In this document: piece by piece, positions 1-64,000 of the stretch | Layout of the letters: the number at the start of each line of letters is the position of its first letter | How positions within the stretch are numbered: position 1 is the first letter of the stretch | Source: Escherichia coli | GTDB lineage: Bacteria > Pseudomonadota > Gammaproteobacteria > Enterobacterales > Enterobacteriaceae | Strand: one strand, 5' to 3' | NCBI RefSeq assembly: GCF_011045215.1 | Contig: NZ_CP049201.1 | DNA length: 64,000 bases | Translations under genes and position numbers: made by a program | The notes under the pieces: generated by a model | The model's database searches: none | Told to the model about the DNA's origin: nothing | The model's input: the letters and a program-made list of their open reading frames with translations, nothing else

Positions 1-617
1 AGCGTCAGCAGGCCGTTGACGACCAGGTAAATAATCCCTGCCGCACCGAACACCATTACATCGTAGGTGCGTCCGTACAACAACTGGCTGTATCCCATCA
101 CTTCCATCAGCGTAATGGTGTAAGCCAGAGAGGTACTTTTGAACACCAGCACCACTTCGTTGGAATAAGAAGAGAGCGAGCGTTTAAAGGCATACGGCAG
201 CAGGATCGCCAGCGTATCTTTTTTGCTCATTCCCAGGGCGCTACAGGACTGCCACTGACCTTCTGGGATCGCACGAATTGCACCGTAAAACAGCTGCGTG
301 GTATACGCCGCACTGTTCAGCGATAACGCAATCAGCGCACATAACCACGGTTCTGACAACAAATGCCACAGTGCCGGATACTCCTGCAAAGTCGGAAACT
401 GGCCCGGCCCGTAATAAATCAGGAAGATCTGCACCAGCAGCGGCGTACCGGTAAACAGCGTGATATAACCCCGCACCAGCCACACCAGCACCGGCGTTTT
501 CAGCGTCAGGATGATGGTAAAAATCAATGCCAGAATCAGTGCCACAATCAGCGAGGCAACGGTTAGCGTCAGGCTGGTGTGTAGCCCTTTCATCAGTTCG
601 GGTAAATACTCAAACAT
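1..617 (-). CDS. artM: Arginine ABC transporter permease ArtM (3' end cut by window start)
   Basis: Minus-strand start at 615-617 reads [21 protein letters not shown]; start overlaps artQ stop; conserved art operon order. Confidence 0.85.
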   Translation of the reverse strand, partial: MFEYLPELMKGLHTSLTLTVASLIVALILALIFTIILTLKTPVLVWLVRGYITLFTGTPLLVQIFLIYYGPGQFPTLQEYPALWHLLSEPWLCALIALSLNSAAYTTQLFYGAIRAIPEGQWQSCSALGMSKKDTLAILLPYAFKRSLSSYSNEVVLVFKSTSLAYTITLMEVMGYSQLLYGRTYDVMVFGAAGIIYLVVNGLLT

Positions 618-1333
618 TAGCTGGGCCTCCGCTCAAAACGTGTCGCGCGCAGGTCAATGCGTTTGAGAATGTACTGACTGAGCAGGGTGATCACCAGGTA
701 AATCGCCGCCGCCACAATGTACCAGGTAAATGGTTCCTGGGTACGAGTAGCGATGCTTTTTGTTTGCAGCATTAAATCATTCACACTAATCAAACTGACC
801 AGCGCGGTATCTTTCAGCAGCACCAGCCACTGGTTACCGAGGCCAGGCAGCGCATGACGCCACATCTGCGGCATCACCAGACGGAAAAAGATAGCCGATT
901 TCGACAGCCCCAGCGCCTGACCAGACTCCCACTGACCCACCGGCACCGCTTTCAACGCGCCCCGAAGCGTTTGCGAGGCATAGGCGGCATACAGCAGTGA
1001 CAGAGCGATGACACCACAAAGGAACGGGCTAACGTCGAAGTTCTCAATGTCCATCTGCACTGGGATCTGCACGAACCCAAGATTGATAGTGAAGCCATCC
1101 GAAAGCGTCAGCAGCAGCTGCGAGGAGCCAAAATAGATAAACAGCACCACCAGAATTTCTGGCAGGCCACGCAGAATGGTTACCAGCGCTGAACCTGCCC
1201 ACGCGACAGGACGCCATTTTGCCGACTCCCATACCGCAAAGAACATCGCCAGCGCCAGCCCGACAATCAATGCACAAACGGCAAGGCCGACGGTCATCCC
1301 GGCGGCGCTTGCTAAAGGAAAAAATTCATTCAT
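617..1333 (-). CDS. artQ: Arginine ABC transporter permease ArtQ
   Basis: 238-aa ORF with ABC permease features, between artM and artI. Confidence 0.9.
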
Positions 1334-1339
1334 CAGGAA

Positions 1340-2071
1340 TTACTTCTGGAACCATTTGTTGTAGATGGTTTCGTAAGTGCCATCTTTCTTCACTTTTTCC
1401 AGCGCAGTGTTGAGTTTCTGCTGCAGCTCAGTGTTGCCCTGACGTACCGCGATGCCGAGGCCAGTGCCGAAGTAATCTTTATCGGTCACTTTGTCGCCCA
1501 CCGCCGCCAGTTTCGGGTTATCTTTCAGCCACTCAGTGACCACTGCGGTGTCACCGAAGACGCCGTCGATACGCCCGTTTTGCAGATCCAGTTTTGCGTT
1601 CTGGTAGCTGTCATACGGAACGGTAGTGATTTCCGGGTGCTTATCCATAATGAATTTCTGGTGTGTCGTCCCGTTCTGTACGCCGACTTTTTTGCCTTTC
1701 AGCTGATCAACACTGGTGTATTTGCCTTGCTGACCCACAAACAGGGCAGAGTTGTCATAGTACGGGGTGGTAAACAGCACCTGCTTTTCACGCTCCGGAG
1801 TGATATCCATGCCCGCCATCACGGCTTCTACGCGACGGAATTTCAGGCTTGGGATCAGGCTGTCAAACGCCTGGTTAGAGAAAGTGCAGGTTGCATCAAT
1901 CTCTTTACACAGCGCTTGTGCCAGGTCGACGTCAAAACCAACGATCTGGTTGTTTGCATCAATCGATTCAAACGGAGGATAGGAGGCTTCGGTAGCAAAA
2001 CGAATGGTTTCGGCAGCTGTGGCGGAAAGACTAAAACCTGCAATTAACGCGGCAATCAGAACTTTTTTCAT
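1340..2071 (-). CDS. artI: Arginine-binding periplasmic protein ArtI
   Basis: 243-aa ORF with N-terminal signal peptide (MKKVLIAALIAGFSLSATA) and periplasmic binding protein character. Confidence 0.9.
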   Translation of the reverse strand: MKKVLIAALIAGFSLSATAAETIRFATEASYPPFESIDANNQIVGFDVDLAQALCKEIDATCTFSNQAFDSLIPSLKFRRVEAVMAGMDITPEREKQVLFTTPYYDNSALFVGQQGKYTSVDQLKGKKVGVQNGTTHQKFIMDKHPEITTVPYDSYQNAKLDLQNGRIDGVFGDTAVVTEWLKDNPKLAAVGDKVTDKDYFGTGLGIAVRQGNTELQQKLNTALEKVKKDGTYETIYNKWFQK

Positions 2072-2088
2072 TGTTGTTATCCCGAATC

Positions 2089-2817
2089 TTAGTGAGAGAG
2101 ATAGTTTTTAAATGCTTCGGTTTGCGGCTCGGTAAAGCAGCTCGCGTCGCCTTGTTCTACGATATGACCATTTTCCATATACACCACTCGGCTGGCGGTT
2201 TTACGCGCCACTTCAACTTCGTGGGTGACGATCACCTGGGTAATATTCGTTTCTGCCAGCTCACGAATGATGCTGACGATTTGTGCCGTAATTTCCGGGT
2301 CCAGTGCGGCGGTCGGTTCATCGAACAGCAGTACCTGCGGTTCCATCATCAACGCACGGGCAATAGCAACACGCTGCTGCTGACCACCAGAAAGATGCAG
2401 CGGGTAACGATCGCTATAAGGTTTGAGACGCAGACGTTCCAGCAGTTTTTCTGCACGGGCCAGCGCCTGATCTTTACTCAACCCCAGTACACGGCAGGGC
2501 GCTTCAATCAGGTTTTGCTGCACGGTCAGATGCGGCCACAGGTTGTATTGCTGAAACACCATGCCAACGTTACGACGCAAATCGCGAATCGCTTTGTCAG
2601 AGGGTGTTTTGGTGAAATCGAAATGGTTGCCTGCAATGTTGAGCGTACCGGAGCGCGGCATCTCAAGCAGATTGAGTACACGCAGCAGCGAGCTTTTACC
2701 CGCGCCGCTGGGGCCAAGTAACACCAGCGTTTCGCCCTGTGGGCAATCCAGCGTGATATCGAACAGCGCCTGATGCGCGCCGTAGAAGCAATTAATGCCG
2801 TTTAATTGAATACTCAT
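2089..2817 (-). CDS. artP: Arginine ABC transporter ATP-binding protein ArtP
   Basis: Walker A GPSGAGKS and ABC signature LSGGQQQR; internal start MSIQLNG (242 aa) preferred over the 275-aa extended ORF. Confidence 0.88.
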
Positions 2818-3034
2818 TGACACTCGTATACTGGCAGTCTGATAGCTATTGAGGTCGAAGATAGTACCTTTGACAGAATAATTATGCAATATTTCTGCTT
2901 TAAAAGTTAAAAGCAAAGCGCATTATTCAATAAACATAGCACAAAATAACGGGGGCGGTGGTCGGCGAGCATAAATGTCGGCATTCCTCACGAAATGCCG
3001 GACAATTTACGGGGTTTATTGGTTGATCAAGGCG

Positions 3035-3550
3035 TTAGCGATTCTCGATGGACTGACGGAGCGTACCCGCCGTGGCATGAACGCTACCGCCTAAGTAACG
3101 CACATCGTCGATGACCCAACACTGGCCTTCCTGAATCATTAACACTTCATCCTGCCAACCCTGGTCACCCTGTTTGAGATCCACGCGCAATGGAATGTTA
3201 CGGGCATCACGATTAGGGATAGTCGATGCACTGGCAACGTGGGCGCTATCTGGCAAGGTGGTTCGACTGGAGAATGGATCGTTGGTCAGTAGTTCCCGAT
3301 GGTTATTATCCCGGGAGGCATCGCTAAGCAGTGTCGCCAGTTTGTCGCTCAGATAAGGGCGCAAGGCGGTGATGTCGTTGCTGCGGTGCAAAATGCGGTA
3401 GTCATAAAATTGCTGGGCCACGTTATCCGGGCCTCCTTCAACGCAATGACCACTGCGTGTGCCGTTATCTTTATAAGCTGGAGTGACTGTGGTGCAGGCA
3501 CTGAGGAGCAGTGCGCAGGGGATAAGCATTGTCAATTTGCTGTAGCGCAT
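3035..3550 (-). CDS. ybjP: Lipoprotein YbjP
   Basis: 171-aa ORF with lipobox (LLLSAC) signal; synteny. Confidence 0.8.
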   Translation of the reverse strand: MRYSKLTMLIPCALLLSACTTVTPAYKDNGTRSGHCVEGGPDNVAQQFYDYRILHRSNDITALRPYLSDKLATLLSDASRDNNHRELLTNDPFSSRTTLPDSAHVASASTIPNRDARNIPLRVDLKQGDQGWQDEVLMIQEGQCWVIDDVRYLGGSVHATAGTLRQSIENR

Positions 3551-3675
3551 AATGATTTCCTTATAAGCGATCGCTCTGAAAGCGTTCTACGATAATAATG
3601 ATATCCTTTCAATAATAGCGTATCAGTCTGATAATGCTTTTGAGATCGAAGGCTTAGCAAACAAGGAGATCGATC

Positions 3676-3999
3676 ATGCAATTTTCTACAACCCCAACTC
3701 TGGAAGGCCAGACCATCGTTGAATATTGCGGTGTGGTGACCGGCGAAGCGATTTTAGGTGCCAATGTTTTCCGTGATTTCTTTGCCGGTATCCGCGATAT
3801 CGTTGGCGGACGTTCCGGTGCGTATGAAAAAGAACTGCGTAAAGCACGGGAGATCGCCTTTGAGGAATTAGGCTCCCAGGCGCGGGCGCTGGGGGCCGAT
3901 GCCGTCGTCGGTATTGATATCGACTACGAAACGGTCGGGCAAAACGGCAGTATGCTGATGGTTAGCGTCAGCGGTACGGCGGTGAAAACGCGTCGATGA
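3676..3999 (+). CDS. ybjQ: UPF0145 family protein YbjQ
   Basis: 107-aa ORF; stop overlaps amiD start (ATGA). Confidence 0.8.
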
Positions 4000-4826
4000 G
4001 AAGAGTCTTCTGGCTGGTCGCTGCCGCTCTGTTATTGGCAGGGTGTGCAGGCGAAAAAGGCATTGTCGAGAAAGAGGGATATCAGCTTGATACCCGACGC
4101 CAGGCGCAGGCGGCGTATCCGCGCATTAAAGTGCTGGTGATCCACTACACCGCAGATGATTTTGATAGCTCGCTGGCGACACTGACCGATAAGCAGGTCA
4201 GCTCGCATTATCTGGTCCCTGCGGTACCACCGCGATACAACGGTAAACCGCGCATCTGGCAACTGGTGCCGGAACAAGAACTGGCCTGGCATGCGGGGAT
4301 TAGCGCCTGGCGCGGGGCAACGCGCCTTAACGACACCTCTATTGGCATTGAGCTGGAAAACCGTGGCTGGCAAAAATCGGCCGGAGTGAAATATTTTGCC
4401 CCGTTTGAACCGGCACAGATTCAGGCGCTTATTCCACTGGCGAAAGATATTATTGCCCGTTATCACATCAAGCCGGAAAACGTAGTGGCACATGCGGATA
4501 TCGCACCGCAGCGCAAAGACGATCCGGGGCCATTATTTCCCTGGCAGCAACTGGCGCAGCAGGGGATTGGTGCCTGGCCGGATGCGCAGCGGGTTAACTT
4601 TTACCTTGCCGGGCGCGCGCCGCACACACCGGTAGATACCGCGTCATTGCTGGAGCTTTTGGCGCGCTACGGTTATGACGTTAAACCTGATATGACACCG
4701 CGCGAGCAGCGGCGCGTGATTATGGCATTCCAGATGCATTTCCGCCCGACGTTATATAACGGCGAAGCGGATGCAGAAACTCAGGCGATTGCCGAAGCAT
4801 TGCTGGAGAAATACGGGCAGGATTAG
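3996..4826 (+). CDS. amiD: N-acetylmuramoyl-L-alanine amidase AmiD (lipoprotein)
   Basis: 276-aa ORF with lipoprotein signal (LLLAGCAG) and amidase_2-like core. Confidence 0.85.
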
Positions 4827-5836
4827 CGCGGCAGTTTTCCGTGGTCGCGTAGCCAGGCGGCAGTTTTCTCGATACCTTCATCCAGGGTGATGACCGGCTG
4901 ATAACCTAACTCTTCCTGCGCACGCGTAATATCCAGCGTAAAGTCAAAATTCAACTTGGAGACGCCGTAGTGGGTCAGCGGCGGCTCTTTTGCTGACTTG
5001 CGGCCTAAACGCTCCATGCTGCGGGCGATCATATCCAGCATCGGGTAGGGGACGGAACGAATACGACAGTCAATATTCAACTCGTCGATCAGCTTCTGCA
5101 CGATGCTGCGCAGTGTGCGATGCTCGCCGTTGGTGATGTTGTACACACGCCCGGAAGGTAGCTTATCGCAGGCTTCCTGGCTTGCCAGCCACATTGCGTG
5201 CACGGCATTTTCATAGTAGGTCATATCGACCAGCGCACTGCCGCCATGCGGTAACAGAATACTGCCGTAGTGGTGCATCATATGCGCCAGACGGGGAATA
5301 AAGACTTTATCGTGCGGTCCGAACAGACTTTGTGGGCGCAGAATAGTAAAGCGCGTTTGTGGATTCGCCTGCGAAAGCATATTGATCACTTCTTCGCTGG
5401 CTGCTTTGCTGCGGGCAAACTCGTTGGCGAAGCGGTGAGGGCGAAAATCTTCTTTAATATCGCGATGGTGGTGATAATCGAAGTACAGGGAGGGGGAAGA
5501 GATATGAATAAAGTTACGCACACCCCAGGCGACAGCCCATTCACCCAGGCGGCGAGTGGCGCGAACGTTAGCCAGATCGAAAGCCTGTTGTGTCCCCCAG
5601 GGTGAGGTAAAGCTGGAGCAGTGCCACAGCGTATCAATGCCCGCGAGCATCACTTTAGCTTGTGATGAAACCAGCTCGGTCAGATCCGCCGGAACAAACT
5701 CTGCGCCCATTTTTTCCAGCAATTTGCCCATTGCCTCGTTGCGACCGGTCGCTCGCACGCTGATGCCTTTCTGGCATAAAAACTCTACCGCGTTTCGACC
5801 TAAGCCGCTGGTGGCGCCGGTAACCAGTACCTTCAT
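4823..5836 (-). CDS. ybjS: NAD-dependent epimerase/dehydratase family protein YbjS
   Basis: Rossmann motif [13 protein letters not shown] at the chosen internal start (337 aa); 3' end overlaps amiD convergently. Confidence 0.75.
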
Positions 5837-5934
5837 ATCAATCCACTGTTGTTGAGAAAATAACGTGCGCATTCTTCCGTGATTTCCCCCATGATGCAAT
5901 GGGAAACATGAAAGAATAACGCAGGTTTTGTCGA

Positions 5935-7365
5935 TTAATCTGTGCTTTGTTCTGCCAGTCTGGCGATTTGTTTTGCCATTCCGCGAAAAATAAACAGATG
6001 CGCGGGGATCATCAATAACCAGTAAAACAGCCCCGGCATACCGTGCGGATGCCAGAAAGCGCGGACATCGATAGTACGATAGTCGCCTTTATCTTCCAGG
6101 CTAAAACACAGTCGTCCCAGCCCCGGCGCTTTCATGCCAAATAACAACGTAAGTTGTTTTTCCGGTTCAACGACAATCACTTTCCAGCTATCTACCGCAT
6201 CGCCAGTCTGTAAATATTCGCGCTCCGGGCGGCCTTTCGCCAGCTTATGACCGATCGCGCGGTCCATCAACGCCCGTGTCTGCCACAAAATATTGCCAAA
6301 GAAATAACGCTCTTTACCGCCGATTTGGTTCACTACCTGCCATAAAGCAGCAAGGCTGGCGGACGTTTTAACGGTAAACCCCGCCTGTTTGGCAAAATAA
6401 CCGTACTCCGGTCGCCAGCGGGCAAAGGCCTGAGCGTCGTAGCCCCAGTCGCTGGAGTTGACCAGTTTTTCCTCCTCTTTCAACGTGCTACGTACCGCGT
6501 CATCGAAAGCGATCAGCCGTTGTGGGATGAGTGCACGTAGCGCGGTATCATCCGCCAGCAGATCGTGTTTCAGCCCCTGAATCAACGCCCTGGCGGTGGT
6601 GGGCGGTACGGAAGTAATCACATTGAGAAACCATACCGAAATCCAGCGGGTGGGGAGGGGGATGGGGATCAACCAGCGGCGCTTACCGCTCACCGCCATA
6701 AAATGTTCAAACTGTTGCTGATAACTGAGCACCTCTGGTCCGGCGGCTTCGAAGATGCGGTGTTCGCTGGCCGGATGATCTAACAACGCCACCAGATAGT
6801 GCAGCAAGTTTTCCAGCGCGATGGGCGTGGTGCGTGAACGTACCCAGCGTGGCGGCGTTAACACTGGCAGGTTGTAGACCATATCGCGCATGACTTCGAA
6901 CGCCGCTGAACCTGCGCCAACGATAATTCCGGCCCGAAGTTCGGTCACAGGTACATTCGCTTCACGAAGAATGTCCGCCGTAGCCTGACGAGCACGCAGA
7001 TGATCCGACTGCTCATGTGGCGGGGCCTGCAACGAACTGAGAAAGATTAATTGCTTAACTGGTACTTCACGTAGCGCATCGCGGACGTTGAGAGCCACCT
7101 GGCGCTCCTGAGCGATAAAATCGCCGCCTTCGCCCATGCTGTGCACCAGAAAATAGACGGTATCGATATCCTGCAACAGGGCCGGAAGGTTATCCGGCCA
7201 GCTGAGATCGACTTTATGGCAACTGACGTTTGCCAGTTGCAGCTTTGCAAGCCTGTCGACATGACGTGCCGCCGCCAGGATCTGATGCCCTTGCTGGCTG
7301 AGTGTGCGCACCAGATGCTGGCCAATGTAGCCACTGGCACCGAGAACTAAAATGCGTTGCGGCAC
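5935..7365 (-). CDS. ybjT: NAD(P)-binding epimerase-like protein YbjT
   Basis: Rossmann motif [14 protein letters not shown]; GTG start at 7363-7365 chosen to give about 476 aa. Confidence 0.7.
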
Positions 7366-7375
7366 GTCTCTCTCC

Positions 7376-8377
7376 TTAACGCGCCAGGAATGCGCGCCAG
7401 TGGGCGGCGACTTCCGCCAGTTGTTCGCGCGAGACGTCAAGATGCGTCACCAGGCGGACAATCGGCGAGGCGTTAATCAGCACGTTTCTCGCTTTCATGT
7501 ATTCGCCTAACGCGGCAGCATTTTCTTCCCCGACGCGAACAAACAGCATATTAGTGTCCTGACGCATCACATCCGCGCCTGCTTCACGCAGTTGCTCCGC
7601 CATCCAGGCGGCGTTGTCGTGATCTTCCTGCAACCGTGCGACGTTATTTTTCAGGGCATATATTCCGGCGGCAGCCAGAATGCCGGACTGGCGCATCCCG
7701 CCACCTGTCATTTTCCGCCAGCGGATGGCACGTTTAATGTAATCACGATTACCGACGAGTAATGAACCGACTGGCGTCCCAAGACCTTTCGACAGGCAAA
7801 TGGTGAACGAATCACAATATTGCGTGATCTCTTTCAGTTCGCAGCCGTAAGCCACCACGGCATTAAAGATGCGCGCACCGTCAACATGCAGCGCCAGATT
7901 GCGCTCGCGGGTAAATTCCCATGCTTCTTTAAGGTATTCACGCGGCAACACTTTGCCGTTGTGGGTGTTTTCCAGACTGAGTAATTTGGTGCGGGCGAAA
8001 TGGATATCGTCGGGTTTGATTTTCATCGCCACTTTATCCAGCGGTAGCGTGCCGTCGGCAGCCGCGTCGATGGGTTGCGGTTGAATACTGCCCAGCACCG
8101 CTGCGCCACCGGCTTCAAACAGATAGTTATGCGCGGCCTGACCGACAATATACTCTTCGCCACGTTCGCAGTGACTGAGCAGAGCGACCAGGTTGGCCTG
8201 AGTGCCGGTCGGCAGAAAAATGGCGGCTTCTTTACCGGAAAGCTCTGCGGCGTAGTCCTGCAGAGCATTAACGGTAGGGTCGTCTCCGTAAACGTCGTCC
8301 CCAACCGGGGCGGCCATCATTGCTTCGAGCATGGCGCGGCTCGGTCGGGTAACGGTATCACTGCGTAAATCAATCAT
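7376..8377 (-). CDS. ltaE: Low-specificity L-threonine aldolase
   Basis: 333-aa ORF, PLP-dependent aldolase-like; synteny upstream of poxB. Confidence 0.88.
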
Positions 8378-8413
8378 GGCATGTCCTTATTATGACGGGA
8401 AATGCCACCCTTT

Positions 8414-10132
8414 TTACCTTAGCCAGTTCGTTTTCGCCAGTTCGATCACTTCATCGCCGCGTCCGCTGATGATTGCGCGCAACATATACAGGCTGAAACC
8501 TTTGGCCTGTTCGAGTTTGATCTGCGGTGGAATGGCTAACTCTTCTTTGGCGACCACCACATCCACCAGCACCGGACCGTCGATGGAGAAGGCGCGTTGC
8601 AGGGCTTCATCAACTTCAGACGCTTTTTCTACACGGATACCCGTAATGCCGCACGCTTCGGCAATGCGGGCAAAGTTTGTGTCGTGTAGTTCGGTGCCGT
8701 CAGTCAAATAGCCACCAGCTTTCATCTCCATCGCCACAAAGCCCAGCACGCTGTTGTTAAAGACGACAATTTTCACTGGCAGTTTCATCTGCACTACTGA
8801 GAGGAAATCGCCCATCAACATGCTAAAACCGCCATCGCCGCACATGGCGACCACCTGACGTTCTGGCTCTGTCGCCTGCGCACCCAGCGCCTGCGGCATG
8901 GCGTTAGCCATCGAACCGTGGTTAAACGAACCTAACAGGCGACGCTTGCCGTTCATTTTTAGATAACGTGCCGCCCACACCGTTGGCGTACCAACGTCAC
9001 AGGTGAAAATAGCGTCATCGGCGGCAAAATGACTAATTTGCTGCGCCAGATATTGCGGGTGAATGGCTTTCTCGCTCGGTTTAGCTAAATCGTCCAGCCC
9101 TTTGCGGGCGTCGCGGTAATCTTCCAGCGCTTTATCCAGAAACTTGCGATCGGCTTTTTCTTCCACCAATGGAAGCAATGCACGCAGAGTCGACTTGATA
9201 TCGCCGACCAGTGCCATATCCACCTTGCTGTGAGCGCCGATGCTGGCTGGGTTGATATCAATCTGAATGATTTTGGCATCGGTCGGGTAGAAGGCGCGGT
9301 AGGGAAATTGCGTGCCGAGTAGCACTAACGTGTCGGCGTTCATCATGGTATGGAAACCTGACGAGAAGCCGATTAACCCGGTCATTCCAACATCATACGG
9401 ATTATCGTATTCGACATGTTCTTTACCGCGCAGGGCATGAACAATAGGCGCTTTAATTTTCCCGGCAAACTCAACTAACTCTTTATGCGCCCCCGCGCAG
9501 CCGCTGCCACACATCAGGGCGATATTGCTGGAATAACGCAGCAGTTGCGCCAGTTTGCGTAACTCTTCTTCTTCCGGCGTCACGACTGGTTGTGGCGCAT
9601 GATACCAGTGCATGGTTGCCCCTTCTGGCGCAGGTTTTAACGCCACGTCGCCTGGTAACACGACAACCGAAACGCCACGGTTAAGCACCGCTTTGCGCAT
9701 GGCAATCGCCAGTACTTGTGGGATCTGCTCCGGGCTGGAAACCAGCTCGCAATAGTGACTACATTCGCGGAATAGCTCTTGTGGGTGGGTTTCCTGGAAA
9801 TAGCCGCTGCCAATTTCGCTGGAGGGAATATGAGCGGCAATCGCCAGTACCGGAACGTGATTGCGGTGGCAATCGAACAGGCCGTTGATTAAGTGCAGGT
9901 TGCCGGGGCCGCACGATCCGGCGCAGACCGCCAGTTCTCCGCTAAGTTGTGCTTCAGCGCCAGCGGCAAAGGCCGCCACTTCTTCGTGGCGGGTGGACAT
10001 CCACTCGATGGTGCCCATGCGATTAAGACTGTCACTAAGACCGTTCAGAGAGTCGCCTGTGACTCCCCAGATGCGTTTCACCCCTGCCGATTCGAGTGTT
10101 TTGGCGATATAAGCTGCAACCGTTTGTTTCAT
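8414..10132 (-). CDS. poxB: Pyruvate dehydrogenase (ubiquinone) / pyruvate oxidase
   Basis: 572-aa ORF of the thiamine-diphosphate enzyme family. Confidence 0.92.
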
Positions 10133-10264
10133 GGTTCTCCATCTCCTGAATGTGATAACGGTAACAAGTTTAGTTCATCTGACGGAGGGGGAAGGGATGG
10201 GAGAGAAAGGAGGCACTAACGGTTAAATAGCCCGATGAAAGGAATATCATCGGGCATAAGGCGA

Positions 10265-11233
10265 TTATGCGAGAACCAAATCCCCCTGCGGATGGCAGGA
10301 GCAGGCCAGTACGTAACCTTCAGCGATTTCGGCGTCGGTCAGCGTCATTGTACTGCTCACCGTATATTCACCGGAAACCACTTTTGTCTTACAGCAGCCG
10401 CAAACACCCGCACGGCAGGCAGCGACAACCGGAACGTTATTGCTTTCCAGCGCCTCCAGTAGCGTGGTGCCAACCGGGGCGTAAAATTCTCGTGCCGGTT
10501 GCAGTTTGGTGAATTTCAGACCGCTGGTCGCCGCTTCTGCTACTGGGGTGAAGAATTTCTCTTTAAAGAAACGCGTCACGCCGAGCGCTTTCACTTCCTG
10601 CTCTACCCAATCCATATACGGAGCCGGGCCGCAGGTCATCACGGTACGTGAAGCTAAGTCAGGAACGCGAGTCAGCAGTTCGCGAGTGAGACGACCAGCG
10701 ATAAAGCCTTCGGTAACGTTATTTTCCGCCACCAGCGTTACCGGATAGTTACGCCACTCATCGGCGAAAATAACATCCTGCGGCGTGCGCACGTTGTAGA
10801 TCACCTGTACATCGGCCTGTGGACGGTTCTTCGCCAGCCAGCGACGCATCGACATAATCGGCGTGACGCCGCAGCCTGCCGCCAGCAACAGGAATTTATC
10901 TTCTGCTTTATCGTCGCAGGTAAATTCCCCCATCGCGTCCGAAAGCCAGAGATAATCACCGCGTTTTACATCGCGCGTCAGCCACTGGGAGCCGACACCG
11001 TCATCAATCCGCCGCACGGTCAGGGTGATATATTCACTCACGCCTGGCGTGGAGGAAATGGTGTAAGCACGCAGCGTTTCCGCTGAGTTTCGCACGCTGA
11101 CCAGTGCATATTGCCCGGCGCGATATGGGTAGTAATCGTGGCAAATCAGGGAAATCGTCCACACATCCGGCGTTTCTTGCGTAATGTGATGAACCTGCAT
11201 CCGCCACGGGCATTGATTCGTTGGCATCGTCAT
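10265..11233 (-). CDS. hcr: NADH oxidoreductase for hybrid-cluster protein (Hcr)
   Basis: Ferredoxin-reductase fold with C-terminal 2Fe-2S cysteine motif CRAGVCGCCKTKV; directly downstream of hcp. Confidence 0.88.
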   Translation of the reverse strand: MTMPTNQCPWRMQVHHITQETPDVWTISLICHDYYPYRAGQYALVSVRNSAETLRAYTISSTPGVSEYITLTVRRIDDGVGSQWLTRDVKRGDYLWLSDAMGEFTCDDKAEDKFLLLAAGCGVTPIMSMRRWLAKNRPQADVQVIYNVRTPQDVIFADEWRNYPVTLVAENNVTEGFIAGRLTRELLTRVPDLASRTVMTCGPAPYMDWVEQEVKALGVTRFFKEKFFTPVAEAATSGLKFTKLQPAREFYAPVGTTLLEALESNNVPVVAACRAGVCGCCKTKVVSGEYTVSSTMTLTDAEIAEGYVLACSCHPQGDLVLA

Positions 11234-11244
11234 CGACAAACTCC

Positions 11245-12897
11245 TTACGCGCTCAACAGTTGCTTCATGTCTTCTTCAACAGTGGTGATAGAACGCAGGC
11301 CGAATTTCTCGTTCAGCACCGCCAGCAGGTCTGGTGTCAGGAAACCAGGTGCAGTCGGGCCGGTGACGATATTTTTCACGCCCAGAGAAAGCAGCGTCAG
11401 CAGAATGACGATCGCTTTCTGTTCAAACCAGGAGAGCACCAGCGACAGCGGCAGATCGTTCACACCACAGCCCAGTTTCTCTGCCAGAGTGACAGCCAGA
11501 ATAATCGCTGAGTAAGCATCGTTACATTGACCTGCATCTACCAGACGCGGCAGACCTTCGATATCGCCAAACTCAAGTTTGTTAAAGCGATATTTACCAC
11601 AGGCGAGGGTCAGGATCAGGCAGTCATCCGGCACGCTGGTGGCGAAATCGGTGAAGTAGTGGCGCTCGCCGCGTGCGCCGTCACAGCCACCAAGCAGGAA
11701 GATATGACGCAGTTTTTCACGGCTCACCAGATCAATCAGCGTATTAGCAGCGCCAAGCAGCGTCTGGCGACCAAAACCCACGGTGATAAGGTGCGGAATT
11801 TCGCTGTACGGGAAGCCTGCCATCTGTTGCGCCTGGGTGATAACCGCAGAGAAATCATCACCGTCCAGATGACGCACGCCAGGCCAGCCAACAATGCTGC
11901 GGGTCCAGATACGATCGTCATAAGCGCCTACGGTTGGGTCGATGATGCAGTTCGAGGTCATCACGATGGGGCCAGGGAAACGAGCGAACTCCACTTGCTG
12001 ATTCTGCCAGCCGCTGCCGTAGTTACCGACCAGATGCTTGAATTTACGCAGCTCCGGGTAGCCATGCGCAGGCAGCATTTCGCCGTGGGTGTAAACATTA
12101 ACGCCCGTGCCTTCGGTCTGTTCCAGCAGGTTGTAGAGATCTTTGAGATCGTGACCGGAAATCAGGATGCATTTACCCGCCGTCGCTTTGACGTTGACCT
12201 GGGTTGGCGTCGGGTGACCGTATTTACCGGTTTCGCCTGCATCCAGAATGCTCATCACTTTGAAGTTCATCTGGCCGATTTCCATTGAACACTCAAGAAG
12301 CGCGTTCATATCGGCAGGCCAGGTCCCCAGCCACGCCATGATTTTATGATACTGGGCATAAATATCGTTGTCGTATTGACCGAGAACATGCGCGTGTTCC
12401 ATATAGGCCGCCGCACCTTTCAGGCCATACAGGCACAGCAGACGCAGGCCGAGAATGTTTTCGCCAATCGCCGCTTTATCTTTGTTAGGGGTAAATTCTG
12501 CTGCCTGACGTTGCAGCTCGCCGAGATCGTCGCTCACCAGTTGCAGGTCAGCCATCGGGTTATCGACGCGCGCGTTGGCATCTACAGCCAGGCATTGCGC
12601 TTTCAGCGCCTCGCGCAGGGCAATCGCTTCACGAGCGTAGCCGACAATACGCGGAGAATCGAAGTTAACGTTGGTCAGGGTTGAGAAAAAGGCACGTGGC
12701 GCGAAGCTGTCAACATCGTGGTTGATGATGCCGTATTCACGCGCTTTTACCGCCCAGGCAGAAAGCCCTTGCAGCGCCGCGATGAGTAAATCCTGAAGGT
12801 CAGAAGTTTCCGCCGTTTTACCACACATCCCCTGCGCGTATGAGCAGCCGTTTCCTGCCGGAGTACGGATAGTTTGTTCACATTGCACACAAAACAT
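11245..12897 (-). CDS. hcp: Hybrid-cluster protein (hydroxylamine reductase)
   Basis: N-terminal cysteine cluster MFCVQCEQT...[11 protein letters not shown]; 550 aa from the third Met. Confidence 0.9.
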
Positions 12898-13040
12898 GAT
12901 CACACCTTTTAAAGTTATATTTAATATACATGTTTAAGGTTAAGACGCTTAACGCGGGGATAAAAGGGATTTTTCATGCAACTTTAAGGGAGATTGATTT
13001 AGCGCAATTTTGGCGGCAGGGATCTACCGCCAGAGAGGTA

Positions 13041-13940
13041 TTACGCAGAGAAAAAGGCGATGAGGATCGGCACTAACAGGCTAAGAATAAAACCGTGAAC
13101 AATTGCCGCCGGGACCATATCCAGCCCGCCAGTACGTTGAAGAACGGGCAGGGTGAAATCCATTGATGTGGCACCGCATAAGCCCAGTGCAGTAGAGCGG
13201 CTGCGGCGAATCAGCCCAGGGATCAACATAATAGCAATCAGTTCACGGGCCAGATCATTAAAAAACGCCGCGCTCCCGATTACCGGGCCAAAAGATTCGG
13301 TCAATAAAATACCGGAAAGAGAATACCAGCCGAAACCGGAGGCCATTGCCAGCGCGGTATTGATGGGGAGATCAAGAATAAAGGCGTTAATTAAACCACC
13401 AATTAATGAACTGGCAACCACCACCACGGCGACAATCATTCCCCGGCGATTAAGGACAATCTGCTTTAAGGTCATGCCATTATTGCGCAACTGAATACCG
13501 ACGAGGAAAAGTAGCAGAATTAACGTGTATTCGCTGGCTTCGGTCGCGTGTTGTAAGAAAGCCAGTCCACTCAGACCAATGGCAAAACCAATCACTACTA
13601 CGCCGCACAGTTTTAGCGACTCCAGCGCCATCGCAATACGCGACGGGAGTTTTTCTTGCTGATGGTGATTGCGCCATGGCAGGCCTCGCTCCAGCCACAT
13701 CAGGGCGGCAATATTACATAGTAAAATAACGGTAATACTGACAGCAGAATAATGCAGAATCGCCAACAGGTTACTGGCGAGGTTATCGAGAAACGCCAGA
13801 CTGATACCCATAAAAAAGAGAATAAGGTAAACCATCCAGCTTAATAGCTGATTAATAACTTTTAACGCAGCTTTTTGGCGAAGCGGAATGAGGTAACCCA
13901 CAATCAGGGGAACCAGAATGATTAACAGCCCAGAAAACAT
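13041..13940 (-). CDS. lysO: Lysine exporter LysO (YbjE)
   Basis: Polytopic membrane protein; internal start MFSGLLIILVPL (299 aa). Confidence 0.8.
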   Translation of the reverse strand: MFSGLLIILVPLIVGYLIPLRQKAALKVINQLLSWMVYLILFFMGISLAFLDNLASNLLAILHYSAVSITVILLCNIAALMWLERGLPWRNHHQQEKLPSRIAMALESLKLCGVVVIGFAIGLSGLAFLQHATEASEYTLILLLFLVGIQLRNNGMTLKQIVLNRRGMIVAVVVVASSLIGGLINAFILDLPINTALAMASGFGWYSLSGILLTESFGPVIGSAAFFNDLARELIAIMLIPGLIRRSRSTALGLCGATSMDFTLPVLQRTGGLDMVPAAIVHGFILSLLVPILIAFFSA

Positions 13941-14129
13941 GAAAACCCAGTCCTTGCAAAGATGAAGTCGAAATGCGCGATGACACACTACTGAAAGCGG
14001 AAGGACGAGTAAAGTTGCAATTAAAAGGAAATGTTATGCATAAGGAGCAGTAGAGTATTCGTTTTCATTTAAAGATATTCTTGCGCTTTAATTACAAACT
14101 GCACCGATGTTGGTGGCGTCAAAATCGCC

Positions 14130-14340
14130 GAGGCGTTCCCTGAAGGCCGGGGCAGCCCACATGGATGTGGGCTGAGGGCGCGTTTTACAGGGATGTTACC
14201 TCGCGCCCGATCCGGTAGCCGTAAGGGATAAGTCGAGGGCACCGCGCAGCGGCGATTTTGTTCGCCAGAGCCCGGGGGTGCAGGGGGCGGCGGCGATTGG
14301 CCGCCCCCTGCGCGCTCCTTGCGCCAGTGGCAATATGTGG
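14130..14340. repeat. GC-rich palindromic intergenic repeat block (REP-like)
   Basis: Stem-forming palindromes seen directly, e.g. gcagggggcggcggcgattggccgccccctgc and gcccacatggatgtgggc, in the lysO-aqpZ intergenic region. Confidence 0.4.
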
Positions 14341-14395
14341 CTTAGCTCATGAAAGGAGCGCAACAAGATGATGAATCAACATATAACAACATCTT

Positions 14396-14422
14396 AAAAA
14401 AAGGCCTGACATTACGCCAGGC
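14396..14422 (-). terminator. Rho-independent terminator downstream of aqpZ
   Basis: Hairpin ggcctgacattacgccaggcc followed on the minus strand by a T-run. Confidence 0.7.
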
Positions 14423-14434
14423 CTTCTGCGTTAA

Positions 14435-15130
14435 TTAATTACGTTTTTCCAGCAGAGTCCGGTAAATCAGACCACCGATAATGCCGCCGACAATTGGCAC
14501 CACCCAGAAGAACCACAGTTGTTCTAATGCCCAGCCGCCCTGGAAGATAGCAACCGCGGTGCTGCGCGCCGGGTTAACAGAAGTGTTAGTCACCGGAATA
14601 CTGATTAAGTGAATCAGGGTTAAGGCCAGACCAATAGCGATCGGCGCAAAACCTGCCGGAGCGAATTTGTCGGTTGCACCGTGGATCACTAACAGGAAGC
14701 CCGCACTCAATACCAGTTCAACTACCAGCGCGGAAAGCATGGAATAACCGCCTGGTGAATGCTCGCCATAACCGTTAGAAGCAAAACCGCTGGCTGCCGC
14801 GTCAAAACCCGTTTTACCACTGGCAATTAAATACAGCAGCGCTGCCGCAACAATACCGCCGACAACCTGGGCAATTACGTAGCCAACGACTTCTTTTGCC
14901 GGAAAACGTCCGCCAGCCCATAAACCAATAGTGACCGCCGGGTTAAAATGACCACCAGAAATATGACCAACAGCAAAGGCCATCGTCAGAACGGTCAGAC
15001 CGAACGCCAACGCCACGCCGGCAAAACCAATGCCTAATTCCGGGAAGCCTGCGGCCAGAACAGCACTACCACAGCCACCAAAAACAAGCCAGAAAGTACC
15101 AAAACATTCAGCTGCTAATTTTCTGAACAT
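14435..15130 (-). CDS. aqpZ: Aquaporin Z
   Basis: MIP-family channel with two NPA-type motifs ([16 protein letters not shown]); 231 aa from the internal Met. Confidence 0.9.
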
Positions 15131-15555
15131 ATCCACCTCAATTAAAAATTGACCCTGTGAAAAATATGGTCGTTTTATAGGGTCGTCGTAAAAAAGTGAC
15201 GACGGAAATAATGCGCGGCTATTTTAAAAACGAAGGCGAGTCATTCACCAGATAAATAAATCCAGTAAATTTGATTTAGGGCAACAGCGGGTTGCCCCAT
15301 ATAGTCATTTGTCTGATTGACAGTGTAGTGCAAGCAAAAGATTTAATCCTTTAGGCGTAATAAAAAATAATTTATCATGCTAATTATTTGATTTTGTTGT
15401 TTTTGCAGACTTATCAGCAAGAGGGAGTATAACGCGATTATTCGCTCATTTTTCAGACATTTGCCATGCTTAAATGTGATGTCATCACGTATTAGCAAGG
15501 CCTTTCCCGTTATACTGCCAGCGTAAAGGATAAGTCACATATTTCTGGAGGGGAT

Positions 15556-17214
15556 ATGATTCTTGAGCGCGTTGAAATTGTGGGTTTTCGCGGTATCAAC
15601 CGTTTGTCGTTGATGCTGGAACAAAACAACGTCCTGATTGGGGAGAACGCGTGGGGTAAATCCAGCTTGCTGGACGCCTTAACCCTGCTGCTATCGCCAG
15701 AATCAGATCTCTACCATTTTGAGCGCGACGATTTCTGGTTCCCGCCGGGAGATATCAACGGGCGAGAACATCATCTGCATATTATTTTGACCTTCCGCGA
15801 ATCGCTGCCAGGCCGACATCGGGTTCGCCGTTATCGGCCGCTGGAAGCGTGCTGGACGCCATGCACCGATGGCTATCACCGTATTTTTTATCGTCTGGAA
15901 GGGGAGAGTGCGGAAGACGGCAGCGTGATGACACTGCGCAGTTTTCTCGATAAAGACGGACATCCGATTGATGTTGAGGATATTAACGATCAGGCACGCC
16001 ATCTGGTGCGTTTAATGCCGGTGCTGCGCTTGCGTGATGCCCGTTTTATGCGCCGTATTCGTAACGGCACGGTGCCAAATGTCCCCAATGTGGAAGTCAC
16101 CGCGCGCCAGCTCGATTTCCTCGCCCGTGAGTTGTCCTCACATCCGCAAAATCTCTCTGATGGACAGATTCGTCAGGGACTTTCCGCAATGGTGCAGTTG
16201 CTTGAGCATTATTTCTCTGAGCAGGGGGCTGGACAGGCGCGATATCGTTTAATGCGGCGGCGGGCCAGCAATGAGCAACGAAGCTGGCGCTATCTGGACA
16301 TCATCAACCGGATGATTGACCGACCTGGAGGGCGCTCGTATCGGGTTATTTTGCTCGGCCTGTTTGCTACTTTATTGCAGGCAAAAGGCACATTGCGACT
16401 GGATAAAGACGCCCGTCCATTGTTGCTGATCGAAGATCCAGAAACGCGTTTACACCCCATTATGCTTTCAGTTGCCTGGCATCTGTTGAATCTTTTGCCT
16501 TTACAACGTATTGCTACCACCAACTCTGGCGAGCTGCTTTCGTTAACTCCAGTGGAACATGTTTGCCGCCTGGTGCGTGAATCTTCTCGTGTTGCCGCCT
16601 GGCGTCTGGGGCCTAGTGGCTTGAGCACCGAAGACAGCCGCCGCATCTCTTTTCACATTCGTTTTAATCGTCCGTCATCGCTGTTTGCTCGCTGCTGGTT
16701 GCTGGTGGAAGGGGAAACGGAAACCTGGGTTATCAATGAACTGGCGCGTCAGTGCGGACATCATTTTGATGCCGAAGGAATCAAGGTCATTGAGTTTGCC
16801 CAGTCCGGGCTAAAGCCACTGGTTAAATTTGCCCGGCGAATGGGGATTGAATGGCATGTACTGGTCGATGGAGATGAAGCAGGAAAGAAATATGCCGCTA
16901 CGGTACGCAGCCTGTTGAATAATGATCGGGAAGCCGAACGAGAACATTTAACGGCGTTACCGGCGCTGGATATGGAACATTTTATGTATCGCCAGGGATT
17001 TTCCGATGTGTTCCACCGCGTGGCGCAAATCCCGGAAAATGTCCCAATGAATCTGCGCAAAATTATCTCGAAAGCGATCCATCGCTCTTCCAAACCCGAT
17101 CTTGCCATTGAAGTGGCAATGGAGGCCGGACGTCGTGGTGTGGACTCCGTACCGACGCTGCTGAAAAAAATGTTCTCACGCGTGCTGTGGCTGGCGCGCG
17201 GTCGCGCGGATTAA
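15556..17214 (+). CDS. ybjD: OLD-family ATP-dependent endonuclease-like protein YbjD
   Basis: 552-aa ORF; N-terminal P-loop-like GENAWGKSSLLDAL, then acidic DxD-rich C-terminal (TOPRIM-like) region. Confidence 0.8.
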   Translation: MILERVEIVGFRGINRLSLMLEQNNVLIGENAWGKSSLLDALTLLLSPESDLYHFERDDFWFPPGDINGREHHLHIILTFRESLPGRHRVRRYRPLEACWTPCTDGYHRIFYRLEGESAEDGSVMTLRSFLDKDGHPIDVEDINDQARHLVRLMPVLRLRDARFMRRIRNGTVPNVPNVEVTARQLDFLARELSSHPQNLSDGQIRQGLSAMVQLLEHYFSEQGAGQARYRLMRRRASNEQRSWRYLDIINRMIDRPGGRSYRVILLGLFATLLQAKGTLRLDKDARPLLLIEDPETRLHPIMLSVAWHLLNLLPLQRIATTNSGELLSLTPVEHVCRLVRESSRVAAWRLGPSGLSTEDSRRISFHIRFNRPSSLFARCWLLVEGETETWVINELARQCGHHFDAEGIKVIEFAQSGLKPLVKFARRMGIEWHVLVDGDEAGKKYAATVRSLLNNDREAEREHLTALPALDMEHFMYRQGFSDVFHRVAQIPENVPMNLRKIISKAIHRSSKPDLAIEVAMEAGRRGVDSVPTLLKKMFSRVLWLARGRAD

Positions 17215-18203
17215 CCGCGAAACATCGTGGCCATTTGTGGCTGAATAGCGTCGAGCATCTCATAGCGCCGACGGTATTCAGCCCGTTTTTTACTGGCGAT
17301 TTCGGCAATCTCTTTTCGTGCTATCTGTGCTGGAAGGCGGTAATGGCGTTCAGCATCACATACGCCGCCAACCGATTCCCAGAAAGCGTTGTAATCGGCA
17401 TGGATCTTGCCTTCTTTATCGCGATAACGCAGGCTGCGGTAAATATGCGTTTCATTGCTGACGGCAATAATCTGCTCTACCTGCAAACGTTGGGCAAACA
17501 GACAGGCCGCTTCCATCACGAGGCGTTTGGGAAATAGCCCGTGGCAGGCTTTCGTCGCATTCTGGATTTCCTGATGTGGAATTTCCCATTTTGCGCCTTG
17601 CAGTCCACCAATAAACATCGTTCTTTTCCCCTGATATTCACACAGGGTAAACGTGATTTCTGCCAGAGGAATACCTTCGCTGTTGCGGAACAGGATTGTG
17701 CTATCACCTTCTTTATCCATTGAGATCATCATGGTCAGCTCAAGCGTGAACTGCTCGCCGTTTTTGCCTTCCAGCTTCGCCAGTTGCAGCCCGGGGGTAT
17801 TCAAATATAAGCTGAATTCTTCCGCCGACATACACCCGCGGAGTAACGCATAATGGTAACGTAACGCCTCCAGCAATTGCTTACGGCTAAGATTCGCCGC
17901 AAGGTAAGGGCGATGCAGACGTACAGGCAGTCGCGGCTGGCGCGTTAACAACACATTGAGATTAGGCCAGTGTGAAAGTTCGTTCATCCACTCAACGCTT
18001 AAACGCGGCATAATCAACGAGCGCAGCAAAAATTTCTGGCGAAAACTACGGCGATGCCAGAATTTACCCGGCCGACACTGTCCACGTGCCAGACTAAGAA
18101 AAAGTGACAGGCTGCTGAGAGATTCAGATGGCGTAAAGGTCCGTTCAGTTAGCTGCGACATATTCATGAAATCAATGGTTATACATGACGTCGATTTCAC
18201 CAT
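17211..18203 (-). CDS. ybjX: VirK/YbjX family (DUF535) protein
   Basis: 330-aa ORF; 3' end overlaps ybjD convergently by 4 nt. Confidence 0.8.
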   Translation of the reverse strand: MVKSTSCITIDFMNMSQLTERTFTPSESLSSLSLFLSLARGQCRPGKFWHRRSFRQKFLLRSLIMPRLSVEWMNELSHWPNLNVLLTRQPRLPVRLHRPYLAANLSRKQLLEALRYHYALLRGCMSAEEFSLYLNTPGLQLAKLEGKNGEQFTLELTMMISMDKEGDSTILFRNSEGIPLAEITFTLCEYQGKRTMFIGGLQGAKWEIPHQEIQNATKACHGLFPKRLVMEAACLFAQRLQVEQIIAVSNETHIYRSLRYRDKEGKIHADYNAFWESVGGVCDAERHYRLPAQIARKEIAEIASKKRAEYRRRYEMLDAIQPQMATMFRG

Positions 18204-18317
18204 TGCGTATCTTAACCAAACATCAATAGTGCGATTACTAACGTAAATTTTAGGGTTTTGTTGATATTTCGTTGAAGTTAATGACCCGGATTGGCATATG
18301 GAGTATTCAGAATATTT

Positions 18318-19433
18318 ATGAAAAAGCGGAAAACCGTGAAGAAGCGTTACGTTATTGCGCTGGTGATAGTCATCGCCGGACTGATTACGTTATGGAGAAT
18401 TCTTAACGCACCCGTGCCGACTTATCAGACACTGATTGTGCGCCCCGGTGATTTACAGCAAAGCGTGCTGGCGACCGGAAAGCTGGACGCGCTGCGTAAG
18501 GTTGATGTGGGCGCGCAGGTCAGCGGTCAGTTGAAAACGCTGTCGGTGGCGATTGGCGATAAAGTAAAAAAAGACCAGCTTTTAGGGGTCATTGATCCTG
18601 AACAGGCTGAAAACCAGATCAAGGAGGTCGAAGCAACGCTGATGGAGCTACGCGCGCAGCGGCAGCAGGCGGAAGCGGAGCTGAAACTGGCGCGGGTGAC
18701 GTATTCCCGTCAGCAACGTCTGGCACAAACGCAGGCGGTTTCACAGCAGGATCTCGACACCGCCGCGACGGAGATGGCTGTGAAACAGGCGCAAATTGGC
18801 ACCATTGACGCGCAAATCAAGCGCAATCAGGCTTCTCTCGATACGGCTAAAACCAATCTCGATTACACTCGCATCGTTGCCCCGATGGCCGGGGAAGTCA
18901 CGCAAATCACCACTCTGCAAGGCCAGACGGTGATTGCCGCACAACAAGCACCGAACATTCTGACGCTGGCAGATATGAGCACCATGCTGGTAAAAGCGCA
19001 GGTTTCTGAAGCGGATGTAATCCACCTGAAGCCGGGGCAAAAAGCCTGGTTTACGGTGCTTGGCGATCCACTGACGCGCTACGAGGGGCAAATCAAGGAT
19101 GTGCTACCGACGCCGGAAAAGGTTAACGACGCCATTTTCTATTACGCCCGTTTTGAAGTACCCAACCCCAATGGTTTGCTGCGGCTGGATATGACTGCGC
19201 AAGTGCATATTCAGCTCACCGATGTGAAAAATGTGCTGACGATCCCTCTGTCGGCGTTAGGCGATCCGGTTGGCGATAATCGTTATAAAGTCAAATTGTT
19301 GCGTAATGGTGAAACACGCGAGCGTGAAGTGACGATTGGCGCACGTAACGATACCGATGTTGAGATTGTCAAAGGGCTGGAAGCGGGCGATGAAGTGGTG
19401 ATTGGTGAGGCCAAACCAGGAGCTGCACAATGA
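18318..19433 (+). CDS. macA: Macrolide export membrane fusion protein MacA
   Basis: Periplasmic adaptor protein with coiled-coil; internal start MKKRKTVKK (371 aa). Confidence 0.88.
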
Positions 19434-21376
19434 CGCCTTTGCTCGAATTAAAGGATATTCGTCGCAGCTATCCTGCCGGTGATGAGCAGGTTGAGGTGCT
19501 GAAGGGCATCACCCTCGATATTTATGCTGGTGAGATGGTGGCGATTGTTGGCGCTTCGGGTTCCGGTAAATCGACCCTGATGAATATTCTCGGCTGTCTG
19601 GATAAGGCCACCAGCGGCACCTATCGCGTCGCCGGTCAGGATGTTGCCACACTGGACGCCGATGCGCTGGCGCAACTGCGCCGCGAGCATTTCGGCTTTA
19701 TTTTCCAGCGTTACCATTTGCTTTCGCATTTAACCGCCGAGCAGAACGTTGAAGTACCCGCCGTCTATGCCGGTCTTGAGCGGAAACAGCGGCTGCTTCG
19801 CGCCCAGGAGTTGCTGCAACGGCTGGGGCTGGAAGACCGTACAGAGTATTATCCGGCACAGCTTTCGGGCGGTCAGCAACAGCGCGTCAGCATCGCGCGG
19901 GCATTGATGAACGGCGGTCAGGTAATTCTTGCCGATGAACCAACCGGCGCACTGGACAGCCATTCTGGCGAAGAGGTGATGGCGATCCTGCATCAGCTGC
20001 GCGATCGCGGACATACGGTGATTATCGTCACCCACGATCCGCAGGTCGCTGCTCAGGCCGAGCGGGTGATCGAAATTCGCGACGGCGAAATTGTGCGCAA
20101 TCCTCCCGCCATTGAAAAAGTGAATGTTGCTGGCCGGACGGAACCTGTTGTCAACACGGTGTCTGGCTGGCGGCAGTTTGTCAGCGGTTTTAACGAGGCG
20201 CTAACGATGGCGTGGCGGGCGTTGGCAGCGAATAAAATGCGTACTTTACTAACCATGCTGGGGATTATAATCGGTATTGCGTCGGTGGTTTCCATTGTCG
20301 TGGTGGGCGACGCCGCCAAACAAATGGTGCTGGCGGATATTCGTTCTATTGGTACGAATACTATTGATGTCTATCCCGGGAAAGATTTTGGCGATGACGA
20401 TCCGCAATATCAGCAGGCGCTGAAGTACGATGACTTAATCGCCATCCAAAAACAACCGTGGGTCGCCTCAGCCACACCTGCCGTCTCGCAAAACCTGCGC
20501 CTGCGTTATAACAATGTTGATGTTGCTGCCAGTGCCAATGGCGTGAGCGGCGATTATTTTAATGTCTATGGCATGACCTTCAGTGAAGGGAACACCTTTA
20601 ATCAGGAGCAGCTGAACGGTCGTGCGCAGGTCGTGGTTCTCGACAGTAATACTCGCCGCCAGCTTTTCCCCCATAAAGCAGATGTGGTTGGCGAGGTGAT
20701 TCTGGTCGGCAATATGCCCGCCAGAGTCATTGGTGTGGCGGAAGAAAAACAGTCGATGTTTGGTAGCAGTAAAGTGCTGCGTGTCTGGCTACCTTACAGC
20801 ACGATGTCCGGGCGAGTTATGGGCCAGTCGTGGCTTAACTCCATTACTGTCAGGGTGAAAGAAGGATTTGACAGCGCCGAGGCGGAACAGCAACTCACGC
20901 GTTTACTTTCACTGCGCCACGGAAAGAAGGATTTCTTTACCTGGAACATGGACGGCGTCTTGAAAACTGTTGAAAAGACCACACGTACTTTACAACTGTT
21001 TCTGACGCTGGTGGCGGTGATTTCGCTGGTGGTGGGCGGTATTGGTGTAATGAATATTATGCTGGTGTCAGTGACCGAGCGGACGCGGGAAATTGGCATT
21101 CGCATGGCTGTAGGTGCGCGAGCAAGCGATGTTTTGCAACAGTTCCTGATCGAAGCCGTACTGGTTTGCCTGGTCGGTGGCGCGTTGGGAATAACACTGT
21201 CACTGTTAATTGCTTTCACCTTGCAGCTTTTCTTACCCGGCTGGGAGATTGGTTTTTCACCGTTGGCGCTGCTGCTGGCGTTTCTCTGCTCGACGGTCAC
21301 CGGGATTTTATTTGGCTGGTTACCCGCACGAAATGCGGCACGACTGGATCCAGTAGATGCTCTGGCACGAGAGTAA
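19430..21376 (+). CDS. macB: Macrolide export ABC transporter ATP-binding/permease MacB
   Basis: Walker [10 protein letters not shown], signature [15 protein letters not shown]-terminal FtsX-like permease; 648 aa. Confidence 0.92.
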
Positions 21377-21390
21377 TTTTTGAGATAAAA

Positions 21391-21417
21391 ATGCCAGCCG
21401 ATCGGGCTGGCATTTTG
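21391..21417. terminator. Bidirectional rho-independent terminator between macB and cspD
   Basis: Hairpin atgccagccgatcgggctggcat flanked by a T-run on each strand. Confidence 0.7.
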
Positions 21418-21448
21418 CCTTTAGGATGTACACAATGAGACAGAAGAG

Positions 21449-21673
21449 CTATGCGACTGCCGCTTCTACTTCGACGGGCACAATAACACTGGCGTGATTG
21501 CCTTTTGGCCCCTGGTGGACATCAAACTGAACGGATTGTCCAGCTTTTAGCGTTCTGTAACCATCCATCTGAATGGTGGAATAATGAGCGAAAATATCTT
21601 CGCCGCCGCCTTCAGGGCAGATGAAACCAAACCCTTTGGCATTGTTGAACCACTTAACAGTACCCTTTTCCAT
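21449..21673 (-). CDS. cspD: Cold-shock-domain protein CspD
   Basis: 74-aa CSD protein MEKGTVKWFNNAKGFGFI. Confidence 0.88.
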   Translation of the reverse strand: MEKGTVKWFNNAKGFGFICPEGGGEDIFAHYSTIQMDGYRTLKAGQSVQFDVHQGPKGNHASVIVPVEVEAAVA

Positions 21674-21995
21674 GCTTCGACATCCTTCGCAAATCTTATA
21701 CAAGTAAGATGGAATAAACCGGGGTCAGAGAGGGGGCTGTTCAAAACCTCGCCAACTCTAGAAATACAATTTAGAGAATTAGGGCGAGCCGTCAAGCATT
21801 TGACAGGGGACAAGGGGCAGGTATGAATCAAAAATTTGAAGCAGTTAACGCTATTGACAGGAATGTGACAGATGTCGCTGATGCCAACGATAGATGATAG
21901 TTATCTATCATGTGGAGTAGATTGGTCAGGCAAATAAGCTCTTGTCAGCGGCAGGGCGTTCTGCCGATAACCGTAACCGAAGATGATAACTGACA

Positions 21996-22316
21996 ATGGG
22001 TAAAACGAACGACTGGCTGGACTTTGATCAACTGGCGGAAGAAAAAGTTCGCGACGCGCTAAAACCGCCATCTATGTATAAAGTGATATTAGTCAATGAT
22101 GATTACACTCCGATGGAGTTTGTTATTGACGTGTTACAAAAATTCTTTTCTTATGATGTAGAACGTGCAACGCAATTGATGCTCGCTGTTCACTACCAGG
22201 GGAAGGCCATTTGCGGAGTCTTTACCGCCGAGGTTGCAGAAACCAAAGTGGCGATGGTGAACAAGTACGCGAGGGAGAATGAGCATCCATTGCTGTGTAC
22301 GCTAGAAAAAGCCTGA
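21996..22316 (+). CDS. clpS: ClpS adaptor protein
   Basis: 106-aa [20 protein letters not shown] immediately upstream of clpA. Confidence 0.9.
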
Positions 22317-22346
22317 ATGCAGGCATAAAAATTGGGGGAGGTGCCT

Positions 22347-24623
22347 ATGCTCAATCAAGAACTGGAACTCAGTTTAAATATGGCTTTCGCCAGAGCGCGC
22401 GAGCACCGTCATGAGTTTATGACCGTCGAGCACTTGTTACTGGCGCTGCTCAGTAACCCATCTGCCCGGGAGGCGCTGGAAGCGTGTTCTGTGGATTTGG
22501 TTGCGCTCCGTCAGGAACTGGAAGCCTTTATTGAACAAACCACACCCGTTCTGCCTGCCAGTGAAGAGGAGCGCGACACACAGCCGACGCTGAGTTTTCA
22601 GCGTGTACTGCAACGTGCGGTCTTCCATGTCCAGTCCTCCGGTCGCAATGAGGTTACCGGTGCAAACGTTCTGGTCGCTATCTTTAGCGAACAGGAGTCG
22701 CAGGCGGCATATCTGTTGCGTAAACATGAAGTCAGCCGTCTCGATGTGGTGAACTTTATCTCTCATGGCACGCGTAAAGACGAGCCGGCACAGTCTTCTG
22801 ATCCTGGCAGCCAGCCAAACAGCGAAGAACAAGCTGGTGGGGAGGAACGTATGGAGAATTTCACGACGAACCTGAATCAGCTTGCGCGCGTGGGCGGAAT
22901 CGACCCACTGATTGGTCGTGAGAAGGAGCTGGAGCGTGCTATTCAGGTTCTCTGCCGTCGCCGTAAAAACAACCCGCTGCTGGTGGGGGAATCTGGTGTC
23001 GGTAAAACCGCGATTGCAGAAGGTCTTGCCTGGCGAATTGTTCAGGGCGATGTGCCGGAAGTGATGGCTGACTGTACGATTTACTCTCTCGATATCGGTT
23101 CTCTGTTAGCGGGCACAAAATATCGCGGCGACTTTGAAAAACGTTTTAAAGCGTTGCTCAAGCAGCTGGAGCAGGACACTAACAGCATCCTGTTTATTGA
23201 TGAGATCCACACCATTATCGGTGCGGGTGCAGCGTCTGGTGGTCAGGTCGATGCGGCTAACCTAATCAAACCGTTGCTCTCCAGCGGTAAAATTCGCGTA
23301 ATTGGTTCGACAACCTATCAGGAGTTCAGCAACATTTTCGAGAAAGACCGTGCTCTGGCGCGTCGCTTCCAGAAAATTGATATTACTGAACCGTCGATCG
23401 AAGAAACTGTTCAAATCATCAATGGCCTGAAACCGAAGTATGAAGCGCACCACGACGTGCGTTATACCGCAAAAGCGGTGCGTGCGGCGGTAGAGCTGGC
23501 GGTGAAATACATTAACGATCGTCATCTGCCGGATAAAGCGATTGATGTTATCGACGAAGCGGGCGCTCGCGCACGCCTGATGCCGGTAAGCAAACGCAAG
23601 AAAACCGTAAATGTGGCGGATATTGAGTCCGTGGTGGCCCGTATTGCACGCATTCCAGAGAAGAGTGTTTCTCAGAGTGACCGCGATACCCTGAAAAACC
23701 TCGGCGATCGCCTGAAAATGCTGGTCTTCGGTCAGGATAAAGCTATTGAGGCGCTGACTGAAGCCATTAAGATGGCGCGTGCAGGTTTAGGTCACGAACA
23801 TAAACCGGTTGGTTCGTTCCTGTTTGCCGGCCCTACCGGGGTCGGGAAAACAGAGGTGACGGTACAGCTTTCGAAAGCTTTGGGCATTGAGCTTCTGCGC
23901 TTTGATATGTCCGAGTATATGGAACGCCATACCGTCAGCCGTCTGATTGGTGCGCCTCCGGGATACGTTGGTTTTGATCAGGGCGGTTTGCTGACTGATG
24001 CGGTCATCAAGCATCCACATGCGGTGCTGCTGCTGGACGAAATCGAGAAAGCGCACCCGGACGTGTTCAATATTCTGTTGCAGGTGATGGACAACGGTAC
24101 GCTGACCGATAACAACGGACGCAAAGCGGACTTCCGTAACGTGGTGCTGGTGATGACCACCAACGCCGGGGTACGTGAAACTGAGCGTAAATCCATTGGT
24201 CTTATCCACCAGGATAACAGCACCGATGCGATGGAAGAGATCAAGAAGATCTTTACACCGGAATTCCGTAACCGTCTCGACAACATTATCTGGTTCGATC
24301 ATCTGTCAACTGACGTGATCCATCAGGTGGTGGATAAATTCATCGTCGAGTTGCAGGTTCAGCTGGATCAGAAAGGTGTTTCTCTGGAAGTGAGCCAGGA
24401 AGCGCGTAACTGGCTGGCCGAGAAAGGTTACGACCGGGCAATGGGCGCACGTCCGATGGCGCGTGTCATCCAGGACAACCTGAAAAAACCGCTTGCCAAC
24501 GAACTGCTGTTTGGTTCGCTGGTGGACGGCGGTCAGGTCACCGTCGCGCTGGATAAAGAGAAAAATGAGCTGACTTACGGATTCCAGAGTGCACAAAAGC
24601 ACAAGGAGGAAGCAGCGCATTAA
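22347..24623 (+). CDS. clpA: ATP-dependent Clp protease ATP-binding subunit ClpA
   Basis: Two AAA+ modules (Walker A GESGVGKT and GPTGVGKT); 758 aa from [11 protein letters not shown]. Confidence 0.92.
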
Positions 24624-24647
24624 TCTGATTGTTAAGTAGGTTGGTGA

Positions 24648-24681
24648 AGTCCGTAATCTCGAAAGAGGTTACGGACTTTTT
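24648..24681 (+). terminator. Rho-independent terminator of clpA
   Basis: Hairpin agtccgtaa / ttacggact followed by TTTTT. Confidence 0.75.
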
Positions 24682-24836
24682 ATTTATGGGGTGGAGGAGG
24701 TTCAGACCCTTTTTTTGATGATGATGGTTAGTTGTTGATAATTAGTCCTGCTGGAAGGTAAGGATAAAAAAGGGTGGCAGCAGGAGAATGAGATGGTTTT
24801 GCTTTATTAACAACGGGCTAAACGTGTAGTATTTGA

Positions 24837-24984
24837 GTTCACTGCCGTACAGGCAGCTTAGAAAAATTGTCGGCGCATTTTCCCATTAGTTGCAAAGTTC
24901 ACTGCCGTACAGGCAGCTTAGAAATTCACAGGTAACATACTCCACCCGCCCACCATGTTCACTGCCGTACAGGTAGATAAAATG
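24837..24984 (+). CRISPR. Orphan type I-F-like CRISPR mini-array (3 repeats, 2 spacers)
   Basis: 28-bp repeat GTTCACTGCCGTACAGGCAGCTTAGAAA at 24837-24864 and 24897-24924; degenerate third copy at 24957-24984; two 32-bp spacers; AT-rich leader-like sequence upstream; no cas genes in window. Confidence 0.85.
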
Positions 24985-25041
24985 CGAAAAAAAAGCTCGT
25001 ACTTTCGTTCGAGCTCTTCTTTAAATATGGCGGTGAGGGGG
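24982..25041. repeat. att-like direct repeat copy 1 (tRNA-Ser 3' end plus terminator)
   Basis: 25028-25046 is the reverse complement of the last 19 nt of tRNA-Ser(GGA), preceded by hairpin plus A-run (a minus-strand terminator); the 60-bp unit recurs at 25161-25220. Confidence 0.7.
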
Positions 25042-25160
25042 GGATTGACTCGCTTCGCTCGCCCTGCGGGCAGCCCACTCACTGCGTTCGTGGTCTGTCC
25101 AACTGGCTGCGCCAGTTGTCGAACCCCGGTCGGGGCTTCTCACCCCCCCTGGAGTGCATT

Positions 25161-25220
25161 ATGCGAAAAAAAAGCTCGCACTTTCGTACGAGCTCTTCTT
25201 TAAATATGGCGGTGAGGGGG
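25161..25220. repeat. att-like direct repeat copy 2 (island left junction)
   Basis: Near-identical to 24982-25041 (2 mismatches); the tRNA-like match is shorter (about 14 nt); lies directly upstream of the integrase gene. Confidence 0.7.
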
Positions 25221-25380
25221 ACCGCCTGAAATAAATCTGACTTAATCCAGGGGTGTTATATAATTTCATTATAAACAATGTATTACACTTTTTGTTGTCC
25301 GATATTATCTAATGTATTCTTAGTGAAGCGAGAGACTAATGGCATACTGGATGGCATACCAGAGTGACGGGAATTAGCGT

Positions 25381-26583
25381 ATGGCAGTATTGACGGATAC
25401 GAAAGCAAGACATATCAAACCTGATGACAAACCATTGCCCCATGGGGGAATTACCGGACTGACCCTTCATCCTTCTTCAGTAAAGGGGCGGGGGAAATGG
25501 GTTTTTCGTTATGTAAGTCCGGTGACACAAAAAAGACGTAATGCTGGATTGGGAACTTACCCAGAGGTCAGTATTGCTGAAGCTGCACGTACTGCCCGGA
25601 TAATGCGAGAGCAACTTGCTGCAGGTGATGATCCTCTGGAGATTAAAAAGGCTGAATCTGAGAAAGTCGTTATCCCAACATTTGCCGATGCAGCCAGGCG
25701 TGTACATGCAGAACTGTCTCCTGGATGGGAAAATCCAAAGCATGTAAGGCAGTGGTTATCGACGCTTGAGAATTACGCGTTTCCTCAACTGGGAGCAAAA
25801 ACGCTGGATTCGATTACGGCTGCGGACGTGGCAGAAACATTGCGTCCAGTCTGGTTAACCTTGTCAGAAACGGCAAGCCGGGTTAAACAGCGCATTCATG
25901 TTGTTATGCAGTGGGGATGGGCGCACGGTTTTTGTGTGGCAAATCCTGTTGATGTGGTTGACCATTTGCTTCCTCAGCAGACAAGAGGACGTGATGAACA
26001 CCAACCCGCAATGCCCTGGAGGCAGTTACCGCTTTTTGTGGCGACCAGTGTGTATAGTGATGAACCTTATAATGTTACCCGCGCACTGTTATTAATGGTG
26101 ATACTTACAGCAACTCGCTCGGGCGAAGCCAGGGGAATGCGCTGGGCTGAAATTGATTTTCATAAGCGGGTATGGACTATACCTGCAGAAAGAATGAAAG
26201 CTAGGCTACAGCATCGTGTTCCTTTATCCCGGCAGGCTATTTACATTCTGGAAAATATACGTGGCCTGCATGATGAACTGGTGTTCCCTTCACCCAGAAA
26301 GCAGCAGATCCTTTCCGATATGGTGTTGACAAGTTTTCTGCGTAAAAAGAAAGCCGTCAGTGACATTCCGGGGCGAGTTGCCACGGCACATGGTTTTCGC
26401 TCAACATTCAGGGACTGGTGTAGTGAACAGGGGTATTCGCGGGATCTGGCGGAAAGGGCGCTCGCTCATACGCTGAAAAATAAGGTTGAGGCGGCATATC
26501 ATCGCACTGATCTACTGGAGCAGCGTGTACCGATGATGCAGGCATGGGCGGATTATGTGATGTCTCAAATTGTGAATAAATAA
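25381..26583 (+). CDS. Tyrosine recombinase, P4-type integrase family
   Basis: 400-aa ORF; N-terminal arm-binding-like region and C-terminal catalytic region (AHGFRSTFRDW...LAH...Y); adjacent to att repeat. Confidence 0.85.
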   Translation: MAVLTDTKARHIKPDDKPLPHGGITGLTLHPSSVKGRGKWVFRYVSPVTQKRRNAGLGTYPEVSIAEAARTARIMREQLAAGDDPLEIKKAESEKVVIPTFADAARRVHAELSPGWENPKHVRQWLSTLENYAFPQLGAKTLDSITAADVAETLRPVWLTLSETASRVKQRIHVVMQWGWAHGFCVANPVDVVDHLLPQQTRGRDEHQPAMPWRQLPLFVATSVYSDEPYNVTRALLLMVILTATRSGEARGMRWAEIDFHKRVWTIPAERMKARLQHRVPLSRQAIYILENIRGLHDELVFPSPRKQQILSDMVLTSFLRKKKAVSDIPGRVATAHGFRSTFRDWCSEQGYSRDLAERALAHTLKNKVEAAYHRTDLLEQRVPMMQAWADYVMSQIVNK

Positions 26584-26770
26584 TAGTGAAAATGTATATT
26601 GTACGATCATGATTTGATATGTGATCGTGGCAGTAGTAATTAAGGAACCGCTTTTATGTCAAATGTATTGAGCTGATAATTATCAGATCGTCAGGAAAGC
26701 GTATTTTTATAAACAGGGGATTACTCAACAATCTCCTGTTTATAAAAAACAATTTGCCTGTTTTAACGTT

Positions 26771-28588
26771 TCACTCCTGCTGAGACTGAATTATTCCTAG
26801 TGCGTCATAAATCAGTCTTCTGCGTAGTTTATTGTTTTTATCTGCACCATATAACATAAATATATTTTCAACTTTTTCTTCAGGTGTTCTGAGATAATGG
26901 ATAAGAAAGGTTATCATTCCAACACAATGGAATAAAGTGAATCCATCAAACAGGCTTATCAGGTTTCCTTTTTTTTCCCGTGTTGTAAGTATTTTTTCGC
27001 GGGTAAGAATATTTGCTAGTTCATGGGGGGTTGATATATTTCTGCTGTCTATAATGTTATTTATTTTACCAAGGGCTATATCAACTTCCTGTAATAGGTT
27101 ATTTATCATAGCTGAGTGAATGTTATTGGTTTCATGTTCCTGACAGTTTATGAACTTATAAATCATTGAGTTATACAGAAATATTACTCTTCCTAATAAA
27201 TATGTGTTTGTGTCATTTTGAAGACAGGACTCTGGGTATTCGTGATCCAGTGAAATAAGGTTAATGGACTCGCCCTGATAAGTCATAAAATAATTGATGT
27301 CATTTAATAATGCTCGGATATTTACATGATTTTTACTGAATTTTATTTTAAATGCTATCTTTAGTATAGCAAACGCGGCAATGATAAATCCAAAAGGTAA
27401 TTTCTCATAGTTCAGTTTATTGATGGTGCGATGAACACTTTCAGTCTTTCCTGAAGTAAGTTGTATCAAACAGTTAACAAATTCTGTATAGCCATTTAAG
27501 ACATAATGGCATGAAGAATCTTTTAAAGTGTTTTCTATGTTTTGTAATGTGACGCCGTTGTTCAATGTATAAATGTAACCGCCAAAGACAATGTTTTCAA
27601 TCTCAACGACACAATTTATTGTTTTTTGTTCAGGATAAAGATAAATATCAGAAATACTATAGTCTCGTATTGCGTCAATGGCCTCCCACGATAATGCACT
27701 GTCAATTTTCAGTGTATAAAATGGTGAGTTCTCATTAGGAAAGTAATATATGTGTTTGTTCAGTATATTCATTACATCTATTGGGTTGGTTAAATATAAT
27801 AACTGGCATTCATATTCTGAAACTTCTCTTTCGCTTATCAGCATTTTATATAAAGTTGCCAGGGCGCTTGTTAATGAAGTTCGTCTTTCGAAAGCCAGTA
27901 ATATGGTGAGATAATAACATGCAACTTGAATTTTATCTAAGTCAGAAATTATTTTTTCCTTGTCTTCATTACTTAAATAAAGCAGATGTTTACAGGTTTC
28001 TTTGCATGTGTTGATAGTTGCGGTAAGTTTTGTTTTTCCTGGTGTACTGTTTTTGCGAATATTACGAATGAATTCATATACGCCATCAAAGATATCTTTG
28101 AAATGCGCATTCGCTGGTGTGTATCCGGATAAACATAACTTAATGTAATTTCGCAGATATGTCCTTGCAGCATGATATATATCATCCTCATTATCCGGTA
28201 TCTGAGTGAGAAAAGAATGAATATGATAGTAAAATGCCATCTCATTATCCGGGCGATATGTGTTCCTGATGTCGAGTGCGAGAATCATTGGTACAATGTC
28301 ATTAAAATATTTTTGTTTTATTATTTGATGTGTTTTGTCTGTAAAAACAGAATAGTGCATTAGCTTAACATAGAGATCTTCATATCTCCTAAATATAACT
28401 TTTCGTTGTTCTGTACTCAATACTTGTTCTTTATCAATAATGTTTATTAATTCATCAAACATGTCGCCCAGTGAATGTTGATGTGAGGAAAAATTTTTAA
28501 TATTTCGGATGTCACGGGTATTCTGGTTTTTAGCCAGAACACCAAAACATGAAAAGACATCATACATTATAGTGATAAAATTATACAT
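26771..28588 (-). CDS. Hypothetical 605-aa protein, AT-rich, no recognised domain
   Basis: Long uninterrupted ORF with strongly AT-biased codons; no P-loop or nuclease motif recognised by eye. Confidence 0.55.
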   Translation of the reverse strand: MYNFITIMYDVFSCFGVLAKNQNTRDIRNIKNFSSHQHSLGDMFDELINIIDKEQVLSTEQRKVIFRRYEDLYVKLMHYSVFTDKTHQIIKQKYFNDIVPMILALDIRNTYRPDNEMAFYYHIHSFLTQIPDNEDDIYHAARTYLRNYIKLCLSGYTPANAHFKDIFDGVYEFIRNIRKNSTPGKTKLTATINTCKETCKHLLYLSNEDKEKIISDLDKIQVACYYLTILLAFERRTSLTSALATLYKMLISEREVSEYECQLLYLTNPIDVMNILNKHIYYFPNENSPFYTLKIDSALSWEAIDAIRDYSISDIYLYPEQKTINCVVEIENIVFGGYIYTLNNGVTLQNIENTLKDSSCHYVLNGYTEFVNCLIQLTSGKTESVHRTINKLNYEKLPFGFIIAAFAILKIAFKIKFSKNHVNIRALLNDINYFMTYQGESINLISLDHEYPESCLQNDTNTYLLGRVIFLYNSMIYKFINCQEHETNNIHSAMINNLLQEVDIALGKINNIIDSRNISTPHELANILTREKILTTREKKGNLISLFDGFTLFHCVGMITFLIHYLRTPEEKVENIFMLYGADKNNKLRRRLIYDALGIIQSQQE

Positions 28589-28755
28589 AACATTCTCCTT
28601 TTATTGCACTATATAAAATTTTAACATTATATCATTTTGCTTTTCTGTTAACTGGTTTTCATTTTTGAATCAATATTTTCTGAACAGGGTAATAGTACAC
28701 GTATTAACAGATTATGTCAGAAGGCCCCGGTGATGCCTTCTGACGATAGATTAAT

Positions 28756-29477
28756 GTGATATTCTATTGGTATCTGGAGACCATATGGCAACAGTTACAG
28801 TACATTCTCCCCGCTGTAATTCCTATAAAGTGTACCATTATGATCACAGCACCTCAGATCATGAGCGTTTCCAGTGCTAATCCTGCAAATGTGTGTATTT
28901 CAACTGAATTACATCTACGAAACCCGAAAACCAGGCATCAAAGAGCAAATTGTTGAAATGGTTCATAACGGAGTCGGGTTCGCGATAGCTCCAGAACGCT
29001 GAAGGTGGATATCAACACCGTCATTCTCACTTTATAAAACGCTCACCACGCAAAGTAACCACATCTCCAGACGTCAGTGCCGATGTGGCGCTTATCTGCG
29101 AACTTGATGAACAATGGAGTTTTGTCGAAAACAAAGCTCGTCAGCAGTGGCACTGGTATGCGTATAACACCAAATCTGGAGGTGTGCTGGCTTACACTTT
29201 TGGTCCTCGCACTGATGAAACATGTCGTGAGTTGCCGGAACTCCTGAAGCCATTCTCCACAGGCATGATAACCAGAGACAACCGGAGCAGTTATACCAGA
29301 GAAATGCCACAGGATAAGCATCTTGTCGGCAAGATATTTACCCGGCGCATTGAGCGCAACAATCTGACACTTCGTACTCACATCAAACGACCAGCCCGGA
29401 AAACGATTTGCTTTTCACGCTCCCTGGAAATTCACGAAAAGCCATTGGTTCATTTATCGAAAACACTGTACTACTGA
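28756..29477 (+). pseudogene. Degenerate IS1-family element remnant (InsA/InsB-like, frameshifted)
   Basis: 29085-29477 translation ALICELDEQW...YTFGPRT...QRIERNNLTLRTH matches the InsB pattern; InsA-like pieces upstream broken by stops. Confidence 0.6.
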
Positions 29478-29700
29478 CTGGAGTCATTACCAGGGCCTCT
29501 TTTGCTGTTTTTTTACCAATGAATGATAATGAGAATCGACAGTGATAAGGAGAAAGTAAAATAACAATAATGCTGTTGTTTTCTATCGTATTGATTTTTA
29601 ATTATTTATTGTCTTTTTGCTCAGCCCATTTTTTTACGCAGACAAATTTACCCGGGGAATACAAACTGTAACGACAGTTCACCACACTATGGGGGATAAA

Positions 29701-29997
29701 ATGCCAGATCAATCCGGATACTGCTGGACTCCTTCACGCATCTTACGGATGCCTGAACTGAGCCAATTGTTAGGTATATCTCGTTCGACAATTTACGAAA
29801 AAATGAATCCGTTATCGAAATACTACGATGCAACCTTCCCCAGGCCGGTACGTCTTGGTAGTGGTTCTGTGGGCTGGCGTTCATCAGCTATTGACGAATG
29901 GCTTACTTTACATACTGTACCTGCCAGATCAGCAGTCAAAGGTGTTAATGACGAAGTGCGACATACGCTTTCTTCAGATATGACCATGAGCAGATAA
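29701..29997 (+). CDS. AlpA-family transcriptional regulator / excisionase-like
   Basis: HTH segment LSQLLGISRSTIYEKM...FPRPVRLGSGSVGWRSSAIDEWL; SD-like ggggga before ATG at 29701. Confidence 0.65.
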   Translation: MPDQSGYCWTPSRILRMPELSQLLGISRSTIYEKMNPLSKYYDATFPRPVRLGSGSVGWRSSAIDEWLTLHTVPARSAVKGVNDEVRHTLSSDMTMSR

Positions 29998-30170
29998 GTT
30001 TTTGTCATCACGTGATCACCTCAGGAGGAAAAAGAAGCATAAGAACAATTTAGCCAGAAGTTTAATTGATAAACAGAATTTCCAGCATTCATTGTTGAAA
30101 GAGCAGCTATTGTCGCTATTGTAGCGGTAATTGCTGCTATAACCGAAACGTATTACGAAAAAGGAAGCAT

Positions 30171-30421
30171 TTATGTCTTACATCAAACCGGATATGCCGT
30201 ATTCAGTATATACGTGACCATCAATGATAGGGAAGGCAATAATTAAAGCTCAATACAATAAACAAGTACCTCTGACTCTGGTTGCAATGTCAGTATTAAC
30301 AGCGATGTCAATTGCCTGTCAGAATCAGGTTGACGTATGCAGCCCCGGAAATTTACGTGGGGCCGTTAATATTTACACTATGGTTCTGGAGAAAGGGAAA
30401 AGACCGGGGGAAAGGTATTAG
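30171..30421 (+). pseudogene. Truncated, frameshifted duplicate of the N-terminus of the downstream DUF3987-like gene
   Basis: 30224-30421 translation ...VAMSVLTAMSIACQNQVDVCSPGNL parallels VATSALTAISIACQNQIDVCRPGNL of the 30640 gene; upstream leader also duplicated. Confidence 0.45.
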
Positions 30422-30639
30422 TGAAATAATTTCTGGAGGTATTAAGAATGAGAAATATGAATGATATTTCGTGGTAAATAATACAGTCTGCACTGAATTA
30501 ACCTTATCGGTTTATTAAACATCAGATCTACAAATGCTCAGTATTTCTCAGAGCATCAGGTCTGAATAGCAGCTATTTTCGCTATTGTAGCGGGAGTTGC
30601 TGCTATTTTACTAACCCATTAATGAAAAGAGAGGCTTTT

Positions 30640-32073
30640 ATGTGCTTACTTGCACCAGAAAATCCTTATCCGATATATGCACTACCACCGCTGGTGAGAA
30701 ATGCAATAATTGAAACTCAAAAAAATACACAGGCACCTTTGGCTATGGTGGCAACATCCGCATTAACAGCGATCTCAATTGCCTGTCAGAATCAGATTGA
30801 CGTGTGCAGACCTGGAAATTTACATGGGCCTGTTAATCTTTACTCTCTGATTCTGGCTGATTCCGGTGAAAGGAAAACGACCGTGGATAAAGTGTTTATG
30901 AAAGCATTTTATCTCAGGGATGAAGCCCTGGCGGAAGAATACGCGAAACTGGTTGAGAATTACAGTACAGAAAAGGAAATATGGGAGCAAAAACAAAAAG
31001 CGCTGGAATCAAAATTTCATAAAGAGATTCGTGCCGGTAAAGATTACAAGGCAACAGAATCAGAGCTTGAAACGCATCTGAATAAATCTCCTGTTCCGCC
31101 GCAGATACGTCGAACAATTTTTAATGAGACAACGATAGAGGGAATGTTAAAATATTACTCTGATAGCAATCGCTCTTTTGCTCTTGTATCCAGTGAAGGG
31201 GGGGTAATTTTTGACAGCCGGGCCATGAGTAAACTGGGAATTATTAACACTTTGTGGGATGGAGGTTCTCTTTTCATCGACAGGAAATCATCTCCCGGAA
31301 TTAATTTGAAGGAGCCAAGACTGACGATATCGGTGATGATTCAGCCTGATGTTTACCACAAAGGTTTTTGTACGCGAAAAAAAGAACTTGTGAAAACGTC
31401 AGGACATCATGCAAGGTTTTTGATGTGTCAACCAACATCAACGCAGGGGACAAGGATAATAACCGGAGATAATTATTCATCACAGTATCAGGATTTGTTT
31501 GAAGAGAGGATCAATGAGCTTATTGATGAAAGTCTGGCGATGAGTGGTGAACGACGTTGCCTTCACTTTTCTCCTCAGGCTGCCAGAATCTGGACGGATT
31601 ATTACAATGATGTGGAATCGAAGCTGGGGGGATTGGGGCCTTTAAGACATTGCCGGGAATATGCTGCTAAAAATGCAGAGTATATGGCAAGACTGGCAGG
31701 ACTTATTTACCATTCGAGCGGTGAAGAGGGGGAGATTTCCCCTTACACTGCAGAAATGGCGAGAGAATTAGCAATATGGTACGGTAATGAGTATGTGCGG
31801 TTGTCTAATCCGTTAACTTTTGACAACTCCGCCCTGACCGTACCTGTGCGACTCATTCCAGAGGAGCTTGAACTTTTCAACTGGATAAAAAGCTATTGCA
31901 TTGAGAAGGGGATCCTCTGTATGAAAAAAAATGACATTTTACAGCGTGGCCCGAACCGTTTCCGGAAAAAGGATAAAATCAACTGGTTACTGGATTTACT
32001 GTATGAACAAAACAGAGTTGTACCGGTTATTGAGGGAAAAACGTTGTGTGTCGCACCTAACTTTGACCTCTGA
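30640..32073 (+). CDS. DUF3987-like (YfjI-like) island protein
   Basis: About 478-aa ORF; assignment from recalled similarity to prophage YfjI-type proteins; SD agagagg before ATG at 30640. Confidence 0.5.
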   Translation: MCLLAPENPYPIYALPPLVRNAIIETQKNTQAPLAMVATSALTAISIACQNQIDVCRPGNLHGPVNLYSLILADSGERKTTVDKVFMKAFYLRDEALAEEYAKLVENYSTEKEIWEQKQKALESKFHKEIRAGKDYKATESELETHLNKSPVPPQIRRTIFNETTIEGMLKYYSDSNRSFALVSSEGGVIFDSRAMSKLGIINTLWDGGSLFIDRKSSPGINLKEPRLTISVMIQPDVYHKGFCTRKKELVKTSGHHARFLMCQPTSTQGTRIITGDNYSSQYQDLFEERINELIDESLAMSGERRCLHFSPQAARIWTDYYNDVESKLGGLGPLRHCREYAAKNAEYMARLAGLIYHSSGEEGEISPYTAEMARELAIWYGNEYVRLSNPLTFDNSALTVPVRLIPEELELFNWIKSYCIEKGILCMKKNDILQRGPNRFRKKDKINWLLDLLYEQNRVVPVIEGKTLCVAPNFDL

Positions 32074-32334
32074 ACGACTTAATCGTTGAGTACATATAGT
32101 CTCCTCTGCTACTTGCGGAGGAGACTAATGTCTTTACCATGTCAGCGTTGTATTAGAAAACTCTGGTACAGGTCAGTCAGTAAATATAACTGGTGTAACC
32201 ACTATTTACTATTGGATAGAGTGTTGCTCAGGATATTGTCGGCTTTAGTCTGAGGTGAGGTGGGGCCTTCATTGTTTTCGTGTTCAATAAATAATTTAGG
32301 TTAATTAGTATTATTAGTGGGAGTTATGTGATCT

Positions 32335-32702
32335 GTTATGTTGTCTCTTTTATCGTAATGTCACTCCTCTCTATGCTAAGTATTCTGTATGTGTGTAATA
32401 CATATATCTCCATACACTACGCAGTGAAGCATATGGGGGGAAGCTGTATGGTGAATTATGTGGTGTAATGTTGGGAACATAAATCTGTTATGTTATGTTG
32501 TCTTGTACGCACTTAACACTGGTTACGTACCGGAACACTATTAGAGTATGTTATGGCTCCGTTACAGTTTATAAGCATAGGTAAATATAATATTTTCTGT
32601 ATGAAATAATCTTCTTATTGTGAGGTTAAATATCTGTAGGCTCTCTCTGCAGAGTCTCTGTTTTTACTTAATGGTACGGCAATATTAATAGCGATGTTGT
32701 CT
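32335..32702. repeat. Iteron-like short direct repeats in AT-rich non-coding region
   Basis: GTTATGTTGTCT at 32335-32346 and 32504-32515, related ATGTTGTCT at 32694-32702, within a 0.9-kb gene-free AT-rich stretch upstream of a Rep-like gene. Confidence 0.4.
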
Positions 32703-33011
32703 GTGGCTACCCGGTACTGACTTTTGTGAAGATCAGATTATATCCTGTAAGTAATTGAATGGTGCTTTCTTAAACTCAATTATATGAGGTGTGTTTTTTA
32801 TTGTAATTCGTTCTGGTCCTCAGTTTAAGAAAGTCTTACTGTATTCTGAATCATTACCCTATTACTGTAATGAGGTAATACGAAACAGTTTTATCAGGTT
32901 GTCTGTGCTGCTGGTTACCTCTTTTATTAATGCCGCGGTACGGCGTTTCTGTACTCTCAGTATTTATGTAATTCCACTTTCCTGTCAGTTTTATAAAGTA
33001 AGGACTATAAA

Positions 33012-33575
33012 ATGTATAATGCCAATCCCAATTACGAAATGAATTTCGCGATTCTGAAAGATGTGAATGAACACATGGAAGGTCTGTTTCAACGTTTTTC
33101 TAAACTGTTACCTTTCAGAATTGATTTTGCTTACAGGAAAGACACGCCCAGTTTTGGTCTTTCCTGTAAGCACAGTATGTGTATGGAAATGTACCGCTTA
33201 CTTAGCGAAACCCAGACGATGTTGGCGGGATATTACTGGGTAATGGAATATACACCAGACAAAGGGCTTCATATTCATTTTATCGGCTATCTGGATGGAC
33301 AACGTCACAAGAACTCTTATCAGATATCCAGGCAACTGGGAGATATCTGGAGGCGGATCACGGAAGGGGAGGGTTATTTTCACCTGTGCCGGGCTAAAGA
33401 TAAATACCCGGTGCGTATCGATCATGTAATTCACTATAGTGATAAATCTGCGGTAGACGACTTACGTTACGCCCTTAGCTATCTGGCGAAACAGGATCAG
33501 AAAGAACACGGTATTATTCTGGGGCGTAGCAGGCTTCCCGAAAAAAGTAACCGCGGCCGACCACGACATAACTGA
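33012..33575 (+). CDS. HUH-motif Rep-like protein (YagK/YfjJ, inovirus Gp2-like family), paralog A
   Basis: 187-aa ORF with His-hydrophobic-His motif (GLHIHFIGY) and downstream Tyr-containing region. Confidence 0.55.
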   Translation: MYNANPNYEMNFAILKDVNEHMEGLFQRFSKLLPFRIDFAYRKDTPSFGLSCKHSMCMEMYRLLSETQTMLAGYYWVMEYTPDKGLHIHFIGYLDGQRHKNSYQISRQLGDIWRRITEGEGYFHLCRAKDKYPVRIDHVIHYSDKSAVDDLRYALSYLAKQDQKEHGIILGRSRLPEKSNRGRPRHN

Positions 33576-33669
33576 ATTATGGGGGCTTATGTCCGAACTA
33601 TCGTAAGTTATCGCGTGGATTTGCCTTCACACGAATTTCAGTCGTGGTGCCGCCGGGAGACAGGTACAA

Positions 33670-34033
33670 GTGATAACGCATATGGTTTATAAATCTGACA
33701 GCGATGAACTAGCAGTACTGCGGGCAGAAAATACCCGGCTGGTCTCATTACTTGAAGCTCATGGGATTGAATGGCGACGTAAACCGCAGAGCCCTGTGCA
33801 GTGCGTTTTCGTATTATCCACGGATGAGAAAGTTGCGTTATTTTGTCGACTGTTTCGCGGGCGTGATGATGTATGGGCCCTTCGATGGGAAAGCAAAACC
33901 AGCGGAAAGGGTATTCGTCTACCTGGCTAACGAATGGCTGTTGGGAATATGCAGTAAGCCCTGGATAAAATGTGGGGACTGCGCTCACCGTCAGTTGATC
34001 CCTGTATCTGATCTCATCATCTACCAGAGGTAG
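33670..34033 (+). pseudogene. 5' remnant of a larger gene (coiled-coil plus Cys-rich segment), frameshifted
   Basis: 33670-33930 encodes ...ALFCRLFRGRDDVWALRWESKTSGKG; an overlapping frame continues ...ANEWLLGICSKPWIKCGDCAHRQLIP before a stop; no downstream body. Confidence 0.3.
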
Positions 34034-34147
34034 TGTACAATATGCCGATATCGAACTGATACTTAATTAAAATATCTAGAGTGTGATATATCTCTGAGAA
34101 CTATCAATACGAATATTAAAAATACTTCCAGAATAACAGCAATACGG

Positions 34148-34651
34148 GTGGATCTCCATTACCCTCCTGTGATTGACAACGGGGATACCATTACCTGTTT
34201 TCCTAACCTGACCCCCGGAGAAATATCTCGTTTCCGTAACTCGCTGAATGCGAAAATTAATGCAGATCAACACCGTAAAAAACAACAAGGCAAACGCACC
34301 TACGCAACGTCGGTTTGTATTATCTGGGCGAAAGAATATACGCAGTCCTTTAAATGTCATTATCACGTCTGCCTGTTGTTTAACAAAGACGCCTATTACC
34401 ACCTGGGAGACTATGAGCGCTCTGACACCCTGAGAGGGTTAATTACCGGAGCCTGGTACAGTGCCTTAGGGTTGGAACTGGAAGATCACCAGGGATTAGT
34501 TCATTTCCCTACTAATGGGCGTTACATCCTGGATATTAACGATCCTGATTTCCCTGAGCAGTACCAGCGCTTATTGGTACGTCTGGATTATTTGACGAAG
34601 CTCGACACTAAAGCATCAGGCCAGCGTAACTTTGGCTACAGCGGTTTTTGA
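34148..34651 (+). CDS. HUH-motif Rep-like protein, paralog B (start uncertain, GTG at 34148)
   Basis: His-hydrophobic-His motif CHYHVCLLF aligning with paralog A; upstream in-frame sequence still resembles the A N-terminus, so the gene may be 5'-truncated. Confidence 0.5.
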   Translation: MDLHYPPVIDNGDTITCFPNLTPGEISRFRNSLNAKINADQHRKKQQGKRTYATSVCIIWAKEYTQSFKCHYHVCLLFNKDAYYHLGDYERSDTLRGLITGAWYSALGLELEDHQGLVHFPTNGRYILDINDPDFPEQYQRLLVRLDYLTKLDTKASGQRNFGYSGF

Positions 34652-34941
34652 CCTATTGTAACTATAAGGTGATTTATTATGTATATAGAATCTTACCAGA
34701 AAAAATACTTTTCCTTGTGATTTGGTACTGAGTTAACATTTAGTACAGTATTAGGGCCTTCATTGTCAGGCCCTGCTTTGCAATTTTTCAAAGCTCCAGG
34801 TAAGCTTTTTTCCGATAAACATGCTGATATCAAACACCGCTTCTTTACCAGCACTATCAAAAATAATTCTGATATTTGGTTTTTATCTCCTTGTCTATAG
34901 ATTCGTCACCAATACTGTAGCTTGTATCATTACTTCCTCAA

Positions 34942-35715
34942 TTAAGTGGTTAAAGCTCTAATGCTAAAAGAATGCAATATTGGTAGAGAGTTTTTTGAGC
35001 ACCATGACAGATTTTCTTTACTCAGTATTTCATCAATAACAGACTTAGCAAATGGAATGGTGAGCAAGAATGAAGCTTTTTTATCTTTATTTGGAACTAT
35101 GCGGTTACCACCATTTACCCAATGTGCTTCAAGTCTGACATTTAGATCTTGCCATTTTACACCTTTTCGAACACGTTCTTTTTTTAATGAATAGAAAAAA
35201 GTTGATTTACCATTTGGTGTCGGGTGGTTATCCATTAACATTAGCATAAGAGGGATTCCCCAGTCAGGCATATAGCTATAATGCCAGATCCCAAAACTAT
35301 CCGCGATCCTGACCATCCGAATGAATGATTTTTGATCAAGCTTCCCTTCACCTCCCCTTAATGCTCTACAAACAACCCAGGCCCGATAGAGGTTATCAAA
35401 TTGCATGAATTGATTTCGGCGAGATACTGCAATTTCTGCTGAAGCAGAGCGTTCATTACCTGAAAAACCAGAAAAACGTTGAGATCTTGCGCTTAGGGGA
35501 CAGAACTCTTTATTTTCTGGTGAAGCGGAATGAGAGAATCTGGGGCTATAATCAGGATTGGGAGTGACTAATCCGCTATCATGGACAGGTTTCTCGCATG
35601 AGATACAACGTAATGGTGGGTAGTCATCTCGTGATATACCCTTAACTTTTTGTGCATATGCATCAATACTGATTTCAATCCAATAACCTTTTTCCAGAAC
35701 TTCAGCTTTATTCAT
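34942..35715 (-). CDS. Hypothetical 257-aa protein
   Basis: Uninterrupted ORF with AT-rich upstream region; no recognised domain. Confidence 0.45.
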   Translation of the reverse strand: MNKAEVLEKGYWIEISIDAYAQKVKGISRDDYPPLRCISCEKPVHDSGLVTPNPDYSPRFSHSASPENKEFCPLSARSQRFSGFSGNERSASAEIAVSRRNQFMQFDNLYRAWVVCRALRGGEGKLDQKSFIRMVRIADSFGIWHYSYMPDWGIPLMLMLMDNHPTPNGKSTFFYSLKKERVRKGVKWQDLNVRLEAHWVNGGNRIVPNKDKKASFLLTIPFAKSVIDEILSKENLSWCSKNSLPILHSFSIRALTT

Positions 35716-36022
35716 AATGTGTTGCCTCTGATATTGTTCATGTGATTATTGATAATAATAGATTACAGATAAAAAAGAAGAAATATGTATTTAAATCTTG
35801 TATTACAATGTATATATACAATTCAATCAAAAATTAGTGTTTTTAATCTCATGGCATAATCAGAAAACAGCAGAACGGGGTATTTGTTTTAATGGCGCCT
35901 CGATAAAAATTGAGATAACAGTTGCAGTTTAAAACACCTCTATTTCGTGGTTCTGAATATAGAGGCTTTACGATTTATTAAAATATTACTAAAATATGTT
36001 CATATTCCGATGCACAGACCTT

Positions 36023-36418
36023 TCACTTCTGCTTTTTCTCATTTTTGTCAGTTGTAGACTCAGTTTTTTTACGTTTTAACTTTAATATCATCTTTCCATT
36101 GCTAAATTCAATTTCTTCGTAATCGCGGAAAACAGTAATAACCAGAGCAATACCAATGGATGCTGCAGCAATAATAACAGCGATATCAAGTCCGGATAAT
36201 GCAGCTAAAGAACTAACAGCTAAAACAGAACCTCCACCAGTGAGTGGAATAGTAGCACAAGTTGCGATCATGGCAGCAATAACAACACCACTTACTTTTG
36301 TTACAGCCTTTGCTTTTTTAATTTTATTTGCTAACTCTCCTTCAATAATTATAATTTCAGCTCTGCTGTTTTGAGCTTTTTCGAGTTCATCCTTCGATCT
36401 TACAGTAAATTCAGCCAT
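36023..36418 (-). CDS. Hypothetical small membrane protein (131 aa)
   Basis: Central long hydrophobic segment with charged N- and Lys-rich C-termini; hairpin cctctat...atagagg downstream. Confidence 0.45.
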   Translation of the reverse strand: MAEFTVRSKDELEKAQNSRAEIIIIEGELANKIKKAKAVTKVSGVVIAAMIATCATIPLTGGGSVLAVSSLAALSGLDIAVIIAAASIGIALVITVFRDYEEIEFSNGKMILKLKRKKTESTTDKNEKKQK

Positions 36419-36677
36419 AATTATCCTGGTCTTGTAACATTTATGCCATCTTAAGTACTTTTATTTAGAGCGTTAACACGCTCCGCAGTCTATTAAACGC
36501 AACCGCAATAAAAATTAATGTATTTTACCAATCGTAGTCAACTAAAAGTTTCTTAATACCCTGAACGCTACATCCCATACTTCTACTACGATTTGAGCAA
36601 CATTTTGGTATTGACACTGCAGTTTTCCCAATGAAATATGGGCTTATTCAGCTTTTATTGTTTCCTGAATCTATATT

Positions 36678-37301
36678 ATGCGTACACGAATTGATTATCT
36701 GGTGAATAAATACTGTTTTACAGAACTGAATGAATCTCCACGTCTTCGTCGGCAGTGGCAGGATGTTCTGGATGAGTGCCGGCAGACAGGGGCCGGGCCA
36801 GAAGAACGGCTGCGTATTGCACTGCTGAATGTGGATTACGTCACCAGTTTTGAGCTGCCTTTTCGCTTGCTGCTTACCCGGACACCACAACTGATTGCCG
36901 CGCTGCGTGAAGAATGGGGCATCAGCCAGAAAAATGTGGTGTTCAACGATAAACGGTTTGGCTGCGTGTACAGCCTGAAGGCCAGCCTTTCGGGTGTGCC
37001 GGATACATTCCGGTATCATCTGTCTCACCGTATTCGTCGCGTGGTTGGGAATGAAAACACATCATTGCCATATCAGCAGGTTGCCCGGGAAGTGAAAGCG
37101 TCCCGTGAACGGCTGAAGTATGCGCTGGAAGCAGGTTTACTGGTGACCGCACTGGACGGGCTGTTCTGGTCTGGCAGTCAGCGTATTGCGGCTGATGTCC
37201 TGAGATTAAGACAGAGCGGAATGCCGGTAGTGACAACGAATGTGGAGGTGCACGATAACCTGACGGGAACAACCCGCAAAGTGCCGGCATACCATCTCTG
37301 A
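36678..37301 (+). CDS. Hypothetical 207-aa protein
   Basis: ORF with balanced composition; no recognised motif. Confidence 0.4.
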   Translation: MRTRIDYLVNKYCFTELNESPRLRRQWQDVLDECRQTGAGPEERLRIALLNVDYVTSFELPFRLLLTRTPQLIAALREEWGISQKNVVFNDKRFGCVYSLKASLSGVPDTFRYHLSHRIRRVVGNENTSLPYQQVAREVKASRERLKYALEAGLLVTALDGLFWSGSQRIAADVLRLRQSGMPVVTTNVEVHDNLTGTTRKVPAYHL

Positions 37302-37387
37302 TACGACCATCAGGGGGGGCTCTGGCAGCAGTATGACATTCTTTATACTTTTACCCGTGCCTGAAAACATGTGCTAAGGAAACGGGA

Positions 37388-37621
37388 ATGGCAAGGTCCG
37401 ATTACGATATTATCAATCTGTCTCTGGAACATGAACTGAATGAGTGGCTGGCAGAGAGAGGTTATGCCGGACTGGCGGATAACCGGAATCGCCTGGCAGA
37501 AGTTGTTACCCGCAGATTGCAGGACAGCTTTTATATAAACGTTTCCTGGGATGCGCTGAACACGGCATACAGTGAACACCCGGAGTGGTTTTCTGGGCTT
37601 GTCTTCGGGGATGAGAATTAA
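37388..37621 (+). CDS. Hypothetical 77-aa protein
   Basis: Short ORF directly downstream of the 207-aa gene; weak support. Confidence 0.3.
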   Translation: MARSDYDIINLSLEHELNEWLAERGYAGLADNRNRLAEVVTRRLQDSFYINVSWDALNTAYSEHPEWFSGLVFGDEN

Positions 37622-37673
37622 AAAGTGGATTATGCTGCCATCAGGCAGTGTGATTGCCGGCAGGAATTTCGTT

Positions 37674-37865
37674 TTATTCTGTTTCTTCCCGGGGTTCGGG
37701 TTTGAATTTTCCTGGAAAGTTGTACATTGGCCGCATACAGGGATGTGGATAGCCGTCCCGCATAAATACCACCCGGGTTTCCTCAACACTGGTTACGGTG
37801 ACAAGCGCACCATGATCGTCTCTGTATCGCTGACCGACTTTGGGTAACGGGATATCTTCAGACAT
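37674..37865 (-). CDS. Small DUF4222-like protein (63 aa)
   Basis: Short ORF; family assignment by recalled similarity only. Confidence 0.3.
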   Translation of the reverse strand: MSEDIPLPKVGQRYRDDHGALVTVTSVEETRVVFMRDGYPHPCMRPMYNFPGKFKPEPREETE

Positions 37866-38231
37866 AACTTCCGGAACAATGTTGTTTTACACGATATTGT
37901 TGTTATTACCCGGTACGTTGCGGATGCTTTTTCGGGGTATGTTAATTTATTGTTTTGTTGATTTTTTTTTGCTTTTTGTGCATTCCTGTCACTCTGATTT
38001 CTGCCTTTTACCTCACCTCCCTTTCTTCTGACTTTCGCTGAGAACCGCTCAGATTCTGTACTGCATAAACTTCAATGATTTTAATCAAAAATCACTTTTT
38101 TCAGTGTTGACTGGCTGTATTTGAAGCATCTTACGGAATAATTTTCTGTCGTTTTTTGTTCTCCGTGGTTATAAGTTTTGCAATATGCTGCTTTTGCGAT
38201 ATTAGTTGGAATAAATAACTACGTGATAACT

Positions 38232-38291
38232 ACATATCGATCGATATGTCTGCAATATTGAGAATTTTCAGATCTTCATTCTATAATGATC
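38232..38291. promoter_or_regulatory. GATC-containing palindrome and candidate promoter upstream of cdiB
   Basis: Perfect 18-bp palindrome ACATATCGATCGATATGT (38232-38249); GATC at 38239, 38271, 38288; TATAAT at 38283-38288 with TTGAGA 19 bp upstream. Confidence 0.35.
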
Positions 38292-38456
38292 AAAATTAAA
38301 CCAATTCAGAGTTGACAAATTTATTACTCAACATTCTGGTACCGGTTGATGCGGGTAAATACCGGAAGGGCGGTAGCGTACCATCGCAAAACATGGTGGG
38401 AGGTATCGTCAGGAGGCTGGTGATTGTTGGTATGACATGAATAAAAGGTTTTTCGT

Positions 38457-40196
38457 TTGACTGGAAAATTATGTTGCAGGAACGAGAGGGCTGAGGAACA
38501 AAGCGTATTCCGGCGCTGTCCGTCCTTGCTGTCACTGACACTGATGTCTGTTTTATTATCGCCTTTATCTCTTCAGGCCGCGGATGTCCGGCGTAGCGGA
38601 GATAATGCATTTATCATTCAGCAGCAGCGTCAGGAAGCCCTTGAGCAACAACTGACGCCTTCAGCCCCTGATGTTCGCCTTTCTGCACCTGGCTCTTTTG
38701 CCCGTAAGATTAATTTTCCTGTTGAAACGCCCTGTTTTCAGATTAAACAGACGGAACTGGAGGGGGCTGATGCGTTACCACACTGGCTGCCTTTACAAAA
38801 AATCGCCAACGGGGCGGTCGGGCATTGCCTGGGGGCGAAAGGAATTAATCTGCTGATGAGTACATTGCAGAACCGTCTGGTCGATCATGGTTATGTCACC
38901 ACCCGTGTTCTGGCACCTTCGCAGGATTTAAAAAGCGGTATCCTCCGGCTGGTTGTTATTCCCGGTGTTGTGCGACATGTGCGTCTGACACCGGACAGTG
39001 ATGACTATATTCAGTTGTATTCCTCATTCCCGGCACACGAAGGTTCTCTGCTGGATTTACGGGACATTGAGCAGGGGCTGGAGAATATGCAACGACTGCC
39101 GGGTGTGCAGGCTGATATGGAAATTGTACCCGGTGAGCAGCCAGGGGAAAGTGACATTCTTATTACCCGCAAACAGGACAAATACTGGCGACTGGGGTTT
39201 TCGCTTGATGATTCAGGTACCCGCAGCACAGGGCGTTATCTCGGTGGTATAACATTTTCTCTGGATAATCCTTTTTCCCTGAGTGACCTGCTGTATGTTT
39301 CTGCCACCCGTAATTTTCCACATTACGGGGGTAAGGGCAGTAAAAACTACACGGCCCATTACTCTGTGCCTTTCGGCTACTGGCAGTTTTCCGTCACCGC
39401 CAGTGATTACGATTACCATCAGACGGTAGCTGGTGCGGTTGAGGATTACCAGTACAGTGGCGAGAGTCAGAATCTGGGTATGCAGCTGAGCCGGGTACTG
39501 CACCGTAACGGGACGCAGAAAACGGTGCTGACCTACGATGTTCAGGCCCGCAGGTCGCGTAACTACATTAATGATACGGAAATCCAGGTGCAGCGCCGGC
39601 AGACAGCGGCCTGGCGACTTGGGCTGCAGCACCGTCATTATATTTCTCAGGCCACACTGGATGCTGGTGTCAGCTGGCAACGGGGAACCCGCTGGTTTGG
39701 TGCACAGCCGGCGCCGGAAGAAACGTTCGGTGAGGCAACGGCGCTCAGTAAGATCCTGCAGTTGAATGCATCCTTTAATCTGCCCTTTACCCTTGCAGGG
39801 CAGCCCTTCAGTTATTCCTTCCGGTATCAGCGCCAGCTGAGCAATACCCCGCTGACCCCACAGGAACAGTTTGCCATCGGTAACCGCTGGACGGTTCGTG
39901 GTTTTGACGGGGAGCGAACGCTGAATGCCAGTAACGGCTGGTATATCCGCAACGACCTGGCCTGGCGTACGCCACTGCCGGAGCAGGAGTTATATCTGGG
40001 AATGGATTACGGCGAGGTGGGGGGAGCCGGCAGTGAATACCTGGTGGGACGTCATCTGGCTGGTGGTGTTGTGGGGCTGAGGGGGCAACTGTTCAGTACG
40101 GATTATGACGTTTTCATCGGTCGTCCGTTTTCAAAGCCGGCGGGTTTTATGACGAGTGATGTGACAGCCGGTTTTAATCTGTTCCGGGATTTCTGA
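38457..40196 (+). CDS. cdiB: Two-partner secretion outer-membrane transporter CdiB (TpsB family); start uncertain (TTG at 38457)
   Basis: Signal peptide ending [13 protein letters not shown]-like N-region, C-terminal beta-barrel ending in aromatic residue; directly upstream of cdiC-cdiA. Confidence 0.85.
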
Positions 40197-40205
40197 GAAA
40201 GTTTC

Positions 40206-40733
40206 ATGCGTAACGGGAAATATGACGTTCTGAGTCCCCTGTATTCCGGTGAGCCGGTCAATGAGGCGGAAGTCCTGGGGGCGGCCGTCTGGTTGTGGAT
40301 GCACTCCCCCCTGCATCGTGATGCGCCACTGCATACCCTGCCGGACCTGCTGCTGCCGGTGATTAAGCACCGACAGTATGTGGTGGCAACAGAGCAGGGG
40401 CGACCGGTTTTCTTCATGAGCCAGGCCTGGCTCAGCCCGGAGGCAGAGGCGCGTTATCTTACGCAGCCGGCAATTCTCATGCCTCAGTCGGACTGGAACA
40501 GCGGCGACCGGATGTGGGTCTGTGACTGGATTGCCCCTTTTGGACATACCCCGGATATGAGTCGTCTTGTCCGGCAGGATATTTTTCCCCGTCTGTGCTG
40601 GCGTTCGCTGTACCACCGTGGGCAGCAGACCGGGTTGCGGGTGATGAATTTCCGGGGTGCACAGGTCAGTCGTGAAGAGGCGCGCCAGTGGCGTGTGCAG
40701 CACCCGCTTGCTGTGGATGTGCCGGAGAGATAA
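40206..40733 (+). CDS. cdiC: HlyC/RTX-family toxin-activating lysine acyltransferase (CdiC-like)
   Basis: Motifs WLWMHSPLHRD and GDRMWVCDWIAPFG closely parallel HlyC (WLWASSPLHRN, GDRKWFIDWIAPFG); 175 aa. Confidence 0.8.
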   Translation: MRNGKYDVLSPLYSGEPVNEAEVLGAAVWLWMHSPLHRDAPLHTLPDLLLPVIKHRQYVVATEQGRPVFFMSQAWLSPEAEARYLTQPAILMPQSDWNSGDRMWVCDWIAPFGHTPDMSRLVRQDIFPRLCWRSLYHRGQQTGLRVMNFRGAQVSREEARQWRVQHPLAVDVPER

Positions 40734-40748
40734 GTCAGGTTTATCAGA

Positions 40749-43700
40749 ATGAACAAAAATTGTTACCGCATTATTTTTAACAAAGCCCGGGGAATGCTGA
40801 TGGTGGTGGCAGATATTGCCCGTTCCGGTCGCGCCGGTGCATCACCCTCCTCCCGTACAGGATATCCACGCAGGCAACGTATCTGCCGTGTCACATCGCT
40901 TGCATTCTCCCTGTGGCTGGCCTCGGGGATGGTGCATTCTGTCAGTGCTGCAGGCATTGTCGCAGACCATGGCGCACCGGGGCATCAGCAGCCCACGATT
41001 ACGCAGACAGCCAGCGGCATTCCTCAGGTCAATATCCAGACACCTTCTGCAGGTGGGGTATCGCACAATACTTACAGTCAGTTTGATGTCAGTCATCAGG
41101 GTGTCATTCTGAATAACTCGCATAAAAATGTGCAGACCCAACTGGGCGGCATGGTTGCCGGTAACCCGTGGCTGGCGAAGGGAGAGGCCCGAATCATTCT
41201 TAATGAAGTGAACAGTCGCAATCCCAGCCAGTTGAACGGTTTTGTTGAGGTTGCCGGGAAAAAGGCGCAGGTGGTGATTGCGAACCCGGCCGGCATCAGT
41301 TGCGACGGGTGCGGTTTTATTAATGCGAACCGGGCCACGCTGACCACGGGGCAGCCTCAGATGAAAAACGGCAGTCTGACCGGATTCAGTGTTGAACGTG
41401 GTGAGATTCAGATTACGGGCAAAGGGATGGATGCCTCGCGCACGGATTATACCGATATCATTGCCCGGTCTGTGAAGATTAATGCGGGTATCTGGGCGCA
41501 GGACCTGAAAGTGACCACCGGACGTAACAATGTGGATATTGCACACGGGCAGACTGAGAAAAAAGCCGCTGATGCCTCTTCGCAGCCACAGGTGGCGCTG
41601 GATGTGTCCAGCCTTGGTGGAATGTATGCCGGAAAAATTCGCCTTGTCGGTACGGAAACGGGGGTGGGTGTTCGTAACGCCGGTCATATTGGTGCGCAGG
41701 CAGGGGCGGTTACCCTGACGGCTGACGGACGAATTGAAAACAGTGGCAGTATCAGTGCGAAAACGGATGTGCATCTGGTGACAACCCGGGAGCTGCATAA
41801 CAGTGGTTCTGTTTATGCGGGGCAGGATACGCAGATACAGAGTGATGGTGTATTCACCCATACAGGCTCTGTGGCATCACGTCGCAACACCCGGATTCAG
41901 ACAGCGCGTCTGACCGGCGGTGAGCGGAGTCTGCTGGCCGCCGGGGTGAAAGATGACGGACGTCTGGCGGCAGCGGGCAACCTGACTGTCAGTACCACCG
42001 GCGAACTGGCGGCACACGGACAGGTTCTGTCCGGTGGGGACATGCAACTGAAGGGGCAGGGGCTGGATTTAAGCAACAGCCGGATACAGGGACAACATAC
42101 TGAGCTGGATGCAGGCAGCGGAAATCTGTTCACGCAAAATGCGCAACTGAGTGCCGGTACGCTTTCCGCCCGGACTGCCGGGCAGTTCAGCAATAATGAC
42201 GGCACGATAAATGCCGACACACTGCAGATATCAGCACAGAGCCTGTCAAACCACAGGGGTAAACTGATTCAGACGGGAACAGGGGATTTTTCACTGAACC
42301 TGCCGGGAGGTGTGGATAACCGGGAAGGGCTGCTTGCGGCAAATGGCGCGGTGCGCCTGGATGCACTGAGCCTTGATAATCGCAGGGGGAAAGTGCAGGC
42401 GGCGCAGTCAGGTAGTCTGCAGGTGAGGACAACCGGCGCCGTGGATAACCAGCAGGGAAGTCTGATTGCCAGCCGTGACATCCTGATTAATACACAGGCA
42501 CTGAATAACGACAACGGACTGATTTCAGCTGCTGCCGGAACGGGCAGGATAAAAACACAGCAGGCTGTCAGCAATACTGAGGGACGAATGGAGTCCGCCG
42601 GCAGGCTGGATATTTCGGCAGGGAGTCTGAATAACCACCAGGGTACGGTGGTGTCTGACGGGCTGTCCGTGACGCTGGATGGTGCGCTGGATAATACGTC
42701 CGGCAGACTGCTTTCACAGAAAACGCTGTCTGTGTCAGGCAGCGAACTGGTCTCTGATGATGGTCTGATTCAGTCCGGCAGTGACATGACGCTGGATGTA
42801 CAGGACGGGGTTCTCAGTAACCGGAACACGAAAACACGGGGTGGTATCAGCAGCGCCGGTACCCTGACAGTACGGGCCGGTATGCTGAATAACCAGCAGG
42901 GATTTATGGCGGGTCAGAAGGATATGACCCTGAACGCCGGAACGCTCGATAACCGTCAGGGCGTGCTGGGGAGTCAGGCGTCATTACAGATATCGTCAGG
43001 TACGCTGATGAACCAGAAAGGCGCACTGAAGGCCGGGACGGATATGTTGCTGAGTGGTGGCGATGTCAGTAATCAGGAAGGGACGCTTGCCGCCGGCGGG
43101 GACCTGAATGCGCACCTGAATGTGCTGGAAAATCAGCAGGGGACGGTGGTCAGCAACGGTAACAGCAGGCTGGATGTCACCCGCTCTGATAATCAGGGCG
43201 GCAGACTGGTGGCACAGCAGTCACTGACCCTTTCCTCGACGGATATCAGCAATGATGCAGGTGGTCTGATACAGAGCGGTGCCACACTGAATCTCCGTGC
43301 TGACACACTGAGCAACCGTAACAGTGGTGACCGGGGCGGGGTTATCAGTCAGGGCCCGATGACGCTGAATGCCGGCACACTGGACAGCACTGCCGGTGTG
43401 CTTTTGTCGGGAGATGCGCTGTCCCTGACTGCAGGCGTGGTTAACAATACATCCGGTCAGGTGGTGGCGAATGGTCAGATTGTGGCGACCGGTCTGCCCG
43501 GCCGGAACAGTCTGGCGCTGAACAATCAGTCCGGTCTTATTCAGGGGAAAGGCATCAGCATTAATAGCGCAGGCCGGACGCTGGATAACAGAGGGGGTAC
43601 GCTGAACAGCCTGCAGGAACTGACTGTCAGTACCGGAGCAATGGATAACCGGGGCGGGACCGTGGGGGCGAAAACGACAGCTGACCTGAGCACCACCTCG

Positions 43701-46700
43701 CTGGATAACCGTGAGGGTGGCCGGCTGGTCAGTGAAGGTGAACTCCGTCTGCATACGGGAGGCCTGCAGAACAGCCACGGACAGATACAGTCTGTGGGCG
43801 ACATTCTGTTCGACAGTGTACGGGGCGTTGTGGACAACGTCTCTGGTCTGATTCGCAGTGGTTCTGCCATTACGCTGAACGCCCTGCAGTTTATCAATCG
43901 CCACACGCAGAATACCGGCCAGGGGCTGGAAGCGCAGACAATACACATCACGACGCAGGACCTTGATAACCAGGAGGGCAGTATTCTGGCAGACAGGGCG
44001 CTTACGGTTATGGCAGACAGGACGCTCAGTAATAATGATGGCGTGCTCTCTTCCGGCGCGACATTGTCTGTCAGTGGCCGTCAGCTGGCGTTTTCGAACC
44101 GTGACGGCGTGGTTAAGGCCGGGCAGTCAGTCTCTGTGGATGTCGGTCAGCTTGGTGGTGACGGGAAACTGCTTTCGCCGGGCGATATAACGCTGAAAAG
44201 TAACACAGCGTTCAGTAACAGTGGTCAGACCATTGCAAACGGAAACCTTACGCTTTCCGTTAATGGCGATGTCTCTAATACCGGCAGCCTGCTGGCAGGC
44301 AGCCGGCTTGACCTGAACAGCATCCGCCTTGAAAACACAGAGAAAGGTGAAATCAGTGCCGGGCAGACCTGGCTTAACGTGACGGACACACTGCTGAACC
44401 GTGGGCTGATTGACGGGAAATATACGCATCTTCAGGCGAACACCCTGACGAATTCCGGTACCGGGCGAATCTACGGCGATGCTGTTGGTGTCAGCGCTGC
44501 CACATTTAATAATCTGGATGAAAATGGCGTGGCGGCGACGCTGGCCGGACGTGAGCGTGTGGACCTGGGGGTACAGACCCTGAATAACCGGACGCACAGC
44601 CTGATTTACAGTGCAGGTGATATGCATATCGGTGGCATGCTGGATGCGAATGGCGCCGCCACGGGGAAAGCCGGTGTACTGAATAATCACAGTGCCACGA
44701 TTGAAGCCGCCGGTTCCCTGACACTGAGTGCCGGGCAAATCAATAACGTCAATGACCATTTCACCACGGAGCGCGTGGTGGTCTCCACGGAAAAGGTGAC
44801 TGAGTATCAGCATCGCGGGTCAGATGTCCGCTGGAATGCAAAAGATGAGGGGGTGTTCATTGATAACAACTCCTCTGATGGACTGCTGAACCTGAACACG
44901 CCGGATGATACCGGACATAACAACGACCGGTTCACAAAATATGAATACACCCGTACCGTGGAGGAAACCCGGGTAAAAGACTCCGACCCGGGGAAAATAC
45001 TGTCCGGTGCCGGCATGACGGTTGTGGCAGACAAACTGCTTAATGACAAGAGCCAGGTGGTTGCAGGTGGTCTGCTGGATATGCAGGCCGGTGATGTGGA
45101 AAACGTCAGTGTCAGCGGAGAGCGCCATGTTACTGATAAAGGGACATCCACATATTATTACCGGATAAAAAGAAAAAATAAAAATGACAGGCAGGGGGAA
45201 AGAATTTCCCCTTACGAGCCGCCCCCCGTCATTCAGACCATCACGCTGAAGCCGGGAGAGCTCACCAGCCACGGACAGGTTCAGGGCAGCCAGGTCACGC
45301 TTTCTCCCCTGAAGCCACAGGGAACGGATGTACAGACAGGACTGACCGGAAATGTGGATGCGACAGTAGCCGTTACTGACCGGATACCGCTTCGCCCGGT
45401 GGTGTCAGCCGGTGAACCGGTCATTCTGTTGCCGGGGCAGCAGTTTGAAGTCAGCGCACCTCAGGGCAGTATCCATGTTGCCGGGCCGGATACCCGTCTG
45501 CCGGACAGCAGCCTGTTTAAAACAAATCCGGCAGTGAATGTGCCATATCTGGTTGAAACGGACCCGCGTTTTACGAACCAGAAGACGTGGCTGGGCAGTG
45601 ATTACATGCAGAAGGCGTTTTCTCAGAACGGGGATAACATGCTCAAACGCCTGGGGGATGGTTTTTACGAACAGCGTCTGATTCGTGAGCAGGTTGTCGC
45701 TCTGACCGGGCAACGGTACCTGGACGGATACAGTAATGATGAAGAGCAGTTTAAGGCGTTAATGGATGCGGGTATTGCATTTGGTAAGCAATACAACCTG
45801 ACACCAGGTGTGGCGCTGACTGCTGAGCAGATGGCGTTACTGACCGGTGATATTGTCTGGCTGGTTAACACCACGGTGACACTGCCGGACGGCAGCACGC
45901 AGACGGTTCAGGTACCTCAGGTGTATGCCCGTGTAAAACCCGGTGATGTGAACAGTGCCGGTGCGCTGATTGCCGGCAGGGACATGGTGATGAAGCTGGA
46001 TGGTGACCTGTTTAACAGCGGTAAACTGGCCGGGAAGCAGGCCGTGCAGCTCAGTGCAGAAAACATTCACAACCAGGCCGGCACCATTCAGGGAGCAAAT
46101 GTCAGCCTGACGGCCCGGACGGATATTAACAGTACCGGCGGGCTGCTGCAGGCCACGGACAGCCTGCTGGCGATGGCCGGACGGGATATCAGTCTGACCA
46201 CCACCACCCGTACGGCACAGCGCGACGCCGGGCAGAACCATTTTGAACGTACCAGTATCGACAGTGTGGCCGGCGTGTATGTGCAGAACGACCAGGGAAG
46301 ACTGGTGCTGCAGGCCGGACGGGATATGAATCTGACGGCGGCAACGGTGGTGAATCAGGGTAAGGACAGCCTGACACAACTCAGTGCCGGCAGGGATATG
46401 ACGCTTTCCACGGTGACCACATCCGCGCAGGACAATATTACCTGGGATAAAAATAATCGTCTGTCGCAGGGCGTCACACAGAATACGGGCAGCACACTTG
46501 CCGGTAACGGTGATGTCACGCTGACCGCCGGACGGGATATGACGTCACAGGCGGCATCGCTGTCAGCTCAGAAAGGCCTGGCCCTGATGGCGGGTCATGA
46601 CGTGACGCTGACCGGTGCACAGAATACCCGCTCGCTGGATGAATACCATAAAGTGACCGGCAACAGCGGGATGTTATCGAAAACCACCACTACCACGCAT

Positions 46701-49700
46701 GATGTCACTGACCGCCGGACCATGACGGGCAGTGAACTGAACGGGGATACGGTCAGTATCGGTGCCGGACATAATCTGAACGTCACGGGCAGCAGTGTGG
46801 CCGGGGATAACCGTGTCTCCCTGGCTGCCGGAAATAACCTGAGTATCGGAACGCTGACAGAAAGCAACCGTGAAACACACCTGAAACAGGAGAAAAAATC
46901 CGGACTGATGAGCTCCGGAGGTGTGGGATTCAGCGTGGGCAGCCAGAGTCTGAAGGTCACGGACACCGCAACAGACACCACGCAGAAAGGCAGCACGGTG
47001 GGGAGTGTTCACGGTGATGTTTCCCTTCAGGCAGGTAACCGGTTGACCGTCAACGGCTCTGACCTGATTGCCGGCAGGGACATGGCACTCAGTGGTAAGG
47101 AGGTCAGCATTACCGCCGCCACTGACCGGCATGTGCAGACACATACGGTGGAGCAGAAAACCTCCGGTCTGACGCTTGCCCTGTCCGGCACAGCGGGCAG
47201 CGCCCTGAACACGACGGTGGAGACCGTACAGGCGGCGAAATCTGCCGGAAACAGCCGGCTTGAAGCCCTGCAGGGGGTGAAGGCCGCGCTCTCGGGGGCT
47301 CAGGCCGTGCAGGCCGGACGACTGGCAGAAGCACAGGGCAACCAGAAAGAGAATAACAATACCGTGGGTATCAGCCTCTCTTACGGCAGCCAGTCTTCGA
47401 AATCAGAACAGCAGTCAGAGCAGACGGTGGCGAAGGGCAGTACACTGACCGCAGGTAATAACCTCAGTATTCAGGCCACCGGCTCCGGCGTGAAGGGCGT
47501 GGATGGTGACCTGACGATACAGGGCGGTCAGATAAAGGCCGGGAACAACGTTCTGCTGCAGGCAAACCGTGACGTGAATCTGGTATCAGCAGAAAACACG
47601 TCAAAGCTGGAAGGAAAGAACACATCCAGTGGTGGCAGCGTGGGTGTCGGTATCGGTGTGGGGCCCGGAGGGCCTGGTTTCAGTCTGTCAGCCAGCGCAA
47701 ACCAGGGTAAGGGCAGTGAAAAAGGCAACGGTACCACCCATACAGAAACCACGGTGGATGCGGGAAACCGGCTGACCATTATCAGCGGGCGGGACACCAC
47801 GCTTACCGGCGCGCAGGCTGGCGGTGAAACGGTGAAAGTGGATGCCGGTCGTCATCTGACACTGACCAGTGAGCAGGACAGTGACCGTTATGACAGTAAG
47901 CAGCAGAATGCCAGCGCCGGAGGCAGCTTCACTTTCGGGTCCATGAGCGGTTCGGCGAGTGTGAACCTCAGCCGGGATAAAATGCACAGTAACTACGACA
48001 GTGTACAGGAGCAGACGGGGATTTTTGCCGGCAGGGGCGGGTTTGATGTCACCACCGGACAGCATACGCAACTGAACGGTGCGGTGATTGCGTCCACGGC
48101 AACGGCAGATAAAAACAGGCTGGATACCGGCACACTGGGCTTCAGTGACACTGAAAACCGGGCTGACTTTAAAACGGAACATCAGAGTGCAGGGCTCAGT
48201 ACCGGTGGCAGTGTTGCCGGAAATTTCCTGGGGAACATGGCAAACAATCTGCTGGTCGGTGCAAATCATGAAGGCCATGCGGACAGTACCACGCAGTCGG
48301 CTGTGTCTGCCGGGAATATCACTATCCGGGATACACAGAGCCAGAAACAGGATGTGGCAGACCTGAACCGTGACGTTGCGCATGCAAACCAGACGCTGTC
48401 CCCCATCTTTGACAGGGAAAAAGAGCAGCAGCGGTTGCAGCAGGCGCAACTCATTGGTGAGATTGGTAACCAGGTGGCAGATATTGCCAGAACGGAAGGA
48501 CAGATAGCCGGTGAGAAAGCGAAGCGGGACCCGGCAGCACTGAATCAGGCCCGCGCAGAGCTTGAGGCAGCAGGAAAACCGTACACGGAACAGGATGTGG
48601 CACAGCGGGCCTACAATAACGGTATGGCAGCCTCCGGTTTTGGAACGGGAGGCAAATACCAGCAGGCGATACAGGCCGCAACGGCAGCGGTACAGGGACT
48701 GGCCGGCGGTAATCTGAGTGCAGCCCTGGCAGGTGGTGCAGCGCCGTATATTGCTGAAATTATCAAACAGACCACCCCGGACGGTGCGGGGCGTGTGGCA
48801 GCTCATGCAGTAGTGAATGCCGCCCTGTCTCTGGCACAGGGTAAGAATGCCCTTGCCGGTGCTGCAGGTGCAGCCACCGGCGAGGTGGTGGGAATGATAG
48901 CCACACAGATATACGATAAATCGGTGAGTGAACTGAGTGAGACAGAGAAACAGACGGTCTCCACGCTGGCAACGGTTGCTGCCGGCCTGGCCGGTGGTCT
49001 GGTGGGAGACTCGGGGGCTTCAGCGGTAGCCGGCGCACAGTCAGGTAAGACGACTGTTGAGAATAATTATCTTAGCGTGTCTGAAAAGACAGAGCTTGAG
49101 ATAGCAAAACAGAAGCTTAAAAACAGTAAAGATCCGGCAGAGCGTGAAAAGGCACAGCAGAAATATGATGCATTGCTTGAAAAAGATATCAGCAGTGATA
49201 AGGCAGTAATCGCTGCGTGCAGTAACGGACAGGCAGCCAGCGCAGCTTGTGCCGGTGAAAGACTGAAGGTTATTGCAGCTAAAGGAGGTTATGAAACCGG
49301 ACACTACAATAACCAAGTCAGCGATATGTATCCGGATGCTTACGGGCAGATAGTAAACCTGCTGAATATCACCAGTGTTGATGCACAAAATCAACAACAG
49401 GTGAAGGATGCGATGGTGAACTATGCCATGGTGCAGTTTGGGGTCGATAGGGCGACGGCACAGGCATACGTTGAAACTTATGATGGAATGAAAGTTGTAG
49501 CTGCTTCGATGGCACCAGTAATAGGTGCTGCGGCGGCCAGTAAGATAGAAGTTCTGGCTGGTAAACAACGCTTGTCTAATAGTTTCGAGGTTAGCTCACT
49601 TCCAGATGCAAATGGGAAAAATCACATCACGGCTGTAAAAGGTGATGCTAAAATACCTGTCGATAAGATTGAACTATATATGCGTGGTAAAGCTTCTGGT

Positions 49701-50069
49701 GACCTTGATTCTTTGCAAGCAGAATATAATTCTTTAAAAGATGCAAGGATTAGCAGCCAAAAAGAATTTGCAAAAGATCCAAACAATGCTAAAAGGATGG
49801 AAGTATTAGAAAAACAAATCCATAATATTGAGCGTTCTCAAGATATGGCTCGTGTATTAGAACAAGCAGGTATAGTGAATACTGCCAGTAATAACAGCAT
49901 GATAATGGATAAGTTATTGGACTCAGCTCAGGGGGCTACGTCTGCAAATAGAAAAACATCTGTTGTTGTATCAGGGCCTAACGGTAACGTAAGGATTTAT
50001 GCTACATGGACAATATTACCTGATGGCACGAAAAGACTTTCAACTGTTAATACGGGGACATTCAAATGA
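40749..50069 (+). CDS. cdiA: Contact-dependent inhibition exoprotein CdiA (3106 aa) with VENN-delimited C-terminal toxin
   Basis: Extended signal peptide MNKNCYRIIFNKARGMLMVVADIA, TPS domain (ANPAGISCDGCGF), long FHA-type repeat tracts, VENN at 49056-49067, AT-rich C-terminal 333 aa. Confidence 0.9.
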   Translation: MNKNCYRIIFNKARGMLMVVADIARSGRAGASPSSRTGYPRRQRICRVTSLAFSLWLASGMVHSVSAAGIVADHGAPGHQQPTITQTASGIPQVNIQTPSAGGVSHNTYSQFDVSHQGVILNNSHKNVQTQLGGMVAGNPWLAKGEARIILNEVNSRNPSQLNGFVEVAGKKAQVVIANPAGISCDGCGFINANRATLTTGQPQMKNGSLTGFSVERGEIQITGKGMDASRTDYTDIIARSVKINAGIWAQDLKVTTGRNNVDIAHGQTEKKAADASSQPQVALDVSSLGGMYAGKIRLVGTETGVGVRNAGHIGAQAGAVTLTADGRIENSGSISAKTDVHLVTTRELHNSGSVYAGQDTQIQSDGVFTHTGSVASRRNTRIQTARLTGGERSLLAAGVKDDGRLAAAGNLTVSTTGELAAHGQVLSGGDMQLKGQGLDLSNSRIQGQHTELDAGSGNLFTQNAQLSAGTLSARTAGQFSNNDGTINADTLQISAQSLSNHRGKLIQTGTGDFSLNLPGGVDNREGLLAANGAVRLDALSLDNRRGKVQAAQSGSLQVRTTGAVDNQQGSLIASRDILINTQALNNDNGLISAAAGTGRIKTQQAVSNTEGRMESAGRLDISAGSLNNHQGTVVSDGLSVTLDGALDNTSGRLLSQKTLSVSGSELVSDDGLIQSGSDMTLDVQDGVLSNRNTKTRGGISSAGTLTVRAGMLNNQQGFMAGQKDMTLNAGTLDNRQGVLGSQASLQISSGTLMNQKGALKAGTDMLLSGGDVSNQEGTLAAGGDLNAHLNVLENQQGTVVSNGNSRLDVTRSDNQGGRLVAQQSLTLSSTDISNDAGGLIQSGATLNLRADTLSNRNSGDRGGVISQGPMTLNAGTLDSTAGVLLSGDALSLTAGVVNNTSGQVVANGQIVATGLPGRNSLALNNQSGLIQGKGISINSAGRTLDNRGGTLNSLQELTVSTGAMDNRGGTVGAKTTADLSTTSLDNREGGRLVSEGELRLHTGGLQNSHGQIQSVGDILFDSVRGVVDNVSGLIRSGSAITLNALQFINRHTQNTGQGLEAQTIHITTQDLDNQEGSILADRALTVMADRTLSNNDGVLSSGATLSVSGRQLAFSNRDGVVKAGQSVSVDVGQLGGDGKLLSPGDITLKSNTAFSNSGQTIANGNLTLSVNGDVSNTGSLLAGSRLDLNSIRLENTEKGEISAGQTWLNVTDTLLNRGLIDGKYTHLQANTLTNSGTGRIYGDAVGVSAATFNNLDENGVAATLAGRERVDLGVQTLNNRTHSLIYSAGDMHIGGMLDANGAATGKAGVLNNHSATIEAAGSLTLSAGQINNVNDHFTTERVVVSTEKVTEYQHRGSDVRWNAKDEGVFIDNNSSDGLLNLNTPDDTGHNNDRFTKYEYTRTVEETRVKDSDPGKILSGAGMTVVADKLLNDKSQVVAGGLLDMQAGDVENVSVSGERHVTDKGTSTYYYRIKRKNKNDRQGERISPYEPPPVIQTITLKPGELTSHGQVQGSQVTLSPLKPQGTDVQTGLTGNVDATVAVTDRIPLRPVVSAGEPVILLPGQQFEVSAPQGSIHVAGPDTRLPDSSLFKTNPAVNVPYLVETDPRFTNQKTWLGSDYMQKAFSQNGDNMLKRLGDGFYEQRLIREQVVALTGQRYLDGYSNDEEQFKALMDAGIAFGKQYNLTPGVALTAEQMALLTGDIVWLVNTTVTLPDGSTQTVQVPQVYARVKPGDVNSAGALIAGRDMVMKLDGDLFNSGKLAGKQAVQLSAENIHNQAGTIQGANVSLTARTDINSTGGLLQATDSLLAMAGRDISLTTTTRTAQRDAGQNHFERTSIDSVAGVYVQNDQGRLVLQAGRDMNLTAATVVNQGKDSLTQLSAGRDMTLSTVTTSAQDNITWDKNNRLSQGVTQNTGSTLAGNGDVTLTAGRDMTSQAASLSAQKGLALMAGHDVTLTGAQNTRSLDEYHKVTGNSGMLSKTTTTTHDVTDRRTMTGSELNGDTVSIGAGHNLNVTGSSVAGDNRVSLAAGNNLSIGTLTESNRETHLKQEKKSGLMSSGGVGFSVGSQSLKVTDTATDTTQKGSTVGSVHGDVSLQAGNRLTVNGSDLIAGRDMALSGKEVSITAATDRHVQTHTVEQKTSGLTLALSGTAGSALNTTVETVQAAKSAGNSRLEALQGVKAALSGAQAVQAGRLAEAQGNQKENNNTVGISLSYGSQSSKSEQQSEQTVAKGSTLTAGNNLSIQATGSGVKGVDGDLTIQGGQIKAGNNVLLQANRDVNLVSAENTSKLEGKNTSSGGSVGVGIGVGPGGPGFSLSASANQGKGSEKGNGTTHTETTVDAGNRLTIISGRDTTLTGAQAGGETVKVDAGRHLTLTSEQDSDRYDSKQQNASAGGSFTFGSMSGSASVNLSRDKMHSNYDSVQEQTGIFAGRGGFDVTTGQHTQLNGAVIASTATADKNRLDTGTLGFSDTENRADFKTEHQSAGLSTGGSVAGNFLGNMANNLLVGANHEGHADSTTQSAVSAGNITIRDTQSQKQDVADLNRDVAHANQTLSPIFDREKEQQRLQQAQLIGEIGNQVADIARTEGQIAGEKAKRDPAALNQARAELEAAGKPYTEQDVAQRAYNNGMAASGFGTGGKYQQAIQAATAAVQGLAGGNLSAALAGGAAPYIAEIIKQTTPDGAGRVAAHAVVNAALSLAQGKNALAGAAGAATGEVVGMIATQIYDKSVSELSETEKQTVSTLATVAAGLAGGLVGDSGASAVAGAQSGKTTVENNYLSVSEKTELEIAKQKLKNSKDPAEREKAQQKYDALLEKDISSDKAVIAACSNGQAASAACAGERLKVIAAKGGYETGHYNNQVSDMYPDAYGQIVNLLNITSVDAQNQQQVKDAMVNYAMVQFGVDRATAQAYVETYDGMKVVAASMAPVIGAAAASKIEVLAGKQRLSNSFEVSSLPDANGKNHITAVKGDAKIPVDKIELYMRGKASGDLDSLQAEYNSLKDARISSQKEFAKDPNNAKRMEVLEKQIHNIERSQDMARVLEQAGIVNTASNNSMIMDKLLDSAQGATSANRKTSVVVSGPNGNVRIYATWTILPDGTKRLSTVNTGTFK

Positions 50070-50551
50070 TAAATGTGAATAGTACCGCAAAGGATATTGA
50101 AGGTTTAGAAAGTTACCTAGCTAATGGCTATGTAGAGGCTGACTCTTTTAACGACCCAGAGGATGATGCGTTAGAGTGTCTCAGTAATTTATTAGTTAAA
50201 GATTCGAGGGGGGGGCTGTCATTTTGTAAAAAAATACTTAATTCAAATAACATTGATGGTGTTTTTATTAAAGGTTCGGCGCTGAATTTCTTATTATTGT
50301 CAGAACAGTGGTCTTACGCCTTTGAGTATTTGACAAGCAATGCGGATAATATAACTCTTGCAGAGCTTGAAAAGGCGCTTTTCTATTTTTACTGTGCAAA
50401 AAATGAGACAGATCCTTATCCTGTACCAGAGGGTTTATTCAAAAAACTGATGAAAAGATATGAAGAACTGAAAAATGACCCTGATGCAAAATTTTATCAT
50501 CTTCATGAAACGTACAATGATTTTTCAAAAGCTTATCCTCTGAATAATTAG
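50066..50551 (+). CDS. cdiI: Putative CdiI immunity protein for the main CdiA-CT
   Basis: 161-aa AT-rich ORF; start overlaps cdiA stop (ATGA at 50066-50069). Confidence 0.6.
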   Translation: MINVNSTAKDIEGLESYLANGYVEADSFNDPEDDALECLSNLLVKDSRGGLSFCKKILNSNNIDGVFIKGSALNFLLLSEQWSYAFEYLTSNADNITLAELEKALFYFYCAKNETDPYPVPEGLFKKLMKRYEELKNDPDAKFYHLHETYNDFSKAYPLNN

Positions 50552-50780
50552 AAGCTATCGCCATGGAATATTGTCTATGACTGCATGGAAGGATGATGGT
50601 CATAGTGTGTTGGGAGCTATTCTTTAACAGATTTGGGGGAAATGGTGTAACTGGCTGAAAGGGCGCGTCAGGGCAAAAAGTTGTTGCGCCGGAATTATAG
50701 CAGGACAAAGCGGTTTTAACGCGCTGAAAGCACAGGGAAAACTTGTTTTATCACAGCAACCTGCGGCGGAAAGAGTTGTT

Positions 50781-51716
50781 GTTGAGAATAACTTTTTGAC
50801 CGCGGATCAGATCGATAGCTTTGCGGCAAAAGCAAAAGGGTGTGAAGTACGTGGCGACTGCAAACAGATTGTAAAGGAGATGGAGGAGCTCAGCCTTAAG
50901 CAACAGCAGGAAATGATAGCTGTCTGCGCAACAAACCCTGCGGCCTGCAAAGAGAAATTCGGCGATATACCAGCTAAAGGAATGCTTGTACGAGAAGCGA
51001 TAGATCGTGTGTTAGGTGCAGATGTACCGTCTGCAATGAAGAATGATATGTCTTCGTTGTTAGCTCAGCAGATCGAAGCGGAAGGTGTTGTTACCAGTAC
51101 TGAATTTGCCTGTCAGCTACAAAATCGTTACGGTATAGACAAGCAACAGGCTGAAATCCTTGCCGTCGCAGCATTGGGAGCAGTGACAGGTGGGATGGGG
51201 AAATCAGGTACTTCAACGGTAACTAAAAACATCGTTGTGGTTAATTCAGGTAAGAAAGGGGCCTGGAATCAAGCAATGAATAAGCCGGAACCGAATACCG
51301 TTTATAAGGTCGATGGAAATAAAACATACCAGACTGATGCATTGGGAAGAACTAGTTCAGTTGAGGGTATACTAGTTGCTTCGAAAAGCGACAGAAACAC
51401 TTATCAGCAATGCAAGGCCGGGAAATGTGGTAGCTCTGGTGATGAAGGTGGTCATTTAATTGCCAGTATTTTTAATGGTCCTGGCGAAAAACTCAATCTT
51501 GTTCCTATGGATGGCAACCTGAATAAAGGTGTATGGAAACAGATGGAAAACACATGGGCTAATGCTTTGAAAGATGGCAAACAAGTTAATGTTAAAATAG
51601 AACCTGTTTACACTGGGGAGAATAAGCGTCCTGAAAGCTTTAGTGTAACATACTCTATTGATGGAGGCCGTCCTGTTATCAAAGACATCAGCAACACACC
51701 TGGAGGGGTAAAATGA
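50781..51716 (+). CDS. Orphan cdiA-CT module 1 (VENN-prefixed toxin domain, activity unknown)
   Basis: VVENN at 50781-50792 without upstream CdiA body; about 310 aa follow, with a His-containing segment GDEGGHLIASIFNG. Confidence 0.6.
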   Translation, partial: VENNFLTADQIDSFAAKAKGCEVRGDCKQIVKEMEELSLKQQQEMIAVCATNPAACKEKFGDIPAKGMLVREAIDRVLGADVPSAMKNDMSSLLAQQIEAEGVVTSTEFACQLQNRYGIDKQQAEILAVAALGAVTGGMGKSGTSTVTKNIVVVNSGKKGAWNQAMNKPEPNTVYKVDGNKTYQTDALGRTSSVEGILVASKSDRNTYQQCKAGKCGSSGDEGGHLIASIFNGPGEKLNLVPMDGNLNKGVWKQMENTWANALKDGKQVNVKIEPVYTGENKRPESFSVTYSIDGGRPVIKDISNTPGGVK

Positions 51717-52051
51717 ACGAATTAGATGATCTGCATAATAAAATAGGTCAGTTATTAGTGGATGCCGGTCCTGCTAATGCGATGAAGATCATTGCTCGTG
51801 CTAAATTATCACTAGATGGTGAGTCATGTGAGTATGAGTATGATTATCTTGATCAAGAGGGAGATGAAGATTGGTTCGTTCCTGATAAGTTAGCCAGTCA
51901 CGATCTTAGGCTACTGTTAGTTAAAATGAGGGATTTTTACATCCGAAATAATATGACTAACGGGAAACCAGCATGGATAGGTTGTGAAATAATCGTTGAT
52001 ATACCAGAAGAAAAAATTAGCATAAACTTTCAATATGATGATGAACTATGA
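51713..52051 (+). CDS. Orphan cdiI module 1 (putative immunity protein)
   Basis: 112-aa acidic ORF; start overlaps the orphan toxin stop (ATGA). Confidence 0.55.
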   Translation: MNELDDLHNKIGQLLVDAGPANAMKIIARAKLSLDGESCEYEYDYLDQEGDEDWFVPDKLASHDLRLLLVKMRDFYIRNNMTNGKPAWIGCEIIVDIPEEKISINFQYDDEL

Positions 52052-52215
52052 TCTAGGCCCCGGGATCTCCACAATGCCCATAGCGTGTACGGTGGAACAA
52101 AGCGTGTCGGGGAAAAAATCGGCGGGCAGCGAAACGCAACAGAATAAAGGTTGTAACAAACTGAAAGAAAAGGGGAAAATCGTCTCCTTCACCACAATGC
52201 GCGTCAGAGAGAGTT

Positions 52216-52710
52216 GTTATTGAGAATAACTTCTTAAGCTCTAAAGAAGCCCGACAATTCGATGAAGAACTGGTGGAATGCAAGGCTTCTGGTGGAGACT
52301 GTAAATCTGTTATTCAGAAATATCTGGATATCAGCAACCAAAACAGTAAGGAACTGGCTGAAGCCTGTACTGGCGGTGGTGTTGCATGCGTAACTTGGGA
52401 GGAATTAATTCAGGGAAGGACTAATGTTGCTAATGTTGCTAATGATCCACATTCCGGACAATTCAGACTGGATGAAAAACTTAAGGATCCCGATGCGGTC
52501 GCTATTGTGAATTATCTCAACGGCTCAGACCTCAAGTTCCTTAAAGATAATATTACAGAGGGGGATCGCTTACTGTCTGTTATCAGCGATCCAACTTCAT
52601 GGCCTGTTGCTGTAATGGGAGGAAAGGCCTTTATCACCAATGCAGTCAATAATACTAAAGAACAGCTTATAGCTGTGGGGGTTGGTGTTGGATTAGGGGC
52701 CGGTATTTAG
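52216..52710 (+). CDS. Orphan cdiA-CT module 2, N-terminal part (VIENN-prefixed)
   Basis: VIENN at 52216-52230, then Cys-containing region ECKASGGDCKSVIQKY similar to module 1; ends at TAG 52708-52710. Confidence 0.5.
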   Translation, partial: VIENNFLSSKEARQFDEELVECKASGGDCKSVIQKYLDISNQNSKELAEACTGGGVACVTWEELIQGRTNVANVANDPHSGQFRLDEKLKDPDAVAIVNYLNGSDLKFLKDNITEGDRLLSVISDPTSWPVAVMGGKAFITNAVNNTKEQLIAVGVGVGLGAGI

Positions 52711-52751
52711 CAACAGGCAGCGTTGCCCTGTTACCGGGGAGTGCCCAGGCT

Positions 52752-53231
52752 ATGTGGTTACTTGGTGCCGGGACAAATGCCGGGATGCAGTATGCAGATA
52801 GTGGTGAAATAAACCCGGTCAACTCAGTGGCAGCAGGCTGGATAAATGTGATAACCATGGGGCAGGGCTGGAAAGGGACAATAGCCTGGAATGCGGCAGG
52901 TGGAGCATTAACCAACGCCATAAACGGAGATGATCCTCTTACTGGGGCGATTACAAATGGAGCGGGGGCCGGGTTTGGATATGGGGTTGGCAATTATGTG
53001 GTCAAGCCTGCTGCAAATACAATCGGTAAATGGATAACCGGTGGCTGGAATCCTAAATTCGATCCGACTCTACTAAAATATACTGAAGTTAAAGGGCAGT
53101 TAGGTCTATCTAAAGAAATGGTACCGAGTAAGATCCCTGGTGCTGTGGGTAATGCGGGTGGTAGTTTATCATCTGAGTTTGGAAGCTCCATTATCCAGAA
53201 AAAGAAAGATGCAATGGAGGCTGGGAAATGA
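52752..53231 (+). CDS. Glycine-zipper-rich protein, probable C-terminal toxin part of orphan module 2 (different frame)
   Basis: 159-aa ORF with Gly-rich hydrophobic stretch (GAITNGAGAGFGYGVGNYVV); stop overlaps the next small gene. Confidence 0.45.
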   Translation: MWLLGAGTNAGMQYADSGEINPVNSVAAGWINVITMGQGWKGTIAWNAAGGALTNAINGDDPLTGAITNGAGAGFGYGVGNYVVKPAANTIGKWITGGWNPKFDPTLLKYTEVKGQLGLSKEMVPSKIPGAVGNAGGSLSSEFGSSIIQKKKDAMEAGK

Positions 53232-53461
53232 AGAACCTTCTTATTGTTGTCTTATTAATGACTGTATGCATATTTGGTTTGTTTATAGTCGGTTCGATTT
53301 TTTATCTTCTTCTGAAGATATTTATGTATTTTTATTTGAATGCCCCAATATCATTTGAAGTTTTTCAGTTTTCTAGACTGTTAAAAATGAGTGTGTATGG
53401 GGGGGGGATCTTAGGCTTGGGTATTGGTTTGTTGCATATCATGAAAGTTAAGGGGTTCTGA
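53228..53461 (+). CDS. Small two-helix membrane protein, putative immunity protein of orphan module 2
   Basis: 77-aa very AT-rich ORF with two hydrophobic helices; ATGA overlap with upstream ORF. Confidence 0.5.
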   Translation: MKNLLIVVLLMTVCIFGLFIVGSIFYLLLKIFMYFYLNAPISFEVFQFSRLLKMSVYGGGILGLGIGLLHIMKVKGF

Positions 53462-53464
53462 AAT

Positions 53465-53605
53465 GTTGTTGAGAATAACTACCTCAGCTACGACGAGGTA
53501 CATGCTTTTGACAGAGAAATGACTGTCTGTCGTAAAGCTGATCGTGAATGCGGAGATATTCAGAACAAGTATGCTGTAATTAATGCTGATAACCGGTTGA
53601 AATAG
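53465..53605 (+). pseudogene. Orphan cdiA-CT module 3 remnant (VENN plus 41 codons)
   Basis: VVENN at 53465-53479 followed by a short Cys-containing peptide and stop at 53603-53605; no immunity gene follows. Confidence 0.5.
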
Positions 53606-53726
53606 CATATTAATGTAGCTGTTGTTCCTCTGACGTATCAACCACCCTCAGAGTGATTGACATCAGATAGAAATATTAGCATCATTATTTCATCAAATAA
53701 CTCTCATTAACAATGGAGATAATAAA

Positions 53727-54284
53727 ATGAAAAAACTGTCAGTTCTTTCAGCCATCATATTATCAGTGGCAAGCGGTTCCGTGCTGGCTGACAACCATTC
53801 GTTTTCTGTCGGTTATGCACAGAGTAAAATTCAGAACTTCAAGAATATTAGAGGGGTAAACCTGCAGTACAGGTATGAATGGGACTCCCCGGTCAGTATT
53901 ATGGGCAGTTTCTCCTGGATGAAAGGGGATGGTAATCAGGAATATCATTCATATGGCGATTCAATTAAAAACCAGGTTGATGCAAAATATTATTCCTTAC
54001 TGACCGGCCCCGTATGGCGCATTAACGATTATATGTCACTGTATGCGGCTGGCGGCGTGGCGCATGTTAAAGCTGATGGTAAAACAGCATGGACAAACGT
54101 TGATGGTTATTTCGCCAGAGAAAATATTTCGAAAAAATCCACATCTTTTGCTTATGCTGCCGGGGTAATGATCAATCCGACAAGTAATATTACAATTAAT
54201 GCCGGATATGAAGGAACCAGAGCAAAACTTGGCGATAATTATTCCATTAATGGATTCAATATTGGCGTGGGTTATCGCTTTTAA
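53727..54284 (+). CDS. Ail/Lom/OmpX/PagC-family outer-membrane beta-barrel protein
   Basis: 185-aa ORF with signal peptide, alternating aromatic/hydrophilic strands, terminal ...GVGYRF. Confidence 0.75.
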   Translation: MKKLSVLSAIILSVASGSVLADNHSFSVGYAQSKIQNFKNIRGVNLQYRYEWDSPVSIMGSFSWMKGDGNQEYHSYGDSIKNQVDAKYYSLLTGPVWRINDYMSLYAAGGVAHVKADGKTAWTNVDGYFARENISKKSTSFAYAAGVMINPTSNITINAGYEGTRAKLGDNYSINGFNIGVGYRF

Positions 54285-54852
54285 TAAAGTAGAATGAACA
54301 TAATAGCGTTCATATCTGTTTTTTTACTTAACCAAGCGGTACATATATGTACCGCTTGTCTGTAATAAATCAATACCGCCTGTAACGGTACGAATGACTA
54401 TTGCCATGAACGCAATCATGTTTCTGTTGTTGCCGAACATCGTTCTGTGCAGAGGCTTTTGGTGTGCCTTCCATCAGCCAGCGTAATGATTCTCAGGCAA
54501 TTTTGTATCGTTTCGGTTAACTCATACTGATGCGTCGGTGGCGGGGCATCCGAACGATCGCAGTCTGACAATGGTCGATTTATTTTGCTTGCGCAGGGGC
54601 GAGCGCCAGGCTGGTATCGGAGGCGGGTTCTGAAGGACTGAGTCGGGTAATTGCGTCAGGTCGCGAAGTACTGACACGGGTACTGGTGGCAGGTGATGAA
54701 GTGCAGCCCCGGGAATGGCTCCGGGCTGACTCAGGTTCTGATTCGCTGTCAGCCCGCGTGGTGGCTGGCCTGGCTCATTTCCTGTCGTCAGGCGTTCAAC
54801 TCCCGACTGCAGATTATGGCACGCTGCAAGAACACCTGACGACAGGTATCAC

Positions 54853-56355
54853 TCACCCGGAGAAGGTAAATCCCTCAAGGGGCAGCAACTCTGCCAGTCG
54901 CTCCTCTGGCCATTCCGGCAGACGCGCCAGGACGTCTGTCAGCCAGGCATGTGGCTCCAGACCATTACGTTTTGCCGTTTCCAGAAGGCTCATTATCTGT
55001 GCCGCGCGGTTTCCGGCCATCAGTGAACCGGCGAACAACCAGGCCTTTCGTCCCATAACGACCGGGCGGATAGCACGCTCGCAGATATTGTTGTCCAGGG
55101 GCACGGCTCCGTCACCCAGGAAGCAGCTCAGTTCATCGCGCCGGTTCAGGATATAATTAATCGCTTTGTTTAGTGGTCCGTCGGGCGGACAGCACGGCTC
55201 CTGCTCTTCAAGCCAGGCAAACAGGTCATTCACTATCGGCCGGGAATACCGTTGTCGCCATTGCCGTATTTTTTCCACAGGACGTTCACGGATGAACTTC
55301 TCAATGCGATAAAGACCCGCGATTTTTCTCAGCGCCATGGCTGCACGGGGCTCCCTGCTGGCCTTATACAGACTGGCGAAGCCGCGTCTTGCGTGGCTCC
55401 AGCAACAGGCAGATGTAATACCGGGGTCATTATCCGCCAGAGATTTGTACACGCTGTATCCGTCACTCACCAGCGTGCCACCACGCCAGCCCTGCAGCCA
55501 GGCCTCAGGATATCTGAGGGCCCGTCCGGTCTGCGAGTCAAAACAGACGACCGGCGGGCCGCTTCTTTCTCCGCTGACGTAAGCCCACAGCCAGCCGGAG
55601 CAGGATTTACCGCCTTTCCGGGTATCAAGGAGCCTCAGGGACGTTTCATCTGCATGAATAACATCCCGTGTCAGAAGCTCGTGGCGTAACAATTTTGCCA
55701 GCGGGGCCAGTGCAGCGCCAGCAACACCGACCATATCCGCCATTGTACTGACGGGGAGCTCCACACCCATTCGGGAGAAAATGTGCTGCTGGCGATACAG
55801 GGGCAGATGGTCGGTATATTTGCTGATGACAACCTGTGCGATGACCGATGGCTCAACAGCACTTTTCGGAAGGATATGTGCCGGCATTTTTCCGCTGAAC
55901 ACTTTCTCACAGCAGGGACAGCTGTACTGCGGGCGGATATAGCGGTGGACCACAACCTGTGCGGGGATATATTCCAGCTTCTCGCTGACTTCATCGCGAA
56001 TGAAGTGCAGGGGGGCATCACAGTCAGGACAACGTTCCTCAGCTGGCGGGATAACCTTTTCAGCACGGGGAAGATGTGAAGGCAAGGGCTTACGAACAGG
56101 ACGTGTTGTTTTTTCTTCGTCCCCGGTCTGAGGAAGCAGTTTGTCCAGACGCGCCGAGATTTCTGCGATATCCGCGTCAACATCCTCTTCGAACAGGGAA
56201 CGCTGCATCCCGGCCAGCGATTCGCATTTTTTACCAAAACGCTGCTGGCGTGCGAGCTTCATCTGCTCTTCCAGGATGCGGATACGGTTCTGAAGTTCTG
56301 CAATATTCCGGTCTTTTTCCAGCACCATATTTGCAAGGTTCTGACTCTCAGCCAT
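54853..56355 (-). CDS. IS66-family transposase TnpC
   Basis: 500-aa ORF; N-terminal leucine-zipper-like coiled coil, Cys-rich zinc-finger region (CPDCDAPL...CPCCE), DDE-type core. Confidence 0.8.
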   Translation of the reverse strand: MAESQNLANMVLEKDRNIAELQNRIRILEEQMKLARQQRFGKKCESLAGMQRSLFEEDVDADIAEISARLDKLLPQTGDEEKTTRPVRKPLPSHLPRAEKVIPPAEERCPDCDAPLHFIRDEVSEKLEYIPAQVVVHRYIRPQYSCPCCEKVFSGKMPAHILPKSAVEPSVIAQVVISKYTDHLPLYRQQHIFSRMGVELPVSTMADMVGVAGAALAPLAKLLRHELLTRDVIHADETSLRLLDTRKGGKSCSGWLWAYVSGERSGPPVVCFDSQTGRALRYPEAWLQGWRGGTLVSDGYSVYKSLADNDPGITSACCWSHARRGFASLYKASREPRAAMALRKIAGLYRIEKFIRERPVEKIRQWRQRYSRPIVNDLFAWLEEQEPCCPPDGPLNKAINYILNRRDELSCFLGDGAVPLDNNICERAIRPVVMGRKAWLFAGSLMAGNRAAQIMSLLETAKRNGLEPHAWLTDVLARLPEWPEERLAELLPLEGFTFSG

Positions 56356-56474
56356 GGCTTTTGCACCATGGCAATTGCCAGAGCGCGAAGCTGTTCAGGG
56401 TCACTGGTGGTACTGAGAAGCGAGATATCCATGCGGTGGATTATATGACATCACGCATGGATATTCATTATATT

Positions 56475-56876
56475 TCATTGAGTTATTGCGTTGCTCTGAG
56501 CATCTTCGGGTTCTTCCTGGTATACCCATTTTGCCAGGTCATGCCCTTTCACCTGTTGCCAGTCAACCCCACAGACCAGCCAGTGAAACTCATCCTGTGT
56601 GAGATGCCATGTGGCATCACCTTTCCGGGGCCAGCGGAAGCTTCCCCGGTGCAGTCGTCGGGTACACAGCCATACGCCATGTTTGTCCCACCGGAGAACT
56701 TTTATGCGGGAGCGGACTTTATTGGTGAAGACAAAAGCAGCACCGTCATGCCATGCAGCGTTAAGTTCGTTCTGGACGTACTGTGTCAGTGTGTCGATAC
56801 CCCGGCGCATATCGACGGGTTTTACGACCAGGAATACGTTATCAGGCGTCAGCATGGCGAAGAGCCCGGAAAACAT
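56475..56876 (-). CDS. IS66-family accessory protein TnpB (Orf2)
   Basis: 133-aa ORF (MLTPDNVFLVVKPVDMRRG...) between tnpA and tnpC. Confidence 0.7.
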   Translation of the reverse strand: MFSGLFAMLTPDNVFLVVKPVDMRRGIDTLTQYVQNELNAAWHDGAAFVFTNKVRSRIKVLRWDKHGVWLCTRRLHRGSFRWPRKGDATWHLTQDEFHWLVCGVDWQQVKGHDLAKWVYQEEPEDAQSNAITQ

Positions 56877-57171
56877 CGGTTAACTGAGAAGGCTGGCAGC
56901 ACATCCGGATACCTCCGGGAAGGAAAAGTGTGACAGGCTCATCCGACAATGGTCTGCCATCAGCCATACCGGGAGCGCCAGACACTGAAACTGGAATAAT
57001 TTCAGGTGCTCTGGCTCGTTTTTCGGCTTTTGCAACATCCTGCGGCCACTGGCGCAGGGATTTAAACGGAATGTCGTAAAGTTCACAGTACTGTTCACGG
57101 GTAAGGCCGCTTGCGCGCCATGCGGCAACGTGATGTTTTTTCTGATCAAGCGTCCATCGTATCCTGGGCAT
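56842..57171 (-). CDS. IS66-family accessory protein TnpA (Orf1)
   Basis: 109-aa ORF with HTH-like N-terminus, overlapping the tnpB start. Confidence 0.65.
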   Translation of the reverse strand: MPRIRWTLDQKKHHVAAWRASGLTREQYCELYDIPFKSLRQWPQDVAKAEKRARAPEIIPVSVSGAPGMADGRPLSDEPVTLFLPGGIRMCCQPSQLTDVFRALRHADA

Positions 57172-57288
57172 TGTTTACTCTCCACAGAAGGAAGTTATAC
57201 GAATACCGGAATGTTAATGAACAGAATATTTCTGTGAAGATAAGATCCCCGAAACGATACAATCATTAAATATGAACTGGAGGTACAA

Positions 57289-57771
57289 ATGAATAAATAC
57301 TTAATTATTTTATTTTTTATTGCTGACACTTCTAACGCTTCAGAAGCTATATCAAATAAGTACACAATAGATTCAGACAGTCAGTTAATATTATCGAATG
57401 GAAATATTAAGGCTGTTGGCAATGTACACGCTGTAAGCGGGGACATGACTATTGATGCAGATGAAGCTATTTATCATCGTGAAACCCCTGATAACACCTA
57501 TATAACTGCCACAGGGGATCCAATAAAATACAATGGGATAACAGAAGATGGCAAGCCGTTTTCAGGAAACTCGAAAAAGCTTAAATATACTCCCAAAACA
57601 GGAGAGGTGATCCTGACAGACGAAGCTTTTGTCCAACAGAGTGGAAATTCTCTGTCGGCCGAAGTAATAACATATAACACCATCACAAGAAAAATGACAG
57701 CCTCAGCAACTCCCGGTAAAAGAGTAAGGAGTGTGATTTATCCTGACAATATATCCCAGAATGAAAAATAA
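57289..57771 (+). CDS. Secreted LptA/OstA-N-like domain protein
   Basis: Signal peptide MNKYLIILFFIADTSNASEA, then repetitive beta-strand pattern resembling the LptA fold; AT-rich. Confidence 0.45.
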   Translation: MNKYLIILFFIADTSNASEAISNKYTIDSDSQLILSNGNIKAVGNVHAVSGDMTIDADEAIYHRETPDNTYITATGDPIKYNGITEDGKPFSGNSKKLKYTPKTGEVILTDEAFVQQSGNSLSAEVITYNTITRKMTASATPGKRVRSVIYPDNISQNEK

Positions 57772-58052
57772 TTACGCTTGGTTAATAATATGCTGAATCT
57801 GCCAAAACCTTTTATCCTGACAACTTACTGCCAAGATAAAAAGTCAGACGTCATACAGCAGAGTTATTAACAGGCAGCATACATCACCCCGACTGGAGAG
57901 TAAGCTCGCACAGTTCAAGTCATTGACGAAAAAATGTTTCACTACTGACGATACAGTGGCAGGTATTCGCAGTATTTTCCCGTTACAGAGCCGGCGTTGC
58001 CGCGCTCTGTCAGGCAGAACGGGACTGGCGCTTACTTGTTATCTGAACATTC

Positions 58053-58699
58053 ATGTGTACTATCTTTATGTTACTGATGATGCAACAACATAAATTCGTT
58101 TTTCTTCTCACAGCATTGTTAAGCACCTTCTGCCTCAATTTGTTTCCTGTGGCAGAAACAGGAAATAGCATTACTGTATTGTTACAGATTGCTGCTGATG
58201 TCAATTTATTGTATCGCCGCTGGCAGATGACAGGCCTGAGCATACTGCGGATAATTTTATTACTGCGCAGTGGTTATACAACTCAGCCCTCACAGTACTA
58301 TTATATTACAGTGCTTATCTGTTATTCTCTATTCTTCAGTCAGTTATTGTCTTCCGGCAGGTTGTTTTCTCCTCTGGCATTAATACTGAAACTGTATGCG
58401 CAGCCCTGTGCGGATTTTTACTCATCGGATATATGGGATTCTTTCTATTTGCAACACTGGAGAATCATACGTCGGGCTCTTTTCGTGGTCTTCCCAAAGA
58501 AGGGTTATTGATGATGAAGGGATTATTTTATTACTCTGTTATCAGTATACTGACTGTAGGATATGGTGACATAGTTGCCGTCATCTGGCCAATCCGTAAT
58601 GCAACCATTCTGGTTATATTACTTGACTGCGTCTATTCTCTGGTATTTATTGCACGTATTGTTGGTAGTTTTTCCGCACAAAAAAACGAACAAACGTAA
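58053..58699 (+). pseudogene. Potassium-channel-like gene with TVGYGD selectivity-filter signature, apparently frameshifted
   Basis: 58433-58699 frame encodes ...YYSVISILTVGYGDIVAVIWP... plus a following TM helix; upstream TM helices are in the same frame but without a start codon, while the ATG ORF at 58053 is in another frame. Confidence 0.45.
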
Positions 58700-58844
58700 A
58701 AATCTCCGCCCGTATTCTACCGGACATAACTATTCGCATAATATCCATTCCTTCGGATTTTTCCTGCCCCCGAACACGCTAAAAAACCGGGCTTTCATAC
58801 CCAGTAATCAGAGCTCCAGGAGAAAGCCCGGATACAATATATTA

Positions 58845-59249
58845 TCACCAGCCCCCTGTGCCAGGTAATTGTTTTTCCACACGTATACTGGCTCGTTCTT
58901 TTTCCAGCTGACAAATCTGTCGATTTAACGCATTACGCCGGGATATATCTGTCACTCCTCCCAGCTGACTTCGCAATTCATCAATTTTCATCTGCAAAAC
59001 CAGTTTTCTCTGTTGCACTGACTGCATACGCTCAACGGATAATATGACTGAGCGACTGACGCTATCTCCCTGCTTCCTGAGTACATCCGCATGAGTATCC
59101 ATATTAGCTGAAAGCGTCTTCAGAGCCGCTTTCCCACTTTCTGATTTCAGTTTACCAATTTCCATACCAGGCTCCGCTGCAACACCAGCACCAGTCACCA
59201 GAATTACCACTATCGTAAACAAAGTCGGTAATATTACGTTCCTCTTCAC
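58845..59249 (-). CDS. Hypothetical secreted coiled-coil protein (134 aa)
   Basis: N-terminal signal-like hydrophobic segment, then heptad-like region. Confidence 0.4.
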   Translation of the reverse strand: MKRNVILPTLFTIVVILVTGAGVAAEPGMEIGKLKSESGKAALKTLSANMDTHADVLRKQGDSVSRSVILSVERMQSVQQRKLVLQMKIDELRSQLGGVTDISRRNALNRQICQLEKERASIRVEKQLPGTGGW

Positions 59250-59779
59250 TATAGCTTAGCCTCCGGCACAATAAGTCTATCATCGCCTGAGCCATCACCC
59301 GTGACGTAAGCGCGAAAAAAGTCAGCAGTATGACAATGACTCATGCAAAGATACACTAAAAAAAGCCGCTACCAACAGCCAATAACAGCACCAGACTTGT
59401 CGTCATCAGAAAATAAACATAATCACATAACCTTTTATTAATATAACAATCAATACGATAATGGCAACAGGCGACCAGCATACTGTATTTCCGCCGGAAT
59501 AATCAACAGTAAAAAAACGCACCTGTCCTTGACCCACGATATTCAGACAGTCGTTGTATCTTAAGTTGATGTTACCCGCTGACGTCGATATTCCCTTGGT
59601 GAGAGATAACCTAACGCACTATGCGGATGGTTTTCATTGTAATACTCGATTGCCACTGCAAGGTTATGCAATGCCGTTCTTGCGTATTCCGCTCTATTCG
59701 ATCACGGATTTGCATCGAAGTCCGATCAGCGATTCGCATACTTTCGATCAACCGGGAACTTAACTTTTTCTACCGCTTT

Positions 59780-60535
59780 TTAACTCGTTTTTTCGATGCT
59801 TTCCACTACCGGGGGGTTTTTCCTCAGGGACTCTCCCTGAAGGACCAGTCTGTGTGAGTTATGTACCAGTCTGTCCAGGATGGCATCTGCTGTTGTTGGG
59901 TTCTCCATCAGACCATGCCATTTATCTACCGGGAACTGGCTTACCACTATCGTGCTGCTTTGACCGTAACGATCTTCTATGAGCTCCAGAAGGTCATTAC
60001 ACTGGGCGTTACTTAACTGTTCCAGCCCCAGATCGTCCAGGATTAGAAGCTGTATTTTTTGCAACTGTTTCAGATATTTCAGCCAGCTGCCATCAACACG
60101 TCCCTGAGTCAGTTCTTCCAGTAATCGCCCGGTTCTACAGTACCGGACGCTGTGTTTCTGTCTACATGCCTGTTCGCCCAACGCATTGGCTATCCAGCTT
60201 TTGCCGCATCCTGTCGGACCGGTTATCAGCAGGTTTTTCCTGTGGATTATGTAGTGACCGTTCAGCAGCTCCCTCATCTGTTCAGCCCGCAGACCTCTTG
60301 AGGCCGGATAGCGCAGCCCTTCCGGTGTTGCCTGGTATTTCAGACCGGCATTTTTTCTCAACCGTGCCACACGATTGGTTTCTCTGCTCAGAAGCTCGTC
60401 ATCAACCAGCTGCGTCAGCCTTTCCTCGAACGACAGTTCGTCGTAAGTCTGAGGCGTTTCCCGCTGCCGTATCAGGCTCCCGGCCATCGCCGGGAGTTTC
60501 AGTTGGGTCAGTTTGTTTAACAGATTATCACTCAT
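59780..60535 (-). CDS. istB: IS21-family helper ATPase IstB
   Basis: Walker A GPTGCGKSWIANALG and Walker B LLILDDLG; start chosen at MSDNLLNKLTQL (251 aa). Confidence 0.8.
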   Translation of the reverse strand: MSDNLLNKLTQLKLPAMAGSLIRQRETPQTYDELSFEERLTQLVDDELLSRETNRVARLRKNAGLKYQATPEGLRYPASRGLRAEQMRELLNGHYIIHRKNLLITGPTGCGKSWIANALGEQACRQKHSVRYCRTGRLLEELTQGRVDGSWLKYLKQLQKIQLLILDDLGLEQLSNAQCNDLLELIEDRYGQSSTIVVSQFPVDKWHGLMENPTTADAILDRLVHNSHRLVLQGESLRKNPPVVESIEKTS

Positions 60536-60551
60536 TCGGTTGTTCCTTCTG

Positions 60552-62087
60552 TCAGTGGTAGTAGCCAGGACCACGCAGGTTTTCATGCTCTGAAGCATAT
60601 GCCGGATGTTGTTCGCCCTGGCGGGATAACGGAAGCTCAACGTTATCCCGATGATGACGCAGCAGATTGTCGATAAAGCGTCTGTCCGGGGCGTTATAGT
60701 GCAGGGCAACGTAACAGGCCTTTTCCAGCCGTTCCGGGCCGTATTTTTTCTGAAGTGCCAGCAGACCCAGGACTGCACGGTAAGCCAGCTCCGGATGGGG
60801 TTTGGCTTTCAGCATGGATTCAACCACCCGGCCTGTGGACGGACCTGTACGGTTTCCCTGCTCGATAAGGCGTTCCGGTGTCCATGTCCCATGCCGCCGG
60901 TGGCGTTCTGGCATGTGAAGCGGATTGGTTGTGTGTTTATATTCATGTGTGCTGCGCGGATGTTGCGCCACACACTGCCCCTTGTGCCAGAGTTGTACCA
61001 CCGACTGCCCCGCCTTCAGTGACAGACGCTGACCGACCAGTTCGTGTGGAACGGAGTACCAGTGACGGGCATATTCAACGTGATAGTCAGGGCCAACCTT
61101 CACGGCTTTGTATTCCGTGTATTCATAAGGTGCCAGAGGCAGCGGAGAGAGTGCTGGCGCATCCAGTATGCGGAAGCGTTCTGCACGGGTTTGATTGCCG
61201 TACCCCTTCATTGGCCGGTTATTCATGTCTGTCAGTAACTCCCGAAGGCGCGCATTCAGCGCCCTGAGCGTGTGGAAGGTTTCATTACGGATGCGGGCAA
61301 GAAGCCATCGTTCGACGATGAGGACGCCGTTTTCTGCTTTTGGTTTATCTTTAGGTTTGCGTGGTCGGGCCGGGATAATAACCGTGCCATAGTGCTCAGC
61401 CAGCGCCTGATAACTGTCGTTGATGACAGGCTCATAGCGATCGGCTTTTTTCACTGCGCTTCTGAGGTTATCGGGGATGAGCAGCTTCGGTACGCCGCCC
61501 AGGAAGGTCAGGCAACGGCTGTGGGCATTTAACCATGACATCATGTCCTGACCTTCGCACGCTTCAACATAGGTATAGTTGGACGCCCCCATTACAGCCA
61601 CGAAGATTGCCACGCGGCGTATCTCTCCGGTGTCCGGATTAATAACAGGGACCGTAGGACCACAGAAGTCGATAAAGAGCTTTTCGCCAGCACGATGCTC
61701 CTGTCGCATGGAGAGGCGTCGCGTTTTTTTCCACTTCCGGTAGCAACGGCAGAAGTGTGAGTATCCCATCGCTTTGTCACCCGCCTGTGCCTTGTATTCC
61801 ATCCACAACAGTTGGCGCGTCACGCCAGGTTTTCTCATTTCCGTATCGAAGTACAGCATGTCAGGCATAACAAGCTCCGACGCAGAGGTGTCTTTGGGCG
61901 GGTAAATGAGTTTCTCCAGCGTGTCATGGGATATATCAGCAGGTAATGGCCATGACAGAGAAGAGGCTTTGAAGCGTGCAAGAACCTCAAAAACGGTTGA
62001 GGCGCTGATGTGTAATGTCAGCCCGATACAACGGTTAGTCAGCTTCTGGTCGAACTTGAGCTGAAGGATCTTAAAACAGGTTTCCAT
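60552..62087 (-). CDS. istA: IS21-family transposase IstA
   Basis: DDE integrase-like core upstream of istB; start METCFKIL chosen, the longer ORF start at 62198 lies in flanking IS sequence. Confidence 0.75.
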   Translation of the reverse strand: METCFKILQLKFDQKLTNRCIGLTLHISASTVFEVLARFKASSLSWPLPADISHDTLEKLIYPPKDTSASELVMPDMLYFDTEMRKPGVTRQLLWMEYKAQAGDKAMGYSHFCRCYRKWKKTRRLSMRQEHRAGEKLFIDFCGPTVPVINPDTGEIRRVAIFVAVMGASNYTYVEACEGQDMMSWLNAHSRCLTFLGGVPKLLIPDNLRSAVKKADRYEPVINDSYQALAEHYGTVIIPARPRKPKDKPKAENGVLIVERWLLARIRNETFHTLRALNARLRELLTDMNNRPMKGYGNQTRAERFRILDAPALSPLPLAPYEYTEYKAVKVGPDYHVEYARHWYSVPHELVGQRLSLKAGQSVVQLWHKGQCVAQHPRSTHEYKHTTNPLHMPERHRRHGTWTPERLIEQGNRTGPSTGRVVESMLKAKPHPELAYRAVLGLLALQKKYGPERLEKACYVALHYNAPDRRFIDNLLRHHRDNVELPLSRQGEQHPAYASEHENLRGPGYYH

Positions 62088-62241
62088 AGTGCTCCTGGAT
62101 TTTCTCTTTCTGGACATTGCCGTCTCCATTGGTTTAAACACGGCAATGAAGACTGTGGCGAAAAGAGTTAATTCCCGGAGTGACTGGCAGGATGCCAATC
62201 AATGATCGGAAGCGTGCCAAATCGTGATCGATTGTGATGCC

Positions 62242-63737
62242 AACATACCCTTACCCACAAGTTTTCTGGGCTATTTCTATGGCATTAATTGACAGCATTA
62301 ATTGTGTTAATCCTGACCATATAGTCTTAGGGCCTGGAGGCGAATCATTTTTTCTTGCCAGATATCCTCCTAATCTTGCAAGCATTAAAACCGCCGTTCT
62401 TATATTCGGTATGTTTTCAGGTGGAGGCGTATTCTCTACCAATATCCAGAGATACTCATATTCTTTCTTTTCGAAAATTAAATCACAGGGTTCCTCCGGA
62501 ACCATTTTATACAATGAGCTAAGATAAAGTATTCTCCATGAGATTATAAGGTATAAGGCCAGACAGTTCCTTGTGCGTTCAAATGTCTCAAGTTGTAATT
62601 TCTCAACCTGACATCCGCTTTTTAATACCTTAAAGAAAACTTCAATCTGCCAGCGTAATAAATACCATTGAATAAGCTGTGCGGGTTCCGTCAGCTTTTC
62701 TGGAGGTACACTACTCATTAGCCACCATACTAATGGCTGGACACTTTCTGGAGCATTTATTTCCTTTGCAAGTAATACAGTTACCGTTACCGGAGAACAA
62801 CGTAACTTTCCTCTTCGACCGGTGGGTGGATGTAGCGTCAACCTTGCTAAGCGTAGCTCCTGCTGGACTTTGCGGGAAGGTTGTCCTCGTCCTTCCGGAA
62901 GGGTAAACTCAATTATCTGCTGTGGCAAAATCTGCATCATTTTTTCATTCAGGAGTAATGAGTCTCTTTTTCCTGATGAATTCAGTATAGCCCGGTTAAT
63001 GCTCTTCATTCTTACGAGCCAGTCAGCCTTTATCCCACTTTCATTTTCTGCACTCTCAAAGAGGTCGTAAATATCACCTTCACGGTCTGAAACAGAAATT
63101 ATCTGGGTATCAGGACAGGACCTAGCCAGTTCTGTTGCTTTTTTATATCCTTCTATCCACCGTCCTGTTTCTTTCTCACTGATATGTTTCCTGTGAAGTG
63201 AATCATTAGTTATTTCTTTACGACTTTGTTTCTGAGTTTTGAGTTCTTTTCTGAACCATTGATAATCATCATAAACCCCTAAGCAAATACCTGAATCACT
63301 TATAACCAATTGAGGGTGAATAAACAAATCTCGCTCATTTTCATGTCGTCTGGGACCGACGCCCTGTTTCTTTTTTTGACCAGAATAATTTAGTTCAGTC
63401 GTATCCTGTAAAACCAGAGCCCGTTTAAACTGTTTAGTCCTTTCGATGATATTTTTCTTATGGGGAGCCATGATTTTATCGGCTGAAATTTTATCACTGG
63501 AAAAGCAACGATAAGCAGCTTTTGTCTCACTCCAGGTACGGCAGGATACGGGAATACTTTCCTTTGGTGAACGGCTAAGCACACTGAGAACGTGCTTTAT
63601 TCGCTTTTCGAGCCTGATATCACCAACATTCAGAGATTCCAGCTCCTTAATAACCCAGTTTTCCATAGTTCCTCTAAATTATGGTTAATTTATCAACAGA
63701 ATAACATCACTCGGATTTATGGGTAAGGATATGGAAT
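62242..63737 (-). mobile_element. IS4-family (IS50-like) insertion sequence
   Basis: Terminal inverted repeats CATACCCTTACCCACAAGT (62244-62262) and its imperfect reverse complement at 63715-63733 bracket a single transposase gene. Confidence 0.7.
62251..63666 (-). CDS. IS4-family (IS50/Tn5-like) DDE transposase
   Basis: 471-aa ORF with DREGD motif and YREK-type signature (YLLRWQIEVFFKVLK); several segments align with remembered Tn5 transposase. Confidence 0.8.
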   Translation of the reverse strand: MENWVIKELESLNVGDIRLEKRIKHVLSVLSRSPKESIPVSCRTWSETKAAYRCFSSDKISADKIMAPHKKNIIERTKQFKRALVLQDTTELNYSGQKKKQGVGPRRHENERDLFIHPQLVISDSGICLGVYDDYQWFRKELKTQKQSRKEITNDSLHRKHISEKETGRWIEGYKKATELARSCPDTQIISVSDREGDIYDLFESAENESGIKADWLVRMKSINRAILNSSGKRDSLLLNEKMMQILPQQIIEFTLPEGRGQPSRKVQQELRLARLTLHPPTGRRGKLRCSPVTVTVLLAKEINAPESVQPLVWWLMSSVPPEKLTEPAQLIQWYLLRWQIEVFFKVLKSGCQVEKLQLETFERTRNCLALYLIISWRILYLSSLYKMVPEEPCDLIFEKKEYEYLWILVENTPPPENIPNIRTAVLMLARLGGYLARKNDSPPGPKTIWSGLTQLMLSINAIEIAQKTCG

Positions 63738-63766
63738 GCCAAACCGTGATCGATTCAGATGCCATT

Positions 63767-64000
63767 TTGCAGTTCTTACATTCGGTTTCGACATGAACGC
63801 GATGTAGTCTTCTTTCATCGTTTTCACGAACCTTTCTGCCATTCCATTGCTCTGAGGGCTACTGACTGCCGCCGTGCAGGGCTCCAGATTCAACTCTCTG
63901 GCGAACTGCCGTGTTTCATGCGCTCTGTACGCTGAACCGTTATCTGTCAGCCACTGGATTGGCCGTTCCGCTCCTTTATCGCCAAAGCGTTTTTCTATCG
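63767..64000 (-). CDS. IS3-family transposase OrfB, C-terminal fragment (continues past window end)
   Basis: Minus-strand translation ...[51 protein letters not shown]... matches the IS3/IS2 integrase core. Confidence 0.6.

Follow-up and report, generated by a model that had tools for sequence, protein, structure and literature searches.

A neutrally decaying partial copy of yfjI between alpA and yfjI in a widespread Escherichia coli genomic island

Between alpA and yfjI in an Escherichia coli genomic island, the leader and 5' end of yfjI occur a second time, in truncated and disabled form, ahead of the intact gene. Very probably, this is what remains of an ancient partial duplication within the replication/regulation module of an island of the integrase-AlpA-YfjI kind, and the truncated copy decays neutrally. 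All positions refer to the window, by which we mean the whole 64,000-nt stretch analyzed. Starting with the integrase at 25381 and reaching at least 51716, the island spans more than 26 kb and has cdiBAI as cargo. Features of the locus are collected in Table 1, and the loci used for comparison are denoted by L numbers.

Table 1. Features of the integrase-alpA-yfjI locus, in window coordinates.
Feature	Position	Strand	Description
Integrase	25381-26583		island start
alpA-type regulator gene, 98 aa	29701-29997	+	Pfam PF05930 Phage_AlpA, E=5e-19; class-A-like allele
Upstream palindrome hp1	30102-30138	+	AGCAGCTATTGTCGCTA-TTG-TAGCGGTAATTGCTGCT, inverted repeat
Upstream leader	30139-30172	+	retained Shine-Dalgarno-like AAGGA; aligns to 30605-30639
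yfjI 5' pseudogene fragment	30173-30432	+	codons 1 to ~88; alignment and translation
Junction filler	30433-30495	+	GGAGG 30435-30439; 9-codon mini-ORF MRNMNDISW* 30448-30477
Class-B alpA remnant (last ~35 nt) and alpA-yfjI spacer	30496-30567	+	left end of downstream repeat unit
Gene-proximal palindrome hp2	30568-30604	+	AGCAGCTATTTTCGCTA-TTG-TAGCGGGAGTTGCTGCT, inverted repeat
yfjI leader	30605-30639	+	Shine-Dalgarno GAGAGG 30629-30634, from sequence; RefSeq YfjI family start maps to 30640
Intact yfjI, 477 aa	30640-32073	+	DUF3987 replication-associated protein; PF13148, E=5e-84
Inovirus-Gp2/YfjJ-like gene, 187 aa	33012-33575	+	putative HUH nuclease, same module

The direct repeat and its distribution

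The two copies, at 30099-30432 and 30565-30909, have the same orientation and are offset by 466-467 bp. Their gapped local alignment is identical in 254 of 346 columns (73%) and scores 154, against a mean of 10.9 and a maximum of 16 in 300 shuffles; about 295 other pieces of the window also scored 16 at most. Direct copies with similarity so far above chance are as expected of a partial duplication. The alignment joins two segments that a repeat search listed separately, 30157-30389 against 30624-30856 (75%) and 30099-30172 against 30565-30638 (74%). The initial annotation had proposed a tandem partial duplication of the leader and first 60 codons about 450 bp upstream of the gene. The duplication and its place are confirmed, while the distance is the somewhat larger one given above and the homology covers the leader and about 88 codons. 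Similarity below chance, one of two objections raised there, can be dismissed on these scores.

The other objection was an artefact of assembly. Of 5426 complete E. coli genomes, 1337 contain the 148-nt segment across the junction (30415-30562), every match with at least 80% coverage, and because the arrangement recurs in this way the repeat is not an assembly artefact. Apart from the duplication, the segment was not found in any of the 5426 genomes. The resident yfjI clade occurs in 1398 of them, and about 96% of these carriers have the duplication. Carrier strains include O157:H7 and Nissle 1917, whereas islands of the L004 type are single-copy. Comparison with related islands, which had also been suggested, shows the same arrangement to be widespread with lesions that vary among island lineages. 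A YfjI search of genome contigs returned only two distant loci, in Yersinia and Citrobacter, which are informative for the palindrome and not for the duplication.

Decay, origin and recombination of the upstream copy

The stop and frameshift that had been reported in the upstream copy are both present. Its frame begins with ATG at 30173 and meets an in-frame TGA at 30215-30217 (codon 15), where translation ends after 14 codons; compared with the gene copy, the upstream copy has lost 10 bp around 30388, a frameshift, and its frame closes at 30419-30421. The disabling lesions differ across three island lineages. TGA at codon 15 and the 10-bp deletion are common to the window and L026, the fragments of L002 and L027 have CAA at the codon-15 position and TGA at codon 76, and those of L003 and L028 have TAA together with an insertion of 1 bp and a deletion of 12 bp. 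In L029, CAA is accompanied by an additional 1-bp deletion. Between lineages, the fragment and the upstream leader alike diverge by 12-21%. Fragment divergence at codon positions 1, 2 and 3 is 0.21, 0.19 and 0.19 between the window and L003 and 0.13, 0.13 and 0.10 between L002 and L003, with no third-position bias among the three lineages that this comparison covers. The corresponding values for the real yfjI are 0.059, 0.044 and 0.149, a clear third-position bias. ORFs called on the fragment measure 49, 65, 75 or 87 aa, and no ORF of the upstream copy is conserved across lineages, as start, length and frame all vary. Given lineage-specific lesions, the lack of codon-position bias and the lack of a conserved ORF, the upstream copy is, judged by its sequence, a freely mutating pseudogene fragment with no coding function.

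RefSeq nevertheless annotates the ORF at 30224-30421 (65 aa) as a 'DUF3987 domain-containing protein' (WP_000579535.1). Together with a Pfam DUF3987 match (E=5.8e-8) and an open 87-aa version that follows a real-type leader in some lineages (P0127), this annotation could suggest a functional N-terminal YfjI peptide, for example a dominant-negative regulator. We regard such a peptide as extremely improbable, as neither the start, the length nor the frame of the ORF is kept between lineages, substitutions show no third-position bias, ATG 30224 has no preceding Shine-Dalgarno sequence, and recent recombination with a real gene copy accounts for the 87-aa form in L042. The PF13148 match in the fragment covers only profile positions 1-42; that of the downstream YfjI is full-length (positions 1-363 of 364, E=5.2e-84), and this YfjI is 98% identical to the representative of its 90%-identity cluster, which bears the name MULTISPECIES YfjI family protein. 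At this locus, the RefSeq entries of 49-87 aa called 'DUF3987 domain-containing proteins' are best treated as pieces of a pseudogene.

The repeated unit would begin ~35 nt before the end of a class-B alpA and run through the spacer, with its 37-bp palindrome and ribosome binding site, to about codon 88 of yfjI. Its left edge is placed inside the class-B alpA 3' end because 30496-30567 aligns to the alpA 3' end and spacer of L002 with a local score of 43, above that of shuffles (mean 23, sd 3.8, maximum 36). The event would have spared alpA and the downstream yfjI and inserted the truncated yfjI 5' end between them, with ~75 nt of filler at the junction. The clean single junction expected of a one-step tandem duplication is absent, since ~75 nt (30433-30495) aligns to nothing, including the 3' regions of class-A and class-B alpA, to which no significant alignment was found. 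An origin from the GWxESEIDEW-coding part of class-A alpA was considered and rejected, the weak resemblance being no greater than in shuffles. Among the 5426 complete genomes the filler occurs only together with the duplication. Its mini-ORF keeps a stop across lineages (TAA or TGA) with one synonymous change, but has M to I in L042. Filler and mini-ORF diverge by ~10% pairwise versus 12-21% in the fragment, a difference that is not significant (p=0.16). A filler of this size is unlike the product of a simple one-step tandem duplication and speaks against the main reading.

The upstream-copy consensus is 79-82% identical to the 5' ends of resident-clade yfjI and ~62% to the K-12 type. The ancestral upstream copy was thus already ~18-20% off the real copy, a further point against the main reading, and it may derive from another allele. 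Two alpA-yfjI modules with distinct alleles could have become neighbours, through tandem integration for instance, and a deletion could then have reached from about codon 88 of the first yfjI to the 3' end of the second alpA. We consider this origin possible, if on balance doubtful. It would account for the limited identity, 79-82%, of the consensus to every resident yfjI 5' end and for the non-homologous filler, and exchange of modules among islands is demonstrable. On the other hand, the fragment clearly belongs to the clade of the resident gene, and a search of 5.8 billion protein sequences found no full-length protein nearer to the fragment than the resident YfjI; all closer matches were themselves fragments of 52-146 aa. 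We infer that one duplication in place, and not the joining of two related islands, produced the arrangement. The join, too, would have left a non-functional scar and is in this sense a variant of the main explanation.

Exchange among the islands is visible around the repeat. The window differs from L002 by 12% in the fragment and by only 0.6-1.5% in yfjI. In L042 the upstream copy is chimeric, switching from real-type to fragment-type sequence inside the conserved block TCAATTGCCTGTCAGAATCAG, which indicates that the repeats remain active in recombination, whether between the copies or between islands. The window AlpA shares 44% identity with AlpA of K-12 and 19% with the class-B protein of L003, and homology of the window to the L002 and L003 islands begins only at the palindrome. 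The window alpA accordingly appears to be a class-A-like allele swapped into the lineage. Of the two readings in the initial annotation, that of a recombination scar is supported by the unconstrained copy with its lineage-differing lesions, the left edge inside the alpA 3' end and the recombination in L042.

Under the preferred reading of an old, decaying duplication, the fragment may have persisted by hitch-hiking with an island lineage that has been successful, and at ~75% identity to the real copy its loss by homologous recombination would be inefficient. Survival through 12-21% neutral divergence in ~96% of carriers is nonetheless long for useless bacterial DNA and weighs against that reading; it could mean selection on some part, such as the upstream palindrome, the filler or the spacing. 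The main biological effect of the fragment would be as a recombination substrate and boundary at which alpA alleles, leaders and yfjI alleles are reshuffled among related islands. As a dead gene fragment, the repeat has little importance in itself. It is more useful as a marker of the boundary at which these alleles are exchanged, which helps to interpret the mosaic make-up of these very common E. coli islands.

Transcription signals and palindromes in the duplicated leader

The other earlier reading, a decoy promoter, finds no support here. Promoter-like matches in the region are at chance level (six found, 4.5 expected), and the sole match in the upstream copy, at 30095-30122, takes its -35 box from the swapped alpA junction found only in this lineage. 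Sigma-70 hexamers with 16-18 bp spacing conserved in both copies were not found. The leader duplicates a conserved palindrome and not a recognisable promoter.

This palindrome is 37 bp long, with a 17-bp stem and a 3-nt loop (TTG). Folded as plus-strand RNA, hp1 has an energy of -19 kcal/mol (z -3.2) and hp2 of -25.1 kcal/mol (z -5.6). The left arm of hp1 consists of two tandem 9-mers, GCTATTGTC and GCTATTGTA, which number four in L026. Homologous palindromes lie at the alpA-yfjI junctions of K-12 CP4-57, Yersinia, Citrobacter and IMG/VR loci, and are kept even where YfjI is only ~40% identical. No similar palindromes were found near yagK (CP4-6), in L031 and L032 or elsewhere in the window; a pattern search of viral contigs was set aside, 16 of its 18 matches being chance occurrences inside coding regions. 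Among E-type copies, pairing is kept in 92.6% of cells on the plus strand and in 81.6% on the minus strand, with covariation not above that of shuffles (154/500). Across all palindrome types, the non-Watson-Crick cells comprise 18 G-U on the plus strand, 7 on the minus strand and 21 others.

An intrinsic terminator was rejected, as no conserved U tract follows the hairpin and the tails differ between lineages: TATTTTACTA after hp2 of the window, the only one of its kind, ATAACCG after hp1, ACTTTACT in L002, L003 and L004, and CATATTTGC in K-12. An Rfam 15 scan of 27000-36000 gave nothing real; its sole match was to a spurious miRNA model (24 bits versus a gathering threshold of 110, E=0.23). 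In K-12 CP4-57, Rho-dependent termination in the zone ahead of yfjI ranks with the strongest yet measured (PMC9160355). The mostly untranslated RNA of ~465 nt that separates alpA from yfjI could act as an insulator, a Rho loading zone that uncouples yfjI from alpA read-through and tightens its silencing. The early stop in the upstream ORF of this lineage and the absence of a conserved intrinsic terminator would fit such a role. We think it very unlikely, as Rho termination in K-12 works without the duplication, the upstream ORF stays open for 75-87 codons in L002 and L042, and 30140-30560 has no marked C-rich, G-poor stretch, with a GC skew that is mostly positive and reaches +0.69 at 30400-30479. 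A Q-like antiterminator action of AlpA on the hairpin, after the P. aeruginosa model (PMC7969949), is at most a lead, as that paper does not connect its protein with the AlpA family of E. coli. Neither AlpA type matched the solved antiterminator complexes in sequence; the only match was 8c3t, an 'AlpA family phage regulatory protein'.

The sole functional element of the duplicated leader is, we infer, the palindrome, as a candidate protein-binding site (operator and/or origin) of the yfjI/gp2-like replication module and not a promoter. Reading it as an AlpA operator finds no support, because the type of site does not co-vary with the type of AlpA, although the lineages are few and linkage to yfjI confounds the comparison. 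Palindrome type tracks the YfjI clade and not the AlpA class: a class-B AlpA (L006) lies beside a K-type palindrome and the class-A-like AlpA of the window beside an E-type one.

Conservation bears on whether hp1 would still be bound by any protein that binds hp2. A pair of sites 466 bp apart could titrate such a protein, loop the DNA or cooperate, and would form an initiator-terminator pair if the palindrome were a rolling-circle origin. We consider a functional second site unlikely. The duplication is nearly fixed in the clade, and hp1 is intact in every lineage examined, with 5-8% pairwise divergence versus 12-21% in the adjacent fragment. The mismatched stem pair 7 is repaired in two ways upstream (T-A in L002 and L003, A-T in L042), and hp1 and hp2 pooled vary less than all neutral flanks (p=0.015). 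Separately, hp2 has 2 of 37 variable sites among seven island sequences versus 21 of 107 in its flanks (p=0.065), but hp1, with 6 of 37 versus 65 of 249 in neutral flanks, is not significantly more conserved (p=0.23). Moreover, in L026 the 9-mer expansion displaces the outer arm by 18 nt, neither site has a known binding protein, and a stable interval is not what two active rolling-circle origins in direct repeat would give, since they would be prone to delete it.

The proteins of the module suggest what such a site could serve. A putative HUH nuclease with HUH and catalytic Tyr motifs is encoded nearby, its conserved tyrosine aligning with Y187 of K-12 YfjJ, and a structural model of the YfjJ/YagK-family protein suggests a HUH-nuclease-like fold. 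YfjI homologs are often fused to Toprim or Prim-Pol domains; the window YfjI has no fused primase domain. No convincing iterons were found between yfjI and the gp2-like gene. The palindrome might be the cognate site (origin and/or autoregulatory operator) of the YfjI and HUH-nuclease-like YfjJ/Gp2 module of CP4-57-like islands, including that of K-12, with the duplication kept since a second site 466 bp upstream alters control by titration, looping or an initiator-terminator origin pair. We hold this to be distinctly unlikely; if true, a quarter of E. coli genomes would keep the duplication for altered control of the module. Together, the palindrome and the adjoining YfjJ/YagK-family protein nevertheless provide a testable candidate for the site at which an unstudied replication module of these islands is controlled or initiated.

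Comparison with known systems

Inverted-repeat, iteron-like operators front plasmid rep genes, and HUH rolling-circle replicons have hairpin origins. The present locus resembles both in a palindrome directly upstream of a replication gene, tandem 9-mers of variable number in one arm and an adjoining HUH-nuclease-like protein, and the likeness is one of resemblance only; a 17-bp stem with a 3-nt loop is unlike most HUH nick-site loops. In the plus-strand origin of Ff phages (M13/f1), the gpII nick region GTTCTTTAATAGTGGACT contains an 11-mer, TTAATAGTGGA, that also occurs in the Yersinia (L006) palindrome on its minus strand; K-12 has ATTAATAGCGGA, a match at 10 of 12 positions, and the E-type palindrome of the window matches less well. 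The sequence match is real, but kinship with M13 gpII was rejected, as hhalign gives the YfjJ/Gp2-like family a probability of 0.3% against gpII; the nick-region match is probably a coincidence.

In PICMI and P4-like phage satellites, integrase, AlpA (PF05930) and a DUF3987 gene follow in the same order and are co-located as here. The island, over 26 kb with cdiBAI, exceeds the minimal PICMI size of about six genes, and no helper phage or packaging function was identified in it. CP4-57 of E. coli K-12 (b2624-b2626) likewise has integrase, alpA, palindrome, yfjI (DUF3987) and yfjJ/Gp2-like gene in this order. Its homologous palindrome, GCTATTTCCGCCATT/AATAGCGGAATAGC, is centered ~61 nt before the start codon, versus 54 nt here, and is of another sequence type, with a 1-nt bulge and no TTG loop. 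Unlike the window, CP4-57 has a single copy and no gene fragment, and its YfjI is 41% identical.

The locus shares with partial-duplication pseudogenes of bacterial mobile elements a direct repeat, a truncated copy, lineage-specific stops and indels, neutral substitutions and ongoing recombination. Unlike the usual members of this group, it is unusually old, nearly fixed in its island clade and carries filler at the junction.

Extent, distribution and decay of the repeat

The region 5' of intact yfjI contains a real, old and widespread partial duplication, a recombination scar of an ordinary kind of which RefSeq already flags parts as 'incomplete'. A repeat finder returned 30157-30389 versus 30624-30856 (75%) and 30099-30172 versus 30565-30638 (74%), with the two copies offset by 466-467 bp. 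Both pieces merged in a gapped local alignment of 30099-30432 with 30565-30909 (254 of 346 columns identical), which scored 154 compared with a maximum of 16 in 300 shuffles and in about 295 other window pieces. The duplication is thus where the initial annotation placed it and includes the leader and the 5' end of yfjI; the proposed length of 60 codons was too short, as yfjI homology in the upstream copy extends over about 88 codons. The disruption described there is also present: the upstream frame starts with ATG at 30173, meets an in-frame TGA at 30215-30217 and ends at 30419-30421, and the copy has 10 bp fewer than the gene near 30388.

An assembly artefact, named at first as a possible refutation, is contradicted by the 148-nt junction segment 30415-30562, which 1337 of the 5426 complete E. 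coli genomes carry, always with coverage of at least 80% and never outside the duplication context. The resident yfjI clade is present in 1398 genomes, so the duplication accompanies it in about 96% of cases. Islands 80-87% identical to the window share its architecture and are sited at thrW in other strains. A few islands (L004) have a single-copy layout, with alpA followed directly by palindrome and yfjI.

Lesions were compared in an alignment of seven islands from three lineages. Codon 15 is TGA in the window and the related E. coli island L026, both with the 10-bp deletion, and TAA in L003 and L028, which have a 1-bp insertion and a 12-bp deletion. It is CAA in L002 and L027, which lack the deletion and have TGA at codon 76, and in L029, which has one more 1-bp deletion. 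Between lineages, the fragment differs about equally at all three codon positions (0.21/0.19/0.19 and 0.13/0.13/0.10), unlike the real yfjI, where the third position dominates (0.059/0.044/0.149). Annotated ORFs on the fragment (49, 65, 75 and 87 aa) vary in start, frame and length. By these comparisons the upstream copy is a neutrally decaying pseudogene fragment that encodes no conserved small protein, in keeping with the recombination scar first offered as one of two explanations. RefSeq lists 30224-30421 as WP_000579535.1, a 'DUF3987 domain-containing protein', and the piece is annotated inconsistently in other genomes, as 'hypothetical protein' or as a pseudogene 'missing C-terminus'.

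Origin and continuing recombination

Immediately 5' of the gene-proximal palindrome, 30496-30567 aligns to the final ~35 nt of class-B alpA (one of two AlpA types) and its downstream spacer, with a score of 43 (shuffles: mean 23, sd 3.8, maximum 36). The repeat unit therefore reached from inside alpA to near yfjI codon 88. No source for the junction filler (30433-30495, ~75 nt) was found by alignment, including to alpA 3' regions and 5426 E. coli genomes. Within the filler, a strong GGAGG precedes a mini-ORF of nine codons (MRNMNDISW, then stop; 30435-30477), with few changes between lineages: the stop is kept (TAA/TGA), one change is synonymous, and M becomes I in L042.

The upstream-copy consensus is 79-82% identical to resident-clade yfjI 5' ends and ~62% to K-12-type genes. 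When its conceptual translation was searched against 5.8 billion proteins, only short fragments were returned, and no full-length protein was closer to the fragment than resident YfjI. Since the copy resembles the resident clade and a closer full-length YfjI was absent from this search, duplication within the lineage is the simplest account; that two related islands were joined instead is less likely.

Between the window and L002, divergence is 12% in the fragment and just 0.6-1.5% in yfjI, with the change of ancestry at about the gene-proximal palindrome. Homology to the L002 and L003 islands starts exactly at the upstream palindrome, and the window AlpA is of a different class from theirs (19% identity). 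The different alpA class and the IS1 remnant 5' of alpA suggest that the window lineage has had the module's left part replaced. The upstream copies in islands L042 and L043 are chimeric: their leader and first ~50 codons are 37-40/40 identical to the real gene, and the switch to fragment-type sequence falls inside the conserved block TCAATTGCCTGTCAGAATCAG. Such chimeras indicate that the repeats serve as recombination substrates.

A conserved palindrome between alpA and yfjI

Both copies contain the palindrome AGCAGC-TATTnT-CGCTA-TTG-TAGCG-n6-GCTGCT with 17-nt arms (30102-30138 and 30568-30604), and its half-site was found nowhere else in the 64-kb window. A homologous palindrome of ~30-37 bp lies between alpA and yfjI in K-12 CP4-57, Yersinia rohdei, a Citrobacter and several IMG/VR loci, where YfjI identity is only 39-43%. 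From its centre to the yfjI start is 52-62 nt at all loci, counted by hand. Double changes maintain arm symmetry (pair 4 is A-T or T-A, pair 13 C-G or T-A). No description of this palindrome was found in the literature searched.

The palindrome matches no known RNA family and is not a canonical terminator. It contains no recognisable promoter, leaving the earlier suggestion of a decoy promoter unsupported. In E. coli-type palindromes pairing is 92.6% on the plus strand versus 81.6% on the minus strand, with covariation no higher than in shuffles; when all types are taken together, wobble mismatches occur on both strands. The element may thus be an RNA hairpin or a DNA site. Palindrome type tracks YfjI clade rather than AlpA class, although lineages are few and physical linkage is a confounder: Yersinia has class-B AlpA beside a K-12-like palindrome, and the window has class-A-like AlpA beside the E. 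coli type. This pattern speaks against an operator for AlpA and assigns the element to the yfjI part of the module.

Compared with neutral flanks, variability gave p=0.015 for both palindromes together and p=0.065 (borderline) for the gene-proximal one. Conservation of the upstream palindrome is not significantly above neutral flanks (p=0.23), and a residual role for it has a low probability. One palindrome arm consists of tandem 9-mers. The left arm of the upstream palindrome has two tandem copies of the 9-mer GCTATTGTC in the window but four in L026 (E. coli WCHEC020031, 2557-2600), an expansion that could be slippage or iteron-like variation.

Island context and possible functions

Features of the island and palindromes at other loci (window coordinates unless a locus is named)
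Feature	Position	Strand	Remarks
Tyrosine integrase	25381-26583
605-aa gene, no assigned function	between integrase and IS1 remnant	minus
IS1 remnant	28786-29477		frameshifted transposase; directly 5' of alpA
AlpA-family regulator	29701-29997		PF05930
Intact YfjI/DUF3987 gene	30640-32073		PF13148, E=5e-84
'Inovirus-type Gp2' gene	33012-33575
TOTE-system archaeo-eukaryotic primase gene remnants	33670-34651 region		frameshifted per matching RefSeq genome annotation
Second YagK/YfjJ-domain ORF	34148-34651		N-terminally truncated; PF11726, E=7.5e-50
cdiB	38457-40196		ShlB/POTRA
cdiA	40749-50069		3106 aa; TPS, haemagglutinin repeats, PT-VENN
Small ORF 3' of cdiA	50066-50551		may encode immunity protein
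Orphan toxin module	50796-51716		Endonuclease_NS_2 domain
K-12 CP4-57 palindrome	L030 (NC_000913.3) 2410-2438		GCTATTTCCGCCATTAATAGCGGAATAGC
Yersinia palindrome	L006 2431-2459

The window comes from the E. coli chromosome, and the sequences that match it best (~99.3% identity) have the island adjoining clpA. The integrase sits beside clpA, near which we would expect serW, and ARAGORN found no tRNA genes in the whole window (1-64000). Primase remnants and the truncated YagK/YfjJ ORF point to further decay and rearrangement downstream. The gp2-like gene is separated from yfjI by ~940 bp (32074-33011), which hold a hairpin with a 13-bp stem after the yfjI stop (32097-32127) and a few short repeats, with no convincing ORF or clear iteron array. 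The island also carries a cdiBAI contact-dependent growth inhibition locus (38457-51716).

The next gene downstream of yfjI encodes a member of the YagK/YfjJ 'inovirus Gp2' family. H-x-H and Y-x-x-K motifs are kept in an alignment of eight members, and the AlphaFold model of K-12 YfjJ (pLDDT 83.7) has an HUH-like fold. HUH nucleases act at palindromic origins. Given this site of action and the tandem 9-mer arm, we prefer to read the palindrome as a candidate origin, or else an autoregulatory operator, for a module of YfjI and an HUH-like protein. Fusions of DUF3987 proteins to Toprim or Prim-Pol are common, and replication of PICMI satellites requires a DUF3987 gene (PMC10803314).

Another possibility is that Rho-dependent silencing upstream of yfjI, a zone which in K-12 ranks among the strongest Rho-dependent terminators measured (PMC9160355), could be strengthened by the additional ~465 nt of RNA, most of it untranslated. 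However, no C-rich, G-poor stretch occurs in the duplicated region, and K-12, with its single copy, does without the extra RNA.

Returning to the preferred origin or operator, an 11-mer of the M13 gpII nick region strikingly matches the minus strand of the Yersinia (L006) palindrome; this is probably a coincidence because the YfjJ family shows no homology to gpII. The conserved palindrome and the HUH-like YfjJ/YagK fold are a by-product more interesting than the duplication, and may represent a testable replication or control module of CP4-57-like islands.

Follow-up and report, generated by a model that had tools for sequence, protein, structure and literature searches.

A predicted HUH-type protein gene and a conserved upstream box at the backbone–cargo boundary of a partly decayed Escherichia coli island

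Could the DNA between positions 32335 and 34651 of a 64,000-nt window of Escherichia coli DNA (contig NZ_CP049201.1 of assembly GCF_011045215.1; by the window we mean the whole stretch that was analysed) serve as a rolling-circle replication module? A sequence-only reading had proposed that two genes of this locus encode paralogous Rep-like proteins with HUH motifs, that the AT-rich DNA upstream carries three copies of a repeat which could be initiator-binding iterons or an origin, and that a frameshifted gene remnant lies between the two genes. Here, we compared the locus with related islands, with protein families and with known replication systems.

On comparative grounds the locus is the core/cargo boundary of a common, CP4-57-like genomic island which is partly decayed. 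Similar DNA is present in 2,414 of 5,426 complete E. coli genomes; a natural carrier of the island is Nissle 1917 (about 3,113,800-3,118,300 of CP058217.1). The backbone runs in the order integrase, AlpA, YfjI helicase, long spacer and ORF1, the same order being given by PGAP on 96%-identical DNA, and the integrase gene of the island was identified. The yfjI-type DUF3987 helicase gene belongs to this backbone (30622..32073, plus strand; 'YfjI family protein' in the PGAP annotation of relatives) and its product matches PHROG phrog_2373 'DNA helicase' (E 8e-63). In 35 of the 39 loci outside Escherichia, alpA is found 3' of the ORF1 homologue, between +670 and +730, and ORF1 can therefore be regarded as a backbone gene. 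The gene 3' of ORF1 varies from island to island (PrimPol-helicase, KAP NTPase, enterotoxin, group II intron, or zinc-ribbon with McrB), and since this downstream neighbour differs, ORF1 marks the boundary of the cargo. ORF1 and ORF2 are already named by standard annotation, as members of a known family whose function is predicted; neither they nor YfjI matched any NCBIfam model or any family among the PADLOC anti-phage defence profiles.

ORF1 (33012..33575, plus strand) is an intact reading frame of 187 aa in which the LHIHFIGY motif, pointed out earlier, is present. Its sequence places it in the YagK/YfjJ family, on the 'inovirus-type Gp2' branch, as a single-domain HUH/Y1 protein. Taken alone, ORF1 gives a weak match to PF23343 REP_ORF2-G2P (E 0.0033) and one to PF11726 that is below the Pfam threshold (E 0.049). 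We therefore report the profile results for the ORF1 family, a set of 27 sequences with 35-97% identity: 23 members match PF23343, the profile of filamentous-phage gpII and plectrovirus ORF2, across the HUH region at E <= 0.001 (best 1.4e-8), 10 match PF11726 at the same threshold, one matches Rep_1 (2.6e-4) and one matches Phage_GPA weakly. The check proposed with the sequence-only reading, an HMM search against Rep families, matches ORF2 to PF11726 and most of the ORF1 family to PF23343.

Within these 27 sequences R36, D38, E79, H87, H89, Y157 and K160 are invariant or at least 90% conserved. The HxH metal-binding motif is present in both proteins (H87-I-H89 in ORF1, H-Y-H in ORF2), and in the SYLAK tyrosine motif of the ORF1 family Y157 is at least 90% conserved while A159 and K160 are invariant. 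An AlphaFold (AF2) model of ORF1 (pLDDT 90) places HxH on a strand (85-95) and the tyrosine motif on a helix (145-159). When this model was compared with the PDB by Foldseek, the top match was the B19 NS1 nuclease of a parvovirus (E 7e-4), the Reps of AAV, circovirus and vientovirus coming next, with TM-scores of ~0.3 and sequence identities of 9-16% to these viral nucleases; a PDB sequence search returned noise only. By the model, the closest structural relatives of ORF1 among HUH enzymes would thus be the nuclease domains of parvovirus NS1, AAV Rep and CRESS-DNA virus Reps, and the order and spacing of Glu...HxH...Tyr in ORF1 are similar to those of the AAV Rep residues. Profiles and conserved motifs support the Rep-like, HUH reading of both proteins, with which the predicted fold of ORF1 would agree.

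At its C-terminus ORF1 carries an AT-hook motif (NRGRPRHN), a putative DNA-binding element in which R181 is invariant and G182, R183, P184 and R185 are at least 90% conserved. In 11 Escherichia loci ORF1 shows no indels and 92-98% identity, whereas the spacer upstream shows 72-97% with many indels, which indicates that ORF1 is under purifying selection. Some copies in the family have lost HxH, among them a second paralog in locus L068, so non-catalytic roles exist in the family. In the literature searched under the family names these genes appear only in lists or as uncharacterised, with no assay reported, and YfjJ and YagK are still classed as uncharacterised (PMC11551758).

The nearest known relatives are YfjJ of CP4-57 and YagK of CP4-6, the proteins of PF11726 (formerly DUF3296 / Inovirus_Gp2). 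ORF2 is a direct member, with 40-58% identity to the two, although ~30 residues that intact members have at the N-terminus are missing from it. In the backbone, ORF1 takes the place that yfjJ has, behind alpA-yfjI. RxDxxY, WxxEYT, HxH and YLxK are shared by all four, but ORF1 stands on a separate branch, marked by an RGRPR AT-hook at its C-terminus and by an upstream box of its own. Filamentous phages offer a further parallel: in Ff phages the intergenic region lies ahead of gene II, and ORF1 likewise comes 3' of non-coding DNA in which one site is conserved. The similarity to gpII is, however, remote (ORF1 E 0.003), gpII is twice as large as the ORF1-family proteins, no phage structural genes lie near ORF1 and no origin hairpins were seen; tblastn gave no inovirus match among 50,697 phage records. 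With the superfamily-I initiators of rolling-circle replication (pC194/pUB110 Rep_1 PF01446, phiX174 gpA, P2 gpA) the family would have in common the predicted HUH and catalytic-tyrosine chemistry.

ORF2 tells a different story from the one first proposed. The CHYHVCLLF motif is there, and the protein matches PF11726 YagK_YfjJ_C at E 8.3e-50 (model positions 13-170) and PF23343 at E 0.0018, with D-Y-L/M-T-K in register in ORF2, YfjJ and YagK. The reading frame (34085..34651, plus strand) nevertheless has no native 5' end: 34085 is the start as PGAP annotates relatives, the first canonical start is a GTG at 34148 (34148-34651), and the sequence can be aligned to intact 204-aa relatives only from near 34123, the native start and ~30 N-terminal residues having been lost. 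This truncation had escaped the earlier reading. The comparison with intact relatives shows ORF2 to be a decay product, a 5'-truncated YagK/YfjJ copy. The description of ORF1 and ORF2 as two paralogs holds as far as distant homology goes, because profile-profile alignment of ORF1 with YagK/YfjJ (hhalign) gave a probability of 89.7% and E 1.9e-6 over 159 columns, with RIDF/RVDL, WVxEYT/WAKEYT, HxH and YLAK/YLTK in register; pairwise similarity is negligible (BLASTP E = 0.17), and since ORF2 is a truncated copy, 'two paralogs' is overstated. Between ORF2 and the convergent ORF 34942-35715(-) an AGGGCCT...AGGCCCT hairpin can be read from the sequence (34753..34774). The left half of this hairpin has a second copy at 32263-32275.

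The frameshifted remnant between the two genes was correctly recognised and can now be named. It is a 5' relic (33684..34028, plus strand; a pseudogene in the PGAP annotation of relatives) of a gene for a PrimPol (AEP-TOTE, PF22548) and SF2-helicase protein, which aligns to the first ~345 nt of the intact 786-aa gene with a 4-nt and a 1-nt indel and whose homology breaks off at 34028. The intact 786-aa homologue matches AEP-TOTE at 7.9e-99, together with ResIII and Helicase_C, as well as the PrimPol and helicase models of PADLOC; in the ~345 nt with two frameshifts that remain here, intact AEP and helicase domains are not retained. Judged by gene content across islands, the remnant is variable cargo and outside any replication module. 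We also considered ORF1 and the PrimPol-helicase as a two-gene defence or replication module and rejected this, as the next gene is variable across islands and is alpA in other genera.

The one element upstream of ORF1 that is conserved outside Escherichia is an AT-rich box of 22 nt, AATTTAGGTTAATTAGTATTAT (32293..32314, plus strand), with weaker conservation on to 32320. It occurs once in the window (0.05 expected) and lies on the same strand 5' of ORF1 homologues in most of the 39 loci from other genera of Enterobacterales; control regions reached only 5-11 mismatches to it. The local identity at the box is 0.95. In most genera it stands 105-270 nt ahead of the start codon; the distance grows to ~700 nt in Escherichia, and Limnobaculum and Budvicia have ~1 kb. 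The ORF1-type box reads AAGGTTAATTAGTATTAT and not CTTGATA, the core of the pC194/phiX174 nick site, which is contained in the box upstream of K-12 yfjJ and which we treat as a lead only. The box also contains TAGTATTAT, one base off the circovirus nonamer TAGTATTAC. DNA folding of six orthologous sites revealed no shared hairpin at the box (z-scores -2.2 to +0.5); because no stem-loop flanks it, the architecture of a CRESS-type origin is missing, and a CRESS-like stem-loop origin was rejected.

The box contains a -10-like TATTAT or TATAAT, and a related AGGT/AT-rich box lies upstream of K-12 yagK, within the RpoD promoter TTTAGA-16-TATAAT, in its spacer and -10; this yagK promoter is reported in a genomic SELEX study, which also marks the region as H-NS-bound (PMC3946193). 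The box is most likely a promoter -10 with an operator for ORF1, or for an ORF1-alpA operon in other genera. It is at the same time the best candidate for a recognition site of the AT-hook protein ORF1. As it reads like a promoter element, the box may be unconnected with nicking.

Taken together, the explanation that we prefer, at a probability of roughly 45%, is a backbone/cargo boundary with an intact, nickase-like ORF1 gene and its regulatory box, the rest of the locus being decay and the repeats not being iterons. ORF1 would probably be a site-specific DNA-nicking and joining enzyme acting through an HxH-bound metal and Tyr157. Excision driven by AlpA would make an island circle, ORF1 would then cut the island's own DNA, and the nick could prime rolling-circle replication or the hand-over to a transfer or packaging machine. 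The conservation of the 22-nt box is an observation; its part as promoter or operator of ORF1 in this scheme is a proposal.

A rather unlikely alternative, though the one that survives best, is that ORF1 has been domesticated as a DNA-binding regulator, or is some other factor that does not nick, the box being only the promoter or operator of ORF1 (or ORF1-alpA), with no rolling-circle or transfer step. It would fit the -10-like element, which most genera have 105-270 nt ahead of the start codon, the analogous yagK box inside a reported RpoD promoter and the paralogs without HxH, and the AT-hook alone could bind AT-rich DNA. The family is also never seen as the Rep of a stand-alone replicon: no small plasmid was found with an ORF1-family protein as its sole Rep, all plasmid matches being to large replicons, and no phage was found in that state either, a difference from the superfamily-I initiators. 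Phage DNA gave no match, phage proteins two distant matches and IMG/VR two contigs. Because the family is never the sole Rep of small plasmids and is nearly absent from phage records and IMG/VR, a role in an autonomous replicon is without precedent. However, H87, H89, E79, Y157 and K160 hardly vary among sequences of 35-97% identity, which is hard to explain without catalysis, and family members match profiles of rolling-circle initiators. We keep the nickase-like reading of ORF1 ahead of the regulator.

The AT-rich non-coding DNA of about 0.9 kb described upstream proved to be a spacer of 938 nt (32074..33011) with ~37% G+C, unannotated in relatives and free of any annotated feature in 1,586 E. 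coli genomes. Compared with the ORF1 coding sequence it changes faster, with many indels that are not multiples of three. Just 3' of yfjI it holds a 13-bp terminator-like stem-loop with a weak T run (32097..32127, plus strand) and further inside a terminator-like hairpin with a T run (32633..32670, plus strand). Its last part is an Escherichia-specific proximal leader of ORF1 that ends in an AAGGA ribosome-binding site (32674..33011, plus strand; mean pairwise identity 0.76-0.96). A simple scan of the plus strand of the region found no sigma-70-type promoter. Reading the spacer as a decayed gene or a hidden small ORF found no support: compared by blastx with every ORF of the retrieved loci, it led only to homologous non-coding DNA in shifting frames, and neither a conserved ORF nor a gene relic was seen.

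The spacer could be a long regulatory leader or non-coding RNA, with a start near the box and attenuation at the internal hairpin gating ORF1; we consider this improbable. The long distance from box to ATG in Escherichia, Limnobaculum and Budvicia, the hairpin with its T run and the conservation of the proximal 340 nt within Escherichia are all in its favour. But the middle of the spacer is indel-rich, the hairpin is deleted in the related locus L003, and the leader is not conserved, and was not found, beyond Escherichia. Nor is there support for a known or structured RNA: 0 of 73 predicted pairs showed a compensatory change (RNAalifold on 13 Escherichia sequences), and the sole Rfam match over 29000-36500 was a plant microRNA (E 0.19), not credible and located upstream of yfjI, outside the spacer. 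Antitermination by P. aeruginosa AlpA was considered as a model for the leader and set aside, because that AlpA is another kind of protein, Q-like and with GGGACG as its site. The leader of ORF1 is better described as fast-evolving and probably H-NS-silenced.

Quite improbable, too, is that the spacer is an island origin served by the YfjI helicase, with ORF1 incidental. The model is that of the SaPI/PICI satellites, in whose origins an AT-rich stretch that follows the replicase gene is flanked by iterons; the likeness here lies in an int-alpA island with an AT-rich (37% G+C), repeat-bearing spacer directly 3' of the helicase gene, whose direct repeats are slightly above chance. From ~32272 on, however, the spacer travels with ORF1 and not with yfjI: some islands carry an unrelated 611-aa ORF upstream instead, with DUF3987 on the opposite strand, and even there the spacer is kept with ORF1. 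In K-12 CP4-57, moreover, just 153 nt separate yfjI and yfjJ, and the repeats are neither regular nor conserved.

Of the three-copy repeat that had been claimed, two exact copies of GTTATGTTGTCT stand (32335..32346 and 32492..32503, both plus strand) and the third is partial only, ATGTTGTCT at 32691..32707 (plus strand), where 9 of the 12 bases recur from 32694. This third copy has the 10-mer GTTGTCTGTG in common with a second copy in the conserved proximal leader (32898..32907, plus strand), where GTTGTCT occurs a fourth time. The spacing is irregular (157, 202 and 204 nt). The longest exact repeat in the spacer, 13 nt, was reached in 18 of 1000 shuffles (p ~0.02) and four copies of TTGTCT in 14 of 1000, and across the whole window GTTATGTTGTCT with 2 mismatches is matched 8 times where 4.7 would be expected, an excess that is not significant. 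Absence of the repeats from related elements had been named in advance as speaking against an origin, and both exact copies are absent from related islands: conservation in the spacer is lowest where they stand, in a part rich in indels with a mean pairwise identity of 0.47-0.80; both are replaced by other sequence in loci L003, L004 and L005, and relatives have GAATGTATGTCTGG in the place of the second. The copies at 32691-32707 and 32898 are conserved. What an iteron origin would offer, at least three similar direct repeats, regularly placed and conserved beside the initiator gene, is not what is found here. No lineage-specific repeat arrays were seen beside ORF1 homologues in other genera, and the idea that each lineage has its own iterons found no support in an unbiased 8-mer test of 44 loci, which returned essentially only the Escherichia TCCTGTAA cluster (p ~0.07). 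The comparison shows the GTTATGTTGTCT repeats to be lineage-specific sequence and not iterons. The literal proposal, GTTATGTTGTCT copies bound as iterons by two Rep paralogs in a functional origin, is very improbable and already largely refuted by the comparative data: two exact 12-mers and partial copies do lie on one strand 5' of a Rep-like gene, but with irregular spacing, window-wide counts not above chance, exact copies not conserved, no comparable arrays in other genera and one of the two Reps truncated.

Four TCCTGTNAG sites (32743+, 32980+, 33130- and 33162+, within 32743..33170) form a cluster around the start of ORF1. They make up 4 of the 5 matches in the window, with 1.2 expected in 64 kb for a pattern that was chosen post hoc; in the unbiased 8-mer test the cluster reached p ~0.07. 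The sites hold homologous positions among Escherichia loci. Those at 33130- and 33162+ form a perfect 16-bp inverted repeat (33128-33143 / 33157-33172) in codons 39-54 of ORF1. As a family-wide nick hairpin this palindrome was rejected, since it is imperfect in most Escherichia relatives (12-15 of 16) and absent in other genera.

A wider proposal can be made from these comparisons, although we regard it as doubtful: the AT-hook HUH proteins of the 'inovirus-type Gp2' branch together with the ~22-nt box would constitute a cis/trans nicking module (ori/oriT) shared by a very large group of enterobacterial int-alpA islands, among them the CP4-type 'cryptic prophages', to which Escherichia would add sites specific to its lineage, the TCCTGTNAG cluster and the 16-bp palindrome within the gene. 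If true, islands that are supposed to be inert would gain a step of rolling-circle replication or mobilisation after excision.

For the present locus the outcome is mostly clean-up: the island backbone found here is common and has partly decayed. A test of the nickase idea would find precise targets in the conserved box and the catalytic tyrosine. YagK/YfjJ-type genes are found in thousands of enterobacterial islands, including CP4-6 and CP4-57 of K-12, and are still part of the E. coli 'y-ome'; if their products are active nickases, this would explain how such islands may be amplified or moved after AlpA-triggered excision.

The two genes lie in a CP4-57-like island of low G+C content (~25.4-37 kb of the window; 32-46% G+C vs 52-58% in the flanks), located directly 3' of clpA. 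Its first listed gene encodes a tyrosine integrase (25381-26583) and is followed by a 605-aa ORF read from the minus strand, a relic of IS1 with a frameshifted transposase (~28870-29500; related islands carry the same annotated relic), an AlpA-type HTH gene, the YfjI/DUF3987 helicase gene (30622-32073), a 938-nt spacer with zero annotated features (32074-33011), ORF1 (33012-33575), a gene stump and ORF2, which ends at 34651. The integrase gene lies ~750 nt 3' of clpA (window 22332-26583). No tRNA or tmRNA genes were found by ARAGORN across the 64-kb window, thus the attachment site of the island here is not an intact tRNA gene. Just 5' of yfjI, a 65-aa ORF (30224-30421) repeats residues ~27-85 from the N-terminal region of YfjI and looks like a partial duplication; annotations in relatives call it either a small 'DUF3987 domain-containing protein' or a pseudogene. 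The high-G+C block adjoining the island holds a 579-aa ORF and, after it, a 3,106-aa ORF (38457-50069) which, because of its filamentous-haemagglutinin N-terminal domain and repeats, is CdiA/two-partner-secretion-like.

The sequence-only reading took ORF1 and ORF2 for paralogous HUH-type, Rep-like proteins, and the HUH/Rep-like part of this view is supported, with nicking as a prediction. ORF2 matched Pfam PF11726 (YagK_YfjJ_C) at E 8e-50 and shares 40-58% identity with YfjJ and YagK of K-12. Matches of ORF1 alone were weak (PF23343 REP_ORF2-G2P, E 0.003; PF11726, E 0.049); among 27 aligned members of its family, however, 23 matched PF23343 at E <= 0.001 (best 1.4e-8), 10 matched PF11726 and one matched Rep_1. 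Residues invariant or at least 90% conserved among family members spanning 35-97% identity include R36 and D38 (RIDF), E79 (WVxE), H87 and H89, Y157 and K160 (SYLAK), and a C-terminal RGRPR, the canonical AT-hook core. The kinship of the two proteins was not recognisable by BLASTP (E 0.17), whereas profile-profile comparison aligned every motif in register (probability 89.7%, E 1.9e-6); the two are distant relatives, and to speak of two paralogs goes too far. ORF2 is probably a truncated copy, since it has no ATG, is preceded by an in-frame stop at 34064, shows a 10-residue gap relative to YagK, and has DNA homology to its 93%-identical, 204-aa relatives, whose N-terminus is intact and different, only from near 34123. 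The ORF1-type and ORF2-type branches co-occur in some islands. A metagenomic contig (L068, 2497-3063) carries, after an intact ORF2-type gene, another PF11726 paralog whose HxH motif is replaced (PYLMV), which points to non-catalytic members in tandem arrays.

The frameshifted remnant noticed between the two genes is real and, like ORF2, a product of decay: its sequence (33684-34028) matches the opening ~345 nt of a gene that elsewhere is intact, encodes 786 aa and has AEP-TOTE PrimPol (7.9e-99) and SF2 helicase domains. The window copy carries 4-nt and 1-nt indels before homology ends abruptly. In other islands the gene 3' of ORF1 may encode this PrimPol-helicase, a KAP NTPase, an enterotoxin, a group II intron, or zinc-ribbon proteins with McrB. 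Because this gene differs from island to island, ORF1 marks the backbone edge and the PrimPol-helicase is cargo. In 35 of 39 loci of other genera alpA lies within ~100 nt after the ORF1 homologue. The intact PrimPol-helicase gene, a single-gene cargo adjoining ORF1 homologues at two loci (L002, 5731-8091; L004, 5547-7907), matched a PADLOC 'CRISPR-associated PrimPol' model at 1.4e-144 and may be an uncharacterised defence candidate. PADLOC and NCBIfam searches gave zero matches for ORF1 or ORF2.

The sole piece of the spacer conserved outside Escherichia is the box AATT(A/T)AGGTTAATTA(G/A)TATTAT at 32293-32314, found once in the window (0.05 expected). It lies 5' of ORF1 homologues, on the same strand, in Citrobacter, Erwinia, Yersinia, Serratia, Buttiauxella and other genera, usually 105-270 nt from the start codon, with clade-specific variants AAGGTTAATTGGTATTATAG and TTGGGTTTTTAGTATAATTA; control regions never came near box-level matches, and no hairpin is common to the sites. 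Looser AGGT/AT-rich boxes occur 5' of yfjJ, yagK and an intact ORF2-type gene. The yagK box falls in the spacer and -10 of an RpoD promoter, TTTAGA-16-TATAAT, reported by genomic-SELEX in a region marked as H-NS-bound (PMC3946193). The most economical reading of the box is a promoter -10 element overlapped by an operator. A simple plus-strand scan found no sigma-70-like promoter. As ORF1 carries an AT-hook, the box is also the best candidate for its recognition site. As the best mechanistic guess, ORF1 would be a backbone HUH nickase working on the excised island, expressed from the box and perhaps recognising it; we give this mechanism a probability of about 0.45, the main rival being a purely regulatory role for ORF1.

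An origin served by YfjI is disfavoured, since from ~32272 on the spacer stays attached to ORF1 where the upstream gene differs, and the yfjI-yfjJ gap in K-12 CP4-57 is only 153 nt, against 938 nt here. At 32263-32275, where homology to ORF1-linked spacers of other islands starts, lies one copy of an exact 13-nt direct repeat, GGGCCTTCATTGT; the other (34754-34766) supplies the left arm plus the loop of a hairpin. The pair flanks the ORF1-to-ORF2 segment and may be the scar of a recombination event or simply due to chance (roughly estimated expectation ~0.06). The spacer gave no credible Rfam match and no hidden gene, and no covariation was seen in its conserved proximal leader. The window has five TCCTGTNAG sites, a pattern picked post hoc; four fall in a 430-nt stretch around the start of ORF1 and hold their positions in Escherichia relatives, the cluster being an Escherichia-only feature. 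An unbiased test gave only p ~0.07. Two of these sites pair up as a perfect inverted repeat of 16 bp, its arms 13 nt apart (33128-33172, ORF1 codons 39-54), which is absent from other genera and imperfect in most relatives (12-15/16), substitutions both creating and breaking pairs; the same outer pair was restored by two independent substitutions, one of which also changed K to R.

The proposal of iterons or an origin upstream of ORF1 is not supported for the repeats it named. Exact copies of GTTATGTTGTCT lie at 32335 and 32492, with further occurrences of ATGTTGTCT at 32694 and of GTTGTCT at 32898, irregularly spaced. The excess of these repeats over chance was slight (p ~0.02 for the longest repeat, ~0.014 for TTGTCT x4) and the window-wide count was not significant. 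The spacer evolves faster than ORF1 (72-97% vs 92-98% identity, many indels vs none), and in an alignment of related islands the two GTTATGTTGTCT copies sit in its least conserved, indel-rich part, with unrelated sequence taking their place in several relatives. These repeats are not conserved iterons.

The initial observation is thus largely real, and the HUH/Rep-like identity of the proteins was already known. The locus itself is common and named, since similar DNA occurs in 2,414 of 5,426 complete E. coli genomes and PGAP labels 96%-identical DNA of an E. coli chromosome "YfjI family protein", "YagK/YfjJ domain-containing protein" and "inovirus Gp2 family protein". The ORF1 family ranges over Escherichia, Salmonella, Citrobacter, Erwinia, Yersinia and other Enterobacterales; it is all but missing from phage records and IMG/VR, and the plasmids that carry it are all large replicons, in none of which it is the only Rep. 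In PMC11551758 both YfjJ and YagK still appear as uncharacterised, and ORF1 is an additional member of a known, uncharacterised family.

Follow-up and report, generated by a model that had tools for sequence, protein, structure and literature searches.

A frame-disrupted stub in the cargo slot of an Escherichia coli clpA-adjacent island, a probable 5' remnant of an AEP primase-helicase gene

The DNA analysed here, called the window throughout, is a stretch of 64,000 nt from Escherichia coli (contig NZ_CP049201.1). It contains a P4-type-integrase island that adjoins clpA. The main annotated features around the segment under study, including a two-partner-secretion locus (38457-50069, + strand), are as follows:

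22332-24623: clpA
25381-26583: integrase, P4-type
30622-32073: DUF3987/YfjI gene
33012-33575, + strand: yfjJ-like (inovirus Gp2 / YagK-YfjJ) backbone gene, a 187-aa ORF and the left edge of the variable cargo region
34148-34651, + strand (frame open from 34067): second Gp2/YagK-family gene (Pfam YagK_YfjJ_C, E 7.5e-50)
38457-40196, + strand: ShlB/FhaC-type transporter
40206-40733, + strand: HlyC-type acyltransferase
40749-50069, + strand: exoprotein ORF of 3,106 aa

The yfjJ-like gene is named YagK/YfjJ or inovirus-type Gp2 by RefSeq in all related islands, and its Pfam matches (REP_ORF2-G2P, YagK_YfjJ_C) were weak and below cut-off. The preceding interval of about 940 nt, from the yfjI-like to the yfjJ-like gene (32074-33011), holds no ORF longer than 55 aa, has a GC content of 0.34-0.41 and shows a strong T-over-A skew; all related islands likewise leave 820-1,375 nt between these two genes without annotation. 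ARAGORN found no tRNA gene in the window, though the P4-type integrase gene lies 750 nt from clpA (gap 24624-25380). In E. coli K-12, serW adjoins clpA; here the island presumably has its tRNA attachment site at the opposite end. Within the defence-cargo slot, two further, adjacent ORFs lie on the minus strand: a 257-aa ORF containing a CxxC (34942-35715) and a 131-aa ORF with apparent hydrophobic, membrane-like segments (36023-36418). They had no match in Pfam, NCBIfam or PADLOC, are situated in very AT-rich DNA (GC 0.28-0.45), and are 'hypothetical proteins' according to RefSeq in GXU-23-25-310. The 3,106-aa exoprotein ORF is intact in the window and split into pseudogene pieces in OkiPb01695.

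Between the two Gp2/YagK-type genes, the ORF list contains an 86-aa ORF with a GTG start (33670-33930) and an overlapping 93-aa ORF (33752-34033) that includes CSKPWIKCGDCAH. The original prediction read this pair as what survives, with a frameshift, of the start of a larger gene that has otherwise been deleted. Both ORFs are present as it described them and are not chance frames, as indicated by tblastn homology, nucleotide identity and Pfam. When the full-length protein from an O157 strain was compared with the whole window by tblastn, its residues 1-76 were found at 33682-33909 (90.8% identity) and its residues 84-117 at 33926-34027 (79% identity). Across 344 nt, the DNA of the stub shares 88-90% identity with full-length genes. 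Homology stops at 34025 (…ATCATCTACC); past this point the full-length genes read ACCATCTGGCC… and the window reads AGAGGTAGTGTACAATATGCC…. The parts of the stub and the DNA that follows it are:

33682-33907, + strand: stub segment 1, codons 1-76 in the original frame (MVYKSDSDEL...ESKTSGK), placed by tblastn and nucleotide alignment
33908-33925, + strand: stub segment 2, 18 nt, about codons 78-83 in the third frame, placed by alignment to full-length alleles
33926-34025, + strand: stub segment 3, codons 84-116 (ANEWLLGICSKPWIKCGDCAHRQLIPVSDLIIY), placed by tblastn, the junction listing and Cys conservation
34026-34127, + strand: foreign AT-rich DNA with the 'A-type' junction AGAGGTAGTGTACAATATGCC..., which supplies QR* and matches no full-length locus

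The ends of the predicted ORFs need revision on both sides. The homologous start is ATG 33682 (MVYKSDSDEL) rather than the GTG at 33670, and the last two codons and stop of the 93-aa ORF (QR*, to 34033) are foreign DNA. That the frame is disrupted was correct; a single shift between two frames was not. Nucleotide alignment to full-length alleles placed a 4-bp deletion (AATC) at about 33907/08 and a 1-bp deletion at 33925/26, within the Cys83 codon. Because the stretch 33908-33925 is flanked by these two deletions, it lies in the third frame (GYSSTW, where the full-length protein has SGYSPAC), and the mapped lesions thus distribute the stub over three frames. The gene is truncated at its 3' side at 34025/26. 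As the original prediction held, there is no gene body, and this applies to the whole 64-kb window: tblastn with the O157 protein found none of the remaining 670 codons there, nor downstream of Mokosh-type stubs. The segment thus combines the marks of a pseudogene remnant: it is homologous to an intact gene, its frame is disrupted by lesions, and part of the gene is missing.

Judged by sequence homology, the stub is the 5' remnant, about the first 115 codons, of a gene for a 786-aa fusion of an AEP primase and an SF2 helicase. A protein search with the conceptual, frame-repaired fusion, which had been proposed with the original prediction, matched positions 1-68 of 230 of Pfam AEP-TOTE (PF22548) with E 5e-16 and 59.4 bits (cut-off 27 bits). 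In the full-length protein, Pfam assigns AEP-TOTE to residues 49-277 (E 1.7e-98), ResIII/DEAD to 423-565 and Helicase_C to 639-738. In PADLOC this protein matched only the CRISPR-associated PrimPol model (E 2.5e-147) and generic helicase models; NCBIfam gave sub-threshold matches to CRISPR-associated PrimPol and XPB/RadD helicases, and the closest solved structures were XPB-type helicases and the CAPP PrimPol domain. The family is large, with 9,094 cluster representatives at E<=1e-3 and 1,518 at E<=1e-30.

An alignment of 52 diverse family members (35-61% identity) showed that C83, C92, C99 and C102, spaced C-x8-C-x6-C-x2-C, are each at least 90% conserved. The Cys-x2-Cys segment of the original prediction is therefore part of a real motif, of which it forms the end; in the same alignment, conservation of the Leu/Glu heptad-like pattern at the N-terminus is loose. 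In the stub the motif is incomplete, with C92, C99 and C102 kept and the C83 codon lost to the 1-bp deletion. The conserved DxD (142-144), H178, GKT (450-452) and DECH (534-537) all lie past residue 116. Of the AEP catalytic motifs (DxD, H178, D216) none is in the window, and the SF2 helicase core (Walker A GKT, DECH, Helicase_C), present in full-length homologues, is likewise missing from all 64 kb. Since the catalytic residues are all beyond the break, the stub cannot retain the activity of the enzyme.

In a set of 5,426 complete E. coli genomes, megablast with the region hit features that are called either 'TOTE conflict system archaeo-eukaryotic primase domain-containing protein' or 'DEAD/DEAH box helicase family protein' by RefSeq; 733 of these genomes are intact through the breakpoint. 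Inspection of homologous islands showed a full-length gene of 2,361-2,367 bp (786-788 aa) in place of the stub, immediately behind the yfjJ/Gp2-like gene, in strain 1070/13 (WP_000233439.1), O157:H7 PA20 (WP_000233452.1) and M70 (WP_061091460.1). Homologues with a longer body are hence abundant, in the 733 genomes as among the cluster representatives above, which supports the original prediction, and the idea that what was lost had been earlier cargo of this spot can be given a name, an AEP primase-polymerase / SF2 helicase fusion. Considering its domain make-up and the defence systems found in the same slot of sister islands, the lost gene was probably anti-phage or 'conflict' cargo. A literature search (TOTE conflict, PrimPol-helicase defence, yfjK) found no experimental or functional study of the full-length AEP-helicase, including in phage defence. 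A 955-aa distant homologue in another locus (L043 3403-6270) has an additional weak C-terminal match to a PLD nuclease (PLDc_2), which suggests from domain content that some members of the AEP-helicase family may be helicase-nuclease effectors.

Across the junction, GC falls from 0.49 to 0.375. Part of the DNA beyond it (34078-34119) resembles, at 82% identity, the sequence that precedes a Gp2/YagK tandem in another island (L011 5797-5840); in that locus, a 'type I phosphoribosyltransferase' is annotated upstream of the native tandem. Compared with its 204-aa homologue from O157:H16 (L011 5910-6524), the second Gp2/YagK gene of the window lacks about 160 nt, which correspond to the native start and about 30 codons, and its first canonical start is GTG 34148. 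RefSeq gives an ATA start to a copy that is base-identical to the window across the start (L006) and calls another copy frameshifted (L001). The gene was probably damaged by the rearrangement that truncated the AEP-helicase gene. We considered whether the junction sequence TGAGGTAGTGTAC... could be the end of an IS element, given its resemblance to the IS3-family end TGAGGTGTACTGAC... that follows in E2348/69. This reading is not supported, since the sequence is single-copy and found only beside the stub. A tentative Chi-like candidate, CCACCATC, is situated at the stub break. An Rfam scan of 32000-36000 at E<=1 returned no known RNA element, its one miRNA match being meaningless.

The stub occurs with two kinds of downstream DNA. 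Junction A, the type in the window, is present in 92 of the 5,426 complete genomes. Junction B (…ATCTACCAC joined to TACACGGTTTAACGG…) is present in 296, with mkoA 185 nt further on, so that one or the other type of 345-bp stub is carried by about 390 genomes. The type I Mokosh system that starts there in the 296 genomes is complete (MkoA 1,652 aa, MkoB 478 aa; L007 7474-13865, also loci L013, L014 and L016), and an upstream region of Mokosh I lacking the stub was never found. The two junctions are 2 bp apart on one stub allele, and A and B stubs are identical over the final 55 nt before the junction. Over 33801-33907, the window stub is 98% identical to Mokosh-linked stubs as compared with 86-87% to every full-length allele examined. 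B-type stubs are marked by a 17-bp deletion (33729-33745) and another 1-bp deletion; the former also occurs in some A-type stubs, which are recombinants, and E2348/69 has the A junction on a B-like stub body. A scan of metagenome contigs with one stub-specific 23-mer recovered 13 B-type (Mokosh) and 6 A-type junctions, and among these 19 contigs neither a third junction type nor a full-length gene. A full-length version of the stub-specific allele (…TGTATCTGATCTCATCATCTACC then ACCATCTGG) was found neither in the 5,426 genomes nor in the metagenome scan.

Elsewhere the gene is truncated at other points, at about 33908 in ST131, at about 33829 in Nissle 1917 and after 889 bp, beside an IS66 element, in another strain. 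IS elements are inserted 10, 24, 70 and 97 nt past the junction, and one inside the stub. An IS5 insertion and other 1-bp deletions are also among the lesions of other lineages. Because the lesions differ by lineage, the truncations vary and IS elements insert, the stub appears to be in unselected decay. The two junctions are most simply read as deriving from a single old truncated allele: its downstream DNA would later have been exchanged at the original junction or beside it, and the stubs would since have recombined with one another. Random deletion gives no account of the 2-bp proximity of junctions A and B.

We consider it highly probable (roughly 0.93) that the segment is a non-functional pseudogene stub of an AEP-helicase cargo gene, the rest of which was deleted or replaced. 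The clpA-adjacent island would once have carried the 786-aa gene as the first in its variable region, after the yfjJ-like gene. The ancestral protein would have consisted of an N-terminal helix, the four-Cys motif, an AEP primase-polymerase and an SF2 helicase (ResIII/DEAD and Helicase_C). A deletion or replacement would then have taken away everything past codon 116 and brought the stub up against the AT-rich DNA that precedes another Gp2/YagK gene, and the 4-bp and 1-bp deletions would additionally have broken the reading frame. With the downstream gene co-oriented and no + strand terminator predicted in a scan of 33400-34300, a passive role of the stub as transcribed leader is conceivable.

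It is possible to go further and regard the 3' end of the stub (…ATCTACC) as a boundary at which the cargo of the yfjJ-island defence slot is preferentially exchanged, where the stub persists as a donor of promoter and leader. This proposal fits the joining of two unrelated sequences, the Gp2 region and Mokosh I, within 2 bp on one allele, of which no full-length version was found in the 5,426 genomes or the metagenome scan. Promoter consensus, repeats or a multi-copy end sequence, any of which would lend positive support to exchange at a boundary or promoter donation, were not found, and we hold the proposal to be distinctly unlikely. Very unlikely, in our view, is that the stub has been retained for a function in cis, with its old promoter and 5' leader driving swapped-in cargo (Gp2/YagK; mkoA-mkoB) and its 3' end as the preferred boundary of exchange. 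The co-orientation of stub and downstream gene in both junction types, the terminator-free interval, the joining of two distinct downstream sequences within 2 bp and the missing native start region of the window's Gp2 copy would all be in line with such a function. However, the scan of 33400-34300 found no sigma-70-like promoter, and two junction types alone among 5,426 genomes and 19 metagenome contigs do not amount to a series of events at the site. The differing truncation points of other lineages (about 33829, about 33908, 889 bp) and the free insertion of IS elements in and after the stub also argue against it.

Sequencing or assembly artefacts in a gene that is intact in the organism have a negligible probability. 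Their one support is that small indels are a common type of error, whereas both deletions and the junction are seen again in complete genomes and metagenome contigs of independent origin, which shows that the lesions are not sequencing errors, and the remaining 670 codons are nowhere in the window. Equally negligible is the reading as a true small gene, or as fortuitous ORFs in non-coding sequence, with no larger relative: the 86-aa and 93-aa ORFs are open, but the Pfam domain breaks off at position 68 of 230, nucleotide identity with the start of 2.36-kb genes is 88-90%, and the reading frames of the stub vary between lineages.

As a pseudogene, the stub can be viewed as a fossil, and it shows that an AEP primase-helicase gene once occupied the island's cargo slot. 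The slot behind yfjJ is subject to turnover in CP4-57-type islands: CP4-57 of K-12 has Hachiman (abpB/abpA = HamB/HamA) and rnlAB there, OkiPb01695 and O157 have type I Zorya in their clpA-site island, strain 219 and others have type I Mokosh, and O157 and others have the AEP-helicase. Stubs of this kind record the order of replacement and are a useful marker, minor in itself. The full-length AEP-helicase, itself uncharacterised, would be reasonable to test for phage defence. Just downstream of the full-length gene in two loci, small 'hypothetical' ORFs (L019 6393-6707 and L002 10429-10617, both on the minus strand) match the C-terminal part of the phosphoribosyltransferase toxin ShosT (PADLOC, E 6e-22 and 3e-15, respectively), and because of these matches they appear to be fragments of another defence gene.

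When compared with named systems, the AEP domain of the full-length protein is related to CAPP (NCBIfam NF040561, E 1.3e-23; PDB 7nqd/7nqf). The match to 7nqd (E 6.7e-8) covers residues 113-272, almost all of it past the part kept in the window. With 83.4 bits for the full-length protein and 21 bits for the stub against an equivalog cut-off of 200, the protein is no NF040561 equivalog, and no cas genes were seen in the loci inspected around full-length AEP-helicases. The AEP domain family PF22548 takes its name from TOTE (TPR, OB, TBP, Effector) conflict systems (Aravind et al. 2022, as described in PMC12458937), which the latter account defines by neighbouring genes for a TPR-cold-shock (OB) fusion and a TATA-binding protein. 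Such neighbours were found neither at the full-length E. coli loci nor at three distant homologues, and the window neighbours of the stub had no Pfam match to TPR, OB or TBP. We rejected membership in a TOTE system, as the AEP-helicase gene stands alone, and the TOTE name in RefSeq reflects the domain family rather than system membership.

Full-length E. coli AEP-helicases share codons 1-116, genomic position and orientation after the yfjJ-like gene with the stub, and differ from it in being intact and in having the AEP catalytic motifs and the SF2 helicase. RefSeq labels the stub, with the A as with the B junction, as a frameshifted, C-terminally incomplete pseudogene in many genomes. Two of these, ACZ5DF_RS06205 (OkiPb01695) and AC2IM7_RS09170 (GXU-23-25-310), have the 4-bp and 1-bp deletions, the Gp2 junction and the position after the yfjJ-like gene as in the window, at 98% nucleotide identity. 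They differ in the first base after the junction, which is T (TGAGG) in these stubs and A (AGAGG) in the window, the latter variant being shared with one metagenome contig. The stub is already publicly annotated as a pseudogene, and hence is ordinary. CP4-57-type islands have the backbone order int - alpA-like HTH - yfjI (DUF3987) - yfjJ followed by variable defence cargo, as does the island in the window, which differs from them in that its cargo slot contains only the dead stub, the truncated second Gp2/YagK gene and uncharacterised ORFs.

Follow-up and report, generated by a model that had tools for sequence, protein, structure and literature searches.

Three small genes upstream of cdiB

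The window, that is, the whole stretch of 64,000 nucleotides of Escherichia coli DNA analysed here, contains a block of three small ORFs that is followed, across an intergenic region, by a CDI operon. The genes and the segments between them are:

36678-37301, plus strand: 207-aa ORF with ATG start, ECs1377 family
37388-37621, plus strand: 77-aa ORF with ATG start, no family
37674-37865, minus strand: 63-aa ORF with ATG start, DUF4222, convergent with the 77-aa gene
37866-38070, plus strand: distal intergenic segment, common to RM11911, unalignable to the O157, O104 and RM14721 copies, variable between islands
38071-38303, plus strand: proximal promoter region, homologous to the DNA 5' of tssB in sci1-type T6SS loci
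38304-38456, plus strand: cdi-specific 5' leader, conserved in cdi-type loci and absent from T6SS-type loci
38457-40196, plus strand: cdiB, TTG start, Pfam ShlB/POTRA
40206-40733, plus strand: cdiC, Pfam HlyC-type acyltransferase (111 bits)
40749-50069, plus strand: cdiA, Pfam TPS (196 bits), Fil_haemagg and PT-VENN (74 bits)

The ORFs of 207 and 77 aa on the plus strand and of 63 aa on the minus strand that the sequence-only reading had placed upstream of cdiB are reproduced by the ORF list at exactly the same coordinates. Judged from their sequences, all three are genuine genes, since the family HMM scores, the CDS annotation, the intact frames and the third-position bias put them beyond chance. 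The 207-aa protein matches the ECs1377 family of NCBIfam (NF052300) with 316.2 bits (E 5.7e-95, model positions 1-190 on residues 16-205), the curated cut-off being 190 bits, and the 63-aa protein matches Pfam DUF4222 (PF13973) with 81.5 bits (E 3.1e-23, positions 1-52 of 53, gathering score 27). All three genes are annotated as CDS in RefSeq relatives, and no stop codon was found in any of the ORFs across 6-7 diverged copies. Relative to the T6SS-type locus L003, the substitutions at the three codon positions number 6/8/26 in the ECs1377 gene and 2/2/12 in the DUF4222 gene, while the 77-aa ORF, with 0/3/7, has the weakest coding signal of the three.

That the ORFs are chance frames or decayed pseudogenes without a product is extremely improbable, and for the 207-aa and 63-aa genes it is effectively refuted, because their family scores lie far above the cut-offs and the 207-aa protein has both a confident fold prediction and full-length homologues throughout the Enterobacterales. 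One could hold in its favour that the 207-aa ORF lacks an obvious Shine-Dalgarno sequence, that the third-position bias of the 77-aa ORF is weak and that several database variants are frameshifted, but the frames are intact in the diverged copies. The 77-aa ORF is preceded by AAGGAAA, which resembles a Shine-Dalgarno sequence. Two longer minus-strand ORFs that overlap the three genes (36648-37028 and 37343-37789) were also considered, and were rejected as shadow ORFs; neither has a family match.

The absence of a recognisable function, which had also been stated from the sequence alone, holds true: across Pfam, NCBIfam, PHROG and PADLOC, the matches of the three proteins are limited to function-less families, and sequence searches of the PDB, the PHROGs and PADLOC gave no functional lead for them. 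The PADLOC defence models matched neither the three proteins nor the two upstream neighbour proteins, and Rfam had no match within 36300-38600. The 63-aa protein matches PHROG 1343 and PHROG 285, and its relatives are function-less phage proteins. For the 77-aa protein there was no match in Pfam, NCBIfam, PHROG or PADLOC, and its AF2 model is all-helical with low confidence (pLDDT 65.8). Its relatives fall into 141 protein clusters; among the 120 listed, all are at least 66% identical and nearly all come from E. coli, and the gene appears to be found almost only in Escherichia.

More can be said about the 207-aa protein. Its N-terminus, MxxRIDY, is kept in homologues as distant as 25-42% identity, which indicates that translation does begin at the ATG at 36678. 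The protein is predicted to bind DNA through two winged-helix domains arranged in tandem, in that the model contains a three-helix bundle with a beta-hairpin wing that superposes on solved wHTH domains. The nearest known folds are winged-helix regulators of the MarR/ArsR type and tandem winged-helix proteins such as RepE, the best Foldseek E-value against the PDB being no lower than 0.16. A match to Pfam HTH_39 (PF14090; 15.5 bits, E 0.015) covers residues 168-207 only and lies below the gathering score of 21.3. The modelled fold thus suggests DNA binding, and we regard the ECs1377 protein as a mobile-element-borne putative DNA-binding protein, which may at most modulate a neighbouring promoter.

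On the 5' side of the block, the ca 150 nt before the ECs1377 start (36520-36677) are well conserved in most E. coli islands (L001, L002, L003, L005, L006 and L099). In the window, as in E. albertii and in strains C5 and A20, this stretch is replaced by strongly diverged sequence up to the ATG, and the promoter and 5' UTR of the window copy of the gene may differ from those in most islands. Further upstream, on the minus strand at 34942-36418, what had been called unknown cargo consists of a family-less 257-aa protein and a 131-aa predicted membrane protein, the sole match of which is the function-less PHROG 25580; Pfam gave no family for the E. coli genes upstream of the block. The region 22332-26583 holds a ClpA-like gene (22332-24623) and then a P4-type integrase gene (25381-26583), and ARAGORN found no tRNA anywhere in the window.

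The promoter region and the T6SS-to-cdi junction

The CDI operon belongs to class IV, with a lysyl-acyltransferase cistron, cdiC, between cdiB and cdiA, and with both TPS and VENN in CdiA. Over 38457-50069 it is 96.8% identical to the RM11911 locus. The three genes cdiB-cdiC-cdiA are predicted to be driven by a promoter at 38238-38292, the elements of which are:

38238-38292, plus strand: promoter core, with sigma-70 elements and three GATC sites
38239-38242: GATC-III, in CGATCG/ATCGAT (PvuI/BspDI), 5' of the -35
38258-38263: -35 element TTGAGA, 18-nt spacer to the -10
38271-38274: GATC-II, in AGATCT (BglII/Hpy188I), between -35 and -10
38282-38287: -10 element TATAAT, with TTGAGA the best sigma-70 match of the region (11/12)
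38282-38300: fur1-like box TATAATGATCAAAATTAAA, overlapping the -10, 13/19 against the Fur consensus, a count equal to the published one
38288-38291: GATC-I, in TGATCA (BclI), at the 3' edge of the -10 and inside the fur1-like box

The three GATC sites lie within 53 nt, at spacings of 32 and 17 nt. In the published map of the EAEC promoter Psci1, the GATC sites are at positions 451/483/500; GATC-I is in a BclI site within a 13/19 fur1 box over the -10, GATC-II in a BglII/Hpy188I site and GATC-III in a PvuI/BspDI site (Brunet et al. 2011, PMC3145626; Taillefer et al. 2026, PMC13262931). The window and EAEC sci1 (T6SS-1) thus have the same flank block and the same promoter core, with the GATC spacings, the restriction palindromes, the Fur box over the -10 and the placement of G2 and G3 in common.

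It is important to point out that a 13/19 Fur box and a GATC triple are not rare by chance, as the window has 26 Fur-consensus matches at 13/19 and 3 that score higher, and contains 4 GATC triples. What supports the identity of the promoter is therefore its homology together with the exact map of restriction sites, and on these grounds we identify the intergenic DNA 5' of cdiB as an EAEC sci1-type promoter. The best Fur-consensus matches in the window, two overlapping ones at 15/19, are located elsewhere, at 51830-51854, just 3' of an orphan CdiA-CT-like Endonuclease_NS_2 module at 50796-51716.

The block, taken as 36677-37877, is common to the window and the T6SS-type loci at 91-93% identity by blastn and alignment. 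For the proximal promoter region, blastn aligns 38071-38303 with L003 at 74% and 38110-38303 with L099 at 78%, the DNA between it and the block (37878-38070) being variable. Both promoter alignments end at 38303, that is, 16 nt past the -10 and at ca +10 from the predicted transcription start, and from there the window promoter leads to cdiB and not to the tssB (sciH) operon. T6SS-type loci (L003, L099), cdi-type loci (the window, L001) and stub-type loci (L002, L004, L097, L098) all have the 55-bp promoter core; among the loci compared, those of the BH100 and Nissle types lack it.

In the EAEC 17-2 T6SS copy, Fur binds the promoter and protects GATC-I from Dam in a Fur-dependent manner, and the behaviour of Psci1 has been explained experimentally by Fur and Dam (PMC3145626; PMC13262931). 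Unlike in EAEC sci1, the promoter in the window feeds cdiB-cdiC-cdiA through a cdi leader of ca 150 nt instead of feeding tssB, and outside the core it is only 74-78% identical. Fur and Dam may act at this copy too.

The cdi leader contains a 42-aa ORF with a TTG start (38312-38440, plus strand), which is annotated as a hypothetical protein in relatives (L001 13623-13751, L002 13620-13769). It has no match in Pfam or Rfam and is of doubtful significance; a leader peptide and an artefact of annotation are both conceivable.

Distribution of the block and of its neighbours

Of 5426 complete E. coli genomes, 2291 contain the three-gene block, and 1672 do so at a coverage of at least 80%. What follows it differs between strains. 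In RM14721, it lies directly 5' of an intact sci1-type T6SS with tssB, tssC, tssK, tssL, an OmpA-family gene (tagL), hcp and tssH. In O104:H4 it is followed by tssB and a truncated tssC, in RM11911 and H22 by cdiB-cdiC-cdiA, and in O157:H7 and strain H19 by a cdiB stub. Loci of the BH100 type have only the 207-aa and 77-aa genes, followed by a cdiB-cdiA pair without cdiC, and in those of the Nissle (EcN) type the 207-aa gene alone remains of the block.

Queries spanning the junctions were run over the same 5426 genomes at a coverage of at least 80%. The conservation of the block upstream of cdiB, which the sequence-only reading had named as a check, is seen in that the block, or at least its first gene, stands there in many genomes: the junction of the sci1-type promoter with the cdiB leader occurs in 1084, that of the 77-aa gene with cdiB in 393 and that of the ECs1377 gene with cdiB in 203. 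Beyond E. coli, ECs1377 homologues lie upstream of cdiB in two Serratia genomes and one Citrobacter genome. The junction of the sci1-type promoter with tssB was found in 191 genomes, and cdiB and cdiC are intact in 191. The class IV CDI operon is intact in ca 3.5% of the complete E. coli genomes and is present as stubs in ca 20% more. A CDI operon on the T6SS switch promoter is very widespread in E. coli, mostly in the form of decayed stubs.

Related loci were sought with an alignment of eight ECs1377 homologues. Two distant homologues, P0135 and P0159, lie on contigs of only ca 1.5 kb, too short to show their neighbours. Among 80 species-level loci with a homologue, ca 10 have tssB/tssC or cdiB/cdiA within 6 kb downstream, and these span five genera (Kosakonia, Citrobacter, Serratia, Yokenella and Escherichia), the homologue being always upstream and in the same orientation. 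The other ca 70 have housekeeping neighbours such as FocA-type transporters, MlaA, GntR/aminotransferase, DoxX and permeases. Homologues of the 207-aa protein also occur on plasmids, with 535 records at ca 66% identity, 494 of them on conjugative plasmids, in Escherichia, Shigella, Klebsiella and Salmonella. In pRM10042-1 (IncI-gamma/K1; L100 7001-7624), the one plasmid context inspected, the homologue is flanked by nuc and a DUF2569 gene, and neither T6SS nor CDI genes are nearby. The linkage to T6SS and CDI is thus strong within E. coli and mostly absent in the loci elsewhere and in this plasmid context. The identification of the plasmid homologue with YggA of R64 was rejected, as YggA is a different small protein near oriT.

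These distributions bear on the possibility that the three genes are a small unit of their own, separate from CDI (a toxin-antitoxin pair, an anti-defence system or a phage-derived superinfection module), that happened to lodge here. Both DUF4222 and the ECs1377 family have phage relatives among the PHROGs, the 77-aa gene converges with the DUF4222 gene and both are confined to Escherichia, and the ECs1377 family travels on conjugative plasmids as well, all of which would fit such a unit. The genes do not keep together, however: outside Escherichia the 207-aa homologues occur without the other two genes, and the DUF4222 gene, or both small genes, are missing from loci of the BH100 and EcN types. 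With no PADLOC match for the three proteins in addition, we consider this explanation very unlikely.

Some further observations were made on the neighbours in other genera. A DUF2913 gene (cluster c16; L059, L072, L080, L090, L093 and L095) adjoins the ECs1377 homologue, in this sample only in non-E. coli loci with tssB/tssC or cdiB/cdiA, and may be a second marker of weapon-linked flanks. A minus-strand 55-aa ORF between the homologue and tssB in Citrobacter was considered as a DUF4222 gene, which Pfam ruled out. Two entries look like contamination or mislabelling in public assemblies, namely a 422-bp "Macrococcus carouselicus" contig that is 93% identical to the E. coli gene (L074), and a "Chryseobacterium sp. 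18061" contig that shares its gene context with Citrobacter sp. 18056 (L093).

Origin of the flank and control of the CDI operon

From the sequence alone, the small genes had been proposed to be either CDI regulators or remnants of an earlier element. The latter proposal is borne out, as the block and the promoter precede an intact T6SS in RM14721 and fragments of the T6SS tail lie 3' of cdi loci, so that the element can be named as a sci1-type T6SS locus, of which the block is the usual left-hand neighbour in E. coli. The tail fragments are of late T6SS genes (ImpA_N, VasL) and are found 3' of both cdi loci and cdiB stubs, one class of stub being annotated as a POTRA fragment adjoining VasL. 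GIY-YIG nuclease and helicase genes are common to the 3' side of the cdi loci and stubs and to the tssB remnant of O104:H4. In other genera, the tssB promoters differ from that of E. coli and are therefore of no help in polarising the replacement.

Our main reading, to which we give a probability of roughly 0.6, is that the block is an inherited sci1 flank and that cdiBCAI is controlled in cis by Fur and Dam. In this scenario, cdiBCAI would have recombined directly behind the sci1 promoter at ca 38303/38304, displacing most of the T6SS genes and inheriting the 5' flank together with the promoter. The small genes would then be inherited T6SS flank and not a purpose-built CDI controller, and the transcription of cdiBCAI would depend on cis elements located between these genes and cdiB. 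Repression by Fur would take place at the box overlapping the -10, Dam methylation of the GATC inside the fur1 box would oppose Fur, and the outcome would be an iron-responsive, possibly ON/OFF, expression of the operon.

A published clone allows the contribution of the small genes to be assessed. The cdiBCAI-STEC4 locus of STEC_O31 has, like the window, the cdiB-cdiC-cdiA layout, an HlyC-family acyltransferase and a UUG start of cdiB (Halvorsen et al. 2021, PMC8510554). Cloned with its native promoter by means of primer ZR258, this class IV operon gave up to 10^5-fold target inhibition in K-12 MC1061, and deletion of the promoter region abolished the activity; the study did not include an analysis of the promoter or of the upstream genes (PMC8510554). 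In O157-type sequence, the ZR258 site was located with one mismatch at L002 13249-13271, 51 bp beyond the start codon of the DUF4222 gene. This position means that the active clone retains practically all of the intergenic region but lacks each of the three genes, and the match in the O157:H7 copy implies that the DNA upstream of the STEC_O31 cdi locus is of the O157 type. In the variable distal segment of the window, the site is absent.

By this primer mapping, the three genes are not needed for cdi activity, a conclusion that is weakened by the clone being multicopy, grown in LB and hosted by K-12, since copy number and rich medium could hide the effect of a modulatory factor and K-12 may have a homologue of its own. 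The proposal that the small genes are CDI regulators is thus not borne out: the published clone is active without them, the known control of the promoter is by Fur and Dam, and ca 70 of the 80 species-level loci have no weapon locus nearby. A non-essential, modulatory role in CDI is possible.

A specific form of such a role would see the ECs1377 protein, possibly joined by the 77-aa protein, act as a locus-linked transcription factor that tunes the downstream T6SS-1 or CDI operon. It would bind the adjacent intergenic region and, for example, oppose Fur or H-NS or bias the Dam switch. The ECs1377 gene is intact and in the same orientation 5' of cdiB in three junction architectures in E. coli, and it stands 5' of tssB or cdiB in Kosakonia, Citrobacter, Serratia and Yokenella with unrelated upstream neighbours, an enrichment at weapon loci above what simple hitch-hiking would lead one to expect. 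The published transposon screen on Psci1, moreover, took up-mutants only and would have missed an activator. More than 1,000 genomes, however, retain the gene intact next to a dead cdiB stub, most members of the family have no T6SS or CDI locus nearby, and the gene-free class IV clone is fully active in K-12. A comparison by eye of the regions upstream of tssB in E. coli and in the other genera showed no shared motif. On balance, we find a locus-linked factor of this kind rather doubtful.

One can go further and speculate that the tandem winged-helix proteins of the ECs1377 family are an unrecognised class of regulators dedicated to contact-dependent weapons, acting as the trans partner of the Fur/Dam switch. 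This we consider unlikely. If it were true, a dedicated regulator would coordinate the expression, or the ON/OFF heterogeneity, of whichever T6SS-1 or CDI operon lies behind the ECs1377 gene, which would explain why the gene is retained beside cdiB or tssB across genera and in the three E. coli junction types. In themselves, the small genes are nothing unusual for an island: they have been catalogued and are widespread, and they are uncharacterised.

Little is understood of how CDI is regulated natively in E. coli. The class IV operon lies behind the promoter to which the EAEC T6SS owes its iron-responsive and Dam-dependent ON/OFF switching. Should Fur and Dam act at the copy in the window as well, iron starvation would induce CDI, and its expression would be heterogeneous, like that of the T6SS. 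In the literature searched, no paper was found that links class IV CDI to the Fur/Dam switch promoter of the T6SS.

Finally, inheritance of the sci1 flank would account for the origin of the "HecB-like" stub and of ECs1377-1379 in O157:H7. In strain Sakai, ECs1377-ECs1378-ECs1379 (SpLE1 / OI-43, OI-48) are the same three genes in the same order, with 93.5% DNA identity to the window; the promoter and the cdiB leader are also the same, and ECs1382 is the gene called "HecB-like". Unlike in the window, where the operon is intact and the distal intergenic segment is a different one, cdiB of O157:H7 is a stub fused to a fragment of cdiA, the stretch corresponding to 39083-42055 of the window being deleted there. 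The "POTRA domain-containing protein" annotated in O157:H7 and H19 (L002 14400-14754, L098 7901-8255) corresponds to this fusion, that is, to a 626-nt 5' fragment of cdiB joined to a piece of cdiA.

What the first reader, a model, noticed from the sequence alone, without database searches (positions are those of the whole stretch)
38232..38291. GATC-centred palindrome and GATC cluster in the cdiB upstream region
A perfect 18-bp palindrome ACATATCGATCGATATGT with GATC at its centre is followed within 50 bp by two more GATC sites, one overlapping a TATAAT hexamer. Closely spaced Dam sites in promoters underlie methylation-dependent phase variation in other E. coli surface-structure operons (pap, agn43). 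This is a hypothesis, not an identified switch.
Basis: inference. Interest (0 to 1): 0.55.

Follow-up and report, generated by a model that had tools for sequence, protein, structure and literature searches.

The report
Fur/Dam switch promoter driving cdiBCAI
The three GATC sites upstream of this contact-dependent-inhibition toxin operon belong to a copy of a known promoter of an E. coli type VI secretion cluster, which is switched ON or OFF in individual cells by the iron regulator Fur and by DNA methylation, so this toxin system is probably iron-controlled and expressed in only part of the population.

Summary
There is a perfect 18-bp palindrome at 38232-38249 with a central GATC, and two more GATCs at 38271 and 38288. 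The third GATC abuts the TATAAT hexamer rather than overlapping it. The cluster is not an unidentified switch. It is a copy of Psci1, the promoter of the enteroaggregative E. coli (EAEC) sci1 type VI secretion cluster, which has been shown experimentally to be a Fur/Dam epigenetic ON/OFF switch.

- **Match to Psci1:** GATC spacing is identical (32 and 17 bp), the -35/-10 elements match, and the Fur box over the -10 is identical at 19 of 19 positions.
- **Context:** the same three upstream genes are present. Homology ends about 10 nt past the predicted transcription start.
- **What follows:** an hly-like leader with an RfaH ops element, then cdiB-cdiC-cdiA (class IV CDI).
- **Conservation:** each GATC is kept in 47 of 48 sequence variants of the module. 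The 18-bp symmetry is unique to this window; only ATCGATCGAT is conserved.
- **Weak point:** the upstream Fur box (F2) has diverged here.

The Dam-switch idea is supported by homology, but the partner is Fur, not Lrp or OxyR. I found no report of this promoter on a cdi operon. Function at this locus is inferred, not tested.

The parts
36678..37301 (+). ECs1377-family gene (207 aa). First of three genes found upstream of the promoter module in both the cdiB-linked and the tssB-linked copies.
   Evidence: ORF. NCBIfam NF052300, E=6e-95. Only a weak C-terminal wHTH hit in Pfam. Syntenic in L037, L038, L043, L044 and E. coli 042. 94% nucleotide identity to the L043 copy.
37674..37865 (-). DUF4222 gene, divergent from the promoter. 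It contains the distal GATC of the published Psci1 fragment at 37814-37817.
   Evidence: Published primers Prom sci1-5 and Promsci1-pT7-5 (PMC3145626, Table S1) match window 37806-37830 and 37795-37817 exactly. Annotated as DUF4222 in homologs.
38166..38202 (+). Conserved upstream block TGGTTATAAGTTTTGCAATATGCTGCTTTTGCGATAT, about -130 to -90 from the predicted start. Function unknown.
   Evidence: Nearly invariant in the cdiB-linked and tssB-linked copies; the hlyC-linked copy is more diverged (A3; conservation line).
38218..38236 (+). Position equivalent to the distal Fur box F2 of Psci1. It has diverged in this window.
   Evidence: ACTACGTGATAACTACATA matches EAEC F2 (CCTGATTATTTGCATTATA) at 8 of 19 positions and the Fur consensus at 6-7 of 19 (alignment A4).
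38232..38249 (.). 18-bp perfect palindrome. Its central GATC (38239-38242) corresponds to GATC-III/G3 of Psci1.
   Evidence: Aligns with G3 of E. coli 042. PvuI (CGATCG) and BspDI (ATCGAT) sites are present, as in Fig S1 of PMC3145626. GATC kept in 47/48 variants; full palindrome in 1/48.
38258..38263 (+). -35 hexamer TTGAGA
   Evidence: Identical to E. coli 042 Psci1. The common cdiB-linked variant has TTGCTG.
38271..38274 (.). GATC-II/G2, in the promoter spacer, 32 bp after G3.
   Evidence: BglII (AGATCT) and Hpy188I (TCAGA) sites as in PMC3145626 Fig S1. Kept in 47/48 variants.
38282..38287 (+). -10 hexamer TATAAT
   Evidence: TATAAT is present in all 48 unique variants listed.
38282..38300 (+). 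Proximal Fur box (fur1/F1), TATAATGATCAAAATTAAA. It overlaps the -10 and contains G1.
   Evidence: 19/19 identical to the box tested by FURTA and EMSA in EAEC (oligo in Table S1). Matches the Fur consensus at 13/19.
38288..38291 (.). GATC-I/G1, 17 bp after G2. In EAEC this site is protected from Dam by Fur.
   Evidence: BclI site TGATCA present. Kept in 47/48 variants.
38306..38456 (+). cdiB-specific 5' leader. Homology to Psci1 ends at about 38305. The leader is shared with the hlyC leader of alpha-hemolysin plasmids.
   Evidence: Identity to the tssB-linked copy falls from 88% (38232-38305) to 49% (38306-38380). Alignments A2, A3, A4.
38369..38380 (+). ops-like element GGCGGTAGCGTA, matching the RfaH ops consensus GGCGGTAGCGTG at 11 of 12 positions.
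   Evidence: Consensus taken from PMC5995543 and bioRxiv 10.1101/2025.02.08.637259. 42 related E. coli loci carry the perfect 12-mer and 12 carry the ...GTA form.
38457..40196 (+). cdiB (TpsB transporter). This is the longest ORF, starting at TTG 38457. The start proposed for the STEC_O31 ortholog corresponds to TTG 38526.
   Evidence: 97-98% amino-acid identity to ShlB/FhaC/HecB-annotated genes. Start-codon note in PMC8510554.
40206..40733 (+). cdiC (HlyC-like lysine acyltransferase)
   Evidence: 99% identical to a gene annotated 'toxin-activating lysine-acyltransferase'. About 34% identity to HlyC.
40749..50069 (+). cdiA (3106-aa filamentous effector)
   Evidence: Homologs are annotated as filamentous hemagglutinin or hemagglutinin-repeat protein.

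Best explanation
The GATC cluster is the core of a Psci1-type promoter, the Fur/Dam epigenetic switch first described for the EAEC sci1 type VI secretion cluster. Here it drives a class IV cdiB-cdiC-cdiA(-cdiI) operon.

**Proposed mechanism**
1. A sigma-70 promoter (TTGAGA-18-TATAAT, 38258-38287) starts transcription near 38292-38296. This is predicted, not mapped.
2. When iron is plentiful, Fe-Fur binds the F1 box (38282-38300). F1 covers the -10 and contains G1 (38288). Bound Fur excludes RNA polymerase and shields G1 from Dam. This was shown in EAEC on the identical 19-bp box and is inferred here.
3. When iron is scarce, Fur leaves and Dam methylates G1. Methylated G1 lowers Fur affinity, so the ON state persists until replication produces hemimethylated DNA. 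This was shown in EAEC.
4. In EAEC, G3 (the palindrome centre, 38239) and the adjacent F2 box set the ON/OFF ratio. A G3 mutant is uniformly OFF; an F2 mutant has more cells ON. In this window G3 is kept but F2 has diverged, so the ratio may be shifted, probably towards ON. This is inference.
5. The transcript then crosses an ops-like element at 38369-38380. This probably recruits RfaH, so that RNA polymerase reads through the roughly 11.6-kb operon. This rests on the motif alone.

The expected result is iron-repressed, cell-to-cell heterogeneous CdiA deployment.
For: **Identification of the reference promoter**
- E. coli 042 positions L113:12299-12893 contain all five published Psci1 oligos exactly.

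**Match of the window to that promoter**
- 63 of 74 positions agree from the palindrome to the end of the module. 40 of 43 agree from the -35 to the end of F1 (A4).
- GATC spacing is 32 and 17 bp in both.
- All five diagnostic restriction sites (PvuI, BspDI, BglII, Hpy188I, BclI) are present.
- The F1 box is identical at 19/19.
- The published 5' primers match the window's DUF4222 gene exactly.
- The same ECs1377 / 77-aa ORF / DUF4222 gene trio lies upstream of tssB in 042 and STEC409.

**Conservation and distribution**
- Each GATC is kept in 47/48 unique variants.
- In the loci found with the anchor pattern, only two downstream architectures occur: tssB, or the ops leader followed by cdiB.

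**Experimental basis for the mechanism**
- Fur binding, protection of G1 from Dam, and the effect of methylation on Fur binding: PMC3145626.
- Control of heterogeneity by F2 and G3: PMC13262931.
- The orthologous class IV locus of STEC_O31 needs its native predicted promoter region for activity: PMC8510554.
Against: - No experiment exists for this promoter in a cdi context.
- The F2-equivalent here matches EAEC F2 at only 8/19 and the Fur consensus at 6-7/19. F2 is the element that matters most for heterogeneity in EAEC.
- A 13/19 Fur-consensus match is not rare by chance. There are 38 such sites in the window, and 23% of shuffles of the intergenic region have at least one. The Fur claim therefore rests wholly on identity to the tested box.
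- GATC conservation is partly shared ancestry. Truncated cdiB remnants with no functional operon also keep all three sites. The variants fall into only about 3-4 deep lineages.
- The hlyC-linked copy has lost G1 and G3, and one tssB-linked copy has lost G1.
- The -10 and -35 elements are 'putative' even in the EAEC paper, and no transcription start is mapped.
- The ops element has A instead of G at position 12, which belongs to the TG pause dinucleotide.
Confidence: 0.7

Rival explanations
1. This is a plain Fur-repressed, iron-responsive promoter with no heritable Dam-dependent switching at this locus. The GATCs persist because they lie inside the Fur box, the spacer and the upstream sequence inherited from Psci1. 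Loss of the F2 box has removed the bistable behaviour.
For: F2 has diverged, and in EAEC F2 and G3 are the elements that control heterogeneity. Non-functional cdiB remnants keep the GATCs too, so their conservation need not reflect selection for methylation.
Against: G1 lies inside the identical F1 box, where antagonism between Fur and Dam was shown directly. In EAEC the G1 mutant also has an altered ON/OFF ratio. All three GATCs survive 12-24% divergence of the core between lineages.
Confidence: 0.17
2. The palindrome is the operator of a different, dimeric DNA-binding protein whose binding is sensitive to methylation of the central GATC. One candidate is the co-inherited ECs1377-family protein, which has a weak wHTH signal. 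In this lineage that protein would have replaced Fur-F2 as the partner of G3.
For: The window has lost F2 and gained perfect 18-bp symmetry. The ECs1377, 77-aa and DUF4222 genes travel with the module in every context examined. A faint C-terminal wHTH hit was found.
Against: The extended symmetry is unique to this window (1/48) and is one substitution away from RM11911. Only ATCGATCGAT is conserved, and even its left arm varies (TTGATCGAT variants keep the GATC). The wHTH hit is not significant (E=0.34). No experiment links these genes to the promoter.
Confidence: 0.08
3. This is a Pap-like (Lrp/PapI) or agn43-like (OxyR) Dam phase-variation switch, as in the first reader's analogy.
For: There are three closely spaced GATCs in a promoter of a surface-protein operon.
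Against: No OxyR tetrad motif within 3 mismatches anywhere in the window. GATC spacing is 32 and 17 bp, not the roughly 102 bp of pap (known from the literature, not checked here). No papI/papB-like genes were seen next to the promoter. The homologous promoter is controlled by Fur.
Confidence: 0.02
4. The module is a fossil of a T6SS promoter that does not drive cdiB. The operon would be transcribed from elsewhere, for example from a site within the leader near TTGACA 38311, and the GATCs would be irrelevant to CDI.
For: Remnant loci fuse cdiB fragments to T6SS (VasL) fragments, so this region has been rearranged repeatedly. The window has a perfect TTGACA at 38311-38316.
Against: The only sigma-70-like site found between 37800 and 38600 is the Psci1-type one. 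TTGACA at 38311 has no acceptable -10 at 16-18 bp, and other lineages read TTGGCA there. The junction lies about 10 nt after the predicted start in all cdiB-linked copies, and the same junction precedes hlyC. The STEC_O31 locus depends on its native upstream region.
Confidence: 0.03

Closest known systems
Psci1, promoter of the EAEC sci1 (T6SS-1) gene cluster: Fur/Dam epigenetic switch (Brunet et al. 2011, PMC3145626; Taillefer et al. 2026, PMC13262931)
   Same: The DNA is homologous: 63/74 identity over the core and 40/43 from the -35 to the end of F1. The F1 Fur box is identical, the -35 and -10 are the same, and there are three GATCs with the same 32/17 spacing and the same restriction sites. 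The distal GATC lies in the same DUF4222 gene, and the same three upstream genes are present.
   Different: The operon driven is cdiBCAI, not tssB and the rest of the T6SS cluster. The shared sequence stops about 10 nt after the predicted start and is followed by an ops-containing leader. The F2 box has diverged (8/19). The GATC-III flanks form a perfect 18-bp palindrome only here. The upstream intergenic part is 62% identical to the tssB-linked copy L043 (STEC409), and the distance from the distal GATC to G3 is 4 bp shorter than in E. coli 042 (425 vs 429 bp).
[quoted passage not shown] 2020, cited in PMC13262931 and PMC11963381)
   Same: The same logic applies: a GATC inside a Fur box that overlaps the -10.
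   Different: I did not compare the sequences. It is an internal promoter of the T6SS cluster, not an operon-proximal cassette.
hlyCABD upstream region of E. coli alpha-hemolysin plasmids (e.g. pBCE049-1, L041)
   Same: It shares the promoter module from upstream of the palindrome position, the same module-leader junction, and the JUMPStart/ops-type leader (76% identity over window 38240-38377).
   Different: G3 and G1 are lost (CAATAGAT and TAATGTTC) and only G2 remains. The leader is about 630 bp longer. The operon is a type I secreted toxin.
pap (Lrp/PapI) and agn43 (OxyR) Dam phase-variation switches
   Same: Competition between Dam and a DNA-binding protein at promoter GATCs gives heritable ON/OFF states.
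   Different: The proteins and site architecture differ and there is no sequence similarity. In Psci1 the OFF-to-ON transition is driven mainly by an environmental signal (iron) rather than being purely stochastic (PMC3145626 discussion).

Membership tests
Psci1-type Fur/Dam switch promoter | Sequence homology to the published 596-bp Psci1 fragment, including flanking gene context | tested here: met
   All five published oligos locate Psci1 in E. coli 042. The window aligns to it (A4) with 63/74 identity in the core. The 5' primers match the window exactly. The same upstream gene trio is present.
Psci1-type Fur/Dam switch promoter | Proximal Fur box (F1) overlapping the -10 and containing GATC-I | tested here: met
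   TATAATGATCAAAATTAAA at 38282-38300 is 19/19 identical to the tested EAEC box.
Psci1-type Fur/Dam switch promoter | Three GATCs over 53 nt: one 3' of the -10, and two flanking the -35 (one in the spacer, one upstream) | tested here: met
   38239, 38271 and 38288, with spacing 32/17 as in Fig S1 and in 042.
Psci1-type Fur/Dam switch promoter | Distal Fur box (F2) immediately upstream of GATC-III | tested here: not met
   The equivalent 19-mer at 38218-38236 matches EAEC F2 at 8/19 and the Fur consensus at 6-7/19. No other site with 12/19 or better lies between 38150 and 38281.
Psci1-type Fur/Dam switch promoter | Fur binds and protects GATC-I from Dam; methylation lowers Fur affinity; expression is iron-repressed and heterogeneous | not testable with these tools
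   Needs EMSA or footprinting, methylation-sensitive sequencing and single-cell reporters. Known only for EAEC.
Pap-like Lrp/Dam switch | Two GATCs about 102 bp apart within Lrp sites, with papI/papB-type regulator genes | tested here: not met
   GATC spacing is 32 and 17 bp. The next GATC upstream is 425 bp away, inside a gene. Neighbouring genes are ECs1377-family, a 77-aa ORF and DUF4222. The Pap features are from established knowledge, not re-checked in a paper here.
agn43-like OxyR/Dam switch | GATCs embedded in an OxyR tetrad site (ATAG-N7-CTAT-N7-ATAG-N7-CTAT) | tested here: not met
   0 matches with up to 3 mismatches in the whole window.
RfaH/ops-dependent long operon | ops 12-mer GGCGGTAGCGTG on the non-template strand in the 5' leader of a long horizontally acquired operon | tested here: inconclusive
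   GGCGGTAGCGTA at 38369-38380 matches 11/12. The critical bases G4, G5, A7 and G8 are intact, but G12 of the TG pause dinucleotide is A. 42 of 54 related loci have the perfect 12-mer. RfaH dependence was not tested.
Class IV CDI locus (cdiBCAI) | Gene order cdiB, HlyC-like cdiC, cdiA | tested here: met
   ORFs at 38457-40196, 40206-40733 and 40749-50069. Homolog annotations. CdiC is about 34% identical to HlyC. Locus type described in PMC8510554. The receptor-binding-domain class of CdiA was not checked.

The most novel reading that the evidence does not exclude
The DUF4222-linked Fur/Dam switch may be a portable regulatory cassette that recombination exchanges, exactly at the transcription start, between contact-dependent weapons (T6SS-1 and class IV CDI) and alpha-hemolysin. 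One iron-plus-methylation epigenetic programme, together with RfaH, would then set which cells in an E. coli population are armed with which weapon. In this window's lineage the Fur F2 partner of G3 has been replaced by sequence that creates a perfect 18-bp GATC-centred palindrome. That could be an operator for a new methylation-sensitive regulator.
Probability: 0.2. Interest if true: 0.72.

Novelty: new member of a known kind. Interest (0 to 1): 0.55.

Why it matters
How chromosomal E. coli CDI systems are regulated is largely unknown. Most work uses the constitutive EC93 locus or artificial promoters.

If this promoter behaves like Psci1, class IV CDI would be iron-repressed and deployed by only a fraction of cells, under the same epigenetic logic as the T6SS. 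That would give a ready mechanism for heterogeneity and division of labour in contact-dependent antagonism.

The prevalence makes it relevant. A copy of the cdiB-linked region was found in 1286 of 5426 complete E. coli genomes, although cdiB is often frameshifted or truncated. Only 203 genomes carry the tssB-linked form. The better-studied context is therefore the rarer one.

The finding turns a vague hypothesis into specific tests: point mutants at G1 and G3, and delta-fur, delta-dam and delta-rfaH backgrounds. It also shows that regulatory cassettes can be swapped between weapon systems at nucleotide precision.

Tried and rejected
- **Rfam:** a scan of 37000-39000 at E up to 1 found nothing. 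There is no known RNA family in the leader.
- **Cross-species comparison:** 33 cdiB loci from other Enterobacterales share no upstream nucleotide similarity with the window and lack ops. Deep phylogenetic footprinting was therefore impossible, and the module is E. coli-specific.
- **Fur consensus counting:** 13/19 matches are common by chance, so I did not use this as evidence.
- **OxyR motif:** no match.
- **Upstream proteins:** NCBIfam and Pfam gave only the name 'ECs1377 family' and a non-significant wHTH hit.
- **tRNA scan:** none in the window, so the island's attachment site was not identified.
- **Literature searches:** cdi with Dam, Fur, RfaH or sci1, and unmethylated GATC with hemagglutinin, returned no paper linking them. 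An avian E. coli methylome paper only cites the sci1 work.
- **stcE plasmid context (L039):** this looked like a fourth linked operon, but its leader and ATGAGC start are of the tssB type. It is probably a T6SS remnant.
- **A 4-bp indel in F2:** I considered this to explain 425 vs 429 bp between the distal GATC and G3. The alignment shows no gap there; the difference lies further upstream.
- **Oligo naming:** the oligo names Bfur1 and Bfur2 in Table S1 appear swapped relative to the paper's text. I followed the text, in which fur1 is the 13/19 box that overlaps the -10 and contains GATC-I. My own match counts agree.

Full report
**1. Observation**

Window 38232-38249 reads ACATATCGATCGATATGT. 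It is a perfect 18-bp palindrome with GATC (38239-38242) at its centre. Two further GATCs lie at 38271-38274 and 38288-38291. TATAAT occupies 38282-38287, so the third GATC abuts the hexamer rather than overlapping it.

The promoter scan finds one sigma-70-like site between 37800 and 38600: TTGAGA (38258), an 18-bp spacer, then TATAAT (38287), matching 11 of 12 positions. The GATCs therefore lie upstream of the -35, in the spacer, and directly after the -10.

By itself the cluster is not statistically remarkable. The window has 176 GATCs and 5 triplets within 60 bp, against about 1.9 expected from random placement. An 18-bp perfect palindrome is expected about 0.24 times in 64 kb (my estimate).

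**2. Context**

Downstream lie cdiB (38457-40196), an HlyC-like acyltransferase gene cdiC (40206-40733) and cdiA (40749-50069). This is the class IV cdiBCAI arrangement described for E. coli STEC_O31 (PMC8510554).

Upstream lie three genes: an ECs1377-family gene (36678-37301), a 77-aa ORF (37388-37621) and a divergently oriented DUF4222 gene (37674-37865).

The flanks are 96-98% identical to E. coli chromosomes. They carry an integrase and many IS elements, so this is a genomic island.

**3. What the region is**

A search of plasmids showed that the stretch 38071-38303 also occurs upstream of tssB of a type VI secretion cluster. The stretch 38240-38377 occurs upstream of hlyC. That pointed to the sci1 T6SS promoter of enteroaggregative E. 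coli (EAEC).

Brunet et al. 2011 (PMC3145626) describe this promoter as follows:
- GATC-I lies 3' of the -10, inside Fur box fur1, which matches the Fur consensus at 13/19.
- A second Fur box, fur2 (11/19), lies upstream of the -35.

Their Fig S1 gives cut positions 451, 483 and 500, a spacing of 32 and 17 bp. It also names the enzymes PvuI/BspDI, BglII/Hpy188I and BclI. The window has exactly this spacing and all five recognition sites.

Their primers and box oligos (Table S1) all occur exactly in E. coli 042 at L113:12299-12893. That stretch is therefore the published fragment.

The window compares with it as follows:
- The 5' primers match window 37795-37830 exactly.
- The -10-overlapping Fur box is identical at 19/19.
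- The stretch from the -35 to the end of F1 is identical at 40/43.
- The stretch from the palindrome to the end of the shared module is identical at 63/74 (alignment A4).
- The same three upstream genes precede tssB in 042, STEC409 and O6:H16.

Compared with a tssB-linked copy, identity falls from 88% (38232-38305) to 49% (38306-38380). The shared cassette therefore ends about 10 nt after the predicted transcription start. This window holds a Psci1 promoter cassette joined to a different leader and operon.

**4. Conservation**

I scanned metagenome contigs with an anchor pattern from a conserved upstream block that contains no GATC. Together with the genome loci, this gave 76 in-register copies and 48 unique 150-nt variants.
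- Each of G3, G2 and G1 is present at the same offset in 47 of 48 variants. Mean 4-mer conservation across the region is 0.74.
- Only two downstream architectures occur in these loci: the tssB leader (21 loci) or the ops-containing leader followed by cdiB, with or without cdiC (55 loci).
- In complete E. coli genomes the cdiB-linked region is found in 1286 of 5426. cdiB is often frameshifted or truncated in these. The tssB-linked form is found in 203.

Two cautions apply. The variants fall into only a few deep lineages, and dead remnants also keep the GATCs, so conservation is partly shared ancestry. In addition, the hlyC-linked copy has lost G3 and G1, and one Citrobacter tssB copy has lost G1.

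The perfect 18-bp symmetry is unique to this window (1/48). The nearest relative, RM11911, differs by one base in the left arm. Only ATCGATCGAT is conserved, and variants that change its left arm still keep the GATC. What has been preserved is the GATC, not the palindrome.

**5. Mechanism**

In EAEC:
- Fur binds F1 and F2, competes with RNA polymerase and keeps GATC-I unmethylated in vivo.
- GATC-I becomes methylated in a fur mutant or with dipyridyl, and methylation lowers Fur affinity for F1 (PMC3145626).
- Under iron limitation the population settles at about 60% ON and 40% OFF. This state is reversible and heritable.
- F2 mutants are more ON, even in iron-rich medium. G3 and triple-GATC mutants are uniformly OFF (PMC13262931).

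By homology I infer the same for this cdi promoter: Fur repression at the identical F1/G1, Dam-dependent memory of the ON state, and heterogeneous CdiA expression.

The main uncertainty is F2. The equivalent 19-mer (38218-38236) matches EAEC F2 at 8/19 and the Fur consensus at 6-7/19. The F2/G3 part of the circuit may therefore be weakened, which would predict a higher ON fraction or leakier expression. Alternatively another protein may use the site.

The Fur assignment rests on identity to a tested site, not on consensus matching. 13/19 matches are frequent by chance.

**6. Leader**

The leader carries GGCGGTAGCGTA at 38369-38380. This matches the RfaH ops consensus GGCGGTAGCGTG at 11 of 12 positions.
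- 42 related E. coli cdiB-linked loci carry the perfect 12-mer, and 12 carry the ...GTA form.
- The surrounding roughly 60 nt are homologous to the hlyC leader of alpha-hemolysin plasmids.
- ops is absent upstream of 33 cdiB relatives in other genera.
- RfaH/ops control was recently shown within the sci1 cluster itself (bioRxiv 10.1101/2025.02.08.637259).
- No open-access paper in the library mentions RfaH together with cdiA.

RfaH-dependent antitermination of this roughly 11.6-kb operon is a reasonable inference, but it is untested.

**7. Rivals**

- A pap- or agn43-type switch is excluded by sequence (spacing).
- Chance is excluded by homology.
- A plain Fur-repressed promoter without switching remains possible. 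So does a new regulator acting on the window-specific palindrome.
- A fossil promoter that does not drive cdiB is unlikely. No other sigma-70-like site was found, the junction is constant across copies, and the STEC_O31 locus depends on its native upstream region.

**8. Novelty**

The switch itself is known. I found no report of it in front of a CDI operon, nor of the mosaic of Psci1 cassette, hly-type ops leader and cdiBCAI. I rate this as a new member of a known kind. Interest is moderate: it makes CDI regulation and heterogeneity directly testable, and it shows promoter-cassette exchange between two contact-dependent weapon systems.

Noticed in passing
window 38369-38380 (leader 38306-38456): An ops-like element, GGCGGTAGCGTA, sits in the cdiB 5' leader, inside a JUMPStart-like stretch homologous to the hlyC leader. 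42 related E. coli loci have the perfect RfaH ops 12-mer and 12 have the GTA form. It is absent upstream of 33 cdiB relatives in other genera. No paper in the library links RfaH and cdiA.
   Followed up: partly
L041 (pBCE049-1) 2411-2640 versus window 38240-38377: Alpha-hemolysin plasmids carry the same promoter module and the same module-leader junction about 630-730 bp upstream of hlyC. GATC-III and GATC-I are mutated there (CAATAGAT, TAATGTTC), so hly appears to have the cassette without most of the Dam sites.
   Followed up: partly
window ~38305/38306; L002 and L042 (23AR0303, APEC O1); L113 44740-45438 (E. coli 042): The Psci1 cassette and the operon-specific leaders join about 10 nt after the predicted transcription start. 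Many E. coli keep only the first 45-145 codons of cdiB after the promoter. In 23AR0303, APEC O1 and 042 itself, annotated POTRA (cdiB-like) and VasL (T6SS) gene fragments lie side by side, which indicates repeated rearrangement between the cdi and T6SS loci.
   Followed up: partly
window 38166-38202 and 38073-38097: Two upstream blocks (TGGTTATAAGTTTTGCAATATGCTGCTTTTGCGATAT and TTCAATGATTTTAATCAAAAAT) are more conserved than the F2 region in the cdiB-linked and tssB-linked copies; the hlyC-linked copy is more diverged. I know of no assigned function for them.
   Followed up: no
window 38311-38439 and 38457/38526: A 42-codon ORF in the leader (TTG 38311 to TGA 38439) is annotated in RefSeq homologs as a hypothetical protein (WP_001364398.1). 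It is probably spurious. The cdiB start is ambiguous: the longest ORF starts at TTG 38457, while Halvorsen et al. propose the UUG that corresponds to 38526.
   Followed up: no
L001, L036, L037, L038 versus window 38457-40196: In RM11911, O157:H7 NE1169-1, Z1323 and S19-651, RefSeq annotates cdiB as two pieces: a POTRA pseudogene plus a ShlB/FhaC/HecB CDS. In this window it is one intact 579-codon ORF. tblastn gives an unbroken alignment (97-98% amino-acid identity): full length (579 aa) in L001 and running to the end of the fetched sequence (521 aa) in the other three, so the split may be an annotation artefact.
   Followed up: partly
window 37962-37970: A run of nine T's (GATTTTTTTTTGC) lies in the intergenic region upstream of the promoter module. 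It was not examined for length variation.
   Followed up: no
window 54333-54358 and 40417-40434: Two other long perfect palindromes are present: a 26-bp one, CAAGCGGTACATATATGTACCGCTTG, and an 18-bp one, TGAGCCAGGCCTGGCTCA, inside cdiC.
   Followed up: no
window 3644-3675, 19984-20039, 35287-35337, 59700-59749: Four other clusters of three GATCs within 60 bp. The window total of 5 compares with about 1.9 expected.
   Followed up: no
window 24000-38000 and 50000-64000: The cdi locus lies on an island with a tyrosine integrase, a YfjI-family gene and many IS elements (IS1, IS21, IS66, IS4, IS110). The clpA-side sequence is only about 96% identical to most E. coli genomes, and no tRNA gene was found in the window.
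   Followed up: no
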